Assembly: GCA_041651015.1 (NCBI GenBank)
Contig: JBAZKA010000002.1
Coordinates: 6,163-70,162, forward strand
Length of the DNA stretch: 64,000 nt
Origin: Patescibacteria group bacterium
GTDB lineage: Bacteria > Patescibacteriota > Patescibacteriia > Magasanikbacterales > GWA2-37-8
Direction of reading: 5' to 3'
Part shown: one piece after another, positions 1-64,000 of the stretch
How the letters are laid out: the number at the start of each line of letters is the position of its first letter
Numbering within the stretch: the first letter of the stretch is position 1
Notes under the pieces: model-generated
Seen by the model: the letters and a program-made list of their open reading frames with translations, nothing else
Databases searched by the model: none
What the model was told of the DNA's origin: nothing
Program-made: the position numbers and the translations under genes

Positions 1-167
1 ACCGCGTCCGCGACCTCGACCCGCCGTATGCATTCTGGTCGTGCTTGGACCAGATACCCAACGACAACGTCGCTCTTATGCCAAATCCTTTCTAGTTGGG
101 CGTGCAACACGCTCAACTGGCTTCAGACCTTTCGGGGCGTTTACCCGCAAGGTCTTTTTATTTACAT

Positions 168-197
168 TTGCATAAAACGCATAAAAAACTGTATAAT
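168..197 (+). promoter_or_regulatory. sigma70-like promoter (TTGCAT-18bp-TATAAT) upstream of rpiB
   Basis: TTGCAT at 168-173, TATAAT at 192-197, about 25 bp before the rpiB ATG. Confidence 0.4.
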
Positions 198-222
198 AGA
201 ACAATCAAATTAACCTTTTGCT

Positions 223-666
223 ATGATTTACATTGCTTCCGACCATCGCGGTTATCAGCTCAAAAAAGAGCTGGTTGATTTTATCAAAACCAAACTGGAC
301 AAAGAAATAATTGACTTAGGCCCGGATAAATACGATGAAGATGATGACTTTGTGGACTTCGCCATTCCTCTCGCCAAAAAAGTCTCGGCCGACAAAAATT
401 TATTTGGCATTTTGATTTGTGGCACGGGCCATGGTATGTGCATCGCGGCCAACAAGATAAACGGCGCGCGCGCCATCGTCGGCTATTCAATTTCCGGCGC
501 CGAACTGGGCCGTCAGGATAATGATGCCAACATACTGTGCTTAGCCGGACGGGTTTTGTCCAAAGACCATGCCGAAGCGATCGTGCGAAAATTTTTGGAA
601 ACCCCTTACAAAAATCTGGAAAGATATAATCGCCGTATTGAAAAAATTTCCGCGTTGGAAAAATAA
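223..666 (+). CDS. rpiB: ribose-5-phosphate isomerase B (RpiB/LacAB family)
   Basis: 147 aa; characteristic RpiB motifs (ICGTGHGMCIAANK, LCLAGRV). Confidence 0.85.
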   Translation: MIYIASDHRGYQLKKELVDFIKTKLDKEIIDLGPDKYDEDDDFVDFAIPLAKKVSADKNLFGILICGTGHGMCIAANKINGARAIVGYSISGAELGRQDNDANILCLAGRVLSKDHAEAIVRKFLETPYKNLERYNRRIEKISALEK

Positions 667-710
667 TGCGATGCCAATATACGAATGCATACGAATTATA
701 CGAATATGCC
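665..710 (+). repeat. iteron-like repeat copy A ((A/G)CGAAT x3 at ~10-11 bp spacing)
   Basis: tACGAATgcatACGAATtatACGAATatg; related copies at 33573-33616 (reverse), 34326-34372 and 34378-34420 (reverse). Confidence 0.6.
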
Positions 711-1344
711 AATAATTGTCCCTGCGGTTCTCACAAATTCATTTGACGAGTTCAAAAAGCTAATTACACGTTTGTCGCCAGTGTTTGGTTTGGTTCAAAT
801 AGACATCATGGACGGAGAATTTGTGGACAATAAATCATTTGATGAAATAGATAAAATAAATGAAATTGAAAATTTGCCGGATTTGGAACTGCACTTGATG
901 GTCCGGCATCCGCTCGCGGAAATGGAAAAATGGGCCAAGGTAAAAAATATAAAAAAAATAATCTTCCATCTTGAATCTTTAGACGACCCGCTTGAGGTAA
1001 TCAATACGATTCATGGGCGATGCGCCCAAACCGGCATTGCTATAAATCCGGAAACACCGCTAGAAAATGTTTTACCTTATTTGGACCGCATTAATGAAGT
1101 ATTATTCATGACAGTGCATCCGGGACACCAAGGCGCGCCATTTGTGCCGAAAGTCAAAAATAAAATTTTGGAATTTACTAATCTGGAAAATCGTCCACTC
1201 TGCGCCGTGGATGGTGGTATCAACGAAACCAACATCGCGGAAGTGAAAAGTTGGGGCGTGGAAGTGTTCTGCGTGGGAAGCGCGTTGACGAGAGCGGATA
1301 ATATCAATGAAATACACAAAAAACTAACTAAACTACTCAAATAA
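685..1344 (+). CDS. rpe: ribulose-phosphate 3-epimerase
   Basis: 219 aa; Rpe-like TIM-barrel motifs (VQIDIMDGEFV, MTVHPGHQG, AVDGGIN). First ATG lies inside the repeat; the real start may be ATG 706. Confidence 0.8.
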   Translation: MHTNYTNMPIIVPAVLTNSFDEFKKLITRLSPVFGLVQIDIMDGEFVDNKSFDEIDKINEIENLPDLELHLMVRHPLAEMEKWAKVKNIKKIIFHLESLDDPLEVINTIHGRCAQTGIAINPETPLENVLPYLDRINEVLFMTVHPGHQGAPFVPKVKNKILEFTNLENRPLCAVDGGINETNIAEVKSWGVEVFCVGSALTRADNINEIHKKLTKLLK

Positions 1345-1348
1345 TTTT

Positions 1349-2293
1349 ATGTTGGATTTACTGATCATCGGAGGCGCGGCCGCCGGTTCCAGCGCGGCGA
1401 TTTATGCAGCCAGGCGCAAACTAAATTTCAAAATCGTTACCGACAATATCGGCGGAGAAGTGGCTTTGGCCGGTGAAGTAAATAATTGGCCGGGCACCCA
1501 AAACATTCAAGGCTTTGAATTGGCGCAAAAATTCAATGAGCATGTTAAATCATACGGCGTGGAAGTTGACGAGGGTTGGCGCGTGGAATCCGTAGCGCGC
1601 GCCGAGGGATTTTTCATCGTCACGGCCAAAAATGCCAAAGGCGAAGAAAATAAATACGAAACCAAATCCGTTATTGTCGCGACCGGTATTCATCCGCGCC
1701 ATTTACGCATCCCGGGCGAAGAAGAATTTGCGCGCAAGGGTGTCACCTACTGCACTGTTTGCGACGGCCCGTTTTTCCGGGGCAAAACCACGGTCTCCAT
1801 CGGCGGAGGCAACAGCGTTTTGGAGTCGGTTATTATGATGTCAGGCATCGCGCAAAAAGTTTATTTGCTCACCATTGAACCAAACACGGCCGAGAAAAAA
1901 TTCGGCTTCCCGACCGGCGACGATGTTTTGATTGATAAAGTCAAATCACTGCCCAATGTGGAAATTGTTTACGACGCGAACACTTACGAAATTTTTGGCG
2001 ACACCAAAGTACGCGGTTTAAAATATCGCGACCTCACGGGCGAACACGATCTCGTCACTGACGGCATTATGATTCACGTCGGTATGATTCCCAACGCGCA
2101 ATTTTTGGATGTGGAAAAAGACCCAATCGGACAAATCATCGTGGACCAGAAATGCCGTACGTCTATACCGGGAATCTTTGCCGCCGGCGACGTCACCAAC
2201 ATCCCCTACAAACAAATCGGGGTATCAGCCGGCCAAGGCATTGTCGCGGCGCTCGCGGCCATTGAATATCTCAATAAAATTCCGTCCGTTTAA
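1349..2293 (+). CDS. trxB: thioredoxin reductase-like FAD/NAD(P)-dependent disulfide oxidoreductase
   Basis: GGAAAGSSAAIYAARR FAD motif, redox CTVCDG motif, GGGNS NAD motif, AAGD C-terminal motif. Confidence 0.8.
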   Translation: MLDLLIIGGAAAGSSAAIYAARRKLNFKIVTDNIGGEVALAGEVNNWPGTQNIQGFELAQKFNEHVKSYGVEVDEGWRVESVARAEGFFIVTAKNAKGEENKYETKSVIVATGIHPRHLRIPGEEEFARKGVTYCTVCDGPFFRGKTTVSIGGGNSVLESVIMMSGIAQKVYLLTIEPNTAEKKFGFPTGDDVLIDKVKSLPNVEIVYDANTYEIFGDTKVRGLKYRDLTGEHDLVTDGIMIHVGMIPNAQFLDVEKDPIGQIIVDQKCRTSIPGIFAAGDVTNIPYKQIGVSAGQGIVAALAAIEYLNKIPSV

Positions 2294-2334
2294 GCGGACG
2301 GTCCGCCTTGGGCGGAAAATAACCTTTATTATAT

Positions 2335-2649
2335 ATGGAACCACTCGCCTCATTTTTACCCACCTTGCCGTGGAGTTGGTGGGAAATTTATCTCAACATT
2401 ATTGCCATTGTCGGTACAATCATGCTTGTCTATGGAATTTTTTTAGAATCGGAAAAAAAGCAAGACACGATTTTTTTCATTGGCGCGTTTTGTCTGTTCA
2501 TCTACGCCTTTTGGCTTGGCAACACAATTTTTTGCGTGGCCATGGGCGGTTTTGCCGTGGCCTCGTTTATTGAAGTGCTTGAAATTGTGCTCGGCCGGCA
2601 TATTCACAGCCAAGAATTAATTGAAAAATATAAACATCCGGAAAAATAG
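2335..2649 (+). CDS. small hydrophobic membrane protein, unknown function
   Basis: 104 aa, 3 predicted TM segments, sits between trxB and the kinase. Confidence 0.4.
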   Translation: MEPLASFLPTLPWSWWEIYLNIIAIVGTIMLVYGIFLESEKKQDTIFFIGAFCLFIYAFWLGNTIFCVAMGGFAVASFIEVLEIVLGRHIHSQELIEKYKHPEK

Positions 2650-2672
2650 CTTTACTAACTTTATAACTTTGT

Positions 2673-3659
2673 ATGTACGATTTAATCACCGTCGGCGACG
2701 CGGTTGTTGATACTCATGTGAATATAGACAACGCCAGCGTGGAATGCGACGTGGATACGCGCGCCTGTCGTTTATGTTTGGATTACGCCAGCAAAATTCC
2801 CATTACCGGCAGTTTTCAATCTCTTGGCGGCAACGCGGCCAATGTCGCTTGTGGCGCGACCAAACTCGGGATGAATTCAGCCATCGTCACTTCTATCGGC
2901 GCGGATTCCAACGGCCGAATAATTTTGGAAGAATTAAAAAAATCCAAAGTGGATACTTCGCTCGTTTATCGGGACAAACAAACTCAAACGCGTTATTCCG
3001 TGGTTTTAAATTTTCGCGCCGAGCGCACGATTTTATCCTATCACGAAAAACGTAATTACAAATTGCCGAAAAAAATGCCGGCTACCGAGTGGATTTATTA
3101 CACCAGCATGAGCGGTGGATTTGAAAATTTGCAAAACGCGCTTCTACAGTATCTTGACGATCATCCGAGCGTTAAACTCGCTTACAATCCCGGATCATTT
3201 CAGTTAAAATCCGCCATGAATGAAGTCAAAGAAATTTTACCGCGCGCCGATCTGCTCATCGTGAATTTACAGGAGGCGGAATTAATCGCCGACACAACTT
3301 TAAAAAAAGAAAAAACGATCACCTCGTTGGTTCACAAACTATTGTCGCTCGGCGCGAAAGAAGTGGTTATTACCGATGCTGAACACGGCGCTATTGCCGG
3401 CAACACTGATGAAATTTGGTCAATGGATACATATAAAATTGAGGTAGTGTCCAAAACCGGCGCCGGCGATGCCTTTTCTGCGGCTTATCTCGCGGCTCGC
3501 AATTATGAACACGACATTCGCCTGGCCCTGACTTGGGGCGCGGCCATGAGCGCGGCCGTCATTGCCGAACACGGCCCGCAAAAAGGTCTGATCGGACAAA
3601 AGGCTCTGCAAAAAATGATTGACCGTTTTCCAAATATCAAACCAAAAAAGATATTTTAA
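2673..3659 (+). CDS. PfkB-family carbohydrate kinase (ribokinase-like)
   Basis: 328 aa; GGNAANVA and GAGDAF PfkB signature motifs. Confidence 0.75.
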   Translation: MYDLITVGDAVVDTHVNIDNASVECDVDTRACRLCLDYASKIPITGSFQSLGGNAANVACGATKLGMNSAIVTSIGADSNGRIILEELKKSKVDTSLVYRDKQTQTRYSVVLNFRAERTILSYHEKRNYKLPKKMPATEWIYYTSMSGGFENLQNALLQYLDDHPSVKLAYNPGSFQLKSAMNEVKEILPRADLLIVNLQEAELIADTTLKKEKTITSLVHKLLSLGAKEVVITDAEHGAIAGNTDEIWSMDTYKIEVVSKTGAGDAFSAAYLAARNYEHDIRLALTWGAAMSAAVIAEHGPQKGLIGQKALQKMIDRFPNIKPKKIF

Positions 3660-3671
3660 CAACTTTTTACA

Positions 3672-3708
3672 AAAAAACACCCCGCATGATGCGGAGTGTT
3701 TTTTATTC
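3672..3708. terminator. bidirectional intrinsic terminator
   Basis: A-run, stem caccccgcat/atgcggagtg, T-run; between convergent genes. Confidence 0.6.
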
Positions 3709-3711
3709 TAA

Positions 3712-4440
3712 TTATTTTATCCCGTAAAAATCCACTTGAATCGGTTTATCTATGCCGCGCATCATGTTCAAGTGGTTTTTTCTTTCCTCAAAAAATTCTT
3801 GCGCCAATTCGGCTTCGTCCAAACTTGGCGACGGCGCCAAATCCACCAAACCTAACTCAAAATAACGAGCCTTGGCGCGCATTTCACCGGCCAATGACGG
3901 ATGATATGACTCACGATCGGCCGCTAATTTTAATTTAGCGATCGCGTTTTTAATCTTATCCAAAATAGTTTTGTGTTCTTGAACTCGCGCCAAATACTTA
4001 TCTTTGTTCACACTGACAATTTCTTGCGCGGTAAACTTGGACAAATCATTTCTGGTTTTAATCAGCACTTGCGCGACCGCCAAACGATCATTGTTAGAAA
4101 AATAATTTATTGCCCGGCCAGAATAGACATCCCGCCAATTTAATCCGTAATCACGATATTTAACAAAATTTTCACCCAGCTCAGCCGGCAGATGAGACAA
4201 GAAAAAATGCTCGCCCAGCCGTTCCTCGGCGTCAGACAAAAACTCGCGATGAGCCGTTTGCCACGGCCAAAGTTCATAGCCAAATTTTATCATCAGGTTT
4301 TCAATTTTTTCCAAGGACGTTTCTTTGTTTCTTTCCCATTCATCACGCGCGCTTTGCATTCTAACAACAATTTCCGATGGTAAAAGCGGCGGGAGATTGT
4401 CCAGCGTCATTTGAAAAATGGAAATGGTATGTTGGGACAT
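3712..4440 (-). CDS. hypothetical protein
   Basis: 242 aa ORF with no recognisable motif; convergent with kinase gene. Confidence 0.5.
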   Translation of the reverse strand: MSQHTISIFQMTLDNLPPLLPSEIVVRMQSARDEWERNKETSLEKIENLMIKFGYELWPWQTAHREFLSDAEERLGEHFFLSHLPAELGENFVKYRDYGLNWRDVYSGRAINYFSNNDRLAVAQVLIKTRNDLSKFTAQEIVSVNKDKYLARVQEHKTILDKIKNAIAKLKLAADRESYHPSLAGEMRAKARYFELGLVDLAPSPSLDEAELAQEFFEERKNHLNMMRGIDKPIQVDFYGIK

Positions 4441-4443
4441 AAT

Positions 4444-4896
4444 TTAACGCCCTTTGATAATATACATGGCCACGCCCGCGGCCACCGACACATTCAAACT
4501 GTTTTTGATCCCGCGCATGGGCAATTCCACGCTCGCGTCGCAATATTTTAGCAAAGATTTGGTCACGCCGGTCTTTTCATTGCCGACCACAAGGGCAAGC
4601 GGAAACTTTGGTGTCCAATCAAAAATATTTATACTGGTTTTGGTTTGTTCCAAAGCGATTATATTATACCCCTTTTCACGCAAATCCCCAAGCAAGCGCC
4701 ATGTTTGTTTCACATACTCCCAAGGCACGGATTTTTCCGCGCCCAAAGACACTTTGTCCAATTGCGTATGCGGAGGACGGGCCGTATATCCGCAAAGATA
4801 GATTTTATCCACGCCCGCGCCATCCGCGGTCCGAAACATAGCGCCGACATTGTGGGCGCTGCGGATATCGGGCAAAATTAAAACAAATTTTTCCAT
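4444..4896 (-). CDS. SpoU/TrmH-family RNA 2'-O-methyltransferase (TrmL-like)
   Basis: 150 aa; SpoU motifs (PDIRSAHNVGAMFRTADGAG, ALVVGNEKTGV, LPMRGIKNSLNVSVAAGV). Confidence 0.8.
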   Translation of the reverse strand: MEKFVLILPDIRSAHNVGAMFRTADGAGVDKIYLCGYTARPPHTQLDKVSLGAEKSVPWEYVKQTWRLLGDLREKGYNIIALEQTKTSINIFDWTPKFPLALVVGNEKTGVTKSLLKYCDASVELPMRGIKNSLNVSVAAGVAMYIIKGR

Positions 4897-5299
4897 ATTA
4901 TTTAATCAAATATTATCACAACAAACCAGATAAATCAAAAACCACCCTATTTTGTAAAAAACCCGAGAAATTTATCTCGGGCTTTCAGGGTTCAATGGAA
5001 TCCGTACTCGACAAATATATTTTGTCGAAAATTCACGCTTTTGTCAACATAACCGTGAATAGATGTGATTTTTTCGGAATTATTCACGGTTATCAAGCTA
5101 CAACAAATAGCCATAATTACGTATCCGAAGCTCGCGCGCGAGATTTTCAAACGTATTGCCCTCCTCCATAATATCTGATATATTTAATTCATTATACCCC
5201 TCGGGGTATAACCCAAATTCATTAAAAATTTTATCATATTTTAGCGGTTTTTACCACTAGTTATGATAAAGGTAGTTCAGCGACATCGCTTCGCTCGTC

Positions 5300-5560
5300 G
5301 CTGAATGAGCCGCGCTTACAGCGTTGTCGTCTCGTCGCTTCGCGACGTCGCCGAACAACGCTTATACAAAATGTCCGTCGCCCGCTTGCGCGGCTCCGGC
5401 CACATTGTATAAGCGCGGCTCGTTATATGAAATACATGTTTTCCTTTTGGGCTTCGCCCAGCTCTTAAAAAGAATTCAATTTTGTTTTTTTATTAATTAA
5501 TGAGGGGGAATAAGGTGTTTTTTCCGCTGTCGCTACAAAAACGATTTATTTATAAGGGGA
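5300..5560 (+). repeat. island repeat copy 1 (long hairpin gagccgcgcttaca...tgtataagcgcggctc + conserved core gttatatgaNatacatgttttcc...gctcttaaaaagaat...)
   Basis: core about 70-80% identical to 13197-13320 and to the reverse complement of 15955-16090. Confidence 0.7.
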
Positions 5561-5599
5561 AAACGAATACAATAACTTTGCCTAACACGAAAATAGTTT

Positions 5600-7408
5600 A
5601 TGCCAAAAATTAAGGATATACCAAAAATTGATCGCCCAAGAGAAAGGTTTCTGAAAAAAGGAGCTGACGCACTTTCAAAAAGTGATCTTTTGGCAATTCT
5701 TTTAGGTAGTGGAATTAAGGGGAAAAATGTTAGACAACTTTCTGAAAGTATTATTAAAAAATTTGGTAAAAACTTTTTGAACATAACCGTTGATGATCTT
5801 TTAGAAATTTCAGGGATTGGACAAGCAAAAGCCCTCCAAATAGCGTCCGCAATATCATTAGTAAAAAGATTTTACGACGAAAACAAAACTAATGAAATCG
5901 TTATAAAAAATTCTCAAGATGTTTTATCCCTTACTTACGATTTAAGAGATAAGAAAAAAGAACATTTAGTTTGCCTTTATTTAAACGCACGAAATACTTT
6001 ACTAAAAAAAGAAATTGTCAGTATCGGTCTTTTAGATAAGGCATTACTGCATCCGAGAGAAATTTTTTATCCTGCAACCGAATTAAACGCCGCCAGCGTT
6101 ATTTTGGTTCACAATCACCCTTCGGGCGATTCTTCACCAAGCGAAAAAGACAACCAAATCATTGAAAAAATCGTACAAGCTGGTGAAATAATGGGAATAC
6201 CAGTTGTTGATTTCATTATCATTTCTGAAAATAATCATTACAGTTTCTACGAAAAATTAAATAAGCAAAAAGCAAGCGTTGATTATGTTGCAGACGGAAT
6301 ACAAGGCACACTTTTTGCCGTACTTGAAGTTGAAAAACCCGCCTACGAGGTAACGGCTATACAAAAAATTGATAAACCCTATTTCCACTTTTCAAAAACT
6401 CAAAATGATACCTTCCAATTGCAGAATAGAAGATATTTGGGCAATAAATACAAACTGCTCGGATTTATTGAAGATATTGTTGCTGAAAAATGCAACGGAA
6501 TAAAATCATTTTGTGATATTTTTGCGGGTACAGGTGTTGTCGGAGAAAGATTTAATAAGCCAGAAATAAAAATTATTTCGAATGACTTCCTTTTTACAAA
6601 TTATGTTTGCCTAAAAGCGTTCCTTGGTACAAATTCACCTATTCAGAAAATTGCAGATAAAATTGATATTCTCAATAGTTTAAAAACTGATCGAGATAAT
6701 TATTTTTCAAAATACTTTGGTAATACCTATTTTTCGCTAGAAAATGCTAGAAAGATTGGAGCAATCCGTGAAGAAATAGAAAAAATGGCCGAAACGGAAG
6801 AAGAAAAAAAAATTCTCATTTGTTCCTTAATTTATGCAGTTGATAAGGTTGCAAATACAGTCGGACATTATGACGCTTTTCGTAAAGATTTAGATATGCT
6901 ACAGCCATTAAAACTTTTGGCTCCCGATATTGACTACTTAAATAATGGAAATAACGAAATTTACAAAGAAGACGCAAACATCTTGATTAGAAAAATTGCT
7001 TGCGACGTTTTGTACATAGATCCGCCCTATAACTCGCGCCAATATTCAGATGCCTATCATTTACTGGAAAATTTAGCTGAATGGAAAAAACCTAATGTTG
7101 AAGGAATGGCAAAAAAAATGGACCGCTCTCACATAAAAAGTTCCTATTGTCTTAAAAATGCTACACAAGCATTTGAGGACTTGATTAAAAATGCTAATTG
7201 TAAACATATATTATTGTCTTATAATAACACTAGGGATTCAAAGGATGGACGTTCAAATGCCAGAATAAACGATAATGATATTTTACGGATATTAAAAAAT
7301 AAAGGTGAAGTAGAAATTTTTGAAAGAGATTACAAGGCCTTCACTGCTGGAAAAAGCAACGGCGACGGAAACGTCGAAAGAATTTTTTATTGTAATATAA
7401 CAAAATAA
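5600..7408 (+). CDS. fusion protein: N-terminal RadC-like JAB/MPN domain + C-terminal Dam-like (D12, alpha-class) N6-adenine DNA methyltransferase
   Basis: 602 aa. N-terminal half has helix-hairpin-helix and the RadC HNHPSG(x)SPS(x)D motif. C-terminal half has RYLGNKYKLL, FxGxG (DIFAGTGVVG) and DPPYNSRQY in Dam-family order. Confidence 0.75.
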   Translation: MPKIKDIPKIDRPRERFLKKGADALSKSDLLAILLGSGIKGKNVRQLSESIIKKFGKNFLNITVDDLLEISGIGQAKALQIASAISLVKRFYDENKTNEIVIKNSQDVLSLTYDLRDKKKEHLVCLYLNARNTLLKKEIVSIGLLDKALLHPREIFYPATELNAASVILVHNHPSGDSSPSEKDNQIIEKIVQAGEIMGIPVVDFIIISENNHYSFYEKLNKQKASVDYVADGIQGTLFAVLEVEKPAYEVTAIQKIDKPYFHFSKTQNDTFQLQNRRYLGNKYKLLGFIEDIVAEKCNGIKSFCDIFAGTGVVGERFNKPEIKIISNDFLFTNYVCLKAFLGTNSPIQKIADKIDILNSLKTDRDNYFSKYFGNTYFSLENARKIGAIREEIEKMAETEEEKKILICSLIYAVDKVANTVGHYDAFRKDLDMLQPLKLLAPDIDYLNNGNNEIYKEDANILIRKIACDVLYIDPPYNSRQYSDAYHLLENLAEWKKPNVEGMAKKMDRSHIKSSYCLKNATQAFEDLIKNANCKHILLSYNNTRDSKDGRSNARINDNDILRILKNKGEVEIFERDYKAFTAGKSNGDGNVERIFYCNITK

Positions 7409-7410
7409 CT

Positions 7411-9228
7411 ATGAAAAAACCTTGGTCAATTACTACAACACTAAGAAATCCCGAAAGATTGAGAGATTTTTTAATTGTTTTAAGACAACTTGAAAATTGC
7501 AAGTGGGATTTAGAAAGTCAGAAAAAATATCAAATTCTTTTGATAAAAGAGAGGGTTTACGGCTATGGAAGCAATCAATTTTACAATGGATTATCTCAAA
7601 AACAAATTGATTTAATTGACGATCAAACAAAAACAATTACCTTTGAACAAGCCGAAACGATTTTTAATGCTAAAAACTACGAAGATCCTTCAACGAGAGG
7701 GCGGCAATCAATAAATCCTCTTAAAAAATTCGGACTCGCTGTTATTAAAGACGAAAAAATCTGTATAACCAGCTTAGGAAAACTATTTTTAAAAGACGAT
7801 TTTGATCTTGGTGAAATATTTTTTAGAAGTTTTATTAAGTGGCAAATCCCAAATCCTGATAGCGATGACTATAAACTTGAAGATGGATACAATATAGAAC
7901 CATTTGTCGGCGTGCTTCATCTTATTCGGGAAGTAAATGAAAAATCTAGAAAATCAGGAGAAAAAGAAAAAGGAATAAGCAAGGAAGAATTTTCCTTATT
8001 TTGTCCAACCCTTGTTGATTATGAAGATATAGAGCTTTATTCTGAAAAAATTATTGCCCTACGGAAAAAACTTAAAGACAAAACGAAGCAAGAACAAAAA
8101 ACAATCCGCGACAAATATAAAAAAACTTTCGCACGGGAATTTCTTGGAAAATCAAATACTACAGAAATTCAAAAACTCTTAAAAAATCTCAAAGACTACG
8201 GAGATAACGCTATCAGATACTTCCGCCTAACTCGCTATATTTATATACGGGGTGGTGGTTTTTATATTGATCTGGAGCCGAGAAGATCAGTTGAAATCAA
8301 TGCTTTGTTGGATTTTGATAATGCTAAGTCGAAGACCTTTGAGACAAAAGAAAAATACTTAGACTATATTTCTGACATCTCGGAGCCAAAACTACCGTGG
8401 GAAACTAAAGAAAAGCTTACTGAAATTGCCATAAAATTACTTGAAGAAATAAAGTTGTTTGAACGAGAAACAAGGGTAACACCAAAAGTATTTTTGGATT
8501 ATCAAAAATTGGATGGAGATGGATTAAAAAAATTTATCAATGAACTGCGAAACTACCGAAGAGAGCTGCAGGACAAACAAAATCACCAAAAATCACAAGA
8601 TACGGAACAAATTAAATCCTACATTCAAGAACTTGAAAATATTTTTGAATCTGAAGATCGGCCAATACTGCTTGAAAAGTTGTCATCGCTAGGTCTGAAT
8701 GCCCTAAACGATGCATTAAAAATACAACCAAACTATCCAGTTGGTGATGATAACGAGCCAACATTTACGGCACCGGCAAACACGCCAGATATAGAGTGTT
8801 TTTATCAAGGTTTTAATGCTATCTGTGAGGTAACAATGCTAACGGGAAGAGATCAATGGTACAACGAGGGGCAACCAGTGATGAGACATTTAAGAGATTT
8901 TGAGAATAAACATAGCGATAAAACTACATATTGCTTGTTTATTGCTCCCCAAATGCACAGAGATACTATAAACACCTTTTGGACAGCCATAAAATACGAA
9001 TACGAGGGCAACAAACAAAGAATAATCCCTTTATCAATAAACAATTTCGTGTCTCTTTTAAAAATACTCGTACAAATAAAAACCGAGAATAAATTTTTAA
9101 AGCACAGCGAAATTGCTCGCCTATACGATGAAATAATTAATTCATCAAATTCTTTTAGCGATTCCGATGGTTGGCTTAGAAATATTCCCACCGCCATTTC
9201 GTCATGGCAAGAAAGCCTAAATTTTTAA
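7411..9228 (+). CDS. putative Type IIS restriction endonuclease, AlwI-family-like
   Basis: 605 aa. N-terminal W-x-I-T-T-x-R-N-P-E-R pattern recalled from RE_AlwI-family proteins. Located 2 bp after one methyltransferase and overlapping the next. Family assignment is from memory, not a search. Confidence 0.5.
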   Translation: MKKPWSITTTLRNPERLRDFLIVLRQLENCKWDLESQKKYQILLIKERVYGYGSNQFYNGLSQKQIDLIDDQTKTITFEQAETIFNAKNYEDPSTRGRQSINPLKKFGLAVIKDEKICITSLGKLFLKDDFDLGEIFFRSFIKWQIPNPDSDDYKLEDGYNIEPFVGVLHLIREVNEKSRKSGEKEKGISKEEFSLFCPTLVDYEDIELYSEKIIALRKKLKDKTKQEQKTIRDKYKKTFAREFLGKSNTTEIQKLLKNLKDYGDNAIRYFRLTRYIYIRGGGFYIDLEPRRSVEINALLDFDNAKSKTFETKEKYLDYISDISEPKLPWETKEKLTEIAIKLLEEIKLFERETRVTPKVFLDYQKLDGDGLKKFINELRNYRRELQDKQNHQKSQDTEQIKSYIQELENIFESEDRPILLEKLSSLGLNALNDALKIQPNYPVGDDNEPTFTAPANTPDIECFYQGFNAICEVTMLTGRDQWYNEGQPVMRHLRDFENKHSDKTTYCLFIAPQMHRDTINTFWTAIKYEYEGNKQRIIPLSINNFVSLLKILVQIKTENKFLKHSEIARLYDEIINSSNSFSDSDGWLRNIPTAISSWQESLNF

Positions 9229-9230
9229 AT

Positions 9231-10007
9231 ATGGGTATGAAAAAAAATATTATCTACAACGACGATTGCATAAACATACTTAACACGAAGATTGATAAGA
9301 GTTCTATTGATCTTGTCTTTGCCGACCCTCCGTACAATTTATCTGGCAATGGTCTAAAATGGCAGGGCAGCAAAACTGGTGGAGATTGGTATATGGTGAA
9401 TGAGCATTGGGACAAAATGACTGCCCCTGAATATCTACAATTTACCAGAAAATGGATCGGGGCTTGCCATAAAATTTTAAAAGACACAGGATCAATTTAT
9501 ATTGCATGTAGTTACCACAATATCGGTGAGGTAATGATTGTTTTGAAACAATTAGATTTCAAGATAAATAATATTATTACTTGGTACAAAACAAACGCCA
9601 TGCCGAATATGACAAGGAGGGTGTTTACTCACGCAACAGAATTTGTAATTTGGGCTGTTAAAGGTAGTGGATGGACTTTTAATTATAAAGATCTTAAAGA
9701 AATAAACCCTGAAAAACAAAAAGACGGAACCGAAAAACAAATGCGTGATTTTTGGGAATTACCCTTAGTTCAAGGCAAGGAAAGAATACGCGGAAAAGAC
9801 GGCAAAGCGTTACATCCAACTCAAAAACCAGAAGAAATGTTAAAAAGAATCATTTTAGCCAGTTCCAATGAAGGCGATACTGTTTTAGATCCATTTTTAG
9901 GAAGCGGGACAACTGCCGTTGTGGCTAAAAAATATGGTCGCAAGTGGATTGGGATTGAAAAAGAAAAGCAATATTTTAAGATTGCTGAAGAGCGAATAAA
10001 AAAATAA
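9231..10007 (+). CDS. beta-class N4-cytosine/N6-adenine DNA methyltransferase
   Basis: DPPY (FADPPYN) N-terminal and FxGxG (DPFLGSGTT) C-terminal, which is the beta-class order; ATG 9231 chosen to avoid overlap with upstream stop at 9228. Confidence 0.8.
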   Translation: MGMKKNIIYNDDCINILNTKIDKSSIDLVFADPPYNLSGNGLKWQGSKTGGDWYMVNEHWDKMTAPEYLQFTRKWIGACHKILKDTGSIYIACSYHNIGEVMIVLKQLDFKINNIITWYKTNAMPNMTRRVFTHATEFVIWAVKGSGWTFNYKDLKEINPEKQKDGTEKQMRDFWELPLVQGKERIRGKDGKALHPTQKPEEMLKRIILASSNEGDTVLDPFLGSGTTAVVAKKYGRKWIGIEKEKQYFKIAEERIKK

Positions 10008-10011
10008 ATTC

Positions 10012-11154
10012 ATGACCAGCACAAGAGAACAAAATGGCGGTTACTATGCAATTAAGGGTTTTACCTATCAATTTGATAAGTCTCTTTTAGAAATCCTTAA
10101 GAACCAAACGCAGGATGTCGAACTTGAACAAATTCAAGACATTGGGCTAAGCGATTACTATATTCAAGTTAAATACAAAGAAACTCAAAATTACGCCGAT
10201 TCAAAAATCAAACCAGCAGTGTTGCAATTATTAAAATGTTTTCTGGATGATAAAAATAAAAAATTCAAACTATATTGTTATTTTAAAGACAAATCGTCAC
10301 AGACAATCGCTTTAACCGATACCAAGCTTGATGAAATATTAGGTTCAGATAGTAGTGCTTACACGCAAAGTGATAAACAAGCTTTTGTGGGAAATTTCAC
10401 TTTGGAATTTTCAAGTAATTTTGAGAAGCAGTTTAGTGATCTTATAAAACTTATAAAAACCTGTTTTAGTTTAAAGACAGAGGAAGAGGCAACAACATAT
10501 CATGCAATATTTAAAGCAAATTTATTTGGTATAGCCATTAAAAAGAATCCAAAACAAAGAACAATAAATTATAAAAAACTAAAAGAAGTCGCTAACAGCA
10601 ACGAAAAAATAATATTTGATATAGCTTATTGTAAATATCTAAAGATGGAACGATATTTGAAGTATGTAAAAAAAGAGTATTTCACTTTCAAAAAAGTAAA
10701 TACTCCGAGCAAAGAAAGACTTTTTGTTGTTGAGATGGATAATTCAACAAGGGATGGAGATGCCATTCAAATCATAACAAATATAAAAAATCGATACTTC
10801 AAAAAGGATACATCCCCAGCTCCTTATGTTTGTTTATTTGGGATAGACAACGAAAGGATTGCTAATCTCAAACAAAAACTTTGGGACAAGGGGTTGATAT
10901 TTTCTGACGGCACACATTTTGATAGGGATAAATTTAGAATGACTGATCTTATTGCAGACACACATAATAACAATTGTGGTATAACATTTAAGCTTTTGTC
11001 ACTTGAACAATTACCTCTCTTTTTCAAAAAGAAACGACCCGATGAGACTTTTGTATTTTTAACATCTGGCGATGGAGAATGGCGAACAAAAGTTAAAGAA
11101 TTCAAAGAGTTTTATATTGGTCGCACAAAAAATATTACTAAAATAATTCAATAA
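10012..11154 (+). CDS. DUF4297-like (Cap4-type PD-(D/E)xK-like) putative nuclease, partner of HerA ATPase
   Basis: 380 aa. N-terminal GFTYQ motif and D...(I)QVK motif resemble REase-fold QxK variants. Immediately precedes HerA-like gene (4 bp gap). Confidence 0.45.
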   Translation: MTSTREQNGGYYAIKGFTYQFDKSLLEILKNQTQDVELEQIQDIGLSDYYIQVKYKETQNYADSKIKPAVLQLLKCFLDDKNKKFKLYCYFKDKSSQTIALTDTKLDEILGSDSSAYTQSDKQAFVGNFTLEFSSNFEKQFSDLIKLIKTCFSLKTEEEATTYHAIFKANLFGIAIKKNPKQRTINYKKLKEVANSNEKIIFDIAYCKYLKMERYLKYVKKEYFTFKKVNTPSKERLFVVEMDNSTRDGDAIQIITNIKNRYFKKDTSPAPYVCLFGIDNERIANLKQKLWDKGLIFSDGTHFDRDKFRMTDLIADTHNNNCGITFKLLSLEQLPLFFKKKRPDETFVFLTSGDGEWRTKVKEFKEFYIGRTKNITKIIQ

Positions 11155-11158
11155 ATTT

Positions 11159-12892
11159 ATGCCGGAAGTAAAAATTTCAGCTGAAGTTATCTCTGTCTTT
11201 CCAAACAAGGTTAGAATAGCAGTAAGCGATATTGAATCGTTTAAAATAGCTGGGGAACTCTTGGCGGTCGGCTCATATCTCAAAATTTTTGACAACAACG
11301 ACTGTTTTATTGTTGCAATAATAGAAAATTTCTCTATCGTGATGTCTGATCCAGATAAGGAAGGAAAAAGAGATAAGTCCTATATAGTCGAGGCTGTGCC
11401 TCTCGGATTTATCAATTCGAGTGGCGAATTTATTCGAGGTGGCAATAATATTGCAATTCCTCCAAAAACAGTCGAACCAGCTAAAAAAGAAGACATACAA
11501 AAAATATATGACGACATCAAAGATAAAGATCGATTTTGTTTCTCAAAATTAGCTCAAGACACCTCGATAACTGTTCCTGTTGATGGAAATAAATTTTTCA
11601 ATAAACACATCGCCATAGTTGGGTCTACAGGATCCGGTAAATCACATGCTTTGGCAAAAATAATTCAAGAGGCTATAAAAGAAAAAAATATTGGTTATAA
11701 TGGTTTAAATAATTCTCATATAATTATTTTCGACATTCACGATGAATATAAAACTGCGTTTTCTTCAGCCTCATACATTAACGTCGACCAATTAGTGCTC
11801 CCATATTGGCTTATGAACTCGGACGAACTCGAAGAATTGTTTTTAGAATCAGGTGATTTTAATAATTATAATCAAAGCTCAATCCTAAATAGGCTCGTCA
11901 CCGAGAATAAAAAATTAAATAACCCTGGCCAAAAAATCGAGTACGGTAGTCCAGTTGTATTCAAAATAAATGAAATTTTAAACTGTCTAGTTAACTTAAG
12001 CAAAGAGACAAAAAATTATAAAAATCAAGACGAAATTTCTATAAAGGGGGCCTCTAAAACTTTTAGTGGGGATAGTGAAAAATATAAATGTTATTTTGAA
12101 AAAATATTAGAATTTGAAGAACCGAAAGCGCAAAACTTTTCAAAAGGTAGTTTTGCGGATGGAAGTTTGGATAAATTTATCTCTAGATTAAAAAATAAAT
12201 ATTCTGACGCAAGGCTAAAATTTTTATTTGATCCTGCTGTAGAAAGTTTAAAATTTGAAGAAATTCTTCGTCAATTTATTTCTTACAAAACTGGCAAAGA
12301 ATCCAATGTCACAATAATTGATTTAAGTGGTGTCCCCTTTGAAGTATTAAGCATTACAGTATCCCTTATTTCAAGAATTTTGTTTGATTATGCTTATTTT
12401 TATAAAAAAACAAATACTTCATCAATTAACGAAACTCCATTATTGGTGGTATACGAAGAGGCGCATAAATATGTTCCAAAAAATCACTTGGCAAAATTCA
12501 ACGCATCGAGGTTTGCAATAGAGAGAATTGCAAAAGAAGGTAGAAAATATGGAATAACGTCTATAATTGTAAGCCAGAGGCCATCTGAAGTATCTGAAAC
12601 TATATTTTCACAGTGTAGCAATTTCATAGCGATGAGACTAACCAACCCAGAAGATCAAAATTATGTTCGTCGTCTTTTACCAGATACTCTTGGACCACTA
12701 ACAGAATCTTTACCAATACTCCAAGCTGGGGAGGCTCTATTAATTGGCGATTCTGTAGTTATGCCATCACTTGTAAAAATTGACCCATGCACAAATTCAC
12801 CATCATCAAATGATATTAAATATCTTGAAGAGTGGAAGAAAGAATGGAAAGATGTCGCGTTTGATCCAATAATTAAGAAGTGGCAAAAGTAA
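11159..12892 (+). CDS. HerA/FtsK-like (DUF87) ATPase
   Basis: 577 aa. Walker A IAIVGSTGSGKSH, Walker B LLVVYEEAHKY, SIIVSQRPSEV motif; N-terminal HAS-barrel-like region. Confidence 0.75.
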   Translation: MPEVKISAEVISVFPNKVRIAVSDIESFKIAGELLAVGSYLKIFDNNDCFIVAIIENFSIVMSDPDKEGKRDKSYIVEAVPLGFINSSGEFIRGGNNIAIPPKTVEPAKKEDIQKIYDDIKDKDRFCFSKLAQDTSITVPVDGNKFFNKHIAIVGSTGSGKSHALAKIIQEAIKEKNIGYNGLNNSHIIIFDIHDEYKTAFSSASYINVDQLVLPYWLMNSDELEELFLESGDFNNYNQSSILNRLVTENKKLNNPGQKIEYGSPVVFKINEILNCLVNLSKETKNYKNQDEISIKGASKTFSGDSEKYKCYFEKILEFEEPKAQNFSKGSFADGSLDKFISRLKNKYSDARLKFLFDPAVESLKFEEILRQFISYKTGKESNVTIIDLSGVPFEVLSITVSLISRILFDYAYFYKKTNTSSINETPLLVVYEEAHKYVPKNHLAKFNASRFAIERIAKEGRKYGITSIIVSQRPSEVSETIFSQCSNFIAMRLTNPEDQNYVRRLLPDTLGPLTESLPILQAGEALLIGDSVVMPSLVKIDPCTNSPSSNDIKYLEEWKKEWKDVAFDPIIKKWQK

Positions 12893-12959
12893 ATAAAACA
12901 AACAGACAAAAATTCCCTCCCCTTAAACCCCTTCCTTTTTGACTGTTTGTTTGAGAAGA

Positions 12960-13330
12960 AAGAAATAAGGAGTTTTGAATTTTGGGCATTCACCCCTGAC
13001 CCCTCTGCCCAAAATCCAAAACGGAAAAAGAAATTTTAAAATTTTTTAAAACAATTCCGACTGCTGTCGGAAAAAAGAAAAGGAATACATCAGCTAACAA
13101 CGAGTATCCGGTTACGGCTTTCCCCGAAAGCCTCCACCCAAATTTTTCTTTCGCTTCGCTTCAGAAAAACTTCGGATACTCGTAACGTTATATGACATAC
13201 ATGTTTTCCGTTGGGGCTGCCGCCCCGCTCTTAAAAAGAATCCGATTTCGTTTTTTGGTGATTGAGCGAGGGGAAATATAGTGTTTTCTTCGCTACGCTA
13301 CGAAAACCGAATTATTTAATAAAAAATATT
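12960..13330 (+). repeat. island repeat copy 2 (inverted partial core 12960-13030, hairpin aacgagtatccg...cggatactcgt 13088-13197, direct core 13197-13320)
   Basis: aligned by eye to copies 1 and 3. Confidence 0.7.
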
Positions 13331-14137
13331 ATGGCTGACAACTACTACGTTTACGTCTACATTGATCCTCGGAATTACGAGGAATTTTACTATGGAAAAG
13401 GCAAGGGCAACAGAAAAGTAGCGCACCTATATGATGAAAAAGACACAGAAAAAACTAAAATTATAAAAGCCATTCAAAAAGAGGGGCTTGAACCTATAAT
13501 TAAAGTGGTTGCAAAAGGATTATCAGAAAGTGATGCATTTTTAATCGAAAAAACTTTAATTTGGAAACTTGGAAAAAATTTATCAAATATTTCATCGGGT
13601 CATTTTTCAGATAAATTCAGGCCACATAATAGTTACCACCTTAATCTGAATAGTTTTGATTTTGCAAACGGAATTTTTTATGTAAATGTTGGCGAAGGCG
13701 AAACTCGGGCATGGAGAGATTGCCAAAATTTTGGCTTCTTGGCGGCTGGGCAAGGCACAAAGTGGAGCGAACCACTAAAAACATTGAATATCGGTGATAT
13801 TGTCGTGGCATACTTAAAACGAAAGGGATATGTCGGAATTGGTAGGGTAGTCGAAAAAGCCAAGCGGGTACTGGATTTTAAATTTGACGGAAAATCGCTA
13901 AAAACCCAAACTTTAGACAGCACCGATCTCTTTAAAAATTCAGATAATGAGAATACAGAATTTTTGGTCAAAATCGATTGGATTAAAAGCGTGCCGACAA
14001 ATGAAGCGAAGTGGAAAAATAATTCGGGACTATTTACAACACAATTAATTAAGGCATCACTTGAAAACCAGGTAAAAACAATTAATTTTTTAGAAAAAGA
14101 ATTCCATGTTAATTTTACGGACATAATGAACGATTGA
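13331..14137 (+). CDS. GIY-YIG nuclease fused to PUA-like (EVE-type) domain; putative modification-dependent endonuclease
   Basis: N-terminal YVYVYIDP...FYYGKGKGNRK is a GIY-YIG-type motif. C-terminal W-RDCQNFGFL...IGDIVVAYL...GYVGIGRVV resembles the EVE/PUA beta-barrel pattern. Start moved from 13262 to ATG 13331. Confidence 0.55.
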   Translation: MADNYYVYVYIDPRNYEEFYYGKGKGNRKVAHLYDEKDTEKTKIIKAIQKEGLEPIIKVVAKGLSESDAFLIEKTLIWKLGKNLSNISSGHFSDKFRPHNSYHLNLNSFDFANGIFYVNVGEGETRAWRDCQNFGFLAAGQGTKWSEPLKTLNIGDIVVAYLKRKGYVGIGRVVEKAKRVLDFKFDGKSLKTQTLDSTDLFKNSDNENTEFLVKIDWIKSVPTNEAKWKNNSGLFTTQLIKASLENQVKTINFLEKEFHVNFTDIMND

Positions 14138-14265
14138 TATATTTTATAAAATTATTAATTCCGCTAATTTTCAATTCATACTCAAATATACATATTAGTA
14201 AATTTGATTATTGGATTAATTGAAGCCCTTGTTGATAACTTTTTGTTAATAGTATAAAAATGGCT

Positions 14266-14290
14266 AATTTTAGCCATTTTTATAACTACT
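14266..14290. promoter_or_regulatory. palindromic operator-like site AAAAATGGCTAAttttTTAGCCATTTT
   Basis: near-perfect inverted repeat directly upstream of the -35; related GGCTAA..TTAGCC motifs at 15894-15917, 27680-27695 and 27807-27829. Confidence 0.45.
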
Positions 14291-14299
14291 TGACATAAT

Positions 14300-14329
14300 C
14301 AAAAAAATCATTTATAATATCATTATTCC
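14300..14329 (+). promoter_or_regulatory. near-consensus sigma70 promoter (TTGACA-18-TATAAT)
   Basis: TTGACA 14300-14305, TATAAT 14324-14329, about 40 bp upstream of ATG 14371. Confidence 0.6.
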
Positions 14330-14370
14330 TACACAAGTAGTACTTCACACTAAATTAATTAATTTTTCTT

Positions 14371-15096
14371 ATGAATCAAGAAAATAAACAAATAACTCCA
14401 CCATATTTGAGCATGGCAAAACTTGCCAAATTAGTTGAAATCGTGAAATCAAGAAACATGACCCAGGTTAATCCTACTCATTTTATCACTCAAGGATTCA
14501 GTCAGGCAGATGCATACGTTGCAATAAACTCATTGCGCTTCCTGGGTCTAGTAGATGACAACAATAATACCACCGATTTATTTCGTAAATTTCAATTAGT
14601 AGGAGAACAGGGCAAAAAAGGCATGGAGGAAGTAATAAAATCTGCATACTCTAAATTATTTGAATCATTCGCTAATGGGAATCCATACGATGAAGGAAAT
14701 GAAGATAATTTAATAAATGATTTCATGATTCAATATGCTATATCAAAAAGAATCGCGGGACCAGCATCAAAAGCATTTGTTTGGTTGTGCGAACAAGCTG
14801 GACTCAGAGAACAATCCATAAAAATACAAGAAAGAAAAATCCGTGTTACATCAACAAAAAAATTGGCAGATAAAAGTAACAACAAAAACAAACCGCAAGC
14901 TGACACAAAAAATGAAAATCCTACTGGAGTAGCTCTCACTCTTAATGGTGGTATTATCATATCAATACCAACAACGGACATAAGAACATCACAAGCAATT
15001 GCATTGGGCGAACTTAAAAGCGCCGTCGAGGAACTTAATAAGTTTGCATTAAAATATATTGTGGAAACCGAAACTAAAAATAATGATGCTGTATAG
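14371..15096 (+). CDS. hypothetical protein (helical N-terminal domain, Lys/Asn-rich linker, small C-terminal domain)
   Basis: 241 aa with no catalytic motif recognised; first gene of promoter-driven pair. Confidence 0.55.
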   Translation: MNQENKQITPPYLSMAKLAKLVEIVKSRNMTQVNPTHFITQGFSQADAYVAINSLRFLGLVDDNNNTTDLFRKFQLVGEQGKKGMEEVIKSAYSKLFESFANGNPYDEGNEDNLINDFMIQYAISKRIAGPASKAFVWLCEQAGLREQSIKIQERKIRVTSTKKLADKSNNKNKPQADTKNENPTGVALTLNGGIIISIPTTDIRTSQAIALGELKSAVEELNKFALKYIVETETKNNDAV

Positions 15097-15111
15097 CAAA
15101 CTTACCATACT

Positions 15112-15732
15112 ATGAATATCTATCTTGACGAATCATACAATCTCCAAAAAAATAAAGGGAAAATGTTTATAAGCATCAACGGGTTTGCTGTCCTTGATGA
15201 TAAAGTACTCCGCAAACGCTGGAAAATCGTTCGAAAGGATTATTTAAAAATGAAACGACGTATTCACGCGACTGATTCACGCTTTGAGGATCTCCGTGGA
15301 AAAAGTATAAAAATGCTTGGACGTCACGATGTAAATATTCTTTCGATATTCCAACTGACGCAAGAAATATCTCATGACTACTTTGATACAAATGGCATAA
15401 GATTTGATACCGTGTACACTTCTCTTCTTAAAAAACTATTCACTGATTTATCTCTTGGTGAATACAAGCAAGCACGCATAGTTATGGACGCGAGAAAGCA
15501 TAAAGGCGGGATACTTGGGGAAATCATTTTCCAAAAAACTATCGAGGGATTTCTTTCTGATAAATTCCCTTCAACACGCTGTGTGTTAAAACTTACGCCA
15601 TCCTACGCAGACATTCTGATTGAACTTGCAGACTTTGTGTCCAACACATTTTACAAAGAATATCAGCAAGATTCGGAACACATATTCAAGAAACTTGGAT
15701 TTCGGTTGATACAAATCAAAAACCCGCTATAA
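15112..15732 (+). CDS. DUF3800-like protein
   Basis: 206 aa. N-terminal MNIYLDESYN matches the conserved N-terminal D-E motif recalled for DUF3800; sits 15 bp after the upstream gene. Confidence 0.55.
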   Translation: MNIYLDESYNLQKNKGKMFISINGFAVLDDKVLRKRWKIVRKDYLKMKRRIHATDSRFEDLRGKSIKMLGRHDVNILSIFQLTQEISHDYFDTNGIRFDTVYTSLLKKLFTDLSLGEYKQARIVMDARKHKGGILGEIIFQKTIEGFLSDKFPSTRCVLKLTPSYADILIELADFVSNTFYKEYQQDSEHIFKKLGFRLIQIKNPL

Positions 15733-15871
15733 AAGCGGATTTCCGTAAGAGCCTTTTGGGAATGTCTTTGCTTCAACGAGATGTTCCTGAAAGAGAACGC
15801 CCTCCACAAAGCTTTACCCTAAGGACTTATCTTCTAAATACATTATAACATGAATAGCCGGTTTAGTCAAT
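15720..15871 (-). ncRNA. candidate small antisense/convergent transcript (promoter TTGACT-17-TATAAT at 15871-15843 on minus strand; terminator hairpin ccgct-tttat-agcgg + T-run at about 15745-15720)
   Basis: promoter and intrinsic terminator read directly on the minus strand; no ORF; transcript ends at the stop codon of the DUF3800-like gene. Confidence 0.3.
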
Positions 15872-15949
15872 GTACTGTGGATAATTATTAACATTTTGGC
15901 TAATTCAAGCCAAAATTATAGTACACTGGAGACAAAAATTAATGTTTTT

Positions 15950-16165
15950 GGCCGCCGGGCATTCACCCCTTTTGTTCCCCTCTGCCCTGCGCCCAAAAGC
16001 GACAAAAAACGAAATCGGATTCTTTTTAAGAGCCATTTGAATTGACGAAATAACGGAAAACATGTACATCATATAACAGCGTGTATGCGGCTACGGTTCC
16101 CCTATCGGCGAACCTCCGCCCATATCGCTAAGGCGACATCGCATACACGCGAACGTTGTACGAAA
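15950..16165 (-). repeat. island repeat copy 3 (inverted orientation; core 15955-16090, hairpin cgcgtgtatgcg...cgcatacacgc 16090-16160)
   Basis: reverse complement aligns with copies 1 and 2 (gttatatgatgtacatgttttccgtt...gctcttaaaaagaatccgatttcgtttttt). Confidence 0.7.
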
Positions 16166-16715
16166 TAAATTATTTACTAGCCCCACCAGCATTGAAGGGA
16201 GGTAACAATGAAATGGTGGCGAAAAGTGGTAGAAATCTATCACAACATGTTCAATGTGAAGTTCGCTGTCCTTTCGGCCGCCTTTAATGGTCTGGTCGCA
16301 ATGATGGTGAACATGGCACACAGCCCCGAGCAGTACCTGATGGCAGGACTTGCACAGGCGGCCTCAAGCTTCCTGTCAACCGGAGTCACGGCAAGAGTGG
16401 TTCAACACTTTTCGCCCATTCGGTCCGCGCCAGTCTCGTACTTCTTCGGAAGCTTGGTGCCTGCAACCATGACGTTTGTGATGAGCTTGGCAGTTCACCT
16501 TTGGAACAACACTCCAGAGGTTCTGGCAAGTTGTGTGGCTCCGACGGTCATCAGCTACACGACCAGCTACATCACAAACTACATCACCCGGCGTGGCTAC
16601 ATGCTGCCCGGAAACTACAAGGAGGTGCAAAAATGATCCCGCGTCAGCCTCCGAACAGGACTGACGCGGGACACTCACTCAATGAATGTGGGGCTAGTAA
16701 ATAATTTAGCCGATA
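16166..16715 (+). mobile_element. 550-bp unit bounded by perfect 19-bp inverted repeats (AAATTATTTACTAGCCCCA / TGGGGCTAGTAAATAATTT) carrying one GC-rich ORF
   Basis: IRs at 16166-16184 and 16697-16715; interior GC content clearly higher than flanks; 11-bp-stem hairpin after the ORF. Confidence 0.5.
16208..16636 (+). CDS. hypothetical hydrophobic protein (GC-rich, probably foreign)
   Basis: 142 aa; strong SD GGGAGGT 6 nt upstream of ATG; several hydrophobic segments. Confidence 0.5.
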   Translation: MKWWRKVVEIYHNMFNVKFAVLSAAFNGLVAMMVNMAHSPEQYLMAGLAQAASSFLSTGVTARVVQHFSPIRSAPVSYFFGSLVPATMTFVMSLAVHLWNNTPEVLASCVAPTVISYTTSYITNYITRRGYMLPGNYKEVQK

Positions 16716-16864
16716 TGCGGTTCAAGAAAAAAGTATAAATATTTTCAGCGGATATTTTTTTCTCTCACCCATATTTCGCACACATCTAAATAATATGGAA
16801 TGTGCGAAACATCGCATATCGGCATACGTTATCTGAAATTAAATTTCTGGACTATAATAAAATT

Positions 16865-17443
16865 ATGGATTTACGCATTTACAACGAGGCTAAGCAATTT
16901 GTTTTTGACTCTTTCAATAAAGCCGAAAAACCTTCGCAGATAAAACATTTTGTCAAAACAGTGCATTGGTTAAAAATTCTGTCGCCTAATGCCGATGAGG
17001 CGTTGCTCGTAGCGGCGATTGCTCACGATATCGAAAGGGCTTTTCGACAAAAAGATGTTTTAGAAAAAAAGACTTCAGCGGGTTTTACAAGTATAGAATT
17101 TTATCGTCTGCATGAAGAGCGTGGCGCTGAAATTATTGCTGAATTTCTAAAACATAAAAACGTGGATGACGGCTTTGTTGAAAGAGTTAAAAAGTTGGTT
17201 TCTCGACATGAAGAAGGCGGTGATGATGATCAAAACCTACTAAAAGATGCTGATAGCGTTAGCTTCTTTGAAACCAACGTTCCATTTTTTCTCGATAAAA
17301 AATCATTGGAAATTGGCAAGGAAAAAGTTAGACTGAAATTTGATTGGATGTATAATAGAATAACATCCGAAAAAGCGAAACAAATTGCTCAGCCTATGTA
17401 TGAAAAAGCAATTAGTGATTTAAACAAGGGTCCGGAAATTTAA
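16865..17443 (+). CDS. HD-domain phosphohydrolase
   Basis: H...HD motif (AAIAHDIER) and downstream D (LLKDAD); start placed at ATG 16865 (MDLRIYN). Confidence 0.6.
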   Translation: MDLRIYNEAKQFVFDSFNKAEKPSQIKHFVKTVHWLKILSPNADEALLVAAIAHDIERAFRQKDVLEKKTSAGFTSIEFYRLHEERGAEIIAEFLKHKNVDDGFVERVKKLVSRHEEGGDDDQNLLKDADSVSFFETNVPFFLDKKSLEIGKEKVRLKFDWMYNRITSEKAKQIAQPMYEKAISDLNKGPEI

Positions 17444-17543
17444 CATCAGATAACACGCGATATCCAAAATTCGCCTTCGCTTCGCTACGGAAAACATCGC
17501 ATACACGCGTACGTTATTGTAAAATTAGTTTAATTCAAACCAT

Positions 17544-17885
17544 ATGAAAAAAATAAACTGGACTCGCGTTATTTTCATCGTCGGTGTTATCGCCCTTTTA
17601 ATTGGCGCCATTGACCCCTTGGAGGGTTCGGTGATAATTGTAGCCGGTAGTGCGCTCATCGCGCTCGCGACATATTTAGCGCGCGACCGATACTGGAAAA
17701 TATTTTTCGCGTCTTTTGTATTGATTATAATGGGCGTGGCTCTTATGTTTTATATGTCGTCTCTCGGCGGTTTTGGCGGAGAATCTACTCTGTCTTGGGG
17801 GTGGGCCGCGCTTATGATTCCCTATCCGATCGGATGGCTGATGACCATAATTACGTTAATCGTCAAAGCTGTTAAAAAACAGTAA
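17544..17885 (+). CDS. small integral membrane protein, unknown function
   Basis: 113 aa, 3-4 TM helices. Confidence 0.45.
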   Translation: MKKINWTRVIFIVGVIALLIGAIDPLEGSVIIVAGSALIALATYLARDRYWKIFFASFVLIIMGVALMFYMSSLGGFGGESTLSWGWAALMIPYPIGWLMTIITLIVKAVKKQ

Positions 17886-17956
17886 GTAATAAATAAAATT
17901 GCCAACTGATAAAATATCCGATACACTTAATTAACATTAAACATTAACTTAAAAAT

Positions 17957-18532
17957 ATGCCAACACTCAAGGGGACCAAAACCGAGCAAAATTTGCTCAA
18001 ATCATTTGCCGGGGAGTGCCAAGCCCGCACGCGCTATGATTTTTTCGCCAGCGTGGCCAAAAAAGAAGGCTTGGAACAAATCAGCGCCATGTTTGCCGAA
18101 ACCGCGCTTAATGAAAAAGAACACGCCAAAAGATTTTTTAAATTTTTGGAAGGCGGAGCCGTGGAAATTACGGCCGGATATCCGGCGGGAAAAATCGGCG
18201 ATACTTTGAACAATCTCAAAGCCTCGGCTGATGGCGAAAATGAAGAATGGACAAAATTATATCCGGAGTTTGCTCAAGTCGCCGAAGAAGAAGGTTTCGC
18301 GGAAATTGCCTTAGCCTATCGCGCCATTGCCAAAGTGGAACAGGCGCACGAAAATCGTTACCGAAAATTATACGAGAGCTTAGAAGCGGGTAAAGTATTT
18401 GTGAAAGACGGCAAGATGATTTGGAAATGCCGGAACTGCGGATATTTACACGAAGGCGATAAAGCGCCGGATGTGTGTCCGTCGTGTCTCCACCCGCAAG
18501 CTTACTTTGAACTTTGGTGCGAGAATTACTAA
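17957..18532 (+). CDS. rbr: rubrerythrin
   Basis: ferritin-like ExxH motifs plus C-terminal rubredoxin-like CxxC...CxxC (CRNCGY...CPSC). Confidence 0.85.
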
Positions 18533-18542
18533 ATCTCAAATA

Positions 18543-18574
18543 AAAAATACTCCGCGCAAGCGGAGTATTTTTCA
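18543..18574. terminator. bidirectional intrinsic terminator
   Basis: AAAAAATACTCCGCGCAAGCGGAGTATTTTT between convergent rbr and ruvC. Confidence 0.7.
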
Positions 18575-19078
18575 TTTCTTTATCCGTTTTTTCCACAAAC
18601 TTTGTCCGGCGCAGAGCGCGACCGCGAGCGCGTCAGCCGCGTCATCGGATTTAATTTTTTTCGGCAAGCGCAAAATTGTCGCCACCACTTTTTGCATCTG
18701 ACCCTTTTCGGCTCGGCCATAACCGGTGATGGCTTGTTTAATTTGTAAAGGAGTAAATTCGTCCACCGGAATATTATTTTTAACGGCCGAGAGAAGTATC
18801 ACTCCCCTCGCCTGCCCGACCTTAATCGCGGTAGTCACATTGCGGAAGAAAAATAAATCCTCCACCGCCATGCGTGTGGGTTTGTATTTTTTGATAATGC
18901 GCGCCAGCTCGGAATCAATCTCGGCCAGGCGTTTCACAAACTCGCCTTTTACCGGCGTCTCAATGCACCCGCAAGCGATCGGTCGCCAATCACATTTGGC
19001 GCTTTTTGCAATCACGCCCCAGCCCACCCGACCGAAGCCCGGGTCAATTCCGAGAATTATTTCATTATTCATAATCAA
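18572..19078 (-). CDS. ruvC: Holliday junction resolvase RuvC
   Basis: N-terminal ILGIDPGFGRVGWGV and RuvC-length protein. Confidence 0.85.
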   Translation of the reverse strand: MIMNNEIILGIDPGFGRVGWGVIAKSAKCDWRPIACGCIETPVKGEFVKRLAEIDSELARIIKKYKPTRMAVEDLFFFRNVTTAIKVGQARGVILLSAVKNNIPVDEFTPLQIKQAITGYGRAEKGQMQKVVATILRLPKKIKSDDAADALAVALCAGQSLWKKRIKK

Positions 19079-19117
19079 GATATGCCACGATTTTAAGTAT
19101 TAGCAAGCGGAGAAAAT

Positions 19118-19843
19118 TTATTCCGCGTTGGTATACCAATCTTCAATGTCATCATTGTCTTCAAACTCACCAAATAAATTTTCCAATTTATGACTCAATT
19201 CCGGACTGGCCGTAATTTTATCTTTGGCCTCCCAAATCAAACCGGAATCCTTCGGCTCAATCCCTAGTTCTTTTAATTTATCCAAAACTTTTTTTAAGTT
19301 CTCCACCTTTGATTTAATTTCAATCAAACCATCGTCGCCATTTTGAATATCCTCGGCACCCGCATCCATCATCATGAGTTCAAATTCATCTCTATTCGTC
19401 AGCTGTTCATTGCTTATTACGGCAAATCCATATTGATTAAACATCCACATGACCGAGCCGGCGTTGCCCAGCGTACCGCCGTTGTCGGACAAAATATGTT
19501 TTAATTCTTGGACGGTTCTGTTTTTATTTTCCGTGACGGTTTTGATAATCACAGCCGTGCCGGACGGGCCATAACCCTCATAAATAATTTCTTCCATTTT
19601 ATTGCCGTCACCGCCTTCGCCCGTGCCTTTTTTGATAGAGCGTTCAATGTTGTCTTTGGGCATGCCCGCGGCTTTGGCTTTATCAATCGCCAGACGCAAA
19701 GAAAAATTCATCATCGGATCACCGCCGCCCTTGCCGGCCGCGACCGCGATAATTTTCGCCAATTTCGTAAAAGCATTACTGCGCAAAGCGTCCTGTTTGC
19801 CTTTTCTCCCTTGTATGTTGTGCCATTTACTGTGTCCCGACAT
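19118..19843 (-). CDS. yebC: YebC/PmpR-family transcriptional regulator
   Basis: MSGHSKWHNIQGRKGKQD N-terminus; start trimmed from 19999 to internal ATG. Confidence 0.8.
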   Translation of the reverse strand: MSGHSKWHNIQGRKGKQDALRSNAFTKLAKIIAVAAGKGGGDPMMNFSLRLAIDKAKAAGMPKDNIERSIKKGTGEGGDGNKMEEIIYEGYGPSGTAVIIKTVTENKNRTVQELKHILSDNGGTLGNAGSVMWMFNQYGFAVISNEQLTNRDEFELMMMDAGAEDIQNGDDGLIEIKSKVENLKKVLDKLKELGIEPKDSGLIWEAKDKITASPELSHKLENLFGEFEDNDDIEDWYTNAE

Positions 19844-20033
19844 ATTTATTTTATTATATATTATGGATATTGCCCGCCCCGCATAGAACGAGCGCAGCGA
19901 GTTATTGTGCGGGGTGCCATTTACTGTGACCGGACATAATGATAAAAATGATGGAAATGATAAAACTGATGAAAATGATATGACGCGTATTGATTTCATC
20001 TTATACTATATTTGTAGGATTTTCAAGGCAAAC

Positions 20034-20148
20034 AAAAAAACCTCCCGGGCTTCGTTTCACTACGCCCGGCAAGCTATGTTATCTTTCGAGCATTTTAAGA
20101 TAATCAAGCTTGCCCGGCATAACGTAGTGAAGCCGGGAGGTTTTTTGT
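20034..20148. terminator. unusually long (about 115 nt) nested hairpin flanked by A-run and T-run, downstream of rpoC
   Basis: arms cctcccgggcttc/gaagccgggagg, cactacg/cgtagtg, gcccggcaagc/gcttgcccggc, inner ttatctt/aagataa. Confidence 0.55.
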
Positions 20149-20160
20149 TTTATAATCTTT

Positions 20161-23100
20161 TTATCCTCGGAAACCGGTACCTGACGGAATCAAACGGCCG
20201 ATGATGACGTTTTCTTTCAAACCTTCCAAATAGTCAATCTTGCCGGTGATAGCCGTGTTGATAAGCACGCGAGCCGTCTCTTGGAACGAAGCGGCCGAGA
20301 GGAAACTCTGGGTAGAAAGTGAAACACGGGACACGCCGAGGAGTAATTCGCGGGCAGTCGCTTCTTTGACTCCGTCTTTGCGCGCCATGCGGTTGGAAAA
20401 TTCCAATTGGGCTTTTTCCACCACTTCGCCCGGGAGTAAATCCGTATCGCCGGCATCTTCCACATACACACGGCTGAACATCTGGCGGATGACGAGCTCC
20501 ATGTGCTTATCGTTCACTTTCTGGCCTTGCGAAGAATAAATGTTTTGCACTTCTTCCAGCACATAGCGTTGCACCGCGGCGCGTCCTTTGAGGTCAAAGA
20601 GTTCGTGCAAATTCACAGAACCATCAGTCAAACGAGAACCCTTTTCCACCATATCGCTATCCTTGACATACAACTTATAACCCAGCGGTATGATGTACTC
20701 GCGGACTTTCGGACCCGTGTAATTCAAAGTCATGGTATTCTTGCCGACTTTCACTTGGCTGGAATACTTGGCCTTGACTTCATCGCCGGATGAACCGCGC
20801 ACGAGCAAAATAGTTTCCGCTTCCACCATTTCACCGTCTTTAACCATCAGCTCGTCCTCGGCCGCAAATTTAATTTTGGTTTCATCCATTCCTTCAAAAT
20901 GGATTTTAATAATTTTTTGTCCACGGCGTCCTTCAAAAATTTTCTTGCCGGTCGGCGAAGTAATAATTTTACCATCCGCGTCTTCAATTTCAATCTTACC
21001 ATCCACATCGGCGAGGAAAGCCTGGTGTTTCGGATTACGGCATTCAAACAATTCTTCCACGCGAGGCAAACCTTGGGTGATATCCGAGCCGGCCACACCA
21101 CCGGTATGGAAAGTGCGGAGCGTGAGCTGGGTACCAGGTTCACCAATGGACTGAGCGGCGATGACGCCGACAGCCGTGCCCATTTCCGCCGGCTTGTTGT
21201 AAGACAAGTCAAAGCCATAACATTTCTGGCAGACGCCCTTGGGCAATTTACATTGCAACACCGAACGCACATGCACGGACTCAATCTTGGCTTCTTCAAT
21301 CGCGCGGGCGGCTTTCTCGTCAATAATTTCACCCTCTTTAACCAGAACTTTATTGCCCACCTTTACATCCGCCAGGGTATAACGCCCCCACACGCGGTCA
21401 GCTAATTTCTCGCCCATTTCTTGGGATTGAGCAGCGGTAAAGACTTCGCCGATGGTATCACCGCAATCATTATCCAAGACTACCACATCCTGCGAGACAT
21501 CCACGAGACGGCGAGTGAGATAGCCGGCGCCGGAAGTACGCAGAGCGGTATCAGACAAACCTTTGCGAGTACCATGCGAGGAGATAAAGTATTCCAAAGA
21601 GTTAAAACCTTCTTTGAAGTTGCCTTTGACCGGCAATTCCATAATATCTCCGGACGGAGAAGCAACCAAACCTTTCATACCGATTACCTGTCCGAGTTGA
21701 CCCCAAGTACCGCGGGCGCCCGAATCAATCATAGCGTAAACCGGACCGTTTTTATCCACGGCTTCTTGGTTGCCGGCCGCGACTTTGTCTTTGGTCTCGG
21801 TCCAGACTTCAATAATTTTTTGATGGCGCTCGGCTTGAGTGAGCAAACCTTCTTGATATTGCTCTTCCACCAAACGGATCAAGCCGTCTGCGTCTTTGAT
21901 AATCGCGTCCTTGGCGACAATCTTCGGGAAGTCGGCCATGCCGAGCGAATAGCCGGATTTAGTGGCATAACGGAAACCCAAATTTTTCAAATCATCCAAA
22001 AACTGGGCGGTCTTTTCCTGACCATAAAATTCCAAATGCAAAGAAATAATTTTGCTTAATTTCTTTTTACCGATGCCTTCATTGTAATATTGCATTTTGT
22101 CCGGCAGAACGGAATTGAAAATCATCCGGCCAATGGAAGTTTCCACGATCGTGCTTTGATCTTTCGGGAATTTGGTCATGTCCGTGAAACGTACTTTAAT
22201 TTTTTGGCCCAGAGTGATGACACGGCTCTTGTAAGCAAACATCGCGTCTTTTTCATTGGAGAAAGCTTTGACCGGTTTGTCTTCCACATCCATGCGAGTC
22301 AAATAGAAACAACCGAGGACGATGTCTTGAGACGGGGTAATGACCGGTTGGCCGGTAGCCGGTTTCAAAATATTTTTCTCGGCGGCCAACAAATTGTCCG
22401 CTTCCCAACGCGCTTCTTTGGATAATGGCAGGTGCACGGCCATCTGATCGCCGTCAAAGTCAGCGTTGAACGCGGTACAAACCAACGGATGCAATTGAAT
22501 GGCGTTGCCTTCAATCAAACGCGGGTGAAAAGCCTGGATACCGAGACGATGCAAGGTCGGAGCGCGGTTAAGCATGACGCGAGTAGTCTTGGTTAATTCT
22601 TCCAAGATATCCCAGACCTCATCGCGTTCGGATTCAATAAACCGTCCGGCACTGCGCACATTGTGCGCCAATTCGCGTTTGATAATCTCGGCCATGATAA
22701 ACGGTTTGAATAATTCCAAAGCCATGCGCTTGGGTAAACCGCATTCATCAATATTCAAATTCGGGCCGACCACGATTACCGAACGGCCGGAATAGTCCAC
22801 GCGTTTGCCGAGCAAGTTCTGGCGGAAACGTCCCTGCTTGCCTTTCAAAATATCGGCGAGCGAACGAAGCTGGCGTTTCTGGCCGGTAGAGGCGGTGACA
22901 GTCTTGGCATGGCGCGCGTTGTTGTCGATCAAAGCGTCAACCGCTTCTTGCAACATGCGTTTTTCATTTCGGCAAATTACTTCCGGCGCGTTGAGTTCAA
23001 TCAAACGCATCAAACGATTGTTGCGATTAATCACACGGCGGTACAAATCATTCAAATCAGAGGTGGCAAAACGTCCGCCATCCAAAGCGACCATCGGGCG

Positions 23101-24027
23101 TAAATCCGGCGGGATGACCGGCACGCATTTCATAATCATCCATTCCGGTCGGATTTTATTCATGAACAAACTTTTCAAAAGTTTGCGCCGGCGGATGATG
23201 CGTTCTAATTTCGCGCCTTTCGTGGTTTGTTGCTCTTCGGTCAAATGTTTTATCGTTTCTTCCAAATTCACCCGGCACAAAAGTTCGTGCACGCCTTCGG
23301 CGCCAATGGACGCCTCAAACAAATGTCCGTAGCGTAAAGATAATTCCTGATATTTATTTTCCGAAATAATGTGGAGCAGAGCGATCTCGCGTAATTCTTT
23401 ATCCGCGGCTTGGAAGTCTTCTTCCAAGGCTTTAATTTTGCGATTGGATTCGTCTTGAATTTTTTCCAAATCTTTGGCGCCAAGCTTCTTGTCATTGGCT
23501 TGTTTAATTTGTTGCGTCAATTCGTTTTCAATTTGTTTTTTCTTGCTCTTGAATTCCTGGCGCAAAAGTTCAAAGGTTTGCTTTTTACCGGCTTCGTCAA
23601 CTTTGGTGATAATAAATGAAGCAAAGTAAATAACTTTTTCCAGAGCTTGAGCCGACAAATCCAAAACCAAACCGACTTTGCTCGGCACCGAGCGTAAGAA
23701 CCAGATGTGCGCGACCGGCGTGGCCAATTCAATGTGGCCCATGCGTTCACGGCGGACCAATGAGGTGGTGACTTCCACTCCGCATTTGTCGCAGGTAATG
23801 CCTTTGTAGCGAATTTTCTTGTACTTTCCGCAGTAGCATTCCCAATCTTTGGTTGGACCAAAAATTTCTTCAGCAAACAAACCGCCCTTCTCGGGTTTTT
23901 GCGTGCGATAGTTGATCGTTTCCGGTTTTCGGACTTCTCCGAACGACCAGGCGCGAATGACTTCAGGCGATGCGATTTTGAGGCGGATGGCGTCAAAATC
24001 CAAAGTGTTTTGAGTGTCGCGATACAT
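20161..24027 (-). CDS. rpoC: DNA-directed RNA polymerase subunit beta'
   Basis: 1288 aa; NADFDGDQMAVH catalytic motif and zinc-finger CxxC pattern. Confidence 0.95.
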   Translation of the reverse strand: MYRDTQNTLDFDAIRLKIASPEVIRAWSFGEVRKPETINYRTQKPEKGGLFAEEIFGPTKDWECYCGKYKKIRYKGITCDKCGVEVTTSLVRRERMGHIELATPVAHIWFLRSVPSKVGLVLDLSAQALEKVIYFASFIITKVDEAGKKQTFELLRQEFKSKKKQIENELTQQIKQANDKKLGAKDLEKIQDESNRKIKALEEDFQAADKELREIALLHIISENKYQELSLRYGHLFEASIGAEGVHELLCRVNLEETIKHLTEEQQTTKGAKLERIIRRRKLLKSLFMNKIRPEWMIMKCVPVIPPDLRPMVALDGGRFATSDLNDLYRRVINRNNRLMRLIELNAPEVICRNEKRMLQEAVDALIDNNARHAKTVTASTGQKRQLRSLADILKGKQGRFRQNLLGKRVDYSGRSVIVVGPNLNIDECGLPKRMALELFKPFIMAEIIKRELAHNVRSAGRFIESERDEVWDILEELTKTTRVMLNRAPTLHRLGIQAFHPRLIEGNAIQLHPLVCTAFNADFDGDQMAVHLPLSKEARWEADNLLAAEKNILKPATGQPVITPSQDIVLGCFYLTRMDVEDKPVKAFSNEKDAMFAYKSRVITLGQKIKVRFTDMTKFPKDQSTIVETSIGRMIFNSVLPDKMQYYNEGIGKKKLSKIISLHLEFYGQEKTAQFLDDLKNLGFRYATKSGYSLGMADFPKIVAKDAIIKDADGLIRLVEEQYQEGLLTQAERHQKIIEVWTETKDKVAAGNQEAVDKNGPVYAMIDSGARGTWGQLGQVIGMKGLVASPSGDIMELPVKGNFKEGFNSLEYFISSHGTRKGLSDTALRTSGAGYLTRRLVDVSQDVVVLDNDCGDTIGEVFTAAQSQEMGEKLADRVWGRYTLADVKVGNKVLVKEGEIIDEKAARAIEEAKIESVHVRSVLQCKLPKGVCQKCYGFDLSYNKPAEMGTAVGVIAAQSIGEPGTQLTLRTFHTGGVAGSDITQGLPRVEELFECRNPKHQAFLADVDGKIEIEDADGKIITSPTGKKIFEGRRGQKIIKIHFEGMDETKIKFAAEDELMVKDGEMVEAETILLVRGSSGDEVKAKYSSQVKVGKNTMTLNYTGPKVREYIIPLGYKLYVKDSDMVEKGSRLTDGSVNLHELFDLKGRAAVQRYVLEEVQNIYSSQGQKVNDKHMELVIRQMFSRVYVEDAGDTDLLPGEVVEKAQLEFSNRMARKDGVKEATARELLLGVSRVSLSTQSFLSAASFQETARVLINTAITGKIDYLEGLKENVIIGRLIPSGTGFRG

Positions 24028-24054
24028 ATATTTGGTAGTCGTTAGAGAAGTGAA

Positions 24055-27000
24055 TTATTCAAAATCTTCTTTCTTGAGCATGGGAGGAGGCGGCAAATCG
24101 TCTTTTTTTGGATTCTCATCAACCGGTTCCAATTTTGCCACGTTATAATTACCCTGCTCATCGCGTTTCAGAAGTTCCACATCCAAAGCCAAGCCTTTCA
24201 ATTCTCTGACCAAGACATTAAATGATTCCGGCACATTCACTACTTTAATATCCTCGCCTTTGATAATGGCTTCATAGGCTTTAGAGCGTCCCGGCACATC
24301 ATCAGACTTGATGGTCAAAATTTCTTGCAGGATGTGAGCGGCGCCATAGGCCTCAATGGCCCAGACTTCCATTTCTCCGAAACGCTGACCACCGGATTGC
24401 GCGCGGCCGCCGAGCGGTTGCTGAGTAATGAGAGAATACGGACCAATGGAGCGTTGGTGAATCTTGTCTTCAACCATGTGGTTGAGTTTGAGCATGTAGT
24501 TGTAGCCGACCGTGACTTTGTGGTCAAACGGCTCGCCGGTGCGTCCATCAAAAAGATTTGATTGGCCGGTGACCGGAAAACCGGCACGGGTCAATTCATT
24601 TTTGATTTCTTCTTCGGTCACGCCATTGAAAGCCGGAGTCGCCACTTTATAATTTAATTCATTCGCGGCCAAACCCAAATGATTTTCCAAAATTTGGCCG
24701 AGGTTCATACGAGAGATAACGCCGAGCGGTGACAAAATAATATCTACCGGCGTGCCGTCCTCAAGGAAAGGCATGTCTTCCACCGGCACGACTTTGGAGA
24801 TAACACCTTTGTTGCCATGACGGCCGGACATTTTGTCGCCGACTTGAACTTTGCGCATATCAGCCACGCGAACGCGGACTTGCTTGATCACGCCCGGTTC
24901 CAATTTGTCGCCGTTCTCGGCCGAGAAAACCTGCACGTCAATCACTTTGCCGTGTTCGCCGTGTTCCAAATACAAAGATGAGTCGCGCACATCGCGAGCT
25001 TTTTCACCAAAGATGGCGCGCAATAATTTTTCTTCAGCGCTAAGTTCGGTCTCGCCCTTGGGCGTAATTTTACCCACCAAAATATCGCCGGATTTTACTT
25101 CGGCGCCAATGCGGACAATACCCTCGGCATCAAGATTTTTTAATTTTTCTTCAGACACGTTCGGTATATCCGAAGTGACGAGTTCGGGGCCGAGTTTGGT
25201 TTCGCGCACATCCACGGTGTAGTCTTCAATGTTGATGGAGGTATAGCGGTCGCGTTTCATGATTCTATCAGATACAATGACCGCGTCTTCATAGTTGAAA
25301 CCGTCCCAAATAAGGTAAGCGACCAATATATTCTGGCCAAGCGCCAATTCGCCGTCTTTGATACACGGACCATCAGACATAGCATCGCCCTTTTTCATTT
25401 TTTGTCCGATATTAACGGTCGGATGCTGATTGACGCAGGTGGCGGCATTGGAACGTAAGAATTTTTTCAAACTAAATTTGTGTTCCATGCCTTTTTTATC
25501 AGTCAAGACAATTTTACTGCCGTTGACTTCGGTGATTTCACCGTCAGCCGGGGCTTTGATGATATAGCCGGAATTGTCCGCGGCCGCTTTTTCCACACCG
25601 GTGCCGACCAGCGGAGGTTCTGGTTTGATACACGGCACGGCCTGGCGTTGCATGTTCGTACCCATGAGCGCGCGAGTGGCGTCGTCATGTTCCAAGAAAG
25701 GAATACAGGCAGTGGCCACGGAAATAATTTGCGTGGACGAGACATCCACAAAATCAATTGAAGCAGATTCAACCGTACCCGGTTTGCCGTAAATACGAGC
25801 CGCAACAATTTCATCCAAGAAGTAGCCTTTGTCGTCAACGCGGACCGTGGCCGGCGCCGTGACCATTTTTTCTTCGCGGAAAGAATTCAAATAAATAATC
25901 TCGCCGGTGAGACGCGGTTTAACCGAAATGGTTTTTAATTTTTTATCCGCCTCCAATTTTTTGGCTACGTCTTTGGTGATTTGCGTGCCATCTTTGAATC
26001 CGCCAACCGAGCCATTCAAAATTTCTCCTTCGGTGAGCGTGGCGTCGTTGTTAATCTCCTTCAAAACTTTTCGGTAAGGAGTTTCAATAAAACCAAATTC
26101 ATTGACGCGGGCAAAACTGGAAAGGTGGTTGACCAAACCAATGTTCGGACCTTCCGGCGTGGCAATCGGACAAATACGTCCGTAATGAGTATTATGGACA
26201 TCGCGCACTTCAAAGCCGGCACGATCGCGGGACAAACCGCCCGGACCGAGCGCGGACAAACGGCGCTTGTGTTCCAATTCAGAGAGCACGTTGATTTGAT
26301 CCATGAACTGCGAAAGCTGTGAGCTCATGAAAAATTCTTTGATGGCCGAGATGACCGGACGCGCGTTGATCAATTTGTTCGGCGTCAAATCATTCGGATC
26401 ATAAGTACTCATACGGTCTTTGACCACGCGTTCCATGCGGGCCAAACCAATGCGGAAACGATTTTGCACCAATTCCCCGACCGCGCGAATACGGCGGTTG
26501 CCGAGGTGATCAATATCATCCGGGTCTTCTTGGGTGGAATTCAAACGAATAACTTCTTTCACTACCAGCAATAATTTTTCCGCCGAAAAAACACGGTTAT
26601 CTTTTTTCTGATAATCCTCGGGTAAAAGTCCGAGGTCAAATTTTGTATCAAATTTATAAACGCCGACCGGAGATAAATCATAGCGGTCAAAATTGAAAAA
26701 CATGGCGTAAATCAAACTCTTGGCATTGTCGGCCGTGGCCAAATCACCCGGACGAATTTTTTTGTAAACTTCAATCAAACCTTCATCTGTGCTCTTGGCT
26801 AAATCCTTGGCAATAGTCGCTTCCACATAATCCACATGCGGATTCACATTCACGTCTTTCAAGGCTTCGCGCAATTTATCATCATCACCATAACCAAAAG
26901 CGCGGAGGAGCGAAGTCACCGCCACTTTGCGTTTGCGGTCAATCTTCACCCAGAGGACATTATTTTGATCAGTTTCAATTTCCAGCCAAGCACCGCGATT

Positions 27001-27492
27001 CGGAATAATCTTCGCGCCATAGTAACGACGGCCGCGAACATTTTCACCGGTAAAGAATACACCAGCCGAACGGATGAGCTGGGACACGACCACGCGCTCA
27101 ATACCATTCACGATAAATGTGCCTCGTTCAGTCATGACCGGCAAATCGCCCAAATAAATTTCTTGCGTTTTTGTCTGTCCGGTTTTTTTGTTGGACAATC
27201 TGGCGTTGACGCGGAGCGGGGCCTCGTAAGTCATGTTGCGGTCCCGGCAAACCATTTCGTCAAATTTCGGTTCGTCCAAATAATATTCTTCAAAAAATAA
27301 TTCCAAGTCGCGTTCGGAAAAATCCGTCATCGGCGATACTTCCTCAAAAAGTTCTTTAATGCCGAACTTTACAAAATTATCATAAGAATTTTTTTGCAAT
27401 TCTATCAAATCCGGAAACGCCATCGCATCTTTGATCGGGGTAAAGAAGCGGCGCGGTTCAGCGGTAATGCCACGGTATTTATATGAAGGCAT
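24055..27492 (-). CDS. rpoB: DNA-directed RNA polymerase subunit beta
   Basis: 1145 aa with conserved RpoB blocks. Confidence 0.95.
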   Translation of the reverse strand: MPSYKYRGITAEPRRFFTPIKDAMAFPDLIELQKNSYDNFVKFGIKELFEEVSPMTDFSERDLELFFEEYYLDEPKFDEMVCRDRNMTYEAPLRVNARLSNKKTGQTKTQEIYLGDLPVMTERGTFIVNGIERVVVSQLIRSAGVFFTGENVRGRRYYGAKIIPNRGAWLEIETDQNNVLWVKIDRKRKVAVTSLLRAFGYGDDDKLREALKDVNVNPHVDYVEATIAKDLAKSTDEGLIEVYKKIRPGDLATADNAKSLIYAMFFNFDRYDLSPVGVYKFDTKFDLGLLPEDYQKKDNRVFSAEKLLLVVKEVIRLNSTQEDPDDIDHLGNRRIRAVGELVQNRFRIGLARMERVVKDRMSTYDPNDLTPNKLINARPVISAIKEFFMSSQLSQFMDQINVLSELEHKRRLSALGPGGLSRDRAGFEVRDVHNTHYGRICPIATPEGPNIGLVNHLSSFARVNEFGFIETPYRKVLKEINNDATLTEGEILNGSVGGFKDGTQITKDVAKKLEADKKLKTISVKPRLTGEIIYLNSFREEKMVTAPATVRVDDKGYFLDEIVAARIYGKPGTVESASIDFVDVSSTQIISVATACIPFLEHDDATRALMGTNMQRQAVPCIKPEPPLVGTGVEKAAADNSGYIIKAPADGEITEVNGSKIVLTDKKGMEHKFSLKKFLRSNAATCVNQHPTVNIGQKMKKGDAMSDGPCIKDGELALGQNILVAYLIWDGFNYEDAVIVSDRIMKRDRYTSINIEDYTVDVRETKLGPELVTSDIPNVSEEKLKNLDAEGIVRIGAEVKSGDILVGKITPKGETELSAEEKLLRAIFGEKARDVRDSSLYLEHGEHGKVIDVQVFSAENGDKLEPGVIKQVRVRVADMRKVQVGDKMSGRHGNKGVISKVVPVEDMPFLEDGTPVDIILSPLGVISRMNLGQILENHLGLAANELNYKVATPAFNGVTEEEIKNELTRAGFPVTGQSNLFDGRTGEPFDHKVTVGYNYMLKLNHMVEDKIHQRSIGPYSLITQQPLGGRAQSGGQRFGEMEVWAIEAYGAAHILQEILTIKSDDVPGRSKAYEAIIKGEDIKVVNVPESFNVLVRELKGLALDVELLKRDEQGNYNVAKLEPVDENPKKDDLPPPPMLKKEDFE

Positions 27493-27858
27493 AAACTTTT
27501 TCTATAAATTATTTATTATTTATAAATTTAGTTGAAGAAAGTTTTGGAGGCGAACACAAAAAACTACCCTATTTGCGGGGTTTTTTGGAAAATCGTAAAA
27601 TTTAGTTTGATAGCAAGGTTGACATGAGTTTTGTTTTACCTTGCGCGGAGCTCAATTTTTAGGAAAAATTGGCCACGCTTAGCCAAAAATGGCTATGGTT
27701 GGATCGTGTTCGCACGACCCGAAGTTCAAAGTAGCTTGATTTTACCTGAAATCAATGATTTTGTCAACAGAAACGGCATTTGACCGGTTTGTCAAGTGTT
27801 TGCCAATTTTAGGCTAATCTTAGCCAAAAGATAATTATCCCGAAAAACTATATAATTG

Positions 27859-27920
27859 AGTTATCCACAGTTGGTGCACACAAACCCCTAATACATCTAT
27901 ATATAGGACAAAAAAACTGA
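27859..27920 (+). repeat. 62-bp direct repeat copy A flanking RM cassette
   Basis: gagttatccacagttgGTGcacacaaacccctaatacatctatatataggacaaaaaaac; about 57/62 identical to 30034-30095. Confidence 0.8.
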
Positions 27921-27992
27921 CACACTCAAGTGCAGGCCGTTTGGATATCTAGAATCGCGTCGCGGGTATCACCCACGCACCAGAAACTGCAT

Positions 27993-28970
27993 TTATTTTA
28001 GTTCGCCCAAAAATTTATTAAACCCGGCAGTATTGATAAAAAAGTTTTGCTTATTGCGCCGTAAATTTTGTTCAATGTTATCCAGCTGGTTAAGTATTTT
28101 CCCTTTGTTCATGCTCTTCCTGTCGGCGAATAAATTAAAGTACAAGCCATCCAAAAATGACATGTAGTGTATTCTTGGATTCGTTTCACTGAAACTAATG
28201 AATGCAATCACCTCGTTGATTTGTTTATCTTGACCGCCACCGCCTTCTTTCATGTGTTTGTGCTCAATGATAAATATATCTTTTTTGTTTCGTATCAAGA
28301 AATCCGGCATTTTTTGTTCTTTCTTTGCACTCCAAGAAAATTTTATTTTATAACTACTCAACAGACCTTGAAATAGCTTTTTCCCTTTTTTATCCGCCTC
28401 AACATACTTCTTATCACCCCGCGAAACAAAGTCGGCCAACGACTCTCCGTTGCATTTTTTGTATCCCGCTTTATCAAGAATCTTTGATACCTTGTAAATC
28501 CCCAAGTTGCCGCTTTCCTTGTGCGCCTTGGCATCTTTTCCTACCTGTAGCGTCGTCGGAGAATATCCATAAGATGCGTAAATACCGTGCCTCAATTCAA
28601 TATATTTGCCCACTACATTTTTTATTATGTTTAACTTTTCTTTGTCGCTCATTTTGTTGTAGAGACTATAGGAAATATCAACTACCGGCCAAAATGAAAC
28701 AAACTCGGAATAATTAATATTTTTGCATTTAACAATTTGCAATATCTTTTCTATTGCTTGTTTTTCGGTCACCTTATTTTTATTTTTTCTTGCAAAATTA
28801 TAGGCAGATATGCTTTCCAATAACTCGGAATTTTTTCTCATTAGGTCCGTTGGGTTGCTGGCATCTTTGGAGATAATCAGATTCCCATGTTTCAAATATA
28901 ATTCATCAATAATCGGTTCGGGATTTCTCAATGAAAATTGAAAAAGTTTTATGTTATCAATTTTTTTCAT
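27993..28970 (-). CDS. putative Type II restriction endonuclease (cognate of adjacent methyltransferase)
   Basis: 325 aa with no family recognised; possible (D/E)xK-like segment IIEHKH; overlaps methyltransferase gene by 14 bp in the same orientation. Confidence 0.4.
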   Translation of the reverse strand: MKKIDNIKLFQFSLRNPEPIIDELYLKHGNLIISKDASNPTDLMRKNSELLESISAYNFARKNKNKVTEKQAIEKILQIVKCKNINYSEFVSFWPVVDISYSLYNKMSDKEKLNIIKNVVGKYIELRHGIYASYGYSPTTLQVGKDAKAHKESGNLGIYKVSKILDKAGYKKCNGESLADFVSRGDKKYVEADKKGKKLFQGLLSSYKIKFSWSAKKEQKMPDFLIRNKKDIFIIEHKHMKEGGGGQDKQINEVIAFISFSETNPRIHYMSFLDGLYFNLFADRKSMNKGKILNQLDNIEQNLRRNKQNFFINTAGFNKFLGELK

Positions 28971-29976
28971 AAGTATATAAATTTAAACAGGAGTTCGGGC
29001 ACGCCAATGCATGGGCGTCCTCTAAAAACGCTCTGGCCGTCATATAATCCAGCCGGCGTCTCCGCTCGCCGTTCTTTTTATTTCCCTTGAACGGCGAAAG
29101 AAGCACATCTTTCGTCTTTTTCCTAAAATCATATAACATTTGGTTGCTGTATTCAATAATTTTATCAATCAGTTCACCGCGAGCGTCAACCTCTATTACC
29201 GTTATCAATCTTGAGCTTTGTTTTATATCTGACAAATCATAGTCTATCTCGTCGGGCCGCATAAATGAAATCGGTTTTTTCGGATTTGTTGTATCCACGG
29301 CGCGTAACGCAATCTGGCCGGTAGGCACGTTGAATTTCATACAAAAATTTCTTTGCGGTATGCGACGCATCCTTTCAAAATAACCCAATTTGCCAAGAAA
29401 TTCATCATTTTTATAAACGTTAATTTCATCGTATGTCTTATTTCTCCGATCAAAACAAATCACGCAAATAGGATTCTCGGTGTCGTTAAATAATTGATCT
29501 TCAATAATTGTAATACTGACGAGTCGATGTTTCGGAAAACTCGAATTGATAAAAGTTTCCGGTATTATCATTACACCGAAATCGCTTGATAAACATTTCT
29601 CAATAGCCAATTGATAAATATCATCAAACTTACAGACTTCAAAATATTTTTTTACATTTTCATATATTCCTTTTCTTTTGGCGCTATAATTCGTCAAATA
29701 TGGAGGGTTGGTAATAATGACCGATTTATCAATCCTTGGAATATCCAAAAGACTATCGTTAATTTTCCAATTCAAACTTCTATCAATATCTAATCCTTTT
29801 GTTTTTTTAAAGCCAATCTTTTTAGCAACATCCAATAAATCTCCGCCTCCGGCAAAAGGATCGTACGCGACTTCCGCGCCGGTGGACTTTATAAAATCCA
29901 AAACATGGTCAGTCAGCCAAAAATTATTTATAGTAAAAAATTGCCCAAGACTTTGTTTTTTGATAATGGCATTCAT
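28957..29976 (-). CDS. gamma-class N6-adenine DNA methyltransferase
   Basis: LGQFFT (motif X), DPFAGGGDLL (motif I), ITNPPY (motif IV), C-terminal target-recognition region. Confidence 0.8.
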   Translation of the reverse strand: MNAIIKKQSLGQFFTINNFWLTDHVLDFIKSTGAEVAYDPFAGGGDLLDVAKKIGFKKTKGLDIDRSLNWKINDSLLDIPRIDKSVIITNPPYLTNYSAKRKGIYENVKKYFEVCKFDDIYQLAIEKCLSSDFGVMIIPETFINSSFPKHRLVSITIIEDQLFNDTENPICVICFDRRNKTYDEINVYKNDEFLGKLGYFERMRRIPQRNFCMKFNVPTGQIALRAVDTTNPKKPISFMRPDEIDYDLSDIKQSSRLITVIEVDARGELIDKIIEYSNQMLYDFRKKTKDVLLSPFKGNKKNGERRRRLDYMTARAFLEDAHALACPNSCLNLYTYEKN

Positions 29977-30033
29977 AAATACATTATAGCCGATGTGGAA
30001 TAAAAAATACAGTTTACAAAAACTTCAAAAAGG

Positions 30034-30095
30034 AGTTATCCACAGTTGATACACACAAACCCCCTATTACATCTATATATAGGACAAAAAAACGG
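30034..30095 (+). repeat. 62-bp direct repeat copy B flanking RM cassette
   Basis: gagttatccacagttgATAcacacaaaccccctattacatctatatataggacaaaaaaac. Confidence 0.8.
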
Positions 30096-30133
30096 GCGGC
30101 CTATAACAGGCGGCCCGCTGAGGTACTACTTGC

Positions 30134-30763
30134 TCACGAAGAGAAAGGCGCGGGGTAATCCCCGCCAGCCAAGCTGCGAGGCGCTTCCAAAGACGTTTCT
30201 GCGTCATCTTCATCGTCGGACTGGCGCATCAATTCCTGTACCCTCTGATAAAAGACCTCTTCATCGGGGATTTTGTCCGAGAAATTTTCCCTCAAAGAAT
30301 CGACGATTTCGTGCAATGCTTTGCGAGTGGCAAGACGAGTCATGTGGGTGTATGTCAACCCAACACGCTCATCCGACCCGGGCGCAGTCGTTCTAAGTTG
30401 TTCAAACAGCTCTTGCAACTCGGCAAACGATGTATGGTGTTCATTTTCCCACCACTTGAAAATGAGGTCTTTGGCCCTGATGATTTGCACGCTTGATGCG
30501 AAGGATACACCAAAAGGAAACAGAAGACTGATACCAAGCACAACGGAAAACGACAATAAAATCCACTTAGTGATAATATTTGAAAAAATGTAATGGATAC
30601 CGAACGCTATCAATGCCAATAAAAATATCACCCCCAGCACGGAGATGAATTTGTTTAATACGGGCTTCGGCCACGCTCCGGCGCGGTCGATCTTTTCATC
30701 GGCTTCAGCTTTTTTCGCGGCCAATTGATGGTAGGCTACCATCTCGCGCATTTTTTCACTCAT
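30134..30763 (-). CDS. hypothetical membrane protein (two TM helices, acidic C-terminus)
   Basis: 209 aa; GC content higher than surroundings; intrinsic terminator on minus strand at about 30095-30125. Confidence 0.5.
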   Translation of the reverse strand: MSEKMREMVAYHQLAAKKAEADEKIDRAGAWPKPVLNKFISVLGVIFLLALIAFGIHYIFSNIITKWILLSFSVVLGISLLFPFGVSFASSVQIIRAKDLIFKWWENEHHTSFAELQELFEQLRTTAPGSDERVGLTYTHMTRLATRKALHEIVDSLRENFSDKIPDEEVFYQRVQELMRQSDDEDDAETSLEAPRSLAGGDYPAPFSS

Positions 30764-30892
30764 TTTTCCCCTCGTTTTTCTATGCCGTCAAACGGCATTT
30801 TGTTTTGAATGTGCGAACTCTCCAAATAACATAGCATAATTTTCCGCTCCGGTCAATAACGCATCCGTTGCGTACCAACTTAACTTGTCCAC

Positions 30893-31145
30893 ACCTTGAC
30901 ACAATCACGATACACAATTAAAATGTTTGTTAAGTAAACGAAAAATATTTTTCTCCAGCAAGCTGCGGTGGAGCTGATGTCTTAAGCCATTCAATTCTTG
31001 GAGACATCTCTCTCCTCCCTTCAACAATTTCTTTTAATTGTTATTGGGAGTCGTCCTCAAAATAGGATCGGACCTTAAATCATGCAGCTGCACTCGCAGC
31101 TTTTTGGAGAAAAGCCACCCGCCTCGCGCGGGTGTTTTTTGTTCA
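30893..31145 (+). ncRNA. candidate small RNA (promoter TTGACA-17-TAAAAT at 30893-30922; tandem intrinsic terminators at about 31080-31105 and 31110-31145)
   Basis: no ORF; contains CU-rich stretch atctctctcctccc (anti-SD-like). Terminators are agctgcactcgcagct+T5 and cacccgcctcgcgcgggtg+T6. Confidence 0.25.
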
Positions 31146-31217
31146 CAGTGCTTGGTTTGTTGCTTACCAAATAAAATGGTAAAATACAGCCGAACCTAAC
31201 CGGTGTAATTTTATATT

Positions 31218-33572
31218 ATGACCAGAACTTACAAACAAAGAAGCGCGCCGCATGACGAAGGAGGATTGGGCCCGAAAATTAGTCACGGCCTTTTATCCAT
31301 TTTACTTTTTGTCGTGGCCGGGCTCTCCACTTTGAGTTTTTTTGAAATGGCCGGCGTGGCGGGCAAATTCATTGATTCGTTACTCGCCATCACTTTTGGA
31401 CAAGTGCGCTATGTTTTTCCGGTAATACTTATTGTCATCGCCATACTCCTTATCAAGGACATGGAATATCATTACCGCTCCACACACATTTTGGGGGCAG
31501 TGATGTTTTTCTTGTCCTTTAATGGCATTGTCCACATTTATCAACCAGCCACGGAAATGGTTGACCAAGCCCTGCAAGGATACGGTGGCGGTTTAGTCGG
31601 GTTAATTCTCGGCTGGCCATTGGGAAATTACGTGGGCTTTTGGGGCGGGCTGATTATTTTAATCGGCGTACTTTTAATTTCTATAATATTTTTGTTTAAC
31701 ACTTCCCTCGCCGAACTGGTGGAGCTCAACAAAAAAGTTTTACTCGCCTTCGGTTGGATTGGCAAAAAAATTATTGACTTCTTTGGCACGTTCAAAACCG
31801 AAGAAAAATTACAGATGCGCATAGAGGGCGACTATGAGCCGGTCAAAAAATCCCAACCCGAGCCCGAAGAGGAAGAAGAGATTGAAGAAGAGCCGGAAGT
31901 CAAACCCGTGTTTGCCAAAAAAATTATTAAGGAGACAAAACCGACGGAAAAAGATGAACCCGAAGAAGAAACTATTGCTCGACCCACCACTTTGGACATC
32001 AATTACAAATGGCCGCCTTTGGAAATTTTATACAGTTCCAAAACCAAGCCGACTTCGGGCGACATCAACAGCAACGCCGCCATGATTCATGACACGCTAG
32101 CCAATTTTGGCATTGAGACCGAGATGGGCGAAATTCGCGTCGGCCCGACCGTCACGCAATATTCCCTCAAACCGGCCAAAGGCATCAAATTAACGCGTAT
32201 CACCGGCCTCTCTAATGACTTGGCGTTGGCTTTGGCCGCGCATCCGATCCGCATTGAAGCGCCTATTCCGGGCAAATCCCTCGTTGGCATTGAAGTGCCA
32301 AATGAAAAAGTGGCCATGGTGACACTGCGCGAACTTTTGGAATCACAAGAATACAAAACCAGAAAAAATAACGCCGCTATCGCGCTCGGCAAAGACGTGG
32401 CCGGCAAAGTTTGGTTTGCGGATTTACCAAAGATGCCACATTTACTTATCGCCGGTACGACCGGTTCGGGAAAAACTGTTTGTATCAACACAATTATTTT
32501 AAGTTTGCTTTATCAAAATTCTCCGGAGACTTTGCGCTTTATTATGGTAGACCCCAAGCGCGTAGAACTGACTTTGTACAACGGCATCCCGCATTTACTT
32601 ACGCCGGTTATCACTGACCCGGCCAAAACCGTGGCCGCGCTTAAATGGTGTATCAATGAAATGGAACGTCGCTTTGACACACTCGCTGCTATCGGTTGCC
32701 GCGACATACTTTCTTACAACGAAAAATCCAAAGACAAACTTCCTTACATTGTTTTCGTGATTGATGAACTCGCCGACCTCATGGCCATGGCCGCCTCAGA
32801 AGTGGAAGCGGGCATCATCCGCATCGCGCAAATGGCGCGCGCCGTGGGCATCCATCTGGTCGTCGCCACTCAGCGTCCGAGCGTGGAAGTTATCACCGGT
32901 CTGATGAAAGCCAACATTCCGGCGCGCATTGCTTTTTCCGTGGCTTCAATCATTGACTCGCGCACAATTTTGGATTGTCCGGGCGCGGAAAAATTACTCG
33001 GACGAGGCGACATGCTTTTCCTCACTTCTGACATGTCCAAACCCAAACGCATCCAGGGCGCTTTTGTGTCCGAAGAAGAAATGAAACGCGTAGTGGATTG
33101 CATCAAGGGCGACGAACCGCCGGTTTATGATGAGACGATAGTTTCCAAAACATCTTCAGCCGGAGGCACAATGAATATGTTTGGCGGTCCGAGCGATGAT
33201 CGCGATCAGCTTTTTGACGAGGCTAAAGCCACAGTTATTGAGTCGGGCAAGGCTTCTGCCTCACTCCTTCAACGCCGTATGAAAGTAGGCTATGCACGAG
33301 CTGCCCGATTGCTTGACGAATTAGAGGAAGCTGGTATAGTAGGACCGGCGGATGGAGCCAAACCGCGCGAGGTTTTCACCGAACATTTTATGGCTGATGC
33401 CGAGGAAGAAATGCCGGTTGAAGAAACCACTATGGACGCCGGCGGCACGGTGTTTGACGATAAAAATGATGAAGTTGATAAAGTTGATGAAAGTGATGAA
33501 CTTGATAAAAATCCGGACGAAAAAAATCCTGAAGAAATAACCAAAACGGATGAGCCGGAGCAGTACGCTTGA
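31218..33572 (+). CDS. ftsK: DNA translocase FtsK/SpoIIIE
   Basis: N-terminal TM segments, Pro/Glu-rich linker, Walker A GTTGSGKT, C-terminal gamma-domain-like winged helix. Confidence 0.9.
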   Translation: MTRTYKQRSAPHDEGGLGPKISHGLLSILLFVVAGLSTLSFFEMAGVAGKFIDSLLAITFGQVRYVFPVILIVIAILLIKDMEYHYRSTHILGAVMFFLSFNGIVHIYQPATEMVDQALQGYGGGLVGLILGWPLGNYVGFWGGLIILIGVLLISIIFLFNTSLAELVELNKKVLLAFGWIGKKIIDFFGTFKTEEKLQMRIEGDYEPVKKSQPEPEEEEEIEEEPEVKPVFAKKIIKETKPTEKDEPEEETIARPTTLDINYKWPPLEILYSSKTKPTSGDINSNAAMIHDTLANFGIETEMGEIRVGPTVTQYSLKPAKGIKLTRITGLSNDLALALAAHPIRIEAPIPGKSLVGIEVPNEKVAMVTLRELLESQEYKTRKNNAAIALGKDVAGKVWFADLPKMPHLLIAGTTGSGKTVCINTIILSLLYQNSPETLRFIMVDPKRVELTLYNGIPHLLTPVITDPAKTVAALKWCINEMERRFDTLAAIGCRDILSYNEKSKDKLPYIVFVIDELADLMAMAASEVEAGIIRIAQMARAVGIHLVVATQRPSVEVITGLMKANIPARIAFSVASIIDSRTILDCPGAEKLLGRGDMLFLTSDMSKPKRIQGAFVSEEEMKRVVDCIKGDEPPVYDETIVSKTSSAGGTMNMFGGPSDDRDQLFDEAKATVIESGKASASLLQRRMKVGYARAARLLDELEEAGIVGPADGAKPREVFTEHFMADAEEEMPVEETTMDAGGTVFDDKNDEVDKVDESDELDKNPDEKNPEEITKTDEPEQYA

Positions 33573-33616
33573 CGTATTCGTATAATTCGCATGCATTCGC
33601 ATATTTGTATCGCCTT
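33573..33616 (-). repeat. iteron-like repeat copy B (reverse orientation)
   Basis: reverse complement reads GCGAATgcatGCGAATtatACGAATa. Confidence 0.55.
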
Positions 33617-34324
33617 ATGTCTGTTTTTAGTTCCAAAAAACTTTCAGACACAGAACCGCGTTTCGGCGCAAAATTGAGACAAGCGCGCGAAGTTTTTGGC
33701 GTTGATATGGCTACTGCCGGACGCGCGGTTGGAATTCCGGAAAAATATTTGTCCGCTCTGGAAAAAAATCGTTTCGCCGATTTGCCCAAAGCTAAAGTTT
33801 ATCGCTTAAGTTATGTCCGCGAATACGCGAAATTTTTACACCTGGATGAAAATCTAATGGCCGAACAATTTCTCAAAGAAAACGGTTTGAAGGGCGTGGG
33901 CGTGATTCACCCGAAAAAATTTCTACGCAATACTCCCCTGTTCTCCATTTCTATTTTTGCTAGAAATTTGTTGGTCGCGAGTTTTATCTTGCTTTTTGCC
34001 GGTTACCTATCATTCCAAGTCAAAAGAGTACTTGAACCGCCTAAGTTAACCGTGTATAATCCGGCCGAGGGTATTACGGTCACCGAGCAAAGTATTACCG
34101 TGCAGGGCGAGACTGAAAAAGAATGCCAGTTGGCTATCAATGGCCAGGAAATAATGCCTGATGAAAAAGGTAATTTCAATTTGACGATTGATTTGGCAAA
34201 CGGGCTCAATACCATTACTGTCACCGCAACCAAAAAACACGGCAAAATTTCCACAGTCACGCGCCATATTGTGGTCAAAAGCATTGGCAAAGGCGCGGGC
34301 AAAATCCTTACTTATTCAAATTAA
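33617..34324 (+). CDS. RodZ-like protein (XRE-type HTH, TM segment, C-terminal Ig-like domain)
   Basis: HTH region RFGAKLRQAREVFGVDMATAGRAVGIPEKYLSALE; one TM; start moved to ATG 33617. Confidence 0.55.
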   Translation: MSVFSSKKLSDTEPRFGAKLRQAREVFGVDMATAGRAVGIPEKYLSALEKNRFADLPKAKVYRLSYVREYAKFLHLDENLMAEQFLKENGLKGVGVIHPKKFLRNTPLFSISIFARNLLVASFILLFAGYLSFQVKRVLEPPKLTVYNPAEGITVTEQSITVQGETEKECQLAINGQEIMPDEKGNFNLTIDLANGLNTITVTATKKHGKISTVTRHIVVKSIGKGAGKILTYSN

Positions 34325-34325
34325 T

Positions 34326-34420
34326 TACGCGATGCAAATATACAAATGCATTCGAATAATACTAATGTCGCGACAATGATTCGTATAATTAGTATGCATT
34401 CGTATATTGGCATCGCATTT
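34326..34420. repeat. inverted pair of iteron-like repeats (copies C 34326-34372 and D 34378-34420) forming an imperfect palindrome of about 95 bp upstream of recA
   Basis: copy C ACAAATgcatTCGAATaatACTAAT; reverse complement of copy D ACGAATgcatACTAATtatACGAAT. Confidence 0.6.
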
Positions 34421-34430
34421 ATATTCGTAT

Positions 34431-35504
34431 ATGGCAAAACAAATCAGCGACGAAGTAAAGGAAAAATTAAAAGCGGCCGAAAGCGCGATTGAGCAAATCA
34501 AATCCCGTTTTGGCGAAGGTGCAATTATGAAATTGGGTGAAGCGAGAAAAATGCAAGTTGATGCGGTGCCAACAGGTTGTTTATCACTGGACATCGCTCT
34601 CGGTGTTGGCGGAGTACCGCGCGGACGCGTAATTGAAATTTATGGACCGGAAGCGTCTGGAAAAACCACTCTGGCCCAACACATCGTGGCCGAAGTGCAA
34701 AAACTCGGTGGCATTGCCGCGTTTGTTGATGCCGAGCACGCGCTAGACCCTGACTATGCCAAAAAAATCGGCGTGAAAGTTGACGAAATGTTAATTTCCC
34801 AACCTGATACCGGTGAACAAGCTTTGGAAATCGTAGACACGCTCGTGCGTTCCAATGCCGTGGATGTGGTAGTTGTGGACTCGGTGGCCGCGCTCGTGCC
34901 CAAAGCCGAAATTGAAGGTGACATGGGCGATTCTCACATGGGTTTGCAAGCGCGCCTGATGTCTCAAGCATTGCGCAAATTGACCGGCATAATTTCCAAA
35001 TCCAAAACTGTGGTCATTTTCATCAACCAAACCCGCATGAAAATCGGTGTGGTCTTTGGCAACCCGGAAACGACCACCGGTGGTATGGCTCTCAAATTTT
35101 ACTCTTCAGTCCGCATTGAAGTGCGCCGTTCAGCCCAAATTAAACAGGGCGATAAAATTATTGGCAACCGCGTCAAAGTTAAAATCGTCAAAAACAAAGT
35201 GGCCCCGCCGTTTACCACCACTGAATTTGATATTATGTACAACGAAGGCATCTCGGTTTCGGGCGATGCCTTGGATACGGCCGTCACCTATCATGTGGTG
35301 GACAAACGAGGTAACAGTTATATGTTTGGTGAAGAAAAATTAGGCGTGGGCCGTGAAACCGCCAAAGCATATTTGCGCGCCAATCCGAAATTGATTGATA
35401 AAATCAAAGCTCTGACTTTCAAAAAAGCCGAGGAAGGCGAACCAGAAGAGGGCGTGGGCGTGCAATCGGCAGACAACGAAGTTCCCCCGCCGAGTGAGGA
35501 ATAG
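34431..35504 (+). CDS. recA: recombinase RecA
   Basis: Walker [11 protein letters not shown]1/L2 regions; ATG 34431 preferred over the TTG 34407 given in the ORF track. Confidence 0.95.
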
Positions 35505-35653
35505 GCCAGACAACGGTAAACAAAACAAATACCCCGAATAGTTCGGGGTATTTGTTTTGGGCTTTTTATTATTTTAATGTTTTGTGCTATAATACATCCG
35601 GATAAAAATATACTGGGCGCCGACTCGGTGTCCTTTTGCGCTAATCATAATAT

Positions 35654-37381
35654 ATGCTTCCAATTAAACTCTTGGAGGAGGTAGTGGAAAAATACGAATT
35701 GATAAAGGACGAAAAAAAATGGGCGGAAATTAAAAAGGAGGCGCAAACCAATAACAAAAACGTTGAGGAATTACTATTCGCGAATAATCTCGTGGATGAA
35801 ACGACCCTTTTTACCAAAGTGGCCGAACATTTAAATTTGCCATTTGTCACCTTAAAGGGACGCGAAATCAAGCACGAAGTCTTAAATCTAGTGCCCAACC
35901 CGCTCGCTCTCACCCACAACTTAGTCGCCTACGACAAAGACGAACAATATATTCGTTTGGCTATGACTGATCCGACCGATATTGAGTCGGCGGAATTTAT
36001 TCGGCGCAAAACAGGACTGGAGCCGACCATCGCCGTCACCTCGCCCACGGAAATGCGCGATGCTTTACATTTTTACAGTTCCAGTTTGGAAGAAGAATTC
36101 AAAGTTATCCAAGAGAGAACCGCCGAAGCCACATCAGGCGGCGACTTGAAAAAAGTAGCCGAAGAACTGCCGATTGTCAATGTGGTCAACAGTATTTTGG
36201 AACACGCCATTTACGAAGGCGCCTCGGACATTCATATTGAACCCAATGAACTGGATGTAAGCATCCGTTACCGTGTGGATGGAATTTTACGCGCCACCAT
36301 GTCATTGCCAAAAGCCTTGCAGAGCGGCATCACGGCCAGAATAAAAATCCTGGCCAATTTGCGCTTGGATGAACACATGATCCCGCAGGACGGCCGTTTT
36401 AAAATTGAAATTCAAAATGACAAAATCGCTTTTCGTGTTTCCATTATGCCGGTATATGATGGTGAAAAAATCGTGATGCGTTTGTTACCCGAAGGAGTGA
36501 AGTCCCTTACTTTGGACGAACTGGGATTTTCCGATCATGACAAAGAAATTATTTTACGCTCCATCAAAAAACCAAACGGCATGATTCTGGTCACTGGTCC
36601 GACCGGTTCGGGTAAAACCACTACCTTGTATTCGGTTTTAACTTTGCTCAACCAGCCGGGCGTAAACATCGGTACAATTGAAGATCCGATTGAGTACCGC
36701 GTCAAAGGCATCAACCAAAGCCAAATCAATCCCAAAGTCGGATTTACTTTTGCCTCGGGCTTGCGCGCTTTTTTGCGCCAAGATCCGAACATCATTATGG
36801 TAGGAGAAATCCGCGATGGCGAGACAGCTGAAATAGCTGTACACGCGGCCATGACCGGACACTTGGTACTATCTACTCTGCACACCAATGATGCGCCGAC
36901 AACCCTACCCCGTTTAATTGACATGAACGTGCCGGCATTCCTCGTCGCTTATACCGCCAATGTGATTGTCGCTCAGCGTCTCCTGCGCCGTATCTGCAAA
37001 AATTGCAAAAAAGAATACACAATTGACAAAGAATCGGTCAAAGAGTTGGGCAAGGCCTTTGGTGTGGAAAAAATTGTTTCATTGTTTGAAAATAACGGCG
37101 CCTTGAAAAAAGGCGAGAAAACACTTGAGGGCATGACTTTTTATAAGGGCGAGGGTTGCTCCAAGTGCAACCAAACCGGTTATAAAGGCCGTCTCGGTAT
37201 TTATGAGGTAATGGATATCAACGAACCAATTATTAAAGCGATCAACGAGCATGCCACGGCCGCGGATATCAAAGCGGCTGCCCAGAAAAACGGCATGATA
37301 TGTATGAGTGAAGATGGTTTGATAAAAGCAAAAAACGGTTTTACCACCATCAGTGAAGTTCTCCGCGTCACCAAAGAATAA
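35654..37381 (+). CDS. pilB: type IV pilus assembly ATPase PilB/GspE
   Basis: Walker A GPTGSGKTTT, Asp box, His box, tetracysteine motif CKNC...CSKC. Confidence 0.85.
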   Translation: MLPIKLLEEVVEKYELIKDEKKWAEIKKEAQTNNKNVEELLFANNLVDETTLFTKVAEHLNLPFVTLKGREIKHEVLNLVPNPLALTHNLVAYDKDEQYIRLAMTDPTDIESAEFIRRKTGLEPTIAVTSPTEMRDALHFYSSSLEEEFKVIQERTAEATSGGDLKKVAEELPIVNVVNSILEHAIYEGASDIHIEPNELDVSIRYRVDGILRATMSLPKALQSGITARIKILANLRLDEHMIPQDGRFKIEIQNDKIAFRVSIMPVYDGEKIVMRLLPEGVKSLTLDELGFSDHDKEIILRSIKKPNGMILVTGPTGSGKTTTLYSVLTLLNQPGVNIGTIEDPIEYRVKGINQSQINPKVGFTFASGLRAFLRQDPNIIMVGEIRDGETAEIAVHAAMTGHLVLSTLHTNDAPTTLPRLIDMNVPAFLVAYTANVIVAQRLLRRICKNCKKEYTIDKESVKELGKAFGVEKIVSLFENNGALKKGEKTLEGMTFYKGEGCSKCNQTGYKGRLGIYEVMDINEPIIKAINEHATAADIKAAAQKNGMICMSEDGLIKAKNGFTTISEVLRVTKE

Positions 37382-37383
37382 AT

Positions 37384-38487
37384 ATGCCGGAAAAAGAATC
37401 CCCACAAACACTTGCGGCGCGCGCAAACGCCTGGGTTGAACGCCATCTCGGGCGAGTTCCTTTTGTCCAAAAATTCATGTTCATCCACCACTTGGAAATC
37501 ATGTCCAAGGCCGGATTGTCCATTATTAACAGTTTGCAAGTTCTGGCGGCGGAAATTGAAAATAAAAAATTGAAACACATAGTCGGTGAAATTAAAGCTG
37601 AAGTGGAAACCGGCAAGCAACTTTCCGAGGTGCTAGCAAAATATCCCAATGTTTTCCCGCATATTTATGTCAACATGGTGGCGGCCGGTGAAATATCCGG
37701 AAAATTAGATGACGCCTTGGGGCAAATCAGCGACCAAATGCAAAAATCCCAACGCCTAAACGCTAAAGTTCGCGGCGCCATGATTTACCCGTGCGTAATT
37801 ATGGTGGCCATGGTTGGCATCGCTCTATTCGTAGTTTTTTATATCATGCCGAAAATCTTAGTCATGTTCACCGAGATGGACGCCAAGTTGCCGCTTGCCA
37901 CCAGAATTTTAATCGCCATCACTCACTTTGGCCAAAATTATTGGTGGGCGATCTTTATTGCAATTGCAGCCGCGATTTTTGGCTATTCAAGGGCATTGCG
38001 AATCCCCAAATTTAAACACACAATACACAATCTAATATTATCTTTACCTATTTTTGGCATTATTGTTATCAAAGTAAATTTGGCGCGATTTACCCTTACT
38101 CTCTCGTCTTTACTTTCCTCCACCATCCCGATCGTGGACGCGGTCCGAATTTCATCCGAGGTTTTAAATAATGTAGTTTACCGCGAGCAGTTGGCCGTTG
38201 CCACCGAGGGTCTGAAGCAGGGGCAGGCGCTTTCGCAAATTTTAAGTGCTTACAAAAAAACTTTTCCGCCCATGGTGACGGAAATGGTCATGGTCGGCGA
38301 GCAAACCGGACGTATTGAAAAAATGTTAAAGGAACTTTCCGAATATTACAATAATGAAGTGGAAGAAACAATGAACAATTTTACTGCCATCATTGAACCG
38401 GTAATTATTCTGATGCTCGGCGTGGGCACGGCCGGCATCGCCATTGCTGTAATCATGCCAATGTATTCATTGGCTCAAAGCGTTTAA
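37384..38487 (+). CDS. pilC: type IV pilus platform protein PilC/GspF
   Basis: 367 aa; two GspF repeats with 3 TM segments. Confidence 0.85.
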   Translation: MPEKESPQTLAARANAWVERHLGRVPFVQKFMFIHHLEIMSKAGLSIINSLQVLAAEIENKKLKHIVGEIKAEVETGKQLSEVLAKYPNVFPHIYVNMVAAGEISGKLDDALGQISDQMQKSQRLNAKVRGAMIYPCVIMVAMVGIALFVVFYIMPKILVMFTEMDAKLPLATRILIAITHFGQNYWWAIFIAIAAAIFGYSRALRIPKFKHTIHNLILSLPIFGIIVIKVNLARFTLTLSSLLSSTIPIVDAVRISSEVLNNVVYREQLAVATEGLKQGQALSQILSAYKKTFPPMVTEMVMVGEQTGRIEKMLKELSEYYNNEVEETMNNFTAIIEPVIILMLGVGTAGIAIAVIMPMYSLAQSV

Positions 38488-38492
38488 TCGTT

Positions 38493-39593
38493 ATGTTGAT
38501 CAACAACCCATTCAACGGCGCGTTCGGACTGGACATCGGCGATACAACGGTGAAACTTTTGCGTCTAAAAAAATACTGGCGTCCGAAACATGGAATATAT
38601 TTTGACATCAAAGATATTCGGCAAATCAATTTACCGGCCGGCTGTATTGAATCCGGTGAGATTTTGCAACCGGAACTGGTAAAGGAAAAATTAAAAGTAT
38701 TGCTTGGCAAACATGGTCGTTCACCGGCCGTCAAGGCCCCCTGGGTGGTGGTAAATTTACCCGTAGCCAAATCGTTTTTAAAGCTAATCCGCATCAACGC
38801 GTCAGAAGAGGAAATCAATGACCAAGCGGTCCGATTTGAAGCCTCCAAACATTTGCCCATGGATATGAAAGACATGGACGTCGACTGGCAAATTATCAAA
38901 AACGGCGACAACGCTGCCGGAGTCACTTCCATTTTAGTTGGGGCCGCGCCCAAGGCCATAACCAATTCATATTGCGAACTACTTGAATCAATCGGGTTGG
39001 CTCCGCTAGCGCTGGAAGTGGAAGATTTATCGGTCGCTCGTTCCCTTATCACTGCCAATAAGACATACGAAAACGAAGCCAGAGCCATTTTAGATCTCGG
39101 CGGCTCGCAATCCAGCATGATTATATATGATAAGGGCAGTATTCAATTTAGCGCGCTTATTCCTTTTTCCGGCGATTTGATTGACACGGCTCTAACACAA
39201 AGATTAAACATAGAACGCGTCAAAGCAACTCAGCTTAAAAATGACAATGGTTTAAACTTCGTTAACGAGTATCCGGACTATTTAAAAGTCATGACCGAGA
39301 TGTCGGAAAAATTAGTGGAAAATATTTATCAAAAAATTCTTTTCTATCGCGACCATTTTTACAAACCAAACCCCATTACGCATATCACTATGTCCGGCGG
39401 TTTGTCATCCATGACAAATCTGGATAAATTTTTGACTGATAAACTGCAAACCGAAACCCGTCCGGGCAATGTTTGGAAAAATCTTTTTAATGACAACCTT
39501 GGGGAGGACCGCAACTCGGGGTTATCGCTCGCCGCGGCAATAGGCCTGGCGATTCGCGCCGCCTCTTGGCCGATTGAAAAACAAAAATTATGA
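38493..39593 (+). CDS. pilM: type IV pilus assembly protein PilM (actin-like ATPase)
   Basis: GLDIGDTTVKLL N-terminal phosphate-1 motif; 366 aa. Confidence 0.8.
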   Translation: MLINNPFNGAFGLDIGDTTVKLLRLKKYWRPKHGIYFDIKDIRQINLPAGCIESGEILQPELVKEKLKVLLGKHGRSPAVKAPWVVVNLPVAKSFLKLIRINASEEEINDQAVRFEASKHLPMDMKDMDVDWQIIKNGDNAAGVTSILVGAAPKAITNSYCELLESIGLAPLALEVEDLSVARSLITANKTYENEARAILDLGGSQSSMIIYDKGSIQFSALIPFSGDLIDTALTQRLNIERVKATQLKNDNGLNFVNEYPDYLKVMTEMSEKLVENIYQKILFYRDHFYKPNPITHITMSGGLSSMTNLDKFLTDKLQTETRPGNVWKNLFNDNLGEDRNSGLSLAAAIGLAIRAASWPIEKQKL

Positions 39594-40138
39594 TGAATTT
39601 AAATTTGAATTTTTTGCCGCAAAAAAATCGCCGTGATATTATCACTGTCTCTTGGCTGGGTTTGGCTTTAAATGTAATTCGTTCTACTGTTTTCGCGCTT
39701 ATTATATTTGATGCATTTCTCGTTTTGCTTTGGTATGCGATTGATGAACAAAATGCCGTCCTCACCCGCCAATCAAACGAATCCGTCGGCAATAGTGCTT
39801 TCTACGGTCAAGAAATAGCTTATATCAACAAAAAAATCAGTGCCTTATCACAAGCCGGCAGCAGTTTTGGCATGCTCACACCCAGATTTTATACCATTAT
39901 TGATAATCTACCAGCCGACATTAAATTAAGGAATTTAAATGTCGGTCTTGACCAATCCGCTTCCATGATGCTCGCCGGCACGGCTAAAACGCGCGACTCC
40001 ATGATTGCTTACGCCGAAGAATTACAGAAAATCTCTTGGATTGAGTCTGTAGTTTTGCCAAAAAGTTTACTCTTGCAAAAAGAAAACATAGATTTTAATT
40101 TAGAGATTACATTAAAACCGATTTCTACCGATCTATGA
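39590..40138 (+). CDS. pilN: PilN-like fimbrial assembly protein
   Basis: N-terminal LNFLPQKNRR motif followed by TM; 4-bp overlap with pilM. Confidence 0.6.
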   Translation: MMNLNLNFLPQKNRRDIITVSWLGLALNVIRSTVFALIIFDAFLVLLWYAIDEQNAVLTRQSNESVGNSAFYGQEIAYINKKISALSQAGSSFGMLTPRFYTIIDNLPADIKLRNLNVGLDQSASMMLAGTAKTRDSMIAYAEELQKISWIESVVLPKSLLLQKENIDFNLEITLKPISTDL

Positions 40139-40680
40139 AAATGTCACCATTAAAATCAATTATTGTCTTTACGGTAATACTCGCGACGGTCGTTGTCGCA
40201 CTGATAGTCGGCGCCTTTATTGTTCAAAATAAAATTGTCGCCGGCAGTATGGCGGTAAACGAACAAATTGAACGGTTAAATAAAAAACGTCTTACCGCGG
40301 AAAATTTGCGCAGTAATTTAGCATTGGCGAAAGACGTCAAAACGCAGATTGCCAATTATGACAGCTTGCTTTTGCCTCAAAGCGCCGAATTGGAACTAAT
40401 CACCGATTTGGAAAATATCGCCGCAAAAAATAAAGTAAATCAAAGAATCGACGCTTCAAATCTTGATAATTACACAAACGGAAAAATAGAAATCACCCTA
40501 AATGTCTCCGGCACTTATACTGATGTTCTAAAATACATTTCCAGTTTGGAACAATACAAATATTTAATCACCATTGAACGCATAGATTTCTCTCCCGGCG
40601 CCTCCAACCCGACTGACGGCAACTCTCAACCGCGCGCGTCTTCGCAGATAAAAATTTCCTTATATGCAAATCCTGAATAA
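40135..40680 (+). CDS. PilO-like protein
   Basis: single N-terminal TM then coiled coil; position after pilN. Confidence 0.45.
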   Translation: MKMSPLKSIIVFTVILATVVVALIVGAFIVQNKIVAGSMAVNEQIERLNKKRLTAENLRSNLALAKDVKTQIANYDSLLLPQSAELELITDLENIAAKNKVNQRIDASNLDNYTNGKIEITLNVSGTYTDVLKYISSLEQYKYLITIERIDFSPGASNPTDGNSQPRASSQIKISLYANPE

Positions 40681-41068
40681 ATCAGCCAACCTAACGCGCC
40701 CGGCGCACACTTCGGCGCAAAGCCGAAAAAATTATTCTATCTGGTTGAGTGTACAATTCTCTTTAATTTTTATTATTGCCGTTGCACTGACTATTGAGGG
40801 TTTTCTTGTTTACCGAAATACGTTAAAACTTTTGAACAGTTCCAATCAGTACATGATGGACAAAGCCGGTATTGAAGCCTCCACTGAAATAAACCAAAAC
40901 GGATTAAAACAAACCGAACTGATCATGGACAAAAAACAAAAACCACCGACTCCTCCGGAAAAACTCAGGAATATTTTTCAATTTGACTCTTACGCAATTA
41001 TATATACCGGCGGTATTGTTGCCCCCGCCACCTCATCAACTACGGCCACAACTTCAATCTCGGAATAA
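40664..41068 (+). CDS. hypothetical membrane protein in pilus operon
   Basis: 134 aa, one TM, no motif recognised. Confidence 0.35.
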   Translation: MQILNKSANLTRPAHTSAQSRKNYSIWLSVQFSLIFIIAVALTIEGFLVYRNTLKLLNSSNQYMMDKAGIEASTEINQNGLKQTELIMDKKQKPPTPPEKLRNIFQFDSYAIIYTGGIVAPATSSTTATTSISE

Positions 41069-41074
41069 TATATT

Positions 41075-42280
41075 ATGGACGAACCGGCCATTAACTCACA
41101 CTGCTTTACCTTGGGAAATTTTCCTGAACTATCTTCGGCTGAAATTGTTTCTCTGCTAAAACTCACGGCGAATGATTATAATTATTCGCCTCCTTTTTTA
41201 TTTGTGGACAAAAAAATTGATGATCCCGCCGCGCTTGCCGTTGCTCTTGGCGGCACTATCAAAATCGGCCGGGTAATCGGCCGTTGCCAAAACGAAGACG
41301 AGCTGGTGGAAATTATTTCCGATGAATTGTCGGAAATACAAACAAAAAAAATATTCGGTTTGAGCTATTATTCAGACGAGGAAAACGATGAGCGAGTTGA
41401 TTTCGTGGAACAACTGGGCAAGGCCGTAAAAAAACATTTAACCGAAACAGGCGCCGGCGCGCGCTACGTATATAATCGCGAGGCTGTTTTATCTTCAGTT
41501 ACGGTTACAAAAAATAATTTGACCAAAAAAGGCCGCGAGTTTATCATCATCAACAATAAAAATAATTATCTGGTAGTACTGACTCTGGCTGTCCAGCCGT
41601 TTGAGGACTGGGGCGCACGGGATTTTGGCCGTCCCGGACGCGACGATTTGAGCGGGATGTTGCCGCCAAAATTGGCGCGTATGATGTTAAATCTGGCCGG
41701 CTTATCACCCGAAAAGACAATTTTGGACCCCTTTTGCGGCTCCGGCACCATACTGTCCGAGGCCCTGGCCTGCGGATACCGCCATCTCATTGGCGCGGAC
41801 ATTTCCGAACGAGCCGTTAACGATACGGCCAAAAATATTGAATGGCTGCAAAATTGCAAACCGGAACTACACGCGGAAATACAAATTTTCGCCGCCGACG
41901 CCGCTGAAATAAACAAAAAAATTCCGTCAAAATCAGTGGATGGAATTATCGCTGAACCTTATTTGGGCAAACCGCTGAGAGGACACGAACCAAAAGAAAT
42001 TTTAAATCAGCAGGCGGATGAATTGAAACAAATATATTTACGCGCCTTTGCCGAGTTTAAAAAAATATTAAAACCTAACGGTAAAATTATATTTATTATC
42101 CCGCGTTTTCGCACCGGAGATGAATGGGTAAAAATTAACTGTCTCAAAGAAATTGAGGCAATGGGTTTTACAGCCGAACCACTCTTTTCTTTTAAAGACA
42201 AAAAACTTTTCTCTCTTCTATATTGGAGAAACAATCAACATGTTGGCCGTGAAATTTGGAAATTTACTTTACAACCGTAG
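41075..42280 (+). CDS. class I SAM-dependent methyltransferase (Trm11/RlmL-like, UPF0020-type)
   Basis: DPFCGSGT SAM motif and AEPYLG (NPPY-like) motif. Confidence 0.55.
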   Translation: MDEPAINSHCFTLGNFPELSSAEIVSLLKLTANDYNYSPPFLFVDKKIDDPAALAVALGGTIKIGRVIGRCQNEDELVEIISDELSEIQTKKIFGLSYYSDEENDERVDFVEQLGKAVKKHLTETGAGARYVYNREAVLSSVTVTKNNLTKKGREFIIINNKNNYLVVLTLAVQPFEDWGARDFGRPGRDDLSGMLPPKLARMMLNLAGLSPEKTILDPFCGSGTILSEALACGYRHLIGADISERAVNDTAKNIEWLQNCKPELHAEIQIFAADAAEINKKIPSKSVDGIIAEPYLGKPLRGHEPKEILNQQADELKQIYLRAFAEFKKILKPNGKIIFIIPRFRTGDEWVKINCLKEIEAMGFTAEPLFSFKDKKLFSLLYWRNNQHVGREIWKFTLQP

Positions 42281-43391
42281 CGGCCGTAGCTGAAGAAGAC
42301 GATGATAACGTCGTTAGTGTCCGAGCGGATACTGTGGTTAGAGGCTTCACTGTGATGGTGGAAGTCGCTATGTTGGTTGTACCGGTTGACGAAGCAGTTG
42401 TAGCATGGGTCGCGGAAGAACTTGTATCGGTTGACGCGCCAGATGCGTCAACCGCGTTAGTCGCGGATACAGTCGTAGTTGCGGCCGTATCTTGAGTAGT
42501 GGTTACAGTATTAGTATTCTGGGAACTATTTTTTTCTTCATTAATAGTTTCAACGTATAATTCTTGCGATTGCACTTCGGTTAAGCCCAGAGACTCGGCT
42601 GATTTCAGCTGATTAGTAATCTTCAAATCTGCTTCAATCGCGCGTATAATCCACGCTTGTTCAAGTAATTTCTTCGGAGATACCCTGACCCAATCCGCGA
42701 GCTTCGCGGTTTTTTTGGTTAAAGCTTCAATATCGGCCGCGGCCACAACTACATATTTACCTTCGCCGACAACGGCTTCTTGCCCGATAATCGCTTCACC
42801 GGTGGCCGGATTTAAAGCGCGAACCGTCACCTGATGTTCCGAACCAATGATGGTTGTAGCATCTTTCGCAAAACTAACACCAAACGCGGTACCGCGGACG
42901 GCAGCCACGGCATTTGATGTCTGTACTTCCCAAAACGATTCGGGTGTGGCCAACTTTATTATTTTTGACCACATATTCCCCGCCGCTAATTTGAGCCTAA
43001 CGCTTAAAGTTTTATTTGTTTCGTTATACGAGCCAACGGAAATTACAACGCGCGTGTTTGAATCCAATCGTGCCACCGAACCGTCCGGAAAAACAATGTT
43101 GGCCAAACCAGTTTCATTGGTTTCAACTTGAGCTCCCTCGTTTAATTCATCACCGGTCAGTAAAGTTGTGCTTGGCGTATTGGTCGCGGTTAAATAAACT
43201 CCACCGGCAATAACTTGGATCCACGGTTTGCTAATTTGCGGTTCTTCAACTGTCGGCGTGGTCGTGACGGTTTCAGTCATTTGAACAGGCTGGGGCTGTT
43301 CAACAACTTTTTTGTTGCCACAACCTGTAAGCAGCATGGCGCCGGCGACAAACATCACAAATGCAATAATAACTCCAATGGTGCGTTTCAT
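42264..43391 (-). CDS. lipoprotein with FecR-like domain and Thr/Ser/Ala-rich C-terminal region
   Basis: lipobox LLTGC; low-complexity C-terminus. Confidence 0.5.
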   Translation of the reverse strand: MKRTIGVIIAFVMFVAGAMLLTGCGNKKVVEQPQPVQMTETVTTTPTVEEPQISKPWIQVIAGGVYLTATNTPSTTLLTGDELNEGAQVETNETGLANIVFPDGSVARLDSNTRVVISVGSYNETNKTLSVRLKLAAGNMWSKIIKLATPESFWEVQTSNAVAAVRGTAFGVSFAKDATTIIGSEHQVTVRALNPATGEAIIGQEAVVGEGKYVVVAAADIEALTKKTAKLADWVRVSPKKLLEQAWIIRAIEADLKITNQLKSAESLGLTEVQSQELYVETINEEKNSSQNTNTVTTTQDTAATTTVSATNAVDASGASTDTSSSATHATTASSTGTTNIATSTITVKPLTTVSARTLTTLSSSSSATAATVVK

Positions 43392-43411
43392 AAAAAAATT
43401 GATTATTATAA

Positions 43412-44488
43412 TTACGCGTTAATGTGAAAATATATTACATCCCCGTCTTTAACAATATAATCTTTCCCTTCCAAACGCATCTTACCGGTTTCTTTTATTT
43501 TACTCCACCCGCCAAATTTTACAAAATCCTGCCAGTCAACCACATCGGCCTTAATAAATCCTTTTATAAAATCCGTATGAATCACTCCGGCCGCCTCGGG
43601 CGCTTTGGCTCCAATACGCACAGTCCAAGCGCGGGTTTCAGGCTCGCCACTGGTCAAAAATGTGGCTAAATTTAGCAGTTTATAGCTAGCTTTAATCAGT
43701 CTATCCAAACCTGTCTCAGCCAAGCCCACACTTATTAAGTATTCAGCGGCTTCTTCCGGGCTTAAATCCGCCAATTCAGCCTCCATCTTTGCGCAGATGG
43801 AAATTTGTCCGGTTAACTCATTGGTTAATTTAATTGCATCATCCTTGGCAATTTCATCAGTGTTCAAGACATAAAGCATGGGTTTCATTGTCAGCAGACA
43901 CAATTCCTTCATCTCAACTTTTTCTTCATCCGAATAATCCAACTCGCGCGCCGAGCCGCCGTTTTCCAGATGTTTATAAACTCGTTCCAATAACTCAATG
44001 GATTTTTGAAAATCCTTGGCTGCCGCGCCTTTGGCATTTTTCTTGGTTGTGTCTAAACGCTTGCCCACGGTTTGTAAATCCGCCAGTGCGAGCTCCATAT
44101 TAATTACCTCGGCGTCATCAATCGGACTGATTTTATTGTTCACGTGAATCACGTTGGGGTCGGAAAACCCGCGCACCACTTGCGCAATAGCGTCCACCTC
44201 GCGGATGTGCGATAAAAATTTATTGCCCAAACCCTCACCCTTGGATGCGCCTGCCACCAAACCGGCAATGTCCACAAATTCAATCACGGTCGGGACAATT
44301 TTTTGCGATTTTGATATCTCGGCTAATTTAGCCAAACGTTCATCGGGAACTTCAACCACACCGACGTTAGGGTCAATGGTACAAAAAGGGTAATTTTGAG
44401 CGTTGGCTTGTTTACTGCGGGTCAAAGCGTTAAACAATGTTGATTTTCCCACATTGGGCAGACCGACAATTCCAACAGAAAGGGACAT
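43412..44488 (-). CDS. ychF: ribosome-binding ATPase YchF
   Basis: GIVGLPNVGKSTLFNALT G1 motif; TGS-like C-terminus. Confidence 0.9.
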   Translation of the reverse strand: MSLSVGIVGLPNVGKSTLFNALTRSKQANAQNYPFCTIDPNVGVVEVPDERLAKLAEISKSQKIVPTVIEFVDIAGLVAGASKGEGLGNKFLSHIREVDAIAQVVRGFSDPNVIHVNNKISPIDDAEVINMELALADLQTVGKRLDTTKKNAKGAAAKDFQKSIELLERVYKHLENGGSARELDYSDEEKVEMKELCLLTMKPMLYVLNTDEIAKDDAIKLTNELTGQISICAKMEAELADLSPEEAAEYLISVGLAETGLDRLIKASYKLLNLATFLTSGEPETRAWTVRIGAKAPEAAGVIHTDFIKGFIKADVVDWQDFVKFGGWSKIKETGKMRLEGKDYIVKDGDVIYFHINA

Positions 44489-44553
44489 AGGTGATTTATT
44501 ATATAATAGTGGTGATATTATCGCTTAAAATACTAAATAATGCAAGATGTTTC

Positions 44554-44581
44554 TTGACAATTTATATATCTAATGTATAAT
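44554..44581 (+). promoter_or_regulatory. sigma70-like promoter of tRNA-Ala (TTGACA-16-TATAAT)
   Basis: TTGACA 44554-44559, TATAAT 44576-44581; tRNA starts about 12 nt downstream. Confidence 0.55.
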
Positions 44582-44593
44582 ATTGTGCATTAT

Positions 44594-44670
44594 GGGCCTT
44601 TAGCTCAGCTGGCTAGAGCGCTTCCATGGCATGGAAGAGGTCAAGGGTTCAAATCCCTTAAGGTCCACCA
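44594..44670 (+). tRNA. tRNA-Ala (anticodon GGC), CCA encoded
   Basis: cloverleaf folded by hand: acceptor GGGCCTT/AAGGTCC with G3:U70, anticodon loop AUGGCAU, T-loop TTCAAAT. Confidence 0.85.
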
Positions 44671-44671
44671 A

Positions 44672-44706
44672 AAAAATCAGCCCGCTTGTTCGGACTGATT
44701 TTTTTA
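44672..44706. terminator. bidirectional intrinsic terminator
   Basis: AAAAAAATCAGCCCGCTTGTTCGGACTGATTTTTTT. Confidence 0.6.
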
Positions 44707-44708
44707 CA

Positions 44709-47603
44709 TCATAATTCAATTTTTGGCTCTACTGACTTGTCTGCAGAAGCCGGCGGTTTTGTCTCTAACACCGGAGGCACACTGGGCGCTGGAGGCTCAA
44801 CCTTGCCCGCGAACATTGGCACATCAATCTTTACCACTTCGTTTTTCTCTTTAATCTTAATATCCGGACTGGTGGCTTTTTCATAGCCCGCCTTTTCAAA
44901 GGTCACATAATAATCGTTCGGACCAACCATAAAGGAATATCGTCCTTTGCCATCCGTGATTTCCGTGGCAATAAGTTTGTTGAACTGTTTACTAAAGAGA
45001 CGAGCCACTACGTGATTAATCGGTTTCTTGTCTGACTTGTCATAAACAATACCCCAGTTCTTAGGCTTTTTTGGTATGGCCAAGCGTCGGAACATAATAT
45101 AAAGCAAAACTTGGAAAACCAGGAATCCAATCGTCCAGGCATTTGGTAAGATAATAACTGCAAGCAAACCGGCGGCAATGGAAAGCGAGGCAATAAACTT
45201 TTGCGCCTCGCGCAACCACTTATCAATAATAATACGACGCGGGGTTTTATCTTTGACGCCAATCGGATCAAGCGGAATATTGGCTGTGATGGTGGCATAT
45301 TTATCATCAACATGTAATGGTTCGCCGTGATACAGATCCAGATAACCGGTATCTTCTTTTAAGTCTTGCAAAATTTTTGTTGGGAAAGTAAAACCGTCTT
45401 TGGTCACCTCAATCCTATATAATCCGGGATCAATAAAGAATGAGTATCGTCCCTCGCCGTCAGTGACGCGAGATTGAACAATGCGTCCGGTCTTCGCATC
45501 CAGCAAGCGAACCACGGCCAGATCAACGGGAATTTTTGTGAGCGAATTGTATACCACGCCCCATTTTTTGCGTCGTCTATAGCCAAGCAAGAATATCGGT
45601 TGGAAGAATATATAGCGTAAATACGCGATGATATTTGAAAGTACAGCCGGAATTGTGGCAATGGCGGCTGCAGCCAAGGCAATAGGCGCCACCTGATTCT
45701 CAGCCGCTTTTTCCACCACCGGGTCATTGCGGCTTTCAATTATTTTTGACGTTTGCTCGCCGACCACATCGGCCACATAAGCGGCCTTTTCCGAGACCGG
45801 CACTGTTGTATCCAATAAGTCCATGGCCGCGACCAAATTTATTGAACGATTGATAATATGGTCTGTCACCTGAAAACCACTTGTCTGTATTCGACGATAA
45901 CCATTGGCTTCAGCAATTAGGCGATAAGATCCGTTAGGCACCGTGAAGCCCCAAGTGCCATATTCATCAGAATTAGCATTGGCCACTGTCACGTAATTAT
46001 TTCCGGAAAGTTGTTGTAATTGAATATACGCGCCGATAAGCGACGAGGTTCCACCATCAGCATCTTTGCCAATGACTTTACCACGGCTCGCGACCGAAAC
46101 GCTAAACGGTACCACAGCTTGTTCGTCTGTGCCATATTGCACAGTCAGCGCCGCATGTGTCGTACCAACGGCGGATAAACCGGGCACGTCCACCGCGTAC
46201 ATTCTCAAACCATTGTCATAATATAAGCGATATGATTTTTCTCCGATGAGCAATTCCACGGACGAAACTTGTTCTTTTATCCCGCTAATATCGGCCGCAA
46301 CAGTAAAGGGCGAGGCAGCTAACACATGTACGGTACGTGAGGAATCTGGCGTTGTCTCCACAGTTCTATTGGCTAAATAAAATTTCAAATTGGAAGCCGT
46401 GAAATATTGATCAACCACTTCCTCAATGACACCCGTCACTTCGGTGGAAGTGGTAATGGTCGGACAAATAAAATCCCCAAAGACGAATTCATTATTGTCA
46501 TTCTCGCTGACACAACCCGTGTCGGCCATATCAATCAAACCGTCACTGTCATTATCAGCACCATCACTACACTGTGGCGTAGTACTGGCTGTGGTCGGAC
46601 ATTCGGCCGAAGTACCACCACCGGCTACTGGCGTGCCGGTCGCGCAAACAAAATCACCAGACAAAAGTTCATTATTATCGGTGACGTCGCTGCAACCGGT
46701 ATCGCTCGGAAAATCAATCTCACCATCGCCATCATTGTCCATACCATCATTGCACTGAGCTGTAATAGCGCTGGCTGAACAACCGAGTGCGGCGCAAGTC
46801 AAATCATTAAACTCATAAGTGCGCGTCATGCTGTTGCCGGCTTTGTCTGATACATTTACCGTCACTTCAACTTTTAGTTCCGGAGTTAAATTATTTACCG
46901 GATCAATAATAATTGAATACCACTTATCATCCGTACCATGGGCGGTCTGGGAAATATTGGCATCCAGCGTAATTCCATTTTGAACTACTGTCGAGCTGAA
47001 CGTGCTCATATTTAAACCCGAACCATCATCGCGCAAATCAAATATAATATTCTGTCCGACCGGATGATTTGGTTTGCCCGCGACCGGATTTAAATTGGAC
47101 ATATACGGCGGCGCCGTCTCACAATACCCATCAATCACGGTAAACGACGCTGACCCAACATCGGTCAAAATATTTACACTGGTCGGATAATCGGCAATTT
47201 TACTGGTGACATCATCAGTTGTATTTAAAATTCCCAAATTTAACGAGCCGTTCGCGCTGGGCGTAATAGAAATCGTAGCAAAATCCAAACCACCGCCTGT
47301 CACATTACCGCTATATCCATATAAACCCAAGTAGCCTGATGGCGTACCGGGCGGTGTGCCATAGGCGGAAAATGATCCGGCCCCGCTAATTCCATAAGCC
47401 CCGGTTCCCGTATGACTCACATAAATCTGCGCGCCGTTTGACGTAGCGCTACCGGTATCCATCTTAACATGGACAGTCGCCGCGCATCCTTTTATCAAAG
47501 TGCCGGAACTGGGTTCAAAATAAAAACCGGCGGCCAGCGCATTGGTATGAAGCAGACAAAATCCAAACGCGGTAAATAATATAAATAGCAGGAATTTTTT
47601 CAT
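44709..47603 (-). CDS. large secreted cell-surface protein (calcium-binding DxDxDG-like repeats, Ig-like domains, C-terminal TM segments)
   Basis: signal peptide; repeated C-x-DG-x-DND-x-DG-x-ID motifs. Confidence 0.6.
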   Translation of the reverse strand: MKKFLLFILFTAFGFCLLHTNALAAGFYFEPSSGTLIKGCAATVHVKMDTGSATSNGAQIYVSHTGTGAYGISGAGSFSAYGTPPGTPSGYLGLYGYSGNVTGGGLDFATISITPSANGSLNLGILNTTDDVTSKIADYPTSVNILTDVGSASFTVIDGYCETAPPYMSNLNPVAGKPNHPVGQNIIFDLRDDGSGLNMSTFSSTVVQNGITLDANISQTAHGTDDKWYSIIIDPVNNLTPELKVEVTVNVSDKAGNSMTRTYEFNDLTCAALGCSASAITAQCNDGMDNDGDGEIDFPSDTGCSDVTDNNELLSGDFVCATGTPVAGGGTSAECPTTASTTPQCSDGADNDSDGLIDMADTGCVSENDNNEFVFGDFICPTITTSTEVTGVIEEVVDQYFTASNLKFYLANRTVETTPDSSRTVHVLAASPFTVAADISGIKEQVSSVELLIGEKSYRLYYDNGLRMYAVDVPGLSAVGTTHAALTVQYGTDEQAVVPFSVSVASRGKVIGKDADGGTSSLIGAYIQLQQLSGNNYVTVANANSDEYGTWGFTVPNGSYRLIAEANGYRRIQTSGFQVTDHIINRSINLVAAMDLLDTTVPVSEKAAYVADVVGEQTSKIIESRNDPVVEKAAENQVAPIALAAAAIATIPAVLSNIIAYLRYIFFQPIFLLGYRRRKKWGVVYNSLTKIPVDLAVVRLLDAKTGRIVQSRVTDGEGRYSFFIDPGLYRIEVTKDGFTFPTKILQDLKEDTGYLDLYHGEPLHVDDKYATITANIPLDPIGVKDKTPRRIIIDKWLREAQKFIASLSIAAGLLAVIILPNAWTIGFLVFQVLLYIMFRRLAIPKKPKNWGIVYDKSDKKPINHVVARLFSKQFNKLIATEITDGKGRYSFMVGPNDYYVTFEKAGYEKATSPDIKIKEKNEVVKIDVPMFAGKVEPPAPSVPPVLETKPPASADKSVEPKIEL

Positions 47604-47608
47604 ATAAA

Positions 47609-48592
47609 TTATACGGCGTCGCCGCGCATGTTAAAGTTGGTCAACACAGCGCTGATGTCCAAGACATCAACCGCGCCGTCACGATTTAAATCAAAAATTT
47701 TTTGGCTGGAATTAAACTCTATGTCTTCTTTAGACACATCCAGAATATCCACAAAGTTATCTTTTAACCCAGTCCCCTGCACATCTCCGGTATAAAGATA
47801 AAATGTATTGGCTTGAGTAAAATCCAAAGTTGTATTTGAACCATTGACGATATTCACATTTATTATACGTTTAGCCAGATGCGCTTCGCCCTTCAGCATG
47901 GCGTCATAAGTCCCAACCGGAATTCCATTGCCGGAAATAGTGGTGGAACCGGTGGCGCCAAAAGATAAGTCCGTGGAATATGCCAACGCTTTGGTCGTGG
48001 AATCATACAGACGCAAAGTCGCGCCCATATCATAGTTCCCACCGGTCTTGGGCACGCGTTTTTCCGGTTTTGCCAATATTATTAAATTATTTTTGAACTC
48101 AGACGCGAGCGTGGAAAACATTCCGGTAGCCGTGCCGGGATTGCCATAAGTATCCAGACAGGAAATCAAAAAATAATAATCTGTGCCCATGAGTAAACCG
48201 GATAAATCAGCATAAAAAGACGAGCCCGAACCCGCTACTGTTGCCGAATGGCCATAAGCGGTTGACTCGCCATAATAAAAAGTACAATTCAAAATTGCAT
48301 TGTCATCCACCGCGGTCCACGAAACAGTGCTGGTCGTAAAATTAACAGTTGAAGACACGTTGGAAATAACCGGCGGGTTGGTATCAGTAGGACCGCCACC
48401 CGGAGGTTCTTCCGGTTCTTCTTCAGTACTGGATGTCACGCGCAAAGACACGTCAATATCTTGACTGGCAGAATATAATAAATCTTTGGCCCGCGCCACA
48501 AAACACCCCCCAATTAAGATTGCGGTGACTAATAATATTTTTATTTTAAATTTTAAACTCATACTACATTTTTTTCTTTTGGTTTTTTGCAA
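47609..48592 (-). CDS. secreted protein with fibronectin-III-like and C-terminal dockerin-like repeats
   Basis: signal peptide; DLNRDGAVDVLD dockerin-type Ca-binding loop. Confidence 0.5.
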   Translation of the reverse strand: MQKTKRKKCSMSLKFKIKILLVTAILIGGCFVARAKDLLYSASQDIDVSLRVTSSTEEEPEEPPGGGPTDTNPPVISNVSSTVNFTTSTVSWTAVDDNAILNCTFYYGESTAYGHSATVAGSGSSFYADLSGLLMGTDYYFLISCLDTYGNPGTATGMFSTLASEFKNNLIILAKPEKRVPKTGGNYDMGATLRLYDSTTKALAYSTDLSFGATGSTTISGNGIPVGTYDAMLKGEAHLAKRIINVNIVNGSNTTLDFTQANTFYLYTGDVQGTGLKDNFVDILDVSKEDIEFNSSQKIFDLNRDGAVDVLDISAVLTNFNMRGDAV

Positions 48593-49433
48593 CCCCTACT
48601 ATCGCGATAATTATGATAAGTATCAAAAAAATAGAGCATGGCGGAAAATACCAAACAGTTTTAGTCGCCACCGCTGTTTGACCGGTCAATCCGTATTTGA
48701 TTTTGTATTGAAATTCATATGGCCCGGGCAAATTAAAATTTTTCACTTTAATTTCACCGCCATATTTACGCGCCGCGCCCGGAAGGAGCATGGCTTCACT
48801 TATCACTTTTTGATCCACTACAATATGACCGAGCCAATTTCGCGCGCTTATATTCACGTCTACCGGTACTGACGCCGCGCCATTATTAAGGATGGAAAAT
48901 GTGAACGGCCATTTATTACCAACAATGGATCGCGGAACCGTTGTCTCCGTAATAATCAGCGACTCCTGCACCATGCCGGCGACCTGCAAAACCAAAACAG
49001 ATATAATTTGCCCGCCCACCCCAATACTTTTTTCAGATTTGAGCGATGTTTGCTCCGCAGTCAGACCCAGGTAGTAAGACCCGGCTTTAGCGTCATTTGG
49101 CACGTTTATTTCAAAGACCACTTCTTTGGCTTGGCCGGGCGCCAACTCCACATATTTGTCTTTCGCCACCACCCAGCTCTCGGCGATATTCATCCCTGAT
49201 CCATAAATGATTGCGCCATCAGCCGACTGTTTCGCCCCCAATACCTTCAAGGCGTATTTTCTCTTGGTATTACTTGAATTAACAATAGATACAATCGCCG
49301 TCTGATCGGCCGAACCGGGCGCTACGGAAATCTGCTGTTTGAGCGGCCCCACTTGAAAACCCGCCGAACACTCGGAAGTAAATAATACATTGATCAGCGC
49401 AGCGGCAAATATTGTTATTAATATTTTTTTCAC
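48564..49433 (-). CDS. cell-surface protein (DUF916-like, C-terminal TM anchor)
   Basis: signal peptide and C-terminal hydrophobic anchor followed by KNQKKK. Confidence 0.45.
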   Translation of the reverse strand: MKKILITIFAAALINVLFTSECSAGFQVGPLKQQISVAPGSADQTAIVSIVNSSNTKRKYALKVLGAKQSADGAIIYGSGMNIAESWVVAKDKYVELAPGQAKEVVFEINVPNDAKAGSYYLGLTAEQTSLKSEKSIGVGGQIISVLVLQVAGMVQESLIITETTVPRSIVGNKWPFTFSILNNGAASVPVDVNISARNWLGHIVVDQKVISEAMLLPGAARKYGGEIKVKNFNLPGPYEFQYKIKYGLTGQTAVATKTVWYFPPCSIFLILIIIIAIVGVAKNQKKKM

Positions 49434-49442
49434 ATTATAAAA

Positions 49443-50084
49443 CTAAATATTGGCCGCGGCGGCAAATGAAATTGATTGCGCGTAATCACCGACAGCAGTT
49501 GACGCGCTTTTTGATGCTTTAAAACCCAATTCAATATTACTCGCGTTAGTTTCTCCATCATAAGAAGCTATGATCGTTCCCGTAGCCACAGCCGTATCGC
49601 CAATTATTAAACTGTCCGAACCAAGGGCGGCATAACCATATTCTTCCTGACCGGCTGTCACCGCACCATCTGCTACGTCGGTGATAGACGACCCGGAGAC
49701 TCCGGTGACGGAAAGCGAATAACCGGTGGAACTGTCAGTCCCAATAGTAATTGTGGTTGAAGCAATATTTACACTTGAAGTGCTTAACGTACCAAGGTCT
49801 AATGATTCATCGCTAATATCAAACGACAAATAACCGCGTTCCATATATTGATAACCGGCGCGGATTTCATAAATACTTGAAGAAGAATAGCCTGATGACA
49901 ATTCGCCGGAAGTGTCCTGCAAAATAAACGACCCTGCCGCCTGATAACCACCGCCGTTTTGCACACTATCGGCATAAATCTGATAATTAGCCGACGACAT
50001 TTCCGAAGCAACCGGATGTGGCATTCCGATTAAAATCAAACCGATCGCAATAAACGCCACCATTGACTTCATACGTAAATTCAT
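49443..50084 (-). CDS. secreted Ser/Gly/Thr-rich protein
   Basis: signal peptide; low-complexity beta-rich sequence. Confidence 0.45.
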   Translation of the reverse strand: MNLRMKSMVAFIAIGLILIGMPHPVASEMSSANYQIYADSVQNGGGYQAAGSFILQDTSGELSSGYSSSSIYEIRAGYQYMERGYLSFDISDESLDLGTLSTSSVNIASTTITIGTDSSTGYSLSVTGVSGSSITDVADGAVTAGQEEYGYAALGSDSLIIGDTAVATGTIIASYDGETNASNIELGFKASKSASTAVGDYAQSISFAAAANI

Positions 50085-50089
50085 TCTTA

Positions 50090-52384
50090 TTATTCAGCAA
50101 CTGTTCCGCCGCCAACCAATGTTCTAATCTTTGCCACAATGTCTTTATTATCGGGATTCAACTCTTTAACTTTATAATAATATTGTAAAGCTTGTGTTTT
50201 GTCCCCTTTGGCTTCATACAACAAACCCAAACTATAAAGCGCGTTTGAATATCCTGGTTGTAATCTTATCGCCTCTTTCCAAAGAGATTCAGCATCATCA
50301 CGGTCTTTGTCTTTATTACGATTATACAGAATACGTCCAAAATCGTAGAGAATGGATGCCTCGGATGACCCGCCATTATTTAAGGCCTTCTTGTAAGCGT
50401 CAACCGCCTCATCCATTTTACTTTGTTGTTCGTATGTCCCGGCCAGAGCCACATACGCATCCAGATAATCGGCTTTTAACTCAGTCGCCTCTTTATAACT
50501 CTTTACCGCGTTATCATAATCTTTTGACAAATAATAATTGTTACCGAGACGCAAAGCGAGCAATGGATTGGTCGGTTCCAAATCTTTGGCCGTTTGCCAT
50601 GACTTGAGCGCCCAAGTTCGCGCCTCGGGCACAAGCACGGCCGCGTTCTCATACATCACCGCCAGGTTCTCCCAAATTGCCACTGACTTTGGTGATAAAT
50701 CCGTGGCTGTCCTAGCTTCGTTCACGGCCAATGCCACATTTGAACTTACGTTTTGCAAATCAGCTGAACTGGTACTATTCACCAATTTTACCGCTTGCGC
50801 CAAATACACTTGGGCTAAAGCTGAATGATACAAATCAGAACCATTGCGCAAAGACAGCGCATTTTGCAAATCCGCCTGTGCCTTGTCATAATCCGTTTCC
50901 ACGGTCGCTTTGGCGTAATTCACTTCCGCCATATACAATCTGGCACCCCACACACCAACCATGATCAAACCGGCGAGCACAACAATCATTATAAAAGAAA
51001 AGGTTAAACTATATTGTGGTGTATCTTCCATTTCCCATTGTTTCAATTTTACCACCTCGGAATTGGCAAACGACAAACCAGAAATAACCAAACCGAGAAG
51101 CATCCACCACAACCACCACAACACCGGACCAAAAAATATTATGGACATTGAGCCGGTGAGCACAAGCCACGCCGCCGCTGATGCAAAAATATCAATGCGA
51201 ATATCCGAGTCATCAGAAATATCAGCATTACGCTGAGATAATTGTGACACTCTTTTGAACCATACATTAAAGACATGCCCAACCGCGTACAAAACGACAA
51301 ATAAAATTACCAAGACAAACAAAACCCCGCTTTCAGACATCAAGGCAAAAAATGTTGAGTAGGGCTGACTAAATCTAAGCGACCACACCCATGAATCAGT
51401 ATTAAATTCCACGGCGCGATATTTGGAAAAATCCACATTAAATGTGCCGGGACCGCTACCGATAATAAAGTCCTTTGCGCCGCTCGTAATTGTCTTCAGC
51501 CCGATTGTCCACGAAGGCGATGAGCCCAAAGAAATTTCCGCCGGCACCGATGTCTGCATGGCACGCGGTGTTCCGAAAGCAATAAATACCACGGTCAAAA
51601 CCAGCATGGCAAAAAGCGCCGAGACCCATCCTAGCCGGACTTCTTTCATAAAACTGACGCCAATCAACAAAAGAATGATCAACCCGGCTATTACCACCCA
51701 CCAGAGCACGCTAAAACTTAATAAAATTAAACTAACAAAAGATAAAACCGTAACGGAAAAATACACTAATGTTTTTACTAGTGACAAATTACGCTTCAAC
51801 ATATTGCCGGCCGCGAGAATAAATACGACTGCCATCCATAAACCAAACGGCGTGTTTAACTTATCCACGGTATTCAAGGCGCCGGGAAACATTAAGCCAA
51901 TCAAATCAAAATTAAAAATTGCCTTGATCGCAAATATAAGCGACGTAAATCCGCCCACATAAATTATCACCTCTATCATTTTGTTCCAACGAGACCGCGA
52001 GTTGATGATATTTACAATCAAAAAATAAAATACCGCCAAAAAAATCAAATAGGTATAATTAAAGATAAAATATTCGTTTCGCCCCAAAAATGAATCATAG
52101 CGATTAGCGGAAAAAATTGAGGAAAACAAGGCGACCAGCAAAAGCCCCAATATTGGCAAATCCATGATTGAACGCCGGAACGACAATGACTTGGAAATAA
52201 CCATCTTGGCCACAAATAATATCACATTAACCAAGAGCAGGCATATAAACACATACTGTTTTGGTATGATATAGAAATTCGCCAAATTTTTGTCCATGAA
52301 AAGCGGAATCACCACTGCATTCACCAAAAGAAAAACATAGGACAATGTGTCCAGCACCTTCAACAATTTTTGGTTTGCCAACAT
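50090..52384 (-). CDS. polytopic membrane protein (O-antigen-ligase/glycosyltransferase-like TM core) with C-terminal TPR repeats
   Basis: more than 10 TM helices followed by several TPR-like repeats. Confidence 0.6.
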   Translation of the reverse strand: MLANQKLLKVLDTLSYVFLLVNAVVIPLFMDKNLANFYIIPKQYVFICLLLVNVILFVAKMVISKSLSFRRSIMDLPILGLLLVALFSSIFSANRYDSFLGRNEYFIFNYTYLIFLAVFYFLIVNIINSRSRWNKMIEVIIYVGGFTSLIFAIKAIFNFDLIGLMFPGALNTVDKLNTPFGLWMAVVFILAAGNMLKRNLSLVKTLVYFSVTVLSFVSLILLSFSVLWWVVIAGLIILLLIGVSFMKEVRLGWVSALFAMLVLTVVFIAFGTPRAMQTSVPAEISLGSSPSWTIGLKTITSGAKDFIIGSGPGTFNVDFSKYRAVEFNTDSWVWSLRFSQPYSTFFALMSESGVLFVLVILFVVLYAVGHVFNVWFKRVSQLSQRNADISDDSDIRIDIFASAAAWLVLTGSMSIIFFGPVLWWLWWMLLGLVISGLSFANSEVVKLKQWEMEDTPQYSLTFSFIMIVVLAGLIMVGVWGARLYMAEVNYAKATVETDYDKAQADLQNALSLRNGSDLYHSALAQVYLAQAVKLVNSTSSADLQNVSSNVALAVNEARTATDLSPKSVAIWENLAVMYENAAVLVPEARTWALKSWQTAKDLEPTNPLLALRLGNNYYLSKDYDNAVKSYKEATELKADYLDAYVALAGTYEQQSKMDEAVDAYKKALNNGGSSEASILYDFGRILYNRNKDKDRDDAESLWKEAIRLQPGYSNALYSLGLLYEAKGDKTQALQYYYKVKELNPDNKDIVAKIRTLVGGGTVAE

Positions 52385-52633
52385 AATTATGAATTAATTA
52401 ATAATTATTTATATAGATTTCACGCATTTATTTATTGAATGCGTCTTTACATAATTATATCATATATATAGACCTATGTTAACTGTGCATAAGATAATTT
52501 TCGCGTAGCATCGTTTACCTCGCAACAACAGTAAATATATTTTCTCCGGCAGTCGGTTGCGCACGCGGCACACAAGATTGATAAAATTTATTTATCGCCG
52601 TTAATGTTTTATCAACACACCTGACTACCTTCA

Positions 52634-52659
52634 GTTTGTATACACTAGTGTATACAAAC
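52634..52659. promoter_or_regulatory. perfect 26-bp palindrome GTTTGTATACACTAGTGTATACAAAC, copy 1 of 3
   Basis: identical copies at 53385-53410 and 53644-53669. Confidence 0.8.
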
Positions 52660-52720
52660 ATCCACTTTATGAGCAGGTTATGCACAGACTTATCCACAAT
52701 GCTTTGCGTTGTGTAGGTGG

Positions 52721-52792
52721 GTTCGATTCCTTGTTTTATATATAATAAAAAGCGCATAAATGCGCTTTTTATTATGTGGACCTGGGGGGAAT
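52721..52792. repeat. 72-bp direct repeat copy 1 (contains terminator hairpin AAAAAGCGCATAAATGCGCTTTTT and a copy of the last about 17 nt of tRNA-Ala)
   Basis: identical to 52925-52996. Confidence 0.8.
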
Positions 52793-52924
52793 TCCGCATC
52801 GTCTCGTCCGCCCTAGGCGGACTCGACTCTTTGTCCTGGGCAGCGGCGGACTTCCACCGGAAGTCCGCCGACACTCGTCAGCTCGTTTTTGCTTCCGCAA
52901 AAACTTCGCGCCTCGTTCCTGCCC

Positions 52925-52996
52925 GTTCGATTCCTTGTTTTATATATAATAAAAAGCGCATAAATGCGCTTTTTATTATGTGGACCTGGGGGGAAT
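52925..52996. repeat. 72-bp direct repeat copy 2 (overlaps true 3' end of tRNA-Ala(CGC) and its terminator)
   Basis: identical to 52721-52792. Confidence 0.8.
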
Positions 52997-53051
52997 CGAA
53001 CCCCCGCCTCAGCAATGCGAATGCCGCATAATACCACTTTACTACAGGCCC
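52981..53051 (-). tRNA. tRNA-Ala (anticodon CGC)
   Basis: hand-folded: acceptor GGGCCUG/CAGGUCC with G3:U70, anticodon loop UUCGCAU, T-arm GGGGGTTCGATTCCCCC, discriminator A, CCA not encoded. Confidence 0.8.
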
Positions 53052-53128
53052 TGATGTTGTTTTGCTGGATTATATCACAATAAAAAAATAAATCAAGACT
53101 TCATCTGTTCCCCGCCTGCCATCGCCTG

Positions 53129-53200
53129 TGCCCCCAGTATGAATCGAACACACATCCACCCCTTAGGACGGGGTTGTTCTATCCATTGAACTATGGGGGC
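53129..53200 (-). tRNA. tRNA-Arg (anticodon CCU)
   Basis: hand-folded: acceptor GCCCCCA/TGGGGGC, D-arm GTTC-AATGGATA-GAAC, anticodon stem ACCCC/GGGGT with loop GUCCUAA, T-loop TTCGATT. Confidence 0.75.
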
Positions 53201-53300
53201 TCAGGCAAGGGCGGGCAGGTATCCGCACCGACGCCTATTCGGGGTCGGTGCCCCGACTTTACGTCGGGGTTGAACTACGGGGACGACTATACTTTATTTA
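53201..53300 (-). other. degenerate 5'-part copy of tRNA-Arg with GC-rich hairpin insertions (pseudo-tRNA fragment)
   Basis: minus strand reads ...CCCCGTAGTTCAACCCCGACGTAAAGTCGGGG CACCGACCCCGAATAGGCGTCGGTG..., aligning to the 5' half of the real tRNA-Arg. Confidence 0.4.
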
Positions 53301-53384
53301 TTGTGGCTAGGGGTTGTTCCACACCAGACATGCCTTTCGCGTATCCGAGGCGGGCAGGTCGAAGTTAGACTTCGTGGCCTTTAC

Positions 53385-53410
53385 GTTTGTATACACTAGT
53401 GTATACAAAC
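53385..53410. promoter_or_regulatory. 26-bp palindrome copy 2
   Basis: GTTTGTATACACTAGTGTATACAAAC. Confidence 0.8.
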
Positions 53411-53643
53411 AGACTGATTGTAGCAAAATCCTTACTCATGTGAAACAATCATACCAAACTTTGAAACAAAAATCAAGTAATACAGTTTTCGCCGAAATTA
53501 GCCAAATTCCTAATGTTCCACATGAAACAACGCGTATTCGTGAAAATTGTGGAAAAACCATGCCTGAATTCTGCATATAAATCATGCCTATCAGCACGTA
53601 TTATTGACTAACCAAAATATCTTAACCCCCTATAAATGTACCA

Positions 53644-53669
53644 GTTTGTATACACTAGTGTATACAAAC
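53644..53669. promoter_or_regulatory. 26-bp palindrome copy 3
   Basis: GTTTGTATACACTAGTGTATACAAAC. Confidence 0.8.
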
Positions 53670-53730
53670 TCATGCGCATTACTAAGAATTAATCGCGCCC
53701 AAGCAACAAATGACAGCCTAGAGATCTGTA

Positions 53731-53750
53731 TTTGTTCCACGTGGAACAAA
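53731..53750. promoter_or_regulatory. perfect 20-bp palindrome TTTGTTCCACGTGGAACAAA upstream of rmuC
   Basis: GTTCC-ACGT-GGAAC core; about 150 bp upstream of rmuC ATG. Confidence 0.6.
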
Positions 53751-53898
53751 TAGCAACCCTAGATGACAACATGACTAATAAGTGGTACAATTACAAAAAT
53801 GACGACTATTACCTCATATGATATTAATAATAGCGCTAATCGTGATTGCCCTAACCGCGATCATCATATATACTAGTATCAAAGATAAAATATAATCT

Positions 53899-54978
53899 AT
53901 GAATACCTTTTCAATTCTCGCGTTCTCCGCATTAATTGTCATAACTGCCGCCTTGGTGACAATCATCGTCCGTCTGACCAAAAAACAGGCCACTCCAACC
54001 GACCAAGGCCCCTATCTTTTGATACAAAACCAGATTCAGGAACTGGCCCGGCTGGTAGACTCCAAAATTTCCGAGACAAACAAAGCCATGAACGACACGC
54101 AATCCTCTTTACACAAAACGATTCAAACCCAATTTGGCCAAAATATCAAAGTCATCACCGATATCACCGAGCGTTTAACTAAACTGGATGAAACAAATAA
54201 ACAAATTATTGGTTTTGCCGATCAACTGCAAAGTTTGGAAGATGTTTTGCAAAATCCCAAACAACGAGGTATTCTCGGCGAATACTTTTTGGAAAACGTC
54301 TTGAAAAATGTTTTACCGCCCGGCAGTTTCCAGATGCAATATAAATTTCCCGATGGCGATATTGTGGACGCGGTGGTGTTTGTAAAAGACAAACTCATAC
54401 CAATTGACTCCAAGTTTAGCTTGGAAAACTATAATAAAATCGTGGCAGAAAAGGATCCCGAACGCCGGACTGAGCTGGAAAAACTTTTTAAAAATGATTT
54501 GAAAAACCGTATTGATGAAACAAGCAAATACATCAAACCTAAAGAGGGGACTATGGATTTCGCGTTTATGTTTATCCCGGCCGAAGGAATATATTATGAT
54601 TTACTGATCAACCAGGTCGGGGCAATGAAAATCAACACTCATGATTTGATTGAATACGCTTTTAAGGAAAAACGCGTGATTATTGTCTCGCCAACATCTT
54701 TTCTCGCTTATTTGCAAACCGTCATGCAAGGGTTGCGCGCTTTACAAATTGAAGAAACAGCCAAAGAAATCCGCCAGAGGGTGGAGGATTTGGGCAAGCA
54801 TTTGCTGGCTTATGATGAATATTTAAAAAAATTAGGCAATAATTTGTCCACAACCGTAAACGCCTATAATATTTCTTATAAAGAATTTAATAAGATTGAT
54901 AAGGATGTGATAAAAATCGCCGGCGGTGAAAAAATCATTGAGCCGTTGGTGTTGGATAAACCGAGAATTGATGAGTAA
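53899..54978 (+). CDS. rmuC: DNA recombination protein RmuC
   Basis: N-terminal TM, long coiled coil, RmuC motifs QRGILGEYFLENVL and MFIPAEGIYY. Confidence 0.85.
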   Translation: MNTFSILAFSALIVITAALVTIIVRLTKKQATPTDQGPYLLIQNQIQELARLVDSKISETNKAMNDTQSSLHKTIQTQFGQNIKVITDITERLTKLDETNKQIIGFADQLQSLEDVLQNPKQRGILGEYFLENVLKNVLPPGSFQMQYKFPDGDIVDAVVFVKDKLIPIDSKFSLENYNKIVAEKDPERRTELEKLFKNDLKNRIDETSKYIKPKEGTMDFAFMFIPAEGIYYDLLINQVGAMKINTHDLIEYAFKEKRVIIVSPTSFLAYLQTVMQGLRALQIEETAKEIRQRVEDLGKHLLAYDEYLKKLGNNLSTTVNAYNISYKEFNKIDKDVIKIAGGEKIIEPLVLDKPRIDE

Positions 54979-54982
54979 GCAT

Positions 54983-55010
54983 TGACAAAAATGAAAATTT
55001 GGTGTATAAT
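54983..55010 (+). promoter_or_regulatory. near-consensus sigma70 promoter (TTGACA-16-TATAAT)
   Basis: drives the small ORF at 55068. Confidence 0.55.
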
Positions 55011-55067
55011 CCAAACAAATTCGTTCATTCATCGCGCCTCGGCGAAATCTGAGGCAAGGAGGAAATC

Positions 55068-55259
55068 ATGGCAAAACAACACTGGAATAATCGTCCGTCA
55101 GTCGTGCTGTGGTGGAACGGCAATGAATATATTCCCTGTCAAGTTATCTCGACATCCAAAGGTACTATTCGCATTCGTATCGCCGAGGGAAATTTTGTCG
55201 GACGCACAATCGAGATCGCAAATTCCTCATTGAATCCTGCAAATATGGTTTTGATGTGA
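55068..55259 (+). CDS. small hypothetical protein (63 aa)
   Basis: strong SD AAGGAGG 7 nt upstream of ATG; consensus promoter upstream; terminator-like hairpin at about 55296-55320. Confidence 0.5.
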   Translation: MAKQHWNNRPSVVLWWNGNEYIPCQVISTSKGTIRIRIAEGNFVGRTIEIANSSLNPANMVLM

Positions 55260-55401
55260 TGAAACAGCTCTTTCTTTCCGCAAAACCCCGCCACGTGGCT
55301 CCGTTCTCGGAGTCTTCTTTTTTACTTAGTGAGGGGTTTGACAAAAAATCATTTTTGCGTTATCATTACAACGCTCTCATTTAGAAATCAAATTTATATT
55401 T

Positions 55402-55653
55402 ATGCCAAATAAGCAAAATGCTAAAAAGGCTTTGCGACAAAACGCCAAGCGACGCGCTCGCAACATGGTGCGCAAAGACGCTTTCCGTGATGCTATCAGA
55501 AACGCAAACAAGGCGACAAGTAAAGAAGAAGCTCTGAAAATCGCCCGCGCGGCGCAAAAGGCCTTGGACAAAGCATCCAAAACTCGAGCCATCCGAAAAA
55601 AAACCGCTGCTCGCAAATTGTCCCGCTTGATGAAGAAGGTCAACGCGAAATAA
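55402..55653 (+). CDS. rpsT: 30S ribosomal protein S20
   Basis: 83 aa; Lys/Arg/Ala-rich with typical S20 N-terminus NAKKALRQNAKRRARN. Confidence 0.9.
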   Translation: MPNKQNAKKALRQNAKRRARNMVRKDAFRDAIRNANKATSKEEALKIARAAQKALDKASKTRAIRKKTAARKLSRLMKKVNAK

Positions 55654-55659
55654 TAAATT

Positions 55660-55690
55660 AAAACATCAGCCCCGGGCTGATGTTTTTTTA
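55660..55690. terminator. bidirectional intrinsic terminator
   Basis: AAAACATCAGCCCCGGGCTGATGTTTTTTT. Confidence 0.7.
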
Positions 55691-55707
55691 TTACGCGCAG
55701 CTCGAAT

Positions 55708-56382
55708 CTATTTTTTCTTGGCCGCCATGTCCATGTCCCAAATCATTTTTTGTGTTTTATATACCACCAAACACAGGCCGACAAATGAAAAAGCCAAAAT
55801 AAACGGCAGGACCCGGCCCATATAGGTCTTGCCAAAATATATTATCAATGTGTTGATGATAATAAACAACAAGCGAATTTCCGTCGGGCCGATATACAAG
55901 AAAAATTGCTTAAATTTATTAGTGACCGCGAAATCCAAATATGAATTCACCATGAACGCACCGAGTATGGCCATTACGAAAAAAATTGTGTAATCATAAC
56001 GATCGGGCATAATCAAGGCATAACCAATTAGAACCGAAAACAAGAACATATAATCCAAAAAGTGGTCCATGTAATAGCCCCACTTAATCGTTCCCGTATC
56101 ACGATAACGACCCAAAGCGCCGTCCAGCAAATCCGTGACATACTGCAAAAAAATTGCCAATGAAACCAACCACAACCAATGGACATTGGACTTCGCCATG
56201 TAACTGGCTCCAACTATTATTAGACACCATGGAATTGTCATTAAGGTCAAATGATAGCCTTCCAGCCATAAAGGGATCTTCGGCACGACATAATCGCGAA
56301 ATTTCACATCCCAGGCATAAAAAATAGACGTTCCGAATTTTTTATCACCGGCGAACGAAGTGTTGTCGTCTTTTTCTGGCAT
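55708..56382 (-). CDS. CDP-alcohol phosphatidyltransferase-family membrane protein
   Basis: D-x2-DG-x2-GR...G-x3-D-x3-D pattern (VTDLLDGALGRY...MDHFLDYMF); multiple TM helices. Confidence 0.65.
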   Translation of the reverse strand: MPEKDDNTSFAGDKKFGTSIFYAWDVKFRDYVVPKIPLWLEGYHLTLMTIPWCLIIVGASYMAKSNVHWLWLVSLAIFLQYVTDLLDGALGRYRDTGTIKWGYYMDHFLDYMFLFSVLIGYALIMPDRYDYTIFFVMAILGAFMVNSYLDFAVTNKFKQFFLYIGPTEIRLLFIIINTLIIYFGKTYMGRVLPFILAFSFVGLCLVVYKTQKMIWDMDMAAKKK

Positions 56383-56405
56383 ATTTTATAAAACAATATT
56401 TAATC

Positions 56406-57386
56406 CTATAATTTTCCCACAAACAAATCAACGAGGAAATCATGTTTGGCCACGCCGGTTTTCACGCCGACATCAATATTTAGAAGTTCATCGTAAATAC
56501 GTCGTAAATCTGGCAAACTAAAACGACGGACTTGGGCCAAAGATTTTTTGGCCACGAATGGATGAATACCGAGGGCTTTGGCAATCTGGTCGCTGGTTAA
56601 GTTATCTTCACGCTCCCACAAATCCCGCATCTGCACGAGAATCTTAAACTGCCGGAGCATCATAGCAAAAATATAGCCGTCGTCTTGCCCGAGTTTTCGT
56701 TCATCGGTCAAAAGTTTGTAAGCCAGCTTTTTATTGTCCGCGGCAATGGCATCAATTAAATTAAAAATATTATCTTCAAGTTTTTCCTCGGCAAACAACG
56801 CCACGTCGGCCGAAAGAATTTCGCCGCCTTTTTTGTAGGCGATCAATTGATCAATGACAGAATTAACAAGCCACATGTCTTTGCCAATATCATCGGCAAT
56901 TTTTTGCGCCGCCATTCTATCTATGGACGCGCCGCGCGCCGTGACTTCTTTGACAATCCAATTTACCAGTTCATTGCGGTCCATGGCTGGAAACTCATAA
57001 GCGTATTTTTGTTTTTTCAAAATCTCGGCGAGTTTCTTGGCTTCATTGGTTTTACCGATTGCTTCAGCTTGCCAGATAATCGCTACATTGGCCTCAGGCA
57101 ATTTGTTTTCATTAATTATCTCGGATAATTTATCCAAAAAATCTTTATTGCTGGAAGATAGGGGATTTTTCAAAACAATCATTCGCTTTTCGGCGAGAAA
57201 CGGCAAAGCCAAAAGCTCGCCGACCATTTTATTCGGTTCGTCTTTTTGCGCGTCAAACGAGAGGGTGTTGAAGCCCTGCGGGTCGCGCTTAGCCTTGAAT
57301 TCATTGACGCTTTGGCGCAAAAAGTTGTGGCTGCGCCAATCGTCTTCACCGTAAATATATAGAAGCATAACGGTATCATCATACAA
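56406..57386 (-). CDS. holA: DNA polymerase III delta subunit (HolA-like)
   Basis: 326 aa; clamp-loader-like three-domain architecture; located next to polA. Confidence 0.6.
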   Translation of the reverse strand: MYDDTVMLLYIYGEDDWRSHNFLRQSVNEFKAKRDPQGFNTLSFDAQKDEPNKMVGELLALPFLAEKRMIVLKNPLSSSNKDFLDKLSEIINENKLPEANVAIIWQAEAIGKTNEAKKLAEILKKQKYAYEFPAMDRNELVNWIVKEVTARGASIDRMAAQKIADDIGKDMWLVNSVIDQLIAYKKGGEILSADVALFAEEKLEDNIFNLIDAIAADNKKLAYKLLTDERKLGQDDGYIFAMMLRQFKILVQMRDLWEREDNLTSDQIAKALGIHPFVAKKSLAQVRRFSLPDLRRIYDELLNIDVGVKTGVAKHDFLVDLFVGKL

Positions 57387-57527
57387 TGTTAGAGGCGGGT
57401 TGGCAAATTATAGTGATACTTTTGCCTTTTTAGTTGTTAACTTGTTGACAACTTTTTACCCATTATCAAAAACAAAAGTTGTCAACTGAATGACAATTAA
57501 ATAGACGACTTACCCGATAACACCGGC

Positions 57528-60197
57528 CTATTTCACCTCGCCCCAATTATCCGCCGCGTTCACCTCGGCCACGACCGGCACGCGCAATTTAACCACGTTT
57601 TCCATGGCTTCTTTTATTATTTTGGAAACGTCATCAATCAAATTTTCTTTCACTTCAAAAATCAACTCGTCATGAACCTGCAACAACATCCTCGCGTCTT
57701 CAGACGAATATTTATTTAGTGCGCTGTTCACCGCCACCATCGCCATTTTCATGAGGTCGGCAGCCGTGCCTTGCACCGGATGGTTGATGGCCATGCGCTC
57801 GGCGCCGGAACGGATCTGATAATTACTCACATTAATTTCCGGAATATAACGCCGGCGTCCAAAAAGAGTTTCCACATAACCGGACTGGCGCGCGAACTCC
57901 AGCGTGGAATCTAAATATTTTTTCACCCCGCTGAATTGTTCAAAATATTTATCAATAAATTGTTTGGCTTCGTATTGAGTCAAGTCCACTCGCGCGCTGA
58001 GCCCGTACGAGCCCATACCATAAAGCACGCCAAAGTTTACCTGCTTGGCGGCGCTGCGCATTTCCTTGGTGACCTCGTCCAACGGGACGTTGTTCACAAT
58101 CGCGGCCGTGGCTCTATGAATATCCTCGCCCTTCTCAAAAATCTCAATCATTTTTTTGTCTTCGGCGAGCGAGGCGACAATGCGAAGTTCAATCTGTGAA
58201 TAATCAGCGCTGATTAATTTATTACCGGATTCAGCGATAAAACATTTACGAATTTCATTGCCCAATTCCCCGCGGATGGGAATGTTTTGCAAATTCGGGT
58301 CCGAGCTGGACAGGCGTCCGGTGGCGGTAATGGCTTGGTTGTAAGTGGTGTGCACGCGCCCGGTTTTGGGATTTACTAATTTTGGCAACACGTCCACATA
58401 AGTATTTTGCAATTTGGTCAGCTCGCGCCATTTTTCTATTTCATCAATAATCGGATGAAGTCCGCGCATTTTTTCCAATTCGGCTTGCGCCGTGGACAAA
58501 CCGGTTTTGCCTTTTTTGATGCCAAGCGCGGGAATGTCCATTTTTTCAAACAACACTTCGCGTAACTGGTTAGGCGAACCAATGTTGAATTCTCCGCCGG
58601 CATGCTCGTAAATCTTCTCCGTAATTTGCTTAACTTCGCACATCAGATGTTCGGACAAACGCTGTAATTCTTTCAAATCAATTTTCACGCCGTTTAACTC
58701 CATCCGGGCAAGTATCAAAGCCACTGGGATTTCCAATTTGACAAGCAAGTCTAAATTGTTGGCCGTGGATAATTCATTTTCTAAAATTAATTTTACCGAG
58801 GAAATCCGGCACCAATCTTCGGCCTCGGCGCGTTTATCAATGCCGAACAAACCGGCCTGACCGGCGCCGACTTTTCTTTCCGAACCCAAATATTTCAAAG
58901 CCAAACTATTTTCGTCATGCGCCCGCGTGCCCGGGTTCAACAAGTACGAAGCGAGCATCAAATCAAAAAGTTTGCATTTGACGTTCACGTTGCGCAAAAA
59001 TAATATTTTTACGAATTTCTTTATATCATGAACACATACTTCAATTGACTCGTCAGAAAAAATTTCCGTCAAATTATCAAATAAATTTTCCGGAATAAAA
59101 TACGCGTTATTATCAATTGCCGCGACAAAACCTTCTGGTTTGAAACTATAAACATCGGCATTAACGCCAATGACTTTGAACGCCACCGAACCAATATCTT
59201 TTATTTTTTTAATCAAATCTTTGGCGCCGGCCTTGTCCGCAATTTCATAATACTCAATATTCTTGGCGGTAATTTTTTTGTTAGTCTTTTTTTCCATTTT
59301 CGGCATTTCAGATTCCTCGCCCGGCAAACGACGCACCAATGAATAAAATTCCAACTCACGAAAAATATTAATAACTTTTTCCCGGTCAAAATCCTTGGCT
59401 CGGCATTGTTCCAAATTAAAATCCACATCCGGCACGTCCTGATCAATCGTCGCCAAATCATAACTCATTCGCGCGCTGGCCTCGCCATCAACCAATTTTT
59501 TTATCACGCCGGGTTTAATTTTTTCTTCAATTCCCGCTATTTTTATTTGTTTATATATTTCTTCCAGATTACCAAACTTCTGCAAAAGATCCACTGCGGT
59601 TTTTTCACCAATGCCGGGCACGCCCGGAATATTGTCTGACGCATCGCCGCGCAAAGCTTTATAATCTATCATTTGGTCGGGTGAAAAACCAAAAGTGTTT
59701 TTTACTTCTTTCGCGTCATACACCACGGTGTCGCTCATGCCTTTGCGCAAAGTAAAAACTTTTGTATTTCCACCCACAAGCTGCAGAGTGTCTTTGTCGC
59801 CGGTGACGATCATGATTTCCAAATCAGAATTATTTTTGTTTTTCTTTACCACGGTGCCGATGACATCATCAGCCTCATAACCGGATTTTTCGTAAATCGG
59901 GATATTAAACGCCTGCACTAAATCATGCACCAGAGGAATCTGATCATATAATTCTTGGTCGGCTTTAACGCGGGTGGCTTTGTATTTATCAAATTTTTCG
60001 TGGCGGAAAGTCGGGCCCTTCACATCAAAAGTCACCGCGATATATTCAGGTTTCAAATCATGCCAAGCCTTGAGAAGCATGGAAGCAAAGCCGTAAACCG
60101 CATTGACCATACGCCCATCTTTGGTGGTCATCGGAGGTAGGGCGTGGTAGGCCCTGTGTATTATTGCATTACCGTCAATAATAATTAATCTTTTCAT
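57528..60197 (-). CDS. polA: DNA polymerase I
   Basis: 5'-3' exonuclease N-terminus, polymerase motifs A (DYSQIELR), B (RRxAKxxNFGxxYG) and C (QVHDELIFE). Confidence 0.95.
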   Translation of the reverse strand: MKRLIIIDGNAIIHRAYHALPPMTTKDGRMVNAVYGFASMLLKAWHDLKPEYIAVTFDVKGPTFRHEKFDKYKATRVKADQELYDQIPLVHDLVQAFNIPIYEKSGYEADDVIGTVVKKNKNNSDLEIMIVTGDKDTLQLVGGNTKVFTLRKGMSDTVVYDAKEVKNTFGFSPDQMIDYKALRGDASDNIPGVPGIGEKTAVDLLQKFGNLEEIYKQIKIAGIEEKIKPGVIKKLVDGEASARMSYDLATIDQDVPDVDFNLEQCRAKDFDREKVINIFRELEFYSLVRRLPGEESEMPKMEKKTNKKITAKNIEYYEIADKAGAKDLIKKIKDIGSVAFKVIGVNADVYSFKPEGFVAAIDNNAYFIPENLFDNLTEIFSDESIEVCVHDIKKFVKILFLRNVNVKCKLFDLMLASYLLNPGTRAHDENSLALKYLGSERKVGAGQAGLFGIDKRAEAEDWCRISSVKLILENELSTANNLDLLVKLEIPVALILARMELNGVKIDLKELQRLSEHLMCEVKQITEKIYEHAGGEFNIGSPNQLREVLFEKMDIPALGIKKGKTGLSTAQAELEKMRGLHPIIDEIEKWRELTKLQNTYVDVLPKLVNPKTGRVHTTYNQAITATGRLSSSDPNLQNIPIRGELGNEIRKCFIAESGNKLISADYSQIELRIVASLAEDKKMIEIFEKGEDIHRATAAIVNNVPLDEVTKEMRSAAKQVNFGVLYGMGSYGLSARVDLTQYEAKQFIDKYFEQFSGVKKYLDSTLEFARQSGYVETLFGRRRYIPEINVSNYQIRSGAERMAINHPVQGTAADLMKMAMVAVNSALNKYSSEDARMLLQVHDELIFEVKENLIDDVSKIIKEAMENVVKLRVPVVAEVNAADNWGEVK

Positions 60198-60516
60198 ATC
60201 AAATTAAGCCACTTGCCCCGTAGCGGTCGCGGAGCGACCTGCTACTGGGGTCTATAATGATAAGTCTTTTCATACCCCGTAGAAGAATTTTGAATTAATC
60301 ATATTTCGTTAATAAACAGGGTCGCTCTTTATTTGCTAGCAATCCCAATTAATCCCGTGGCCGATAAATTGATTTTGCCCTATGGGCAAAATCGTTCAAA
60401 ATTTCTCTACGGGGCATATTTACATCCATTTTACGCTATTCTACGTCCGCTGGCAAACCTTGACGATATCGGCATATCGTGATAATATATGTTTCCACTA
60501 CGAACAGGAGGAAACG

Positions 60517-60651
60517 ATGTTATACATAAAAGAAGAATCATATTTTCGCCTTTTTTTATGTGGTCTCGGCACTTACTTCGCCGTAACCGTCGGGGGAGCT
60601 TGCCTCGGCCTGCTCATTTCAAAGATCTTCGGCCTCACCCTGCCTTTTTAA
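60517..60651 (+). CDS. 44-aa hydrophobic peptide (MLYIKEESYFRLFLCGLGTYFAVTVGGACLGLLISKIFGLTLPF)
   Basis: SD AGGAGG 6 nt upstream; TTGACG-17-GATAAT promoter about 40 bp upstream; intrinsic terminator at about 60672-60705. Confidence 0.4.
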   Translation: MLYIKEESYFRLFLCGLGTYFAVTVGGACLGLLISKIFGLTLPF

Positions 60652-60746
60652 CTCACCGGCTCAAAACCCGCAGATGTCCGTCGCGAACTCGCCTCGGACT
60701 TTTTTATTTAAAAAAAATAACCCCAACAAATCTGGGATTATTTTTG

Positions 60747-60818
60747 AGGTACCGGTGGGAATTGCACCCACGCATAGAGGTTTTGCAGACCTCTGCCTTA
60801 CTGCTTGGCTACGGTACC
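60747..60818 (-). tRNA. tRNA-Cys (anticodon GCA)
   Basis: hand-folded: acceptor GGTACCG/CGGTACC, 3-bp D-stem, anticodon stem GAGGT/ACCTC with loop CUGCAAA, discriminator U73. Confidence 0.75.
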
Positions 60819-60845
60819 AAAATAAATTGTGTTTAATACTTAATA

Positions 60846-60935
60846 CGTTGTGGAGTTTTGTCTCCCTGCGGGAGACCTTACTGCCCCGCCCAAGGCGGGC
60901 GCGCCTAGGGCGCGTTGGCCACGGTACCAAATTTC
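60846..60935 (-). other. pseudo-tRNA: duplicate of tRNA-Cys 5' part interrupted by GC-rich hairpins
   Basis: minus strand GGTACCGTGGCCAACGCGCCCTAGGCGCGCCCGCCTTGGGCGGGGCAGTAAGGTCTCCCGCAGGGAGAC; no T-arm or 3' acceptor strand. Confidence 0.45.
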
Positions 60936-60977
60936 GTGTTAAAAATATAACACGAAAATGATTTTATTTCAAGACGC

Positions 60978-62306
60978 CTACTTTACGTATTTGAGTGGGT
61001 TAACCCGAGCGCCGTTTACTCTCACTTCAAAATGTAAATGAATACCGGTGACGCCGCGCACATTTCCCGTGTTACCCATAAGACCGATTGTCTGCCCGGC
61101 TTTAACATAATCACCGACACTCACTAATAATTTATTGTTGTGACCATATAACGTGATCACGCCATTGCCATGGTCAATTATAATAACACAGCCATAACCA
61201 CTATTCCAACCACACTGGGATTTAGTGACAGTGCCGGCTCGGGCGGCGTAGTTCGGCGTATTTAATTTGCTGGCCAAATCCAAACCTAAATGACGCCAAC
61301 TATAATACTGGGTGATGGTCCTGGCCGCGCTCGGCCAAACATAACCGGACACCGAAGCGGATTGACCGGATGATGCCGGCACAGTACCGGTATATTTTCC
61401 TTGTGAGGTTGTGTAAGTTGATTTTGGACGAACCGCCACTTGCACAGCAGTGCCATTTGGAATCATGATTCTTTTACCAATAACCAGATCAGTGCCGTCT
61501 TCGCTCAGTCCATTGAAAATAACTATGTCCTCGGCTTTTGCGCCATAGGTGGAAGCAATTTTTTTCAAAGTGTCGCCTTTCTTGATTGTGTGCATCACAC
61601 CCGTGGTCGGCGGTATGTGCAATTTATCTCCCGGACGAAGCAAGGTTGTATAACTAATGCCGTTTTCCCACATTAGCGTGGAAATGCTCACGCCATAACG
61701 ATAAGCAATACTGGAAAGAGAGTCTCCGGGCTGTATTGTATAGTCCATCACTTCCTTGCGGCTGACGTTAACGATGGCAGCCCCGCTCATAATTACTGGT
61801 TTACCAACAGCTCCGGACAAAGCAAAAGTCCCCAACTCTATATTCAAATTATTTTCTTCGGTGACCGCGCCAAGTGTAGGCTCGCTTTGAACCACTCCGC
61901 TTTTCCAAGCGGGCGCTTCGGTGGTCTGGGCGGTAGTTGCCTCGGCGGAAATTTCTTCGTAATCATAGCTTTCACCCGGACCAAATAATTTGTAAGCCAT
62001 GGTCTTTTGACCGGGATGAACACCTAATTCCTGAGATAGTATCTTGGTTTGAGGCAAGGCTGAGACAAATAAAACGACTAAAAGTATAATTTGCAAATTA
62101 CTTCTTTTTAACCACCAAATTTTGTCAGTTCCCAGGCCTATCTTTTTTAGAAAATATTCCAACTTATAATTCCAAAACGCAAAAAAACGCCAAATAAAAA
62201 CGAAAAATTTGGCTATGTGCAGGTAAATATTCTTTCCAGACCACCAAAGGAATTTTTTTATTCCCACCAAGAGATACAGAATTTTCAACAGCAGTTTGTA
62301 TTTCAT
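60978..62306 (-). CDS. M23-family peptidase with LysM domains
   Basis: two LysM-like segments plus C-terminal M23 motifs HxxxD and LHFEV. Confidence 0.85.
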   Translation of the reverse strand: MKYKLLLKILYLLVGIKKFLWWSGKNIYLHIAKFFVFIWRFFAFWNYKLEYFLKKIGLGTDKIWWLKRSNLQIILLVVLFVSALPQTKILSQELGVHPGQKTMAYKLFGPGESYDYEEISAEATTAQTTEAPAWKSGVVQSEPTLGAVTEENNLNIELGTFALSGAVGKPVIMSGAAIVNVSRKEVMDYTIQPGDSLSSIAYRYGVSISTLMWENGISYTTLLRPGDKLHIPPTTGVMHTIKKGDTLKKIASTYGAKAEDIVIFNGLSEDGTDLVIGKRIMIPNGTAVQVAVRPKSTYTTSQGKYTGTVPASSGQSASVSGYVWPSAARTITQYYSWRHLGLDLASKLNTPNYAARAGTVTKSQCGWNSGYGCVIIIDHGNGVITLYGHNNKLLVSVGDYVKAGQTIGLMGNTGNVRGVTGIHLHFEVRVNGARVNPLKYVK

Positions 62307-62401
62307 AACTTGACTTTTGGTGCCATAATAGCATATTATATTTATCGCATAAAAGCAAGATGAGAGAGATTGCTATATTATTAATTAATTTAACCATTCT
62401 C

Positions 62402-64000
62402 TATGACACAAAGTGTCATCATAGTGGCTCTGGGGGCGATTCTGCCCGCCCTGATCGCCGTAGCATACGGCATTGTCTTGATCCGTTGGATCAACAAGCA
62501 GCCGGCCGGCGATGATCGCATGCAAGCGATCGCCCGCGCCATCCAAGATGGCGCCAAAGCCTACTTGGGCCGACAATACAAAACCATCGCCATTGTCGCG
62601 GCCGTAATGTTCATAGTCATTGGCCTCGTAACAGATTGGATTACCGGTTTTGGCTTTTTGGTCGGTGCTTTTCTATCCGGCGCGACCGGTATTATTGGCA
62701 TGAACATTTCTGTCCGCGCCAATGTACGCACGGCTGAAGCGGCTAAAAAGGGTTTTAAACAAGCTATGAACATGGCGGTGCGCGGCGGTTCCATCACCGG
62801 TTTGCTGGTGGCCGGTCTGGCTTTGCTTGGTGTCTCCGGATTTTATCTTTTAACCAATGATATTAGCGCCTTGATCGGTCTCGGATTTGGCGCTTCTCTT
62901 ATTTCTATTTTTGCTCGTATCGGCGGAGGTATCTTTACCAAAGCAGCTGATGTTGGCGCCGACTTGGTCGGTAAAGTGGAAAAAGGAATTCCTGAAGATG
63001 ACCCGCGCAACCCGGCTGTTATTGCCGATAACGTTGGCGATAATGTCGGCGATTGCGCCGGCATGGCCGCGGATTTGTTTGAAACATACGCTGTCACTGT
63101 CGTGGCCGCCATGGTACTCGCATCATTACTTTTCCCGGGCAACAATAAAATTTTAGTTCTCCCGCTTTTACTCGGCGGTGTTTCTATTATTGCTTCCATC
63201 CTCGGAACATTCTTTATCCGCGTGGGTGAAGATAAAAAAGTGATGAAAGCGCTCTACAAGGGTTTGATTGCATCTGGAATTTTTGCTCTTATCGGTTTTT
63301 ATCCCCTGACAAAATGGTTGGCAATCGGGTTGGATGGAATAACCTCCCTGCATCTTTATTTTACAGCAATTATCGGTTTAATTTTGACTGGTGTGATGGT
63401 GTTTGTCACCGAATATTACACTTCACAAAATTATAAACCAGTGCAAGATATTGCCAAAGCTTCCACCACCGGCCACGGCACAAATATAATTTCCGGTTTA
63501 GCTGTCTCTATGAAAGCCACGGCACTGCCCGTGCTCGCGATTGTGGCTGCCATCCTTCTTTCTTATTGGCTCGCTGGAATTTTTGGCGTGGCCATTGCCG
63601 CTGTCGCCATGTTGTCGCTGACTGGTATCATTGTTACTATTGATGCTTATGGTCCAATCACGGATAATGCCGGCGGTATTGCCGAAATGGCAAATCTGCC
63701 AAAAGAAGTCCGAGATATTACCGATCCGTTAGATGCAGTCGGCAACACAACCAAGGCTGTGACCAAAGGTTATGCGATTGCTTCAGCCGGACTCGCCGCG
63801 CTCGTCTTGTTCGCTGACTTCACTCACAAACTTCCGGAATCAACTGTATTTTTAATTAATGACCCGAAAGTTCTCGCCGGTTTATTCATCGGTGGTTTGC
63901 TCCCGTATTTGTTTGGCGCCATGCTTATGGAATCTGTGGGCAAGGTCGCGGGCAAAGTGGTAGAGGAAGTCCGCAGACAATTCAAAGAAATTGTCGGCAT
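62402..64000 (+). CDS. hppA: membrane-bound proton-translocating pyrophosphatase (partial, continues past window end)
   Basis: H+-PPase motifs [21 protein letters not shown] and GGG(I/A)[14 protein letters not shown]; no stop before position 64000. Confidence 0.85.

Follow-up and report, generated by a model that had tools for sequence, protein, structure and literature searches.

A divergent, intact DUF4297-HerA gene pair in an uncultivated Patescibacteria genome, accompanied by a restriction-modification system in an apparently integron-like cassette array

We identify a divergent, intact and previously unannotated copy of the already characterised DUF4297-HerA system in a metagenome-assembled genome (MAG) from an uncultivated Patescibacteria host. 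The 64-kb stretch of DNA that we analysed (hereafter, the window) contains two adjacent plus-strand genes, both opening with ATG: the first (10012–11154) encodes 380 aa and is labelled ‘hypothetical protein’ in GenBank (MFA5127654.1); the second (11159–12892), separated from it by 4 nt, encodes 577 aa and is labelled just ‘ATP-binding protein’. An ORF check returned exactly these coordinates. Our main reading, to which we assign a probability of about 0.9, is that the two genes form a DUF4297-HerA anti-phage system, i.e., an assembly-activated nuclease-ATPase that acts through abortive infection, and that the pair ends a five-gene operon that makes up one integron-like cassette. The gene pair itself is ordinary, and it travels with a restriction-modification (R-M) system in an apparently undescribed integron-like array. 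The discovery reference for DUF4297-HerA is the screen of Gao et al. 2020; solved structures are available as 8XAU–8XAY, 8ZIQ/8ZIR/8ZIT/8ZGI and 9C1M/9C1N/9C5X, and both mechanism and phenotype are described in PMC11291478, bioRxiv 10.1101/2024.10.24.620088 and the review PMC12198126.

The downstream gene encodes an anti-phage-type HerA

Matches in PADLOC, NCBIfam and the PDB identify the 577-aa protein as an anti-phage-type HerA ATPase. It matches the PADLOC model PDLC02188 at 8e-251, and it aligns end to end (residues 6–577, 55% identity, E=2.4e-187) with 8xau_A; a sequence-only reading of this DNA had called the HerA assignment solid, and these two matches bear it out. The NCBIfam model NF042944 scores the protein at 842.3 bits, i.e., 8 bits short of its equivalog cut-off of 850. 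The Walker A motif (G155-STGSGKS-162; 11621–11644) can be read directly from the sequence, while alignment places Walker B at E433/E434 (12455–12460) and an arginine finger that operates in trans at R462/K463 (12542–12547), all on the plus strand; the alignment with 8XAU also places the C-terminal hook at the end of the protein. Residues K161, S162, E433, E434, R462 and K463 are the equivalents of the published K157, S158, E426, E427, R455 and K456. All six are invariant in 65 orthologues, and K157, the counterpart of K161, is among those residues whose mutation abolishes activity or defence.

A protein of this kind might instead belong to a HerA-NurA-type DNA end-resection (repair) module or to a Sir2-HerA-type system, and there are indeed matches to the archaeal repair HerA 4d2i_A (2e-29) and to the Sir2-HerA entry 8j4u_M (1e-26); however, the match to the DUF4297-associated HerA is stronger than either by more than 100 orders of magnitude. 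Furthermore, Pfam, PADLOC and NCBIfam give the 380-aa partner no NurA or SIR2 match, its predicted fold resembles that of DUF4297 chains (see below), and the neighbourhood of the pair consists of defence genes. We consider that a repair or Sir2-type identity has almost no chance of being correct.

The upstream gene encodes a divergent DUF4297-family nuclease

The 380-aa protein is assigned to the DUF4297 family through PADLOC, the PDB and AF2/Foldseek. The companion PADLOC model PDLC02187, which has no curated cut-off, aligns with residues 13–337 at 5.4e-39, and sequence matches were obtained to chains of three solved complexes (8xav_G, 1.3e-18; 8ziq_A, 7e-11; 9c1m_A, 2.4e-8), with identity to the solved orthologues of about 22%. 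Standard annotation models give a different picture: a plain Pfam hmmscan contained no DUF4297 or other match at E≤0.1, NCBIfam NF042945 reached 165.6 bits, which is under its cut-off of 300, and a precomputed Pfam domain is attached to none of 84 partner homologues. These sub-threshold scores indicate that the protein represents a divergent sub-lineage. Since the PADLOC, PDB and fold evidence agreed, the Pfam blank was not counted against membership. The HHpred/Pfam route that had been suggested for this protein could have seemed negative, given that the plain hmmscan was empty; the DUF4297 identity at which it was aimed emerged from PADLOC, the PDB and the fold.

With the AlphaFold (AF2) monomer model (pLDDT 84.5) as query, DUF4297 chains make up 20 of the 21 best Foldseek matches, including the top one; the Cap4 chain 6vm6_F occupies rank 17 (5e-5). 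Alignment, model and Cap4 match combine to define an N-terminal, Cap4-like PD-(D/E)xK nuclease domain (approximately residues 1–130; 10012–10401, plus strand), for which the model shows an α-β-β-β-α-β order. Superposition on the CTD-only chains 8xav_M/8xaw_Q (TMt 0.84; rmsd 2.4–2.6 Å, with 2.4 Å for 8xav_M) delimits a C-terminal oligomerisation (CTD/‘UFO’) domain (approximately residues 231–380; 10702–11151, plus strand). That C-terminal domain is the fastest-evolving part of the protein: among 68 orthologues its median identity is 22%, versus 44% for the N-terminal domain. It nevertheless carries a motif, D299-G300-x-x-F303, in which D299 and G300 are invariant and position 303 is Phe in 66 orthologues and Tyr in two.

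The catalytic residues offer a further comparison. The motifs GFTYQ and D...QVK, which the sequence-only reading had picked out at the N-terminus, are present as G16-F-T-Y-Q20, D43 and Q52-V-K54. The plus-strand codons of the active site are those for E39 (10126–10128), D43 (10138–10140), Q52 (10165–10167), K54 (10171–10173) and E57 (10180–10182). D43, Q52 and K54 align with D40, Q53 and K55 of 8XAV, of which the triple alanine mutant is devoid of both nuclease activity and defence; in the Bacillus orthologue, the counterparts of D43 and E57 are D41 and E59. In a 52-sequence partner alignment, G16, Q20, E39, D43, Q52 and K54 show no variation, and the same holds for the 68 orthologues from other genomes, where four of the six columns include one or two gapped sequences. 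There are no substitutions whatsoever at the catalytic positions: Q52, K54 and E57 are invariant in 68/68 orthologues, and E39 and D43 in 67/68, the remaining one being gapped. The situation is otherwise for K61, a reported catalytic residue of the Bacillus orthologue, which is Q59 in our protein and Thr in 8XAV: the position is occupied by Gln, Thr, Ala, Ser or Lys across the 68 orthologues, and this variability led us to reject K61 as a family-defining catalytic residue. The earlier proposal of a DUF4297-like partner with a REase fold is thus upheld by PADLOC, three solved complexes, the predicted fold and the catalytic residues, and that of a DUF4297-HerA-type antiphage system by the paired PADLOC models, PDB matches, fold and residues; the two outcomes that had been set against it, a partner with no REase-fold or DUF4297 similarity and a Sir2-like partner, were neither of them found.

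The pair is conserved and intact

The DUF4297-family gene lies directly 5′ of herA on the same strand, and this arrangement recurs: a HerA gene is immediately downstream, and on the same strand, at 70 of 74 loci that contain a relative of the partner, in many phyla; of the other four, three end at a contig edge and one is a fragment. The adjacency of DUF4297 and HerA is not due to chance. The Patescibacteria pair has kept the gene order, the fold, the domain architecture and every catalytic residue. We classify the pair as a new divergent member of the known system on the strength of its HerA, the sequence and fold matches of its partner, the D/Q/K triad and the HerA-partner gene order.

Degraded copies do occur elsewhere (the fragments at L071 and L077), and the 3′ end of the cassette described below is degenerate, so we considered that the pair might be an inactive relic that is simply carried in the cassette. 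Against this, both ORFs are full length with every catalytic and motif residue intact, and close relatives with 74–88% identity have retained the same length. We judge a relic to be very improbable.

Proposed mechanism

The three solved orthologous complexes suggest, by homology, a ring of six HerA subunits carrying twelve copies of the 380-aa protein, which would be stacked as two layers by way of their C-terminal domains. Assembly would flatten HerA into an active ATPase and dsDNA translocase; in the top layer, the Cap4-like PD-(D/E)xK nuclease domains would meet as clamp-shaped dimers, which would switch on non-specific cleavage of dsDNA. Phage and host DNA would both be degraded, resulting in abortive infection. 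We infer complex formation, activity and defence in the Patescibacteria host by analogy with these orthologues.

An upstream restriction-modification module

Matches in Pfam and PADLOC identify an AlwI-type type IIS/nicking R-M module (5600–10007, plus strand) upstream of the pair. It comprises a RadC(JAB)-D12 methyltransferase fusion (5600–7408), an AlwI-family endonuclease (7411–9228) and an N6_N4 methyltransferase (9204/9237–10007), all on the plus strand, with gaps of 2 nt, approximately 8 nt (or a 25-nt overlap if the start is at 9204) and then 4 nt to the DUF4297-family gene. There is no terminator-like site on the plus strand between 6100 and 13366, and the R-M module and the DUF4297-HerA pair apparently share one five-gene operon.

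Similar arrangements are found elsewhere, with the pair frequently fused to R-M operons at their 3′ end or embedded in them. By BLAST, an upstream gene classed as R-M that is tightly spaced and co-directional was recorded for 16 among 69 related loci plus the window; Pfam verifies 14 of these 16, or 11 if the ambiguous ResIII helicases of L053, L056 and L064 are set aside. These proximity counts are approximate, since the BLAST class ‘HsdS’ was contaminated by RhuM-family proteins (which Pfam corrected), and they are raw numbers with no background rate. The verified neighbours are HsdR, HsdS, type IIG enzymes, ResIII helicases and one methyltransferase. At eight loci, the pair is embedded as hsdM-hsdS-[DUF4297-HerA]-rhuM-hsdR. 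The PADLOC 2021 paper was considered as the source of the system or of this embedding observation and was rejected, as it mentions neither. At 49 of the 69 loci, the analysis found no R-M gene at a distance of 2.5 kb or less.

These associations raise an alternative: the pair could be a non-autonomous accessory of the upstream R-M system, e.g., a motor-nuclease that loads where the AlwI-type enzyme has nicked or cut DNA and completes the degradation, with methylation indirectly protecting the host DNA. The 4-nt distance from the R-M methyltransferase, with no terminator-like site between, the 16 (14 Pfam-verified) tight associations and the eight embedded loci all lend themselves to this idea. 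On the other hand, DUF4297-HerA defends alone when moved to E. coli, the purified complex cleaves circular plasmid DNA without an R-M partner, the majority figure of 49/69 loci without a detected R-M gene applies, and the R-M partners belong to unrelated types, for which co-location in defence hot spots is a better explanation than a specific interaction. We regard this accessory role as unlikely, and retain an autonomous DUF4297-HerA system as our preferred interpretation. A weaker corollary of the mobile-cassette hypothesis set out below is that DUF4297-HerA may be co-transcribed with constitutive R-M genes, which would argue against a toxic complex controlled simply by infection-induced expression. 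The recurrent fusion of the pair to R-M operons bears on how a constitutively active toxic complex stays silent, and on what triggers it.

The five genes occupy one cassette of an array

The five-gene R-M and DUF4297-HerA block makes up one of the two cassettes of an array that is bounded by conserved inverted ends and attC-like structured modules. Cassettes are co-oriented in tandem, and their L and R ends, each about 100 nt, are conserved and have a common inverted core of about 75 nt. Cassette 1 is preceded by a hairpin module (~5345–5421); its L-type (5′) end (5422–5528, plus strand) belongs to the repeat family (nhmmer 2e-16). Its R-type (3′) end (12973–13098, plus strand), recognised as a repeat and by alignment to the R ends of L093, L182 and the end of the window's array, is degenerate; its last box is an R''-like TAAC. 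An attC-like structured module (13099–13186, plus strand; complementary arms AACGAGTATCCGG / CGGATACTCGTAAC; fold z = -6.7) separates it from cassette 2, which extends from an L end (13187–13294, plus strand) to an R-type end with the inverted core (15975–16077, minus strand). A terminal attC-like module (16078–16154, minus strand) and an R'-like box, GTTGTACGAAAT (16155–16166, minus strand), follow, and similarity ends beyond that box.

Sites of the attC type are imperfect palindromes of ~57–141 nt, with a conserved structure, a variable sequence, and complementary R''/R' boxes RYYYAAC / GTTRRRY. The modules described here measure 96.5 nt at the median and show 17 different arm sequences; perfect runs within the arms have a median of 10.5 bp, and the fold z is -5.25. 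Their consensus structure has three helices, with compensatory changes in 15 of 24 pairs, and their boxes (...TAAC / GTTATAT, GTTAGGT, GTTAAGT) partially fit the RYYYAAC / GTTRRRY consensus. Going inward from an L end, the first ORF has the same orientation as that end in 57 of 60 cases; going inward from an R end, it runs the opposite way in 40 of 47. At least 118 metagenome contigs carry the element (two assigned to Patescibacteria and at least 116 others unassigned), and its cargo is mostly defence; nhmmer detected it at none of the other 74 DUF4297-HerA loci. With identical flanking proteins as query, we looked in related strains for an empty site or for different cassette content, and the search returned nothing usable.

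Other explanations of the repeats were considered. The flanking repeats might be the terminal inverted repeats of a mobile insertion cassette or a DDE transposon, but this was rejected: a transposase lies inside 0 of 12 repeat pairs, no target-site duplication was found at the flanking repeats, and no gene family is shared by more than 12 of 119 loci. A leader peptide was rejected from substitutions in the GTTTYC...GRAAAC stem, which are compensatory at the nucleotide level but non-conservative at the peptide level. A minus-strand candidate sRNA was also compared with Rfam, with nothing at the gathering threshold or at E≤10 beyond chance-level leaders; its identification as SRP RNA or another known family has no support.

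The 64-kb window contains no tyrosine recombinase or IntI integrase. At some related loci, however, the element is adjoined by a XerA/integron-like recombinase of 257–323 aa (e.g., MBU2543387.1) for which the best score is with the XerA/integron-integrase model NF040815; it aligns to IntI models in two stretches, and approximately positions 191–250 of IntI1 are missing. Integrons (e.g., bioRxiv 10.1101/2024.07.02.601719) share several features with this element: co-oriented cassette arrays with defence cargo; palindromic sites that are structured but variable in sequence, with complementary ...TAAC / GTTRRRY-like boxes; and, at some loci, a divergently transcribed tyrosine recombinase at one array end. 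In contrast to integrons, the adjacent recombinase is XerA-like and lacks the IntI-specific insertion, cassettes contain up to five genes and 7.5 kb, and each cassette bears conserved ~100-nt L and R ends with the shared ~75-nt inverted core. We tentatively hypothesize, at somewhat less than even odds, that an undescribed integron-like platform mobilises the R-M and DUF4297-HerA block as a multi-gene cassette. In this platform, a XerA-like recombinase without the IntI insertion would shuffle cassettes (1.4 to 7.5 kb) at ~300-nt composite sites, each made up of an R end, a three-helix attC-like module and an L end. If so, the platform would be an exchangeable store of defence systems for reduced-genome bacteria; a genuine recombination platform would offer them a new route by which to swap multi-gene defence systems.

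Significance and comparison with known systems

Our analysis adds an uncultivated Patescibacteria genome to the known range of a defence system whose structure is well understood, and reveals a whole nuclease-partner sub-lineage that escapes Pfam and NCBI annotation: censuses of DUF4297-HerA that rely on Pfam DUF4297 or NCBIfam models will miss it, whereas the PADLOC model detects it. It also supplies a comparative set that separates family-defining features (E39, D43, Q52, K54, E57 and D299-G300-x-x-F303) from the lineage-specific K61 of the Bacillus orthologue.

Unlike the known members of DUF4297-HerA, the Patescibacteria partner is Pfam-invisible and below the NCBIfam cut-off at its ~22% identity, and here the pair is co-operonic with an AlwI-type R-M module in an integron-like cassette of a Patescibacteria MAG. 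In Sir2-HerA (Nezha), a HerA hexamer likewise serves as the scaffold for a 12-mer effector and activates it through supramolecular assembly; that effector, however, is a SIR2 NADase rather than a nuclease, and its HerA lacks the C-terminal hook and is a far weaker match. The effectors of Cap4 (CBASS) and Avs3 have the same PD-(D/E)xK ‘DUF4297/Cap4’ nuclease fold and are also activated by induced dimerisation, but through a SAVED domain and cyclic oligonucleotides, or STAND/NLR oligomerisation, and not by HerA; Pfam and PADLOC found no SAVED, NTPase or cyclase match in our partner, and no SAVED or cyclase match among its neighbours, and the resemblance to Cap4 is confined to the nuclease domain. 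Finally, archaeal and bacterial HerA-NurA also couples a HerA dsDNA translocase to a nuclease, but there the partner is a NurA dimer that acts in repair, and the Patescibacteria protein has no similarity to NurA.

Identity of the gene pair

The sequence-only reading had placed two co-directional ORFs here and proposed a HerA ATPase paired with a DUF4297-like nuclease. Both ORFs lie where it put them, with a 4-nt gap between them: the partner (380 aa) at 10012-11154 (+) and HerA (577 aa) at 11159-12892 (+). The motifs it named are also present, namely G16-F-T-Y-Q20, D43 and Q52-V-K54 in the partner and a Walker A, GSTGSGKS, at residues 155-162 of HerA. The depositor assigned the pair and the flanking housekeeping proteins to a 'Patescibacteria group bacterium' MAG (241-kb contig). 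The deposited names are generic ('hypothetical protein', MFA5127654.1; 'ATP-binding protein', MFA5127655.1), and we therefore regard the system as real but unannotated.

The 577-aa protein matches Pfam DUF87, the HerA central domain (1e-35), and, end to end, the PADLOC HerA model of the DUF4297-HerA system (PDLC02188, 8e-251); its score against NCBIfam NF042944 ('anti-phage-associated helicase HerA') is 842.3 bits, 8 bits below the equivalog cut-off. Among solved structures, its closest match is 8xau_A, the HerA of the E. coli DUF4297-HerA complex (E=2.4e-187, 55% identity, residues 6-577), followed by 9c1m_M and 8ziq_M, from two further DUF4297-HerA structures; matches to repair-type and Sir2-associated HerAs are far weaker. 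The alignment to 8xau_A covers the C-terminal 'hook', a feature that sets DUF4297-associated HerA apart from Sir2-associated HerA (review PMC12198126). The residues that An et al. implicate in ATP/Mg binding or as a trans arginine finger (K157, S158, E426, E427, R455, K456) align with K161, S162, E433, E434, R462 and K463, which are invariant in 65 orthologues.

The partner has no Pfam match at E<=0.1, and 0/84 of its homologues in a large protein collection carry a precomputed Pfam domain; by these searches, its whole sub-lineage escapes Pfam. The NCBIfam DUF4297_antiphage model gives 165.6 bits against a cut-off of 300, and the PADLOC DUF4297 model matches residues 13-337 at 5.4e-39. With phmmer, the partner matched DUF4297 chains in each of the three solved complexes (8xav_G, 1.3e-18; 8ziq_A, 7e-11, full length; 9c1m_A, 2.4e-8). 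An AlphaFold2 model of the partner monomer, built from an alignment of 52 homologues, is confident (pLDDT 84.5, pTM 0.79), and its fold bears out the proposed family: DUF4297 chains (8ZGI, 9C1M, 8ZIQ, 8ZIR, 8ZIT, 8XAV) make up 20 of the top 21 Foldseek hits in the PDB, and Cap4 (6vm6_F) ranks 17th. A hinge between the two domains keeps whole-chain TM-scores at ~0.44; superposition of the C-terminal domain by itself gives TMt 0.84 and 2.4 Å.

The positions altered in the nuclease-dead mutant of An et al. (D40A/Q53A/K55A) align with D43, Q52 and K54 of the partner, and D41 and E59 of the Bacillus orthologue (Rish et al.) with D43 and E57. Across partner orthologues from other genomes, Q52, K54 and E57 are invariant (68/68), E39 and D43 are invariant in 67/68 (one sequence is gapped there), and G16 and Q20 are kept in 66/68. 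We also considered Bacillus K61, the equivalent of Q59 in the partner, as a family-defining residue; this position varies (Q/T/A/S/K across the family, T in 8XAV) and so does not define it. Towards the C-terminus, D299-G300 is invariant in all 68 orthologues and F303 is kept in 66/68 (Y in two), the motif lying in a loop after a helix of the C-terminal domain. Some partner loops contact the HAS domain of HerA (An et al.), and the D299-G300 loop could be one of them.

The PADLOC models, the matches to solved complexes, the partner fold and the catalytic residues thus agree on the DUF4297-HerA-type identity that had been proposed, to which we give a probability of about 90%. The pair adds a new and divergent member to a known system and is ordinary in kind; describing it helps with annotation and with defining the residues that are invariant across the family.

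In orthologues, HerA on its own forms a split spiral with almost no activity, and the isolated partner shows little or no nuclease activity; the complex is a ~1 MDa octadecamer in which twelve partners, in two layers, sit on a planar HerA hexamer. Assembly shifts the arginine finger to a new position, and the top-layer nuclease domains dimerise into a clamp that cleaves dsDNA non-specifically. ATPase and nuclease are both needed in vivo. After infection, the DNA of cells that carry the system is lost, and at high multiplicity of infection the defence breaks down, which describes abortive infection (PMC11291478, bioRxiv 10.1101/2024.10.24.620088, PMC12198126). By analogy, the partner encoded in the window would stack on its HerA ring to give an active ATPase and a dimerised nuclease clamp, leading to DNA loss; we infer from these orthologues that the complex would assemble and be active in its host.

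Pairing and divergence across genomes

A scan of one genome per species recovered 74 loci with a relative of the partner (L006-L079), from Patescibacteria, Bacillota, Bacteroidota, Proteobacteria, Cyanobacteria-related lineages, Planctomycetota and one Methanosarcinales MAG. A HerA gene lies immediately downstream on the same strand in 70/74; the four exceptions are three loci truncated at contig ends and one fragment. Identity to the window proteins is 46-75% for HerA (median 55%) and 25-84% for the partner (median 31%), the two being correlated (r = 0.85), and the nuclease partner has evolved far more rapidly than HerA. Divergence is fastest in its C-terminal domain (median identity 22% vs 44% for the nuclease domain), making the HerA-contacting domain the least conserved part of the partner.

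The closest genome-resolved relative, L006 (same contig as L001; MAG labelled Gammaproteobacteria), has a partner 80% identical to ours. There, a 249-aa PD-(D/E)xK (PDDEXK_1) gene follows herA by 3 nt (L006:12801-13550, +) and may be a third system component. L006, L007, L009 and L017 encode a shorter HerA, of 542-547 aa.

Linkage to restriction-modification genes

The most interesting part of the finding is its genomic packaging. Upstream of the pair lies a restriction-modification (R-M) module identified with Pfam and PADLOC: a RadC(JAB)-D12 methyltransferase fusion (5600-7408, +), an AlwI-family endonuclease (7411-9228, +; best PADLOC model 'type II nicking endonuclease', 1e-134) and an N6_N4 methyltransferase (9204-10007, +). 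The first is a single 602-aa ORF that combines a RadC-like JAB domain, with its UPF0758 N-terminal domain, and a D12-class N6-adenine DNA methyltransferase. Two methyltransferases of different classes thus flank the endonuclease, an arrangement that an asymmetric (type IIS or nicking) site would call for; the endonuclease and the N6_N4 methyltransferase have proteins at least 90% identical in Moranbacteria and Elusimicrobia MAGs. Gaps along these genes to the partner are 2 nt, ~8 nt (or a 25-nt overlap) and 4 nt, and there is no terminator-like site on the + strand before 13366; from this arrangement, the three R-M genes, the partner and HerA look like one operon.

We also observed such linkage elsewhere. 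Among the 69 loci with both genes (68 related loci and the window), a Pfam-verified R-M component lies directly upstream (<=70 nt, same strand) in 14, the window included, or 11 without ambiguous ResIII helicases (L053, L056, L064). Besides these helicases, the components include type I HsdR (L006, L025), HsdS (L028, L034, L036, L039, L071) and type IIG Eco57I/MmeI-like enzymes (L031, L061, L063). In L006 and L025 the pair is appended 3-4 nt after hsdR, and in L061 and L063 it follows the type IIG enzymes. Eight loci from different phyla carry the pair inside a type I operon, hsdM-hsdS-[DUF4297-HerA]-rhuM-hsdR (L036, L039, L062, L040, L042, L028, L037, L071; around locus positions 1-13500), with hosts among Deltaproteobacteria, Scalindua, Methanosarcinales, Melainabacteria-like and other MAGs. 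No R-M gene was detected within 2.5 kb of the pair in 49/69 loci. Since these are raw counts and 49 loci show no R-M gene in that range, we interpret the linkage as the pair having inserted into a variable slot already known from R-M operons, and do not take it to prove functional coupling. It suggests that at least the R-M-linked copies are transcribed with constitutive R-M genes, which bears on the proposal of An et al. that expression of the toxic complex might be confined to infection. A limited literature search found no description of this linkage.

A two-cassette array in the window

GC content is 30-37% from ~5 to 16 kb, pair included, and ~45% elsewhere in the window. This region holds three copies of a ~100-nt end element, at 5422-5528 (+), 13187-13294 (+) and 16003-16077 (-), where none is expected by chance, and a two-cassette array spans 5345-16166. 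A hairpin module (~5345-5421) precedes the L end of cassette 1 (5422-5528, +), whose cargo is the five R-M and DUF4297-HerA genes (5600-12892, +), followed after herA by a degenerate R end (~12973-13098). An attC-like module (13099-13186) separates this from cassette 2, with its L end (13187-13294, +), three cargo genes (13262/13331-15732, +), R end (15975-16077, -) and terminal module (16078-16154); the array ends, and similarity stops, just after a GTTGTACGAAAT box (16155-16166). The window encodes no recombinase, and with nhmmer none of the other 74 DUF4297-HerA loci contained the end element.

The cassette 2 genes, all candidates for a role in defence, encode a protein that joins a PD-T4-3-like GIY-YIG nuclease domain to a PDC-S11-like C-terminal domain, a DUF5343/PDC-M34A protein and a DUF3800 protein. 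The cassette also holds a candidate small RNA of ~100 nt (15712-15836, -) with no plausible ORF, a near-consensus promoter (TTGACT-17-(TG)-TATAAT, 15870-15842) and an intrinsic terminator (15745-15717); it matches no Rfam family, and its fold z-score (-2.1) is only modest. Immediately beyond the array, a gene for a 142-aa predicted membrane protein (16208-16636) sits between the arms of a 30-nt inverted repeat (16166-16195 / 16679-16708, 90% complementary).

The cassette element in metagenomes

The 28-nt core of the end element (25 specified bases) occurs in at least 118 metagenome contigs (L080-L197). There are two end types, L and R, with a ~75-nt inverted core in common: the L end extends into the first start codon, and the R end holds a covarying stem with a conserved loop. 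Among the matches listed, an L...R pair encloses 1.4-6.2 kb in 12 contigs (for example L117:100-1519, L091:2551-6885, L110:3556-8600 and L143:2314-7778), genes are oriented from L to R (next to an L end, the first ORF inside the cassette is co-oriented in 57/60 cases; next to an R end, it points toward that end in 40/47), and no cargo includes a transposase. Cargo is varied and includes Mrr-like nucleases, a Gabija-like OLD-ATPase and UvrD pair, type I/IIG R-M, Fic/SoFic (9-10/126 proteins) and a 1705-aa helicase-nuclease, along with some non-defence genes, among them carbamoyltransferase, DsbD and Crp genes. One Mrr-like gene (L117:194-1435, +) clusters at >=90% identity with a Desulfurella amilsii protein, a similarity indicating that cargo has recently passed between distant phyla.

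Each R end is flanked on its outer side by a module (median 96.5 nt) with a ...TAAC box, a 5' arm, a variable centre with CCTCCRCCCAWAT, a complementary 3' arm and a GTTRRRY-like box. Twenty modules have 17 distinct arm sequences and a median folding z-score of -5.25; the consensus is a three-helix structure with compensatory changes in 15/24 pairs. A tyrosine recombinase is present in 11/119 loci among the matches listed, in five of them just outside an L end and divergently transcribed (L132:571-1383(-), L167:322-1191(-), L174:3131-3949(-), L166:1186-2055(+), L100:13961-14989(-)). The recombinase is 257-323 aa long (median 272 aa), and one copy, MBU2543387.1, is from a Patescibacteria MAG. 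An integron-like recombination platform is our best reading of the array, albeit a tentative one, held at somewhat less than even odds: no IntI-type integrase accompanies it, we looked for an excision product or cassette polymorphism and recovered none, and the structured elements may instead have a regulatory or insulator role.

We found nothing in the literature on such cassette arrays in Patescibacteria; integron cassettes that encode defence systems are known (bioRxiv 10.1101/2024.07.02.601719). The recombinase of the element loci scores best against the XerA/integron-integrase model of NCBIfam and differs from that of IntI integrons in being without the IntI-specific insertion. In the five loci named above, its position, divergent and just outside an L end, is that of the tyrosine recombinase in an integron platform.

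Follow-up and report, generated by a model that had tools for sequence, protein, structure and literature searches.

A GIY-YIG nuclease fused to a PUA-like domain in a patescibacterial defence island is a candidate modification-dependent restriction endonuclease

Introduction

Does a solitary gene that joins a GIY-YIG nuclease to a putative reader of modified bases encode a restriction enzyme directed at modified DNA? The question is raised by a locus on the forward strand of a window of 64,000 nucleotides (the whole stretch of DNA that was analysed) from a Patescibacteria group bacterium. A preliminary description of this DNA had proposed a GIY-YIG nuclease fused to a PUA-like (EVE-type) domain at 13331-14137, and in it a candidate modification-dependent restriction enzyme. 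The fusion is confirmed here, and the proposed function is supported in silico by intact GIY-YIG residues, a PUA-like fold and the lack of a conserved partner gene.

Several characterised or predicted enzymes provide the background. CMoRE/PD-T4-3, known from E. coli and Klebsiella, is a type IV endonuclease acting on 5hmC- and glucosyl-5hmC DNA, which it both binds and cleaves, with cuts of the form CN11/N9G. A flexible linker connects its N-terminal GIY-YIG domain to the C-terminal sensing domain, the enzyme assembles as a tetramer, and structures are available (PDB 9U75, 9U7U, 9U7Z, 9U8D) (PMC12923530). VcaM4I is an EVE-HNH enzyme that senses 5mC/5hmC (PMC7897488), and winged-helix-GIY-YIG enzymes are m6A-dependent type IV enzymes (PMC11037411). 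EVE-GIY-YIG fusions have been catalogued computationally and predicted to be type IV restriction enzymes (Bell, Wolf and Koonin 2020, PMC7641849).

Results

The gene and its reading frame

The gene is an intact open reading frame of 268 aa on the plus strand, running from an ATG at 13331 to a TGA at 14135-14137. The ATG at 13331 was taken as the start because homologues begin M-x(1-6)-YYVYVYIDPRN; a longer TTG-initiated frame from 13262, offered by a mechanical list of open reading frames, was rejected on the same ground. An antisense frame (13678-14124) was disregarded, since the plus-strand frame has more than 1800 homologues. At E ≤ 0.001, 1818 homologues were found, the best 120 being 63-100% identical from end to end, and a 100% identical twin on a 241-kb contig is named 'GIY-YIG nuclease family protein [Patescibacteria group bacterium]'. 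Both motifs quoted in the preliminary description were located in the protein, YVYVYIDP...FYYGKGKGNRK at residues 6-29 and W-RDCQN-FGFL...IGDIVVAYL..GYVGIGRVV at residues 128-174. Features are given below in window coordinates, with their sources in brackets.

13331..14137, + strand: complete coding sequence, 268 aa plus stop, for a GIY-YIG nuclease fused to an EVE-like (PUA-superfamily) domain (list of open reading frames, sequence)
13340..13618, + strand: GIY-YIG nuclease domain (PF22945, PADLOC PD-T4-3, PDB 9u75, BLASTP, hhalign)
13346..13354, + strand: Y6-V7-Y8, the 'GIYxY' tyrosines, equivalent to CMoRE Y17 and Y19 (alignments; 44/44 members, 106/106 CMoRE sequences)
13388..13426, + strand: Y20-Y21-G22 ('YIG') with putative catalytic R28 and H32 (invariant Y20, G22, R28 and H32, equivalent to CMoRE Y31, G33, R39 and H43)
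13547..13549, + strand: E73, predicted catalytic (metal-binding) glutamate (invariant in 44/44; equivalent to invariant CMoRE E94)
13586..13588, + strand: N86, conserved GIY-YIG asparagine (invariant; equivalent to CMoRE N106)
13589..13660, + strand: inter-domain linker, residues 87-110, predicted disordered (pLDDT <50 in the AF2 full-length model)
13661..14134, + strand: PUA-like (EVE/YTH-like) domain, residues 111-268, predicted modified-base sensor (AF2, Foldseek, PADLOC PDC-S11)
13712..13714, + strand: W128, candidate wall of a base-binding pocket, placed there by inference (invariant in 48 domains and 55 non-GIY fusions)
13979..13981, + strand: W217, second invariant tryptophan of the sensor domain (invariant in 48 domains and 55 non-GIY fusions)

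The N-terminal domain is homologous to the CMoRE nuclease

The nuclease half takes up residues 1-96. Pfam LEM-3_GIY-YIG (PF22945) matched residues 19-96 at 39.4 bits and E 7.8e-10, above its cut-off of 27 bits, and PADLOC PD-T4-3 matched residues 4-100 (E 4.9e-14), covering profile positions 15-118 of 256. By sequence, no PDB entries other than 9U75 and 9U7U, both CMoRE/PD-T4-3, came out as significant relatives (E 2.4e-8). As a CMoRE reference we used a full-length E. coli homologue (L086:1501-2307), found in a collection of E. coli genomes by starting from an IS-disrupted copy; 105 family members were gathered beside it and the 106 sequences were scored for conservation. BLASTP against this reference gave 38% identity over 103 aa, restricted to the N-terminal domain, and hhalign of the N-terminal domain profiles of the two families gave a probability of 99.4% (E 3.8e-21). 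When the AF2 full-length model was compared with the PDB by Foldseek, the CMoRE structures 9u75, 9u7z and 9u7u were again the best matches (E 9e-9 to 2e-7), and the domain is predicted to adopt the GIY-YIG alpha/beta fold.

At eight positions (Y6, Y8, Y20, G22, R28, H32, E73 and N86) none of the 44 family members shows a substitution, and the one-to-one counterparts in CMoRE (Y17, Y19, Y31, G33, R39, H43, E94 and N106) are invariant in 106/106 sequences. The 'GIYxY-YIG' signature is distinctive of CMoRE according to its authors, who established the role of the 'GIYxY' tyrosines by mutagenesis (PMC12923530); the triple tyrosine is present in the 268-aa protein, with Y6-x-Y8 lying over Y17-x-Y19. 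Judged by its motifs and by the Arg, Glu and Asn at catalytic positions, the domain belongs to the GIY-YIG superfamily. The earlier reading of the N-terminus as a GIY-YIG core had been made to depend on the catalytic Arg and Glu, and both are in place in every one of the 44 members.

In most CMoREs an acidic autoinhibitory loop with four consecutive acidic residues lies between alpha2 and alpha3 (PMC12923530). According to the gap in the BLASTP alignment, the corresponding loop of the 268-aa protein is ~9 residues shorter than that of the E. coli CMoRE homologue. It reads YDEKDTEK against EVAAVDDDDELLSNK in that homologue and contains acidic residues but no run of four. Within the linker, G90, F96, R97, P98, H103, L106, F109 and D110 are invariant despite a pLDDT below 50. 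A strongly conserved but unstructured linker, together with the missing CMoRE-type acidic lid, suggests that the nuclease is kept in check by other means.

The C-terminal domain is predicted to be a PUA-like pseudobarrel

Unlike residues 87-110, the C-terminal half of the AF2 full-length model is confident, and a model of this domain alone, with 48 diverse homologues as input, reached a pLDDT of 96.5 and a pTM of 0.90. The best 50 Foldseek matches to this domain in the PDB all belong to the PUA-like superfamily (probability 0.93-1.00, TM 0.4-0.6, rmsd 5-9 Å, E 2.6e-4 to about 1e-3). They include PH1033, MJECL36, PSPTO5229, PpR72, many YTH domains, ASCH, THYN1 with 5mC DNA and the DISARM protein DrmA; CMoRE 9U75 was absent from these 50. 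The top match was VcaM4I (EVE-HNH), at 11-12% identity and a TM of 0.47-0.52. A Foldseek search of the PDB with the full-length model retrieved the same PUA-like families, ranked after the CMoRE matches, and a search of viral folds in BFVD gave weak PUA-like or ASCH-type matches alone.

Sequence searches returned less. Pfam EVE (PF01878) did not match the 268-aa protein even at E ≤ 1; below-threshold EVE matches occurred in 5/48 relatives' domains (best E 3.1e-4) and in the multidomain relatives P0124, P0147 and P0149 (E about 5e-3). Among PDB sequences, a profile built from 48 diverse C-terminal domains retrieved nothing meaningful and no solved structure, so the kinship with EVE and YTH rests on fold rather than sequence. 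The model supports a PUA-like pseudobarrel that is EVE/YTH-like at the level of the fold; at TM 0.4-0.6 EVE, YTH and ASCH are not separated. RNA, too, can be a ligand of EVE and YTH domains.

The structure prediction against EVE, YTH and ASCH domains for which the preliminary description had called thus bore it out in that no fold other than PUA-like appeared among the best 50 PDB matches. Its assignment of an EVE/PUA reader holds for the PUA-like fold; Pfam EVE does not match the protein. The domain exists as described, with different limits: the AF2 models place it at about residues 111-268 instead of 150-269.

W128 and W217 never vary in the 48 diverse domains and 55 non-GIY fusions, and N119, R126, Y161 and E210 hardly do. 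Conservation of these Trp, Asn, Arg, Tyr and Glu residues in all fusion contexts is consistent with a shared ligand pocket. In VcaM4I the base is held in a W82/Y130 sandwich (PMC7897488), and by analogy W128, W217 and Y161 may form an aromatic pocket for a flipped base.

We also considered whether the domain is a divergent CMoRE sensor; this was rejected at the level of sequence profiles, where hhalign gave 0.6-1.4%.

The sensor domain is a shuffled module

PADLOC PDC-S11 matched residues 113-260 with an E of 1.3e-36 over profile positions 206-356 of 358. A genuine PDC-S11 member (P0205) matched profile positions 1-355 and carries NucS_C before the same C-terminal module, an architecture that occurs on Klebsiella plasmids. 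Judged by its match to the profile, the 268-aa protein is not a full-length member of PDC-S11.

An exhaustive search with residues 108-268 identified 822 cluster representatives that carry the C-terminal module. Neither Pfam nor NCBIfam has a model for this module, and sequence comparison reveals no relative of solved structure. Among the best 150 of these 822, 29 have a GIY-YIG N-terminal domain and the remainder are stand-alone or otherwise fused. Pfam partners in 55 non-GIY fusions were TIR (5), NucS_C (4), Schlafen AlbA_2 (3), KAP NTPase (2) and PLDc_2 (2), with PDDEXK_4, GmrSD, AAA_5, HSDR_N, protein kinase and AbrB-like domains as further partners; in a few cases an ADP-ribosylglycohydrolase is fused to the module or adjacent to it. 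The partners are nucleases and defence effectors, which fits a type IV enzyme, and the repertoire resembles that described for EVE domains in defence systems, EVE-GIY-YIG fusions included (PMC7641849).

The gene stands alone in a low-GC defence island

In the window the gene lies within a low-GC defence island (30-38% GC against 43-51% outside), which also contains a RadC-Dam-type methylase fusion, an AlwI-like endonuclease with an N6/N4 methylase, and DUF4297 with HerA. The gene at 13331-14137 is placed between the DUF4297-HerA genes and a pair encoding DUF5343 (PDC-M34A-like) and DUF3800, the latter pair having its own perfect sigma-70 consensus promoter. As the preliminary description had noted, the gene is solitary between a repeat copy just upstream (13187-13294) and this strong promoter ahead of the next gene (a perfect TTGACA-17-TATAAT at 14290-14318). 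An Rfam search of the gene's flanks found no family. We considered the upstream repeat as part of a mobile unit with the gene and rejected this, since the repeat was missing from all 86 loci examined, including 80 homologue loci.

When a conserved partner gene was sought in the 80 species-representative loci, no neighbour family occurred in more than four of them, and by this measure the gene is self-sufficient. Defence or mobile genes lie near some homologues (AbiEii, AbiC, type I and type IIG restriction-modification genes, integrases and prophage genes), an OGG-type glycosylase, RNase HII or photolyase-type gene near others, and several loci have ordinary housekeeping neighbours. m6A-type (Eco57I- or MmeI-type) methylases are encoded at two homologue loci (L087 and L089), the second of which also has a C5 methylase with Eco47II.

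Full-length homologues were present in 207 species representatives from Patescibacteria, Bacteroidota, Gammaproteobacteria, Planctomycetota, Chloroflexota, Acidobacteriota and Woese- and Nanoarchaeota. Their identity is 52-86% across phyla, from CPR bacteria to DPANN archaea, and their spread is patchy, which fits a horizontally mobile defence gene. Among 50,697 phage records no full-length homologue was found, and matches were to the N-terminal domain alone; these included jumbo-phage GIY-YIG genes, some annotated as homing nucleases, with 36-42% identity to that domain.

Discussion

A probable single-polypeptide type IV restriction endonuclease

We consider the protein to be, probably, a single-polypeptide modification-dependent (type IV) restriction endonuclease. 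Its sensor and nuclease are separate domains, joined in the two-domain model by a flexible linker, and the 80 loci revealed no obligatory methylase or partner gene. Such an enzyme would read phage DNA through its C-terminal EVE/YTH-like domain by flipping a non-canonical base into an aromatic pocket, for which W128, W217 and Y161 are the candidate residues. Binding would tether the CMoRE-type GIY-YIG domain, which would then cut nearby using a divalent metal and the predicted catalytic residues Y6, Y8, Y20, R28, H32, E73 and N86. Activity probably depends on two modified sites, which the enzyme would engage as a dimer or tetramer. DNA of the host would be spared since it does not carry the mark, and for the same reason neither a cognate methyltransferase nor a partner gene would be necessary. 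The two-domain build, the intact active site, the kinship with the CMoRE nuclease, the PUA-like fold, the modularity of the sensor, the autonomy of the gene and its island setting come from the analysis itself; that the enzyme flips bases, targets DNA, works as an oligomer and cuts at some distance, and how the cut is laid out, we infer by analogy with CMoRE and VcaM4I.

Some observations sit less easily with a type IV enzyme. PDC-S11 is itself a candidate system, the likeness to EVE and YTH lies at the level of the fold, and some homologue loci are of a housekeeping kind. With the CMoRE acidic loop replaced, self-DNA cleavage would also have to be restrained in another way.

As the mark we would first guess at a hypermodified or 5-substituted pyrimidine, for example 5hmC or glucosyl-hmC, in preference to plain m6A or m5C, because methylases for m6A, and at one locus for m5C, are encoded near the gene in its hosts. 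Judging from these methylases in the island and in homologue loci, context-free recognition of m6A or m5C seems unlikely. A bolder reading is that the C-terminal module represents a distinct, unannotated clade of PUA-like sensors, reading a mark outside the known 5mC/5hmC/6mA set; we regard this as rather unlikely. The module has been shuffled among at least eight effector types, namely GIY-YIG, NucS-like, PLD, GmrSD, TIR, KAP NTPase, Schlafen and ADP-ribosylglycohydrolase. The mark might then be a DNA adduct that bears a sugar or is of the ADP-ribose type, or some other hypermodification of phages, a suggestion made because fusion to or adjacency with ADP-ribosylglycohydrolase recurs and because m6A and m5C methylases co-reside.

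Alternative explanations

The same two domains could serve an abortive-infection or otherwise indiscriminate effector, in which the EVE-like domain senses a phage cue and licenses the GIY-YIG domain to degrade DNA generally, the host's included. The cue could be a modified nucleotide, or modified DNA or RNA. Fusion of the sensor module elsewhere to TIR and KAP NTPase, both typical of abortive infection, suggests that it can serve as a trigger rather than a tether, and the sensor of CMoRE bound free 5hm-dCTP in crystals (PMC12923530). CMoRE, the closest characterised nuclease relative, nevertheless acts by direct defence, and neither modified DNA nor 5hm-dCTP supplied in trans activates it (PMC12923530), and the characterised PUA-like sensor-nuclease fusions act in cis (PMC6765204, PMC7897488); an indiscriminate effector is in our view improbable. 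We attach a similarly small probability to a C-terminal domain that reads modified RNA, ssDNA, damaged bases or structure, which would make the protein a repair- or RNA-linked nuclease or a defence protein with a different trigger. The patchy, horizontally spread and non-core distribution of the gene speaks against such a role, as do its place within a low-GC defence island in this window and the type IV machinery among the module's partners (GmrSD, the AAA_5 ATPase domain, PLD and PD-(D/E)XK nucleases). On the other side, EVE, YTH, PUA and ASCH were first described as RNA binders (PMC6765204), the Pfam family takes its name from the repair nuclease LEM-3, an OGG-type glycosylase, RNase HII or photolyase-type gene is found near some homologues, and an ADP-ribosylglycohydrolase is fused or adjacent in a few cases.

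The gene might also be a selfish mobile element that encodes a free-standing GIY-YIG homing endonuclease, with a C-terminal module for sequence-specific DNA binding. In favour of this, it is solitary and repeat-flanked here and very similar across distant phyla, and the N-terminal domain is 36-42% identical to jumbo-phage genes that are in part annotated as homing nucleases. We consider such an element highly improbable. The 50,697 phage records contain no full-length copy, the flanking repeat is missing beside the gene's homologues, and the insertion sites have no target gene in common. Moreover, the C-terminal domain is PUA-like in its predicted fold, rather than NUMOD, zinc-finger or HTH, and is common to TIR, KAP and nuclease defence proteins. 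Neither the sequence-specific C-terminal DNA-binding modules nor the phage or intron residence of I-TevI-type enzymes was found.

Significance

The type IV endonuclease proposed here belongs to a large and unusually conserved family (more than 1800 protein clusters, 52-86% identity, in CPR, Bacteroidota, Proteobacteria, Planctomycetota and DPANN archaea) whose database labels are 'GIY-YIG nuclease' or 'hypothetical'. Reading its second half as a modified-base reader gives it a concrete, testable function and places the CMoRE nuclease, PDC-S11 and the TIR, KAP and nuclease fusions in one modular picture. If its specificity differs from that of CMoRE, the enzyme might be added to the reagents with which DNA modifications are mapped and could hint at modified phages that prey on CPR and other uncultured lineages. 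Were the module indeed a distinct clade that reads such a mark, its GIY-YIG fusion would restrict DNA with a new specificity and would, again, be a potential mapping reagent.

Comparison with known systems

The C-terminal domain is clearly homologous to that of PDC-S11, a PADLOC candidate system (E 1.3e-36), whereas the N-terminus of PDC-S11 is a NucS_C-type (DUF91/NucS-like) PD-(D/E)XK nuclease and not GIY-YIG. The winged-helix-GIY-YIG enzymes likewise combine GIY-YIG and a modification sensor in one polypeptide, but the sensor is a 6mA-specific winged helix and not PUA-like (PMC11037411). VcaM4I and TspA15I (PDB 6YEX; PMC7897488, PMC6765204) share with the 268-aa protein a PUA-superfamily sensor and a nuclease in one chain with no methylase partner. 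Their nuclease is, however, HNH and not GIY-YIG, the sensor is N-terminal in VcaM4I, so that the order is reversed, and the likeness to the VcaM4I sensor is confined to the fold.

CMoRE has a homologous nuclease domain (38% identity, hhalign 99.4%), with the GIYxY-YIG tyrosines and the R, H, E and N residues in common. The C-terminal sensors, in contrast, are unrelated in sequence (hhalign 0.6-1.4% between C-domain profiles), and the acidic DDDD loop of CMoRE (VDDDDELL) is replaced by the shorter YDEKDTEK. The 268-aa protein is not a full member of the CMoRE family because the CMoRE-type sensor and acidic loop are missing; it has CMoRE's nuclease and, almost certainly, CMoRE's logic too.

With the computationally defined EVE-GIY-YIG class (PMC7641849) the protein shares both predicted architecture and predicted role, the difference being a sensor that Pfam EVE misses. 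No current view is overturned, because this architecture was already predicted in 2020. The protein is an uncharacterised member of that EVE-like/GIY-YIG type IV class, and a close relative of its cutting half has been characterised.

Repeats at the edges of the defence block

Three copies of a ~110-nt repeat were found in the window, the outer two (copies 1 and 3) lying in inverted orientation to each other.

~110-nt repeat copies in the window
Copy 1: 5422-5528 (+)
Copy 2: 13187-13294 (+)
Copy 3: 16003-16077 (-)

These outer copies sit where the low-GC defence block (~5.4-16.1 kb) begins and ends. Copies 2 and 3 share a 31-nt perfect inverted match and flank the final three genes of the block, which encode the GIY-YIG/EVE-like protein (a predicted modification-dependent restriction enzyme), DUF5343 and DUF3800. 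No transposase or integrase was found inside the repeat-bounded region, an Rfam search of the repeat returned zero matches, and the repeat was not found in any of the 86 loci examined, including the 80 homologue loci. The repeat could be a cassette-boundary marker or a carrier of a promoter or leader.

Copy 2 falls within a well-folding stretch 5' of the GIY-YIG/EVE-like gene (13085-13300, + strand), with an MFE of -63.5 kcal/mol that is far more stable than that of shuffled controls (z = -3.85). The outer stem of this fold is long, with ~13100-13111 pairing with 13172-13183, and smaller hairpins lie within it.

A distinct 40-nt direct repeat family (AAACATCGCATA…ACGTTAT…) was also observed 5' of small genes adjoining the defence island, in three copies spaced by ~680 nt (16134-16173, 16807-16846 and 17492-17531).

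Gene modules of the defence block

The genes at 5600-10007 form a type II R-M-like module, the first of them being unusual.

Genes of the R-M-like module, in order
Gene 1: RadC-like JAB domain and UPF0758_N fused to a D12-class (Dam-type) adenine methylase, 602 aa
Gene 2: AlwI-family endonuclease, 605 aa
Gene 3: N6/N4 methylase, 267 aa

The DUF5343 (PDC-M34A-like) and DUF3800 genes (14371-15732) probably make up a two-gene candidate defence unit of their own. At 14290-14318, 5' of the pair, is a perfect sigma-70 consensus (TTGACA-17-TATAAT), with an AT-rich palindrome (AAAATGGCTAA/TTAGCCATTTT) immediately upstream of it (region 14258-14318).

Linker and genomic associations of the GIY-YIG/EVE-like protein

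The inter-domain linker (residues 87-110, window 13589-13660) is predicted to be disordered, with pLDDT below 50. The invariance of eight of its residues (G90, F96, R97, P98, H103, L106, F109 and D110) nevertheless suggests that the linker has a function, which might be docking, autoinhibition or contact with DNA.

One homologous GIY-YIG/EVE-like protein, P0156, carries a C-terminal ADP-ribosylglycohydrolase (PF03747) fusion, and an enzyme of this kind is also encoded directly downstream of the homologue at 3 of the 80 homologue loci (L012, L028 and L035).

ADP-ribosylglycohydrolase genes, by locus
L012: 8821-10443
L028: ~8862-9941
L035: ~8922-9935
L090: 2145-3092, 3 kb from the homologue

This association, recurrent yet weak, might be a clue to which type of mark is sensed.

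At locus L085 (2001-3606), an enterobacterial copy of CMoRE/PD-T4-3, the characterised 5hmC-dependent type IV enzyme with a homologous GIY-YIG nuclease domain, is interrupted by an IS element that bears rve and HTH_Tnp_1 genes and leaves it truncated at 161 aa.

Follow-up and report, generated by a model that had tools for sequence, protein, structure and literature searches.

A DUF3800 gene and a convergent structured small RNA as a candidate accessory module of Patescibacteria

The window (the whole stretch of Patescibacteria DNA analysed here, 64,000 nt in length) carries two co-directional genes, ORF A and ORF B, and a predicted small RNA that converges on the second of them. The features of the locus are as follows, numbered from the first letter of the window.

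5422–5490, third copy of the island repeat
13187–13257, plus strand, island repeat copy 2, left bound of the segment holding GIY-YIG, DUF5343, DUF3800 and the RNA
14253–14284, no strand, perfect palindrome TATAAAAATGGCTAA-TT-TTAGCCATTTTTATA
14290–14318, plus strand, sigma-70-type promoter TTGACA-N17-TATAAT
14371–15096, plus strand, ORF A, 241 aa, DUF5343/PADLOC PDC-M34A family
15112–15732, plus strand, ORF B, 206 aa, DUF3800 with an RNase H2-like fold
15745–15717, minus strand, predicted terminator hairpin of the small RNA, U-tract to ~15711
15835→15712, minus strand, predicted structured small RNA of ~124 nt, convergent with ORF B
15870–15842, minus strand, predicted small-RNA promoter TTGACT-N17-TATAAT with an upstream TG
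15876–15884, minus strand, TTATCCACA, a perfect match to the DnaA-box consensus, shortly upstream of the small-RNA −35 box
16003–16077, minus strand, island repeat copy 3, right bound of the segment, inverted relative to copy 2

As the first-pass annotation had placed it, the module is flanked by repeat copies, and copy 3 matches copy 2 through a perfect 31-nt arm plus 26 nt at 92%. It sits at the end of a low-GC island (30–38% GC against 43–51% in the flanks) containing an AlwI-type restriction-modification system, DUF4297-HerA and a GIY-YIG/PDC-S11 gene. Its earlier description as an accessory, conflict-type module within a defence island holds up. DUF5343 and GIY-YIG genes lie upstream of the DUF3800 gene, and a 142-aa ORF with no assigned function lies downstream. 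ORF A ends at 15096 and ORF B starts at 15112, which leaves the 15-nt gap already reported between the two genes.

The palindrome lies 116 nt past the stop codon of the GIY-YIG gene and 5 nt ahead of the −35 box of the plus-strand promoter. It is real and, with its 15-nt arms, larger than the 25 bp originally claimed. The promoter (TTGACA at 14290–14295, TATAAT at 14313–14318) matches the consensus at 12 of 12 positions, with a spacer of 17 nt rather than the 18 nt first given; it is the predicted promoter of ORF A and probably drives ORF B as well. A homologous promoter, TTTACA-N17-TATAGT, occurs at one related locus, L042, which also has the sole homologue of the palindrome, AAATGGCTTTAATTAGCTATTT, a degenerate copy whose hairpin is preserved via a G-U pair. 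At the equivalent upstream position of nine other DUF5343 loci the palindrome is absent. Given this lack of conservation upstream of other DUF5343 genes, the label of “operator” attached to the palindrome is unsupported; its most likely role is to terminate transcription in both directions, or to act as an insulator, after the GIY-YIG gene.

ORF A had been described as a gene without a recognisable domain, which profile searches contradict: Pfam assigns it to DUF5343 (E = 3e-11; 44.1 bits, cut-off 27) and PADLOC to PDC-M34A (E = 2.5e-12), and all of its relatives tested also match PDC-M34A. The protein comprises a winged-helix N-terminal domain (residues ~10–148), a disordered linker and a small C-terminal domain with a beta-hairpin plus helix. 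ORF A is a predicted winged-helix nucleic-acid-binding protein of a separate candidate-defence family, PDC-M34A. Only ~25 relatives were detectable, in three operon types. All DUF5343 genes examined lead an operon of 2–3 genes with a varying downstream partner (nine independent loci), and in two of the three operon types these partners are unrelated proteins of ~320–334 aa. Their reading as hidden DUF3800 relatives was rejected, as they fall into two unrelated types with no Pfam or PADLOC match. Likewise rejected was a 206-aa ORF upstream of DUF5343 at locus L248, which is DUF3800-like by length only; it is not DUF3800, and the RNA is absent there. Literature searches on DUF5343, PDC-M34 and PF17278 found nothing, including no published test of the PDC-M34 candidate. 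DUF5343 is a separate, uncharacterised candidate-defence family with interchangeable downstream partners.

ORF B was correctly recognised as DUF3800 on first reading, scoring above the Pfam gathering threshold for PF12686 (E = 4e-6, 28 bits, gathering cut-off 21) and covering positions 1–148 of the 149 in the profile. It carries the N-terminal D-E motif and a C-terminal QxxD-type motif on an RNase H-like fold, the latter motif reading ExxD (E171-D174) where the DUF3800 family typically has QxxD. The invariant carboxylates are D6, E7, D126, D167, E171 and D174. The AF2 model (pLDDT 94) finds its best structural matches in RNase HII, H2A and HIII, and, with the acidic residue set intact, ORF B is predicted from this model to be an RNase H2-like nuclease. 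PADLOC models gave zero matches to ORF B, as to the ~320–334-aa partners of DUF5343, and publications mentioning PF12686 were only unrelated genome surveys. More than 250 close relatives of ORF B were found. No conserved promoter or element was found upstream of the DUF3800 genes, where the sequences are unrelated across loci; some loci have their own terminator followed by a TATAAT box upstream of the gene. The upstream ORF is co-directional in 29 of 37 loci, and in eight of those 29 it lies within 25 nt.

The convergent small transcript at the ORF B stop codon, to which the first-pass annotation had referred only in passing, is confirmed as a prediction by the minus-strand promoter and terminator. 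The promoter position is conserved in essentially all related loci. The terminator hairpin overlaps the ORF B stop codon (15730–15732) and the codons preceding it, with the last seven codons (IQIKNPL*) doubling as the small-RNA terminator on the opposite strand, and this dual coding explains the invariant IQIKNPL C-terminus. Directly 3′ of the DUF3800 stop codon, the DNA is 75–92% identical in 35 of 40 loci, with proteins that are 45–81% identical. Mean column identity across the small RNA is 82%, helix P1 is nearly invariant, and the conservation spans CPR classes. The only variable parts are a 4–8-nt apical loop and a linker; there is no hypervariable guide-like segment.

The predicted fold has four helices in total: three stack into one long arm that contains conserved internal loops, and the fourth belongs to the intrinsic terminator that follows. 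It comprises 29 pairs, with 98.4% of cells paired compared with 39–66% in slid controls. Compensatory changes were detected in 14 pairs with 34 sequences and in 20 of the 29 pairs with 45 sequences, and the observed values were reached in none of 500 shuffles. In the terminator (helix 4), all seven pairs showed compensatory changes in alignment A8. The RNA strand is assigned as minus because of the promoter, the terminator and the many G-U pairs, including an invariant U-G. A protein-coding reading was rejected: the window has a 27-codon GUG frame, but indels in the alignment that are not multiples of three exclude a conserved coding function. A DnaA-box (≤1 mismatch) is present in the 90 nt preceding the RNA start at 16 of 38 loci, where shuffles predict 0.5; in 15 of the 16 it lies at −47 to −58.

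Rfam scans of the whole window at the gathering threshold, of 13000–17000 by E-value and of 15650–15950 (a 301-nt query, E up to 10) together returned only tRNAs and terminator-driven chance matches (rnk leader, Trp leader). None gave a family for the small RNA, and the 301-nt query produced no match to DUF3800-I to -XI, drum or skipping-rope. A literature search for structured RNAs in CPR bacteria retrieved only unrelated work on reverse transcriptases. As no catalogued Rfam motif was matched, the small RNA is a new motif among DUF3800-associated RNAs, and on sequence evidence the ~124-nt transcript is a predicted structured RNA class not previously catalogued.

A covariance model of the RNA, whose hits scored 65–147 bits, was positive at every locus with a full-length DUF3800 gene and enough 3′ flank. 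Non-seed loci of 60% GC were also positive (L027 and L029, 65 bits, E = 2e-12), and the RNA was present in every intact locus, including high-GC ones whose protein is 38–45% identical. The linkage also holds in the other direction. A search of metagenomes with a pattern of the RNA only returned 13 RNAs. In 11 cases a DUF3800 gene converges on the RNA and overlaps it, with identity as low as 38%; the remaining two are decayed copies, one with a gene remnant and one in which an IS transposase replaces the gene. Each locus has one RNA copy, and the convergent geometry is constant. The small RNA is the invariant partner of DUF3800, and their linkage is one-to-one in both directions. The first-pass annotation was right about the DUF3800 gene and the convergent transcript, and it is this transcript, rather than ORF A, that always accompanies the gene.

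The conserved stretch is bounded by the start codon at one end and, at the other, by a point immediately upstream of the RNA promoter. No further neighbour is conserved: among 128 neighbouring ORFs, 139 Pfam families were found, each in at most three members. The conserved unit appears, from these sequence comparisons, to be a self-contained module of ~800 bp in Patescibacteria (CPR bacteria), comprising the DUF3800 gene and the convergent small RNA. Its contexts vary between genomes, a single MAG holds two copies (L013 and L021), decayed copies exist and a search of 185,579 species genomes yielded only 40 loci, so the module looks accessory. The neighbours of the nearest DUF3800 relatives are varied and mostly housekeeping genes. 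Most related modules likewise lie among housekeeping genes rather than in defence islands, so their neighbours give no support for a defence role. A viral origin was rejected, all 76 of 76 IMG/VR pattern matches being negative with the covariance model.

Such a distribution raises the question of a small mobile element, in which DUF3800 would serve as transposase or homing nuclease and the RNA would be an element-encoded factor. The genomic position of the module differs in almost every genome, one MAG has it twice, and it is often found immediately behind the 3′ end of an unrelated gene. However, terminal repeats and conserved ends are absent, the best structural matches of the protein are RNase HII/HIII and not transposases, and none was found in viral contigs; we consider this reading highly improbable.

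The two genes had also been proposed as a conserved unit under a palindromic operator, which the wider set of loci does not support. Among ~50 related DUF3800 loci, DUF5343 is found only in L042 besides the window; a tblastn search with ORF A likewise placed it next to DUF3800 only in L042 outside the window, and the other upstream genes are all different. At L042 the whole block of promoter, DUF5343, DUF3800 and RNA recurs with different flanks, at 55% (DUF5343) and 73% (DUF3800) protein identity. The adjacency has survived ~45% and ~27% protein divergence in different flanks, so the two genes may be functionally tied. We weighed an arrangement in which DUF5343, as a winged-helix sensor or regulator, forms one defence system with the DUF3800 effector and the RNA, the palindrome being the DUF5343 operator and the locus one form of a modular DUF5343 system with exchangeable downstream effectors. 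This would fit the recurrence at L042, the three partner types led by DUF5343 across nine independent loci, the match of DUF5343 to a PADLOC candidate-defence model, its DNA-binding fold and the position within a defence island. Against it stand the ~50 other DUF3800 and RNA loci that lack DUF5343, and the fact that the window and L042 DUF3800 genes belong to different clades whose nearest relatives (81% and 88% identical) are without DUF5343. Furthermore, the C-terminal regions of the two DUF5343 proteins are not homologous, DUF5343 and DUF3800 are separated by 10–15 nt whereas DUF5343 overlaps its other partner genes, and the palindrome is unconserved in the DUF5343 family. We regard a three-part system as unlikely, and DUF5343 as at most an optional, lineage-specific add-on to DUF3800 and the RNA.

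The statement that no described system has this composition needs qualifying. DUF5343 is already a PADLOC candidate as PDC-M34A, DUF3800 is known in retron type VII and CRISPR loci (PMC7736814, PMC10910872), and DUF3800-associated structured RNAs were described in 2017 (PMC5737381).

Our preferred reading, to which we give roughly even odds (about 0.5), is an accessory module of a DUF3800 nuclease and its RNA, for which RNA-controlled, toxin-antitoxin-like action would be the most likely mechanism, with DUF5343 optional and the palindrome a terminator or insulator. The abundant RNA would bind the DUF3800 nuclease through the invariant helix P1 and the internal loops, and the bound RNA would control nuclease activity, restraining it in the style of a toxin-antitoxin or abortive-infection system. 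A possible parallel is retron type VII, where a DUF3800 effector lies beside a reverse transcriptase and msDNA. In the window, ORF A lies upstream and is probably co-transcribed with DUF3800. The strong RNA promoter in essentially all loci, together with a protein gene that often lacks its own promoter, suggests that the RNA is in excess over the protein, as expected for an RNA antitoxin.

The same convergent layout could instead point to cis-antisense control of type I-like character, in which the RNA pairs with the 3′ end of the DUF3800 mRNA, or transcriptional interference limits expression of the nuclease. The overlap of RNA and coding sequence is obligatory and at least 21 nt long, and the geometry is identical at all loci. 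In addition, on the plus strand the hairpin is not followed by a good U-tract, so the mRNA may extend across the whole RNA gene and then be complementary to the RNA over its full length. Simple antisense pairing would not, however, need covarying helices, invariant loops or P1, and other DUF3800-associated RNAs are found on both strands and both before and after the gene (PMC5737381). Pairing in trans was tried with RNAduplex, comparing the small RNA with the DUF3800 start region in 30 loci against shuffles, and was rejected, with a mean z of −0.8 and no consistent site; the lack of a pairing signal at the translation start region also counts against cis-antisense control, which we judge to be distinctly improbable.

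The unusual sequence conservation of the RNA is no less compatible with a role as cofactor or as subunit of a ribonucleoprotein than with one as antitoxin. DUF3800 and the RNA might form an obligate ribonucleoprotein, with the RNA as structural or catalytic cofactor (scaffold, specificity subunit or processed substrate) and a cellular or conflict role other than toxin-antitoxin. The extreme conservation across CPR classes, a nearly invariant P1, the strict one-to-one linkage and the “sophisticated biochemical function” that Weinberg et al. considered the features of DUF3800-I to suit (PMC5737381) are consistent with this, but the RNA has no hypervariable guide-like segment, and patchy distribution and decayed copies argue against an essential housekeeping role. 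On balance we hold an obligate ribonucleoprotein to be doubtful. A broader and similarly tentative picture is that DUF3800 proteins are widespread RNase H2-like nucleases acting only as ribonucleoproteins with a dedicated structured RNA subunit, of which the CPR module would be the most compact and strictest example, possibly wired by DUF5343 into a three-part immune system in the window.

The RNAs associated with DUF3800 have been a puzzle since 2017, with eleven unrelated structures, one protein domain and no known function, and DUF3800 was later seen as a retron effector and as an accessory of Cas12a2, Cas12a3 and Cas13, its activity still unknown. The locus adds an RNA class from the poorly studied Patescibacteria and corrects the local annotation by assigning the DUF5343 gene to a separate candidate-defence family. 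It is also experimentally convenient, with one-to-one linkage, a well-modelled 206-aa protein, a short RNA with covariation and a clear promoter and terminator, and the decayed copies (one IS-replaced, one truncated) are natural controls. In sharing its sequence with the last seven codons, the terminator also offers an attractive example of dual coding. If the broader ribonucleoprotein reading were true, the module, with its single 206-aa protein, its single ~124-nt RNA and the terminator common to both, would be the best entry point to twelve or more unrelated DUF3800-associated RNAs.

Among known systems, the nearest in kind are the eleven unrelated RNA motifs linked to DUF3800 genes, often with terminators and of unknown function (PMC5737381). 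As with DUF3800-I to -XI, drum and skipping-rope, the new RNA is a covarying structured RNA adjoining a DUF3800 gene, apparently an independent transcript with a Rho-independent terminator, outside a 5′ UTR and without known function. It matches none of the Rfam models, where hits came only at E > 0.5 and via the terminator, which points to a further, unrelated structure, and it is set apart by its Patescibacteria host, its fixed convergent geometry and a terminator inside the DUF3800 coding sequence. For the candidate system PADLOC PDC-M34 the likeness seen is in ORF A, which matches the A model; PADLOC gave no hit for ORF B or for the other downstream partners.

Retron type VII has DUF3800 as its accessory protein, which is RNase H2-like (Mestre et al. 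2020, PMC7736814), and shares with the module such a protein, a dedicated structured non-coding nucleic acid and the character of an accessory defence-type module. It differs in that no RT gene adjoins the window module (RT models matched one of 128 neighbouring ORFs at related loci, so RT is not a recurrent neighbour), the new RNA lacks msr/msd architecture and the protein motif is ExxD instead of the typical QxxD.

With type III toxin-antitoxin systems (ToxIN, CptIN, TenpIN) the module shares a compact, two-part accessory form and the proposed logic of a small, abundant RNA that would neutralise a nuclease by binding. Here, however, the RNA is a single structured unit and not tandem repeats, the genes are convergent rather than the RNA being upstream and co-directional, and the fold of ORF B is RNase H2-like, unlike the ToxN/AbiQ/CptN endoribonucleases. 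The small hydrophobic toxin peptide of type I systems is absent, ORF B being a 206-aa soluble RNase H-like enzyme by prediction. Finally, TPR-DUF3800 proteins accompany Cas12a2 and Cas12a3 (PMC10910872, PMC13594972), and Csx32 of Cas13 CASK operons carries DUF3800 (10.64898/2026.08.25.746378). These proteins have the same domain, belong to RNA-centred immune loci and are likewise of unknown function, whereas the module described here has no cas genes, CRISPR array or TPR fusion, and the partner of its DUF3800 protein is a dedicated structured RNA.

The main finding of the analysis is a new structured RNA that accompanies a DUF3800 nuclease gene. The module forms the closing end of a low-GC defence island (30–38% GC over 5.3–16 kb, against 43–51% in the flanks), with the following features.

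Features of the module and the island repeat in the window
5422–5528 and 13187–13294, direct copies of an island repeat of ~75–110 nt
14253–14284, perfect palindrome TATAAAAATGGCTAA-TT-TTAGCCATTTTTATA, 15-nt arms
14290–14295 and 14313–14318, ORF A-side promoter, TTGACA, 17-nt spacer, TATAAT, 12/12 consensus
14371–15096, plus strand, DUF5343 gene (ORF A), 241 aa
15112–15732, plus strand, DUF3800 gene (ORF B), 206 aa, stop codon at 15730–15732
15745–15717, minus strand, small-RNA terminator, 12-pair hairpin and U-tract overlapping the ORF B stop codon
15870–15842, minus strand, small-RNA promoter TTGACT-N17-TATAAT
15876–15884, minus strand, TTATCCACA, identical to the DnaA-box consensus, just upstream of the small-RNA −35 box
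16003–16077, inverted copy of the island repeat

A first-pass annotation had read this locus as a candidate two-gene defence module with a palindromic operator. Much of its layout held: the genes lie 15 nt apart, ORF B matches Pfam DUF3800, and the convergent small transcript at the ORF B stop codon has its own promoter and terminator. The promoter sequence was as described but its spacer is 17 nt rather than 18, and the palindrome, five bases upstream of the −35 box, is present but longer-armed than claimed. Overall, the observation was partly confirmed and the interpretation partly supported.

Directly beyond the DUF3800 stop codon, a DNA identity of 75–92% extends over 130–200 nt in 35 of the 40 genome loci that the DUF3800 alignment retrieved, exceeding the conservation of the protein itself. 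Aligned on the minus strand, it shows a TTGACA-N17-TATAAT promoter fixed in position, then ~95 nt of conserved sequence, with the 3′ half of the terminator hairpin and the U-tract being the reverse complement of the last DUF3800 codons. Because these codons double as the RNA terminator, residues I202, K203, N204, P205 and L206 show no or almost no variation. Structure prediction (RNAalifold, 34 sequences) gave four helices.

Predicted helices of the small RNA, by alignment column
P1, columns 10–19 with 79–88
P2, columns 25–30 with 67–72
P3/P4, columns 34–42 with 51–60
Fourth element, the terminator

In the MAFFT alignment paired cells reached 98.4%, compared with 39–62% when partners were slid, and compensatory changes occurred in 14 of 29 pairs, compared with 1–6 in the slid controls; in 500 shuffles the observed pairing and covariation values were never reached. 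A model-based alignment of 45 sequences, including non-seed members, raised this to 20 of 29 pairs, a count biased towards the structure to which that alignment is fitted. G-U pairs are frequent, one U-G being invariant; read from the opposite strand they would turn into C·A mismatches, and together with the promoter and the terminator they assign the RNA to the minus strand. The loops carry indels whose lengths are not divisible by three, which rules out a conserved ORF. Almost no variation occurs in P1 and the internal loops (GUAAAG, ACAUUCCCAAAAGG), suggesting sequence-specific recognition. Searches of Rfam 15 returned no match for the small RNA, only weak hits from the terminator.

Gene and RNA are linked in both directions. 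A covariance model, R1, detected the RNA at 65–143 bits in the window, as a single copy, and in 36 of the 40 loci. Its hits extend to L027 and L029, two non-seed loci of 60% GC that encode proteins with 45% identity to ORF B. Among the remaining loci, L026 has a partial match at a contig end, and the other three have contigs ending inside the gene or an N-terminal gene fragment only. For the reverse search, an 18-nt degenerate RNA pattern was scanned in viral contigs, where none of 76 chance matches was positive with the covariance model, and in metagenomes, where 13 of 119 pattern-matched stretches held the RNA. A convergent, overlapping DUF3800 gene (38–77% identical to ORF B, one apparently frameshifted) was present at 11 of these 13. 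Decayed copies include L213 (RNA 939–1064, last 49 DUF3800 codons at 1047–1193) and L214 (RNA 5168–5275), where a Mutator/IS256-family transposase gene (5261–6319, minus strand) sits exactly in the place of DUF3800. The L213 remnant adjoins a HisRS-like gene, assigned by eye from sequence, and a DUF4202/HD gene flanks the L214 RNA as in the window. We therefore describe the module as a DUF3800 gene with its cognate structured RNA (probability about 0.9).

Flanking genes differ in all 40 loci. The 128 immediate neighbours scanned at 37 loci matched 139 Pfam families, each in three members at most. Most of these matches are to housekeeping functions (among them translation GTPases, M17 aminopeptidase, DprA, RpoC, PolA, pyruvate kinase, tRNA synthetases), with few, scattered PADLOC matches. 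As no other neighbour is conserved, the module is autonomous. It also appears accessory, since its positions vary, one MAG (JAHJGG01) carries two diverged copies on different contigs (L013 and L021, proteins sharing 64% and 57% identity with ORF B), decayed copies exist, and only 40 loci turned up when 185,579 species genomes were searched with patterns taken from the best-conserved parts of the family.

The first gene, previously described as having no recognisable domain, is hit by Pfam DUF5343 (E 3e-11) and by PDC-M34A, a candidate model in PADLOC (E 2.5e-12), with four relatives in a single-sequence search and 25 in a profile search. The proposed conserved protein pair largely fell away: across the collected loci, tblastn with ORF A placed DUF5343 beside DUF3800 in one other lineage only, L042. 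There, GTTGATAACTTT, a degenerate palindrome, precedes a TTTACA-N17-TATAGT promoter, a DUF5343 gene (55% identical to ORF A across residues 1–164, the C-terminus being unrelated), then, after 10 nt, a DUF3800 gene (73% identical to ORF B), and the RNA; the flanks differ from those of the window. In a neighbour-joining tree the two DUF3800 proteins fall in different clades, and their nearest relatives, P0002 (81% identical to the window protein) and P0014 (88% identical to the L042 protein), are without DUF5343. Elsewhere in CPR contigs, DUF5343 genes head two other recurrent operon types, each with its own TTGACA-type promoter.

DUF5343 operons in CPR contigs
DUF5343, DUF5343 paralogue and ~334-aa protein: L041 4642–7014; L044 (L043/L044) 5001–7395; L248 1573–3995; L251 334–2700
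DUF5343 and overlapping ~320-aa protein: L045 5001–6651; L046 (L046/L047) 5001–6663; L250 1286–2945

The ~320-aa partner carries a C-terminal DTHDRW motif, and neither partner matched any Pfam or PADLOC model. These operons are a candidate, uncharacterised system in their own right, and DUF5343 with an interchangeable partner is a possible modular reading.

For the palindrome we tentatively favour a terminator or insulator over an operator, because it lies 116 nt past the GIY-YIG gene stop codon with an A-run and a T-run on its sides, its sole homologue, in L042, retains pairing via a G-U-compatible change, and several related loci have a terminator hairpin directly before a TATAAT box upstream of DUF3800. 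At 15890–15912, beyond the RNA promoter on its upstream side, a hairpin-forming sequence, TTTTGGCTAATTCAAGCCAAAA, resembles the palindrome core (GGCTAA...); L003, L005 and L011 retain it in part.

As first proposed, the module lies between repeat copies 2 and 3, which bracket a 2.7-kb segment (GIY-YIG gene, ORF A, ORF B and RNA) as inverted repeats, including a perfect 31-nt arm. The island also encodes a RadC-Dam methyltransferase, an AlwI-type endonuclease, an N6/N4 methyltransferase, DUF4297-HerA and the GIY-YIG/PDC-S11 protein. Within 5600–10007, a RadC-like JAB domain is joined to a Dam-type (D12) methyltransferase (602 aa), an unusual fusion, followed by the endonuclease (AlwI-family or nicking-type) and the N6/N4 methyltransferase. 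The 13262–14137 protein, whose true start is likely ATG 13331, has a LEM-3-like GIY-YIG nuclease domain (PADLOC PD-T4-3-like) at its N-terminus, while its C-terminal domain is hit by PADLOC candidate PDC-S11 (E 1.5e-36). The direct repeat copies precede the restriction-modification and HerA block and the GIY-YIG gene, respectively, and the inverted one is found ahead of the small-RNA promoter; similar sequence occurs in CPR contigs L232, L005 and L004. The repeats could delimit cassettes, mark a segment that inverts or form a regulatory region in common. Further on, a 30-nt inverted repeat (90% complementary, 16166–16195 and 16679–16708) surrounds a 142-aa ORF (16208–16636) in a higher-GC patch; this may be a further cassette of small size.

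An excess of RNA over protein is probable, given a near-consensus RNA promoter in essentially every locus. The TTATCCACA-type site recurs at the same position in L003, L005, L011, L018, L021, L023, L031, L042 and others; with ≤1 mismatch, DnaA boxes are present in the 90 nt preceding the RNA start at 16 of 38 loci (0.5 expected from shuffles), 15 of them at −47 to −58, and may bind a regulator. The DUF3800 gene often just sits behind an unrelated gene: at 29 of 37 loci the preceding ORF shares its strand, and in eight of those 29 it is ≤25 nt away. Close relatives of ORF B number more than 250 (50–81% identical, nearly all exactly 206 aa) and come from Magasanikbacteria, Uhrbacteria, Falkowbacteria, Nealsonbacteria, Paceibacteria, Jacksonbacteria and others. 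Its AlphaFold2 model (31 homologues) reached pLDDT 93.6 and pTM 0.90, and the residues D6, E7, D126, D167, E171 and D174, invariant in its family, appear to occupy RNase H2 carboxylate positions, judged by secondary-structure position and PMC7736814. DUF3800 is an accessory protein of type VII retrons (PMC7736814) and in CRISPR loci (PMC10910872, PMC13594972, 10.64898/2026.08.25.746378). Based on the probable RNA excess, the frequent position of the gene behind unrelated ones, the RNase H2-like fold with intact carboxylates and these retron and CRISPR roles, we tentatively infer, at rather less than even odds, that the most economical mechanism would be an RNA that binds the nuclease and controls its activity with toxin-antitoxin or abortive-infection logic. 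Rival explanations are an obligate ribonucleoprotein, cis-antisense control by way of the 3′ overlap, a three-part system that includes DUF5343, and a mobile element.

Compared with known systems, the module lacks the tandem repeats, co-directional genes and ToxN fold of type III toxin-antitoxin systems, the reverse transcriptase of retrons and the small peptide toxin of type I toxin-antitoxin systems; it may nevertheless work like type III systems or retrons. Eleven mutually unrelated RNA motifs, several with terminators, have been described beside DUF3800 genes, for which the authors had no functional hypothesis (Weinberg et al., PMC5737381), and our literature search found no later functional work on DUF3800-associated RNAs. 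The small RNA is a further, uncatalogued member of these RNAs, of Patescibacteria origin, with a fixed convergent geometry and a terminator placed inside the coding sequence.

Follow-up and report, generated by a model that had tools for sequence, protein, structure and literature searches.

An integron-like array of promoterless gene cassettes probably surrounds an inverted-repeat-bounded gene in a Patescibacteria genome

We propose with moderate confidence that the region from 13.1 to 17.9 kb of the window (the whole stretch of 64,000 nucleotides of Patescibacteria DNA analysed here) is an integron-like array of promoterless cassettes, and that the gene named ORF142 is one horizontally acquired cassette in this array. 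Four attC-like elements lie within 4.4 kb (13086-17523), all of them on the gene strand and each behind one gene block, and there are none elsewhere in the 64 kb (Table 1). A hairpin scanner also returned no such elements elsewhere in the window, and 0 in 20 shuffles; the element E1, which a sequence model named R1 scored at 79.8 bits, was found by this scanner as well. We term the elements integron-like and do not file them as canonical attC sites.

Table 1. Coordinates of the attC-like elements, the cassettes and the features of the ORF142 unit in the window
Feature	Position	Strand	Details
E1	13086-13198	+	R'' AGCTAAC 13092-13098; L'' 13100-13110; L' 13173-13183; R' GTTATAT 13187-13193
Cassette 1	13188-16155	+	GIY-YIG 13262-14137, DUF5343 14371-15096, DUF3800 15112-15732 (Pfam); element E2
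Cassette 1 terminal repeats	13187-13212 / 16052-16077; 13227-13257 / 16003-16033		26 nt, 92%; 31 nt, 100%
E2	16065-16167	+	R'' ATATAAC 16071-16077; R' GTTGTAC 16155-16161; conserved GAAATA after; R1 64 bits
E2 stem	16079-16089 / 16140-16150	+	L'' GCGTGTATGCG; L' CGCATACACGC
ORF142 cassette	16156-16828	+	673 bp; limits are G/TT of E2 and E3
Left arm of inverted repeat	16166-16195	+	20 bp perfect, 3-nt internal mismatch, then 6 bp
Shine-Dalgarno site	16197-16202	+	GGGAGG
ORF142	16208-16636	+	142 aa; conserved 5-helix hydrophobic protein; MFA5127659.1, annotated hypothetical protein
Post-stop hairpin	16637-16671	+	11-bp stem 16637-16647 / 16661-16671; 13-nt loop; T-run absent
Right arm of inverted repeat	16679-16708	+	
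E3, site of the ORF142 cassette	16709-16839	+	R' GTTATCT 16828-16834; R1 27 bits, model positions 17-118 only
E3 stem	16709-16719 / 16813-16823	+	L'' GCCGATATGCG; L' CGCATATCGGC
Cassette 3	16829-17513	+	HD/DUF4202 gene, ATG 16865, end 17443; repeats 16828-16852 / 17430-17454
E4	17442-17523	+	R'' AGATAAC 17448-17454; R' GTTATTG 17513-17519; R1 47 bits
Cassette 4	17514-17935	+	113-aa membrane protein 17544-17885
Degenerate-looking half element	about 17906-17926		CTGATAAAATATCCGATAC; read by eye; R1 did not detect it

ORF142 lies between the two arms of an inverted repeat, the perfect part of which is 20 bp long (TAAATTATTTACTAGCCCCA, 16166-16185 on the + strand and 16689-16708 on the - strand). 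A sequence-only reading of this DNA had noticed the repeat, and its presence was confirmed; the length of 19 bp given there for the perfect repeat was too short, and its interior of 530 bp has to be replaced by a gap of 503 nt between the 20-bp arms. At 90% complementarity the repeat stretches to 30 nt (16166-16195 / 16679-16708), and the left arm then ends 1 nt before the Shine-Dalgarno site. In the 64 kb, only these two arms were found as copies of the repeat when up to 3 mismatches were allowed (chance expectation, 0.01). The Shine-Dalgarno site GGGAGG, the 142-aa ORF and the hairpin with an 11-bp stem, which made up the whole interior in the sequence-only reading, were all located, and no second convincing ORF was seen between the arms. 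The same reading correctly described the interior as richer in GC than its surroundings, since we measured 0.52-0.56 within the repeat unit and 0.31-0.40 in the flanks. It was also right that no transposase accompanies the unit. No sigma-70-like promoter was found inside the repeat unit, and a search of Rfam at gathering and at permissive thresholds gave no known RNA family in or around it.

The GC3 of ORF142 is 0.66, compared to 0.26-0.36 in the adjoining genes and about 0.50 in the core genes for RecA, PfkB and rubrerythrin. There are at least 63 homologues with 52-98% identity, named only as hypothetical proteins, and their carriers are CPR bacteria (Buchananbacteria and others) and DPANN archaea (Woesearchaeota and Nanoarchaeia). 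The protein identity is 75-98% in several CPR lineages and 45-65% in MAGs labelled as DPANN archaea. The GC3 of the ORF is high (0.55-0.75) in many AT-rich hosts, and it is host-like in the distant homologues. This indicates a recent horizontal spread of one clade, and the foreign origin that had been proposed for the gene is borne out by the high GC3 in so many AT-rich hosts.

The members of the ORF142 family are well-conserved membrane proteins that are uncharacterised. Nothing significant was found for ORF142 in Pfam, in NCBIfam or in the PDB, the latter searched by sequence and by fold; the best sub-threshold matches were DUF7940 (E = 0.016, below the cut-off), PilC (E = 0.076) and a Foldseek match (E = 0.45). 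AlphaFold predicts a five-helix bundle with a mean pLDDT of 82 (helices 3-14, 17-34, 40-68, 74-100 and 105-128). The invariant polar residues inside the hydrophobic helices include R63, Q66, H67, N100, N124 and R128. The protein might be a small membrane transporter or channel, but this is speculative.

We fetched about 70 loci for comparison. The repeat does not occur only in this window but recurs around homologues of ORF142 in other contigs, namely L001 (98% identity), L087 (97%), L005 (89%, decaying), L002 (87%), L070 (82%), L003 (80%), L063 (75%), L007 (74%) and L030 (60%). The gene neighbourhoods of these repeat-bearing loci are unrelated, and ORF142 and its repeat move together from one to another, as expected for the compact passenger unit that the sequence-only reading had envisaged. 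Over 7 distinct loci, 89.9% of the cells of the repeat are paired, and both sides have changed at 10 of 27 pairs. None of 500 shuffles reached so high a value, and sliding the partners against each other left 36-47% paired. The complementarity of the arms is thus maintained and is more than a matter of inheritance.

The repeat is absent or decayed in L088 (86%), in L065, L020 and L021 (78-79%) and in L069, and L025 has kept only a degenerate right arm; nearly all homologues below 67% identity are without it. Because some of these homologues are close to ORF142, the protein does not need the repeat. In the repeat-less homologues, the post-stop hairpin has a T-run and resembles an intrinsic terminator, whereas the repeat-bearing copies are without the T-run. 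The setting of the repeat-bearing copies also differs. Three loci (L003, L005 and L007) contain the repeat and ORF142 without any attC-like element; in L003 the module sits in plain intergenic DNA between a TyrRS gene and a radical-SAM gene, and in L007 a canonical intrinsic terminator lies 3' of the right arm. In three others (L002, L063 and L070, and in L030 for the 5' half), the repeat and ORF142 are found inside a single element, where they replace the variable inner hairpin. All four in-loop copies begin 10 nt after L''. On the 3' side of the module come the TCGCTCATCCAAAT box, L' and R', and the L'' and L' of the element that hosts such a copy are complementary and covary. The module therefore follows ORF142 more closely than it follows any particular site. 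We considered whether the in-loop arrangement could come from the arrangement between elements, and found no single deletion, inversion or site-specific event from which to derive it. What looked like an empty hairpin 5' of the L025 homologue lies in coding sequence and was rejected.

Viral contigs were searched as well. The exact left arm was seen once, which could be coincidental; this copy, in L071, adjoins a reverse transcriptase with TR/VR-like repeats. In these contigs, a degenerate pattern of the arm gave 16 single-arm matches, which is about the chance level, and patterns made from the 3' ends of the elements gave no real elements.

The attC-like elements have a common order. From the 5' side they consist of ACATC, xxxxAAC (R''), an A, an L'' of 11-12 nt and a variable inner hairpin, and these are followed in the 3' half by a CnCACCCAAAT box, L', nnAC, GTTxxxx (R') and GAAAT. 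In an alignment of 16 elements, AA and TT never vary, C is retained by 15 elements and G by 13, and R'' is always proximal to the upstream ORF. The sequences of L'' and L' vary by element yet stay complementary when read by eye, as in the stems of E2 and E3 (Table 1) and in the pairs ACGAGTATCCG/CGGATACTCGT, CGCGATATCCGA/TCGGATATCGCG and CGGGATATCCGA/TCGGATATCCCG. The inner hairpins vary in sequence and size, and the length from R'' to R' is 72-144 nt in the uninterrupted elements. Every well-paired element has an unpaired spacer of a single nucleotide on its R''-L'' arm, compared to 3-4 nt on its L'-R' arm, and most L stems are unbulged. The model R1 was made from seven element copies and was restricted to sequence, because RNAalifold gave no consensus pairs for the first element alignment, in which the loops do not align. 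Its matches were confined to the window, L001, L002 and L063 and lay on the gene strand in every case. In L063, at least 8 elements have one gene each, and the cargo is unrelated, including Abi_alpha, tRNA-Thr_ED and isochorismatase; arrays of the same element family with one gene per element are also present in L002 and L001.

The 5' half and the 3' half of E4 do not match, so that E4 is a hybrid element, as is the one at 9583 in L063, and R'' differs among near-identical copies. The hybrid elements and the differing R'' suggest frequent deletion between adjacent elements. E3 is without an R'' box: 12 nt (CATCGTACAACA) that are present in L001 are deleted in the window, and the right arm abuts L''. 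With its R'' box lost, the ORF142 cassette has probably become fixed in place, and the copy in the window is probably immobile now.

Evidence for cassettes comes from their ends. In six cassettes, the R' of one element is the complement of the R'' of the next at 7 of 7 positions, whereas it matches the R'' of its own element at only 3-5 of 7. Examples are GTTATAT of E1 with ATATAAC of E2 and GTTATCT of E3 with AGATAAC of E4; L002 provides the pairs GTTAAAC/GTTTAAC and GTTAAAT/ATTTAAC. Integron cassettes exchanged at G/TT are classically recognised by this pattern. Two cassettes have kept the extended repeat but not the complementarity of R' and R''. The pairing of cassette ends runs 15-40 nt past the 7-bp R box and is broken only by a conserved two-base mismatch, in which GAAAT stands opposite ACATC. 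When the two ends of the same cassette were aligned, the median score was 19 (range 5.5-26). For the wrong pairings (n = 261), the mean was 7.3 and the 95th percentile 10, which 9 of the 11 cassettes surpassed. Among the five longest inverted repeats of the segment 13080-17960, four are pairs of cassette ends: both repeats of cassette 1, the ORF142 repeat and that of cassette 3. The repeat is thus no peculiarity of ORF142, because each local gene block has its own terminal inverted repeat that reaches from the GTT box to the AAC box.

The limits of the ORF142 cassette follow from comparison with its closest relatives. Near-identical copies of ORF142 (97-100%) have three different upstream elements. 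The window and L087 differ in the upstream element, and their homology begins at G/TTGTACGAAATAAATT (TTGTAC...), where the slash marks the boundary. In L001, the right arm is followed by the R'' box GTACAAC, which is the exact complement of GTTGTAC in the window. This complementarity and the start of homology at the GTT box define a cassette from 16156 to 16828, and the boundaries of the unit are wider than the sequence-only reading had drawn them. The 3' ends of E2 and E3 make up a direct repeat whose start-to-start distance, 673 nt, equals the length of the cassette. Cassette 4 is probably the end of the array, just 5' of the rubrerythrin gene.

Under the integron-like reading, the inverted repeat would be the pairing of the 5' end of a cassette, after the upstream GTT, with its 3' end, before its own AAC. 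In an excised circle or a single strand, the arms would flank the element and prolong its stem by 20-30 bp beyond the R box; the junction of a circular cassette would run from E3 through the G of its GTT box into TTGTACGAAATA and the left arm. A structure-recognising site-specific recombinase encoded elsewhere, cutting at or next to G/TT, would then shuffle the cassettes. No recombinase was found in the 64-kb window by Pfam on nearly all ORFs of 170-610 aa, or among the called genes of the L063 locus, whose 17.3 kb reach about 7 kb to the 5' side of ORF142 and 10 kb to its 3' side, and a regular expression for tyrosine-recombinase motifs, which is a weak test, gave nothing in all fetched loci. 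Clusters of attC sites that lack an integrase (CALINs) are frequent and are known from archaeal MAGs as well (PMC9668308; PMC9024848), and the missing integrase is thus weak evidence against the integron-like reading. The reversed asymmetry of unpaired bases, described below, is a stronger point against it.

The likeness to integrons and CALINs is extensive. The units are promoterless, mostly contain a single gene, have unrelated functions, lie on one strand and are each followed by a palindrome. Integron attC sites are about 57-141 nt long and have a variable terminal structure; the palindromes here, of 72-144 nt, are likewise conserved by structure and not by sequence and show the AAC...GTT polarity. 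A cassette begins with bases that are complementary to its own R'', implying a crossover at or near G/TT. As in CALINs, there is no adjacent integrase, the elements within a genome are alike and the composition of the cargo is heterogeneous. To our knowledge, neither a long complementarity beyond the R box nor a GAAAT/ACATC box has been described for attC sites, and here such boxes, conserved and mismatched, flank the R box, with the end pairing reaching 15-40 nt into the cassettes. A further difference is that one cassette gene can occupy the variable terminal loop of another site. In canonical attC sites, the bottom strand is selected by an unpaired central spacer and by the R''-L'' arm, which contains two or three extrahelical bases (PMC2727003). 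Here the arrangement is reversed, with mostly perfect L stems and with the unpaired bases on the L'-R' arm. Ghaly et al. 2022 (PMC9668308) reported archaeal and cross-domain cases of integrons. In the literature searched, we found no integrons reported from Patescibacteria.

Another system with some resemblance is that of the pdif modules of Acinetobacter plasmids, in which genes are bounded by inverted XerC/XerD sites, with one conserved 28-bp sequence for all modules. Both have passengers without a transposase, inverted repeats and a head-to-tail order, and in both a site-specific recombination by the host is supposed. However, each cassette here has a private end sequence, and the conserved part is a hairpin element of 70-140 nt between the cassettes.

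The copies of ORF142 inside a loop and those without elements are not explained by an extension of the stem of their own attC-like site. Three other explanations of the repeat were considered. We regard it as unlikely that the repeat has its role in RNA, with both arms transcribed and a long-range helix between the 5'-UTR and the 3'-UTR enclosing ORF142. Such a helix might, for example, allow RNase III to process a read-through transcript of the array into a stable monocistronic mRNA, or it might control the access of ribosomes, which is conceivable because it stops 1 nt before the Shine-Dalgarno site. Precursor stems of rRNA and the RNase III sites of phage T7 are comparable in that 5' and 3' flanks pair around an RNA, as is predicted here; the predicted MFE fold of 16155-16720 includes the terminal helix, with a z-score of -10. 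The terminator that follows the right arm in L007 would place both arms in one transcript, and the hairpin without a T-run in the repeat-bearing copies would let transcription reach the right arm. The repeat also persists in L003, L005 and L007, which are without attC-like elements. However, the non-Watson-Crick cells show no strand bias (4 are compatible with G-U on the + strand and 5 on the - strand), so that the sequence does not decide between RNA and DNA. The close homologues without the repeat (L088, L065, L020 and L021, and L025 with its decayed right arm) suggest that it is dispensable for expression. In the other cassettes, the complementarity begins exactly at the recombination boxes, unlike RNA processing stems, and the pairing here is known from the sequence and a predicted fold. 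A role in RNA does not conflict with the cassette reading, and the repeat could have both functions.

It is improbable, in our view, that the repeat-bounded unit is a non-autonomous gene-carrying element of MITE-like or foldback type, moved by an enzyme in trans and independent of the attC-like elements. One module in three kinds of site (between elements, inside a loop and in plain intergenic DNA, as in L003) would be expected of such an element, and short terminal inverted repeats with no transposase inside are typical of MITEs. However, no target-site duplication was present at the junctions read: the left arm is preceded and the right arm followed by CGAAA and GCCGA in the window, by CGTTG and TGCTT in L003 and by AAATA and AAAAA in L007. 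The unit is single copy per contig and has coding cargo, and its repeats covary instead of keeping a fixed consensus for the binding of a transposase. The in-loop copies, all 10 nt after L'', fit one ancestral event better than repeated insertion, and comparable end repeats of different sequence are present in every other cassette of the arrays. The sequence-only reading, which had likened the unit to a miniature transposon-type element, is thus partly supported: the duplications and the multiple copies of the repeat that this type implies were not found, respectively, at the junctions read and in the 64 kb. An invertible switch, in which a recombinase flips the segment from arm to arm so that a promoter outside it does or does not drive ORF142, seems very improbable. 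The geometry would permit it, as the gene lies between inverted repeats without an internal promoter, but the module has one orientation only relative to the elements (window, L001, L087, L002, L063 and L070), ORF142 is co-oriented with the neighbouring cassettes wherever the polarity can be judged, and no invertase gene is nearby.

Compared with these alternatives, we prefer the integron-like array of cassettes. There is a small chance that the array belongs to a distinct and undescribed cassette system of CPR bacteria, and possibly of DPANN archaea as well, with a recombinase other than a classical IntI, a much longer folded site and genes that enter hairpin loops. The entry of genes into hairpin loops is suggested by the ORF142 copies inside loops in L002, L063 and L070 and by the private terminal repeats. 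These repeats resemble the stems of former empty hairpins, such as that of the 33-nt empty cassette at 7439-7471 in L063. If this is true, the repeats would be a fossil of the birth of cassettes, a matter that is still open in integron research.

Both CPR bacteria and DPANN archaea live as episymbionts with tiny genomes, and little is known of their gene exchange. The locus described here shows a cassette architecture that looks functional in a genome of the Patescibacteria. Its departures from integrons, namely the unpaired bases on the opposite arm, the mismatch box and the long pairing of the ends, may represent a new class of site or may illustrate the extent to which integron sites drift. 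The in-loop copies of ORF142 may bear on the origin of cassettes.

The roughly 120 nt lying 5' of the attC-like element E1 (window 12975-13085) were homologous to the roughly 120 nt 5' of E2 (15945-16064), with the sequence GGGCATTCACCCCT...CCCCTCTGCCC..., and therefore some attC-like elements of this array family have a longer conserved 5' extension. Towards the 3' end of the GIY-YIG ORF and within it, a stretch of 27 nt (14002-14028) was 81% complementary to the loop of E1 (13137-13163), and the loop of the element E4 was likewise matched by it. The match has two readings: the stretch is a piece of an element in inverted orientation, or the similarity is due to chance.

L063, which carries a homologue of the 142-aa membrane-protein gene (ORF142), contained an 'empty cassette' at 7439-7471 (GTTATTCAAAATGCGCAGCGCCTTTTGAATAAC), a bare hairpin flanked by two attC-like elements, the stem of which was an R'/R'' pair of end boxes. 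On the Buchananbacteria contig of L003, a small hairpin (ATTTTAACTCGC...GCGAGCCTTTAAAAT; 4500-4560) was located 3' of a copy of ORF142 that had no attC-like element. Because this hairpin shows the asymmetric spacer of the array elements (1 nt versus 4 nt) and is without GTT, it may be a decayed mini-site.

A segment of 21 nt identical to the left arm of the inverted repeat enclosing ORF142 was noted in L071 (IMGVR_UViG_3300022561_000672, 9116-12161). On one side of the segment was a reverse-transcriptase gene (RVT_1, E = 6.6e-18), and on the other were two repeats of about 110 nt each that differed chiefly at T/C positions, a pattern that looks like a diversity-generating retroelement. The identity to the left arm may be due to chance, because neither ORF142 nor a second arm was present.

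At the start of the HD/DUF4202 cassette, a perfect TATAAT (16854-16859, within 16849-16867) was situated in the left terminal repeat, just 5 nt 5' of the HD/DUF4202 ATG. The gene may have a leaderless mRNA, or the cassette may have a promoter of its own.

A defence-type gene island occupied 5600-12892, 5' of the cassette array.

Genes of the defence-type island and their window coordinates
Feature	Position
RadC-Dam methyltransferase fusion	5600-7408
AlwI-family restriction endonuclease	7411-9228
N4/N6 methyltransferase	9204-10007
380-aa ORF without annotation	
HerA/DUF87 ATPase	11159-12892

Cassette 1 (13188-16155) carried three genes, namely a LEM-3-like GIY-YIG nuclease, DUF5343 and DUF3800, and was bounded by inverted repeats of 31 nt (perfect) and 26 nt. 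It could be a mobile defence module of three genes.
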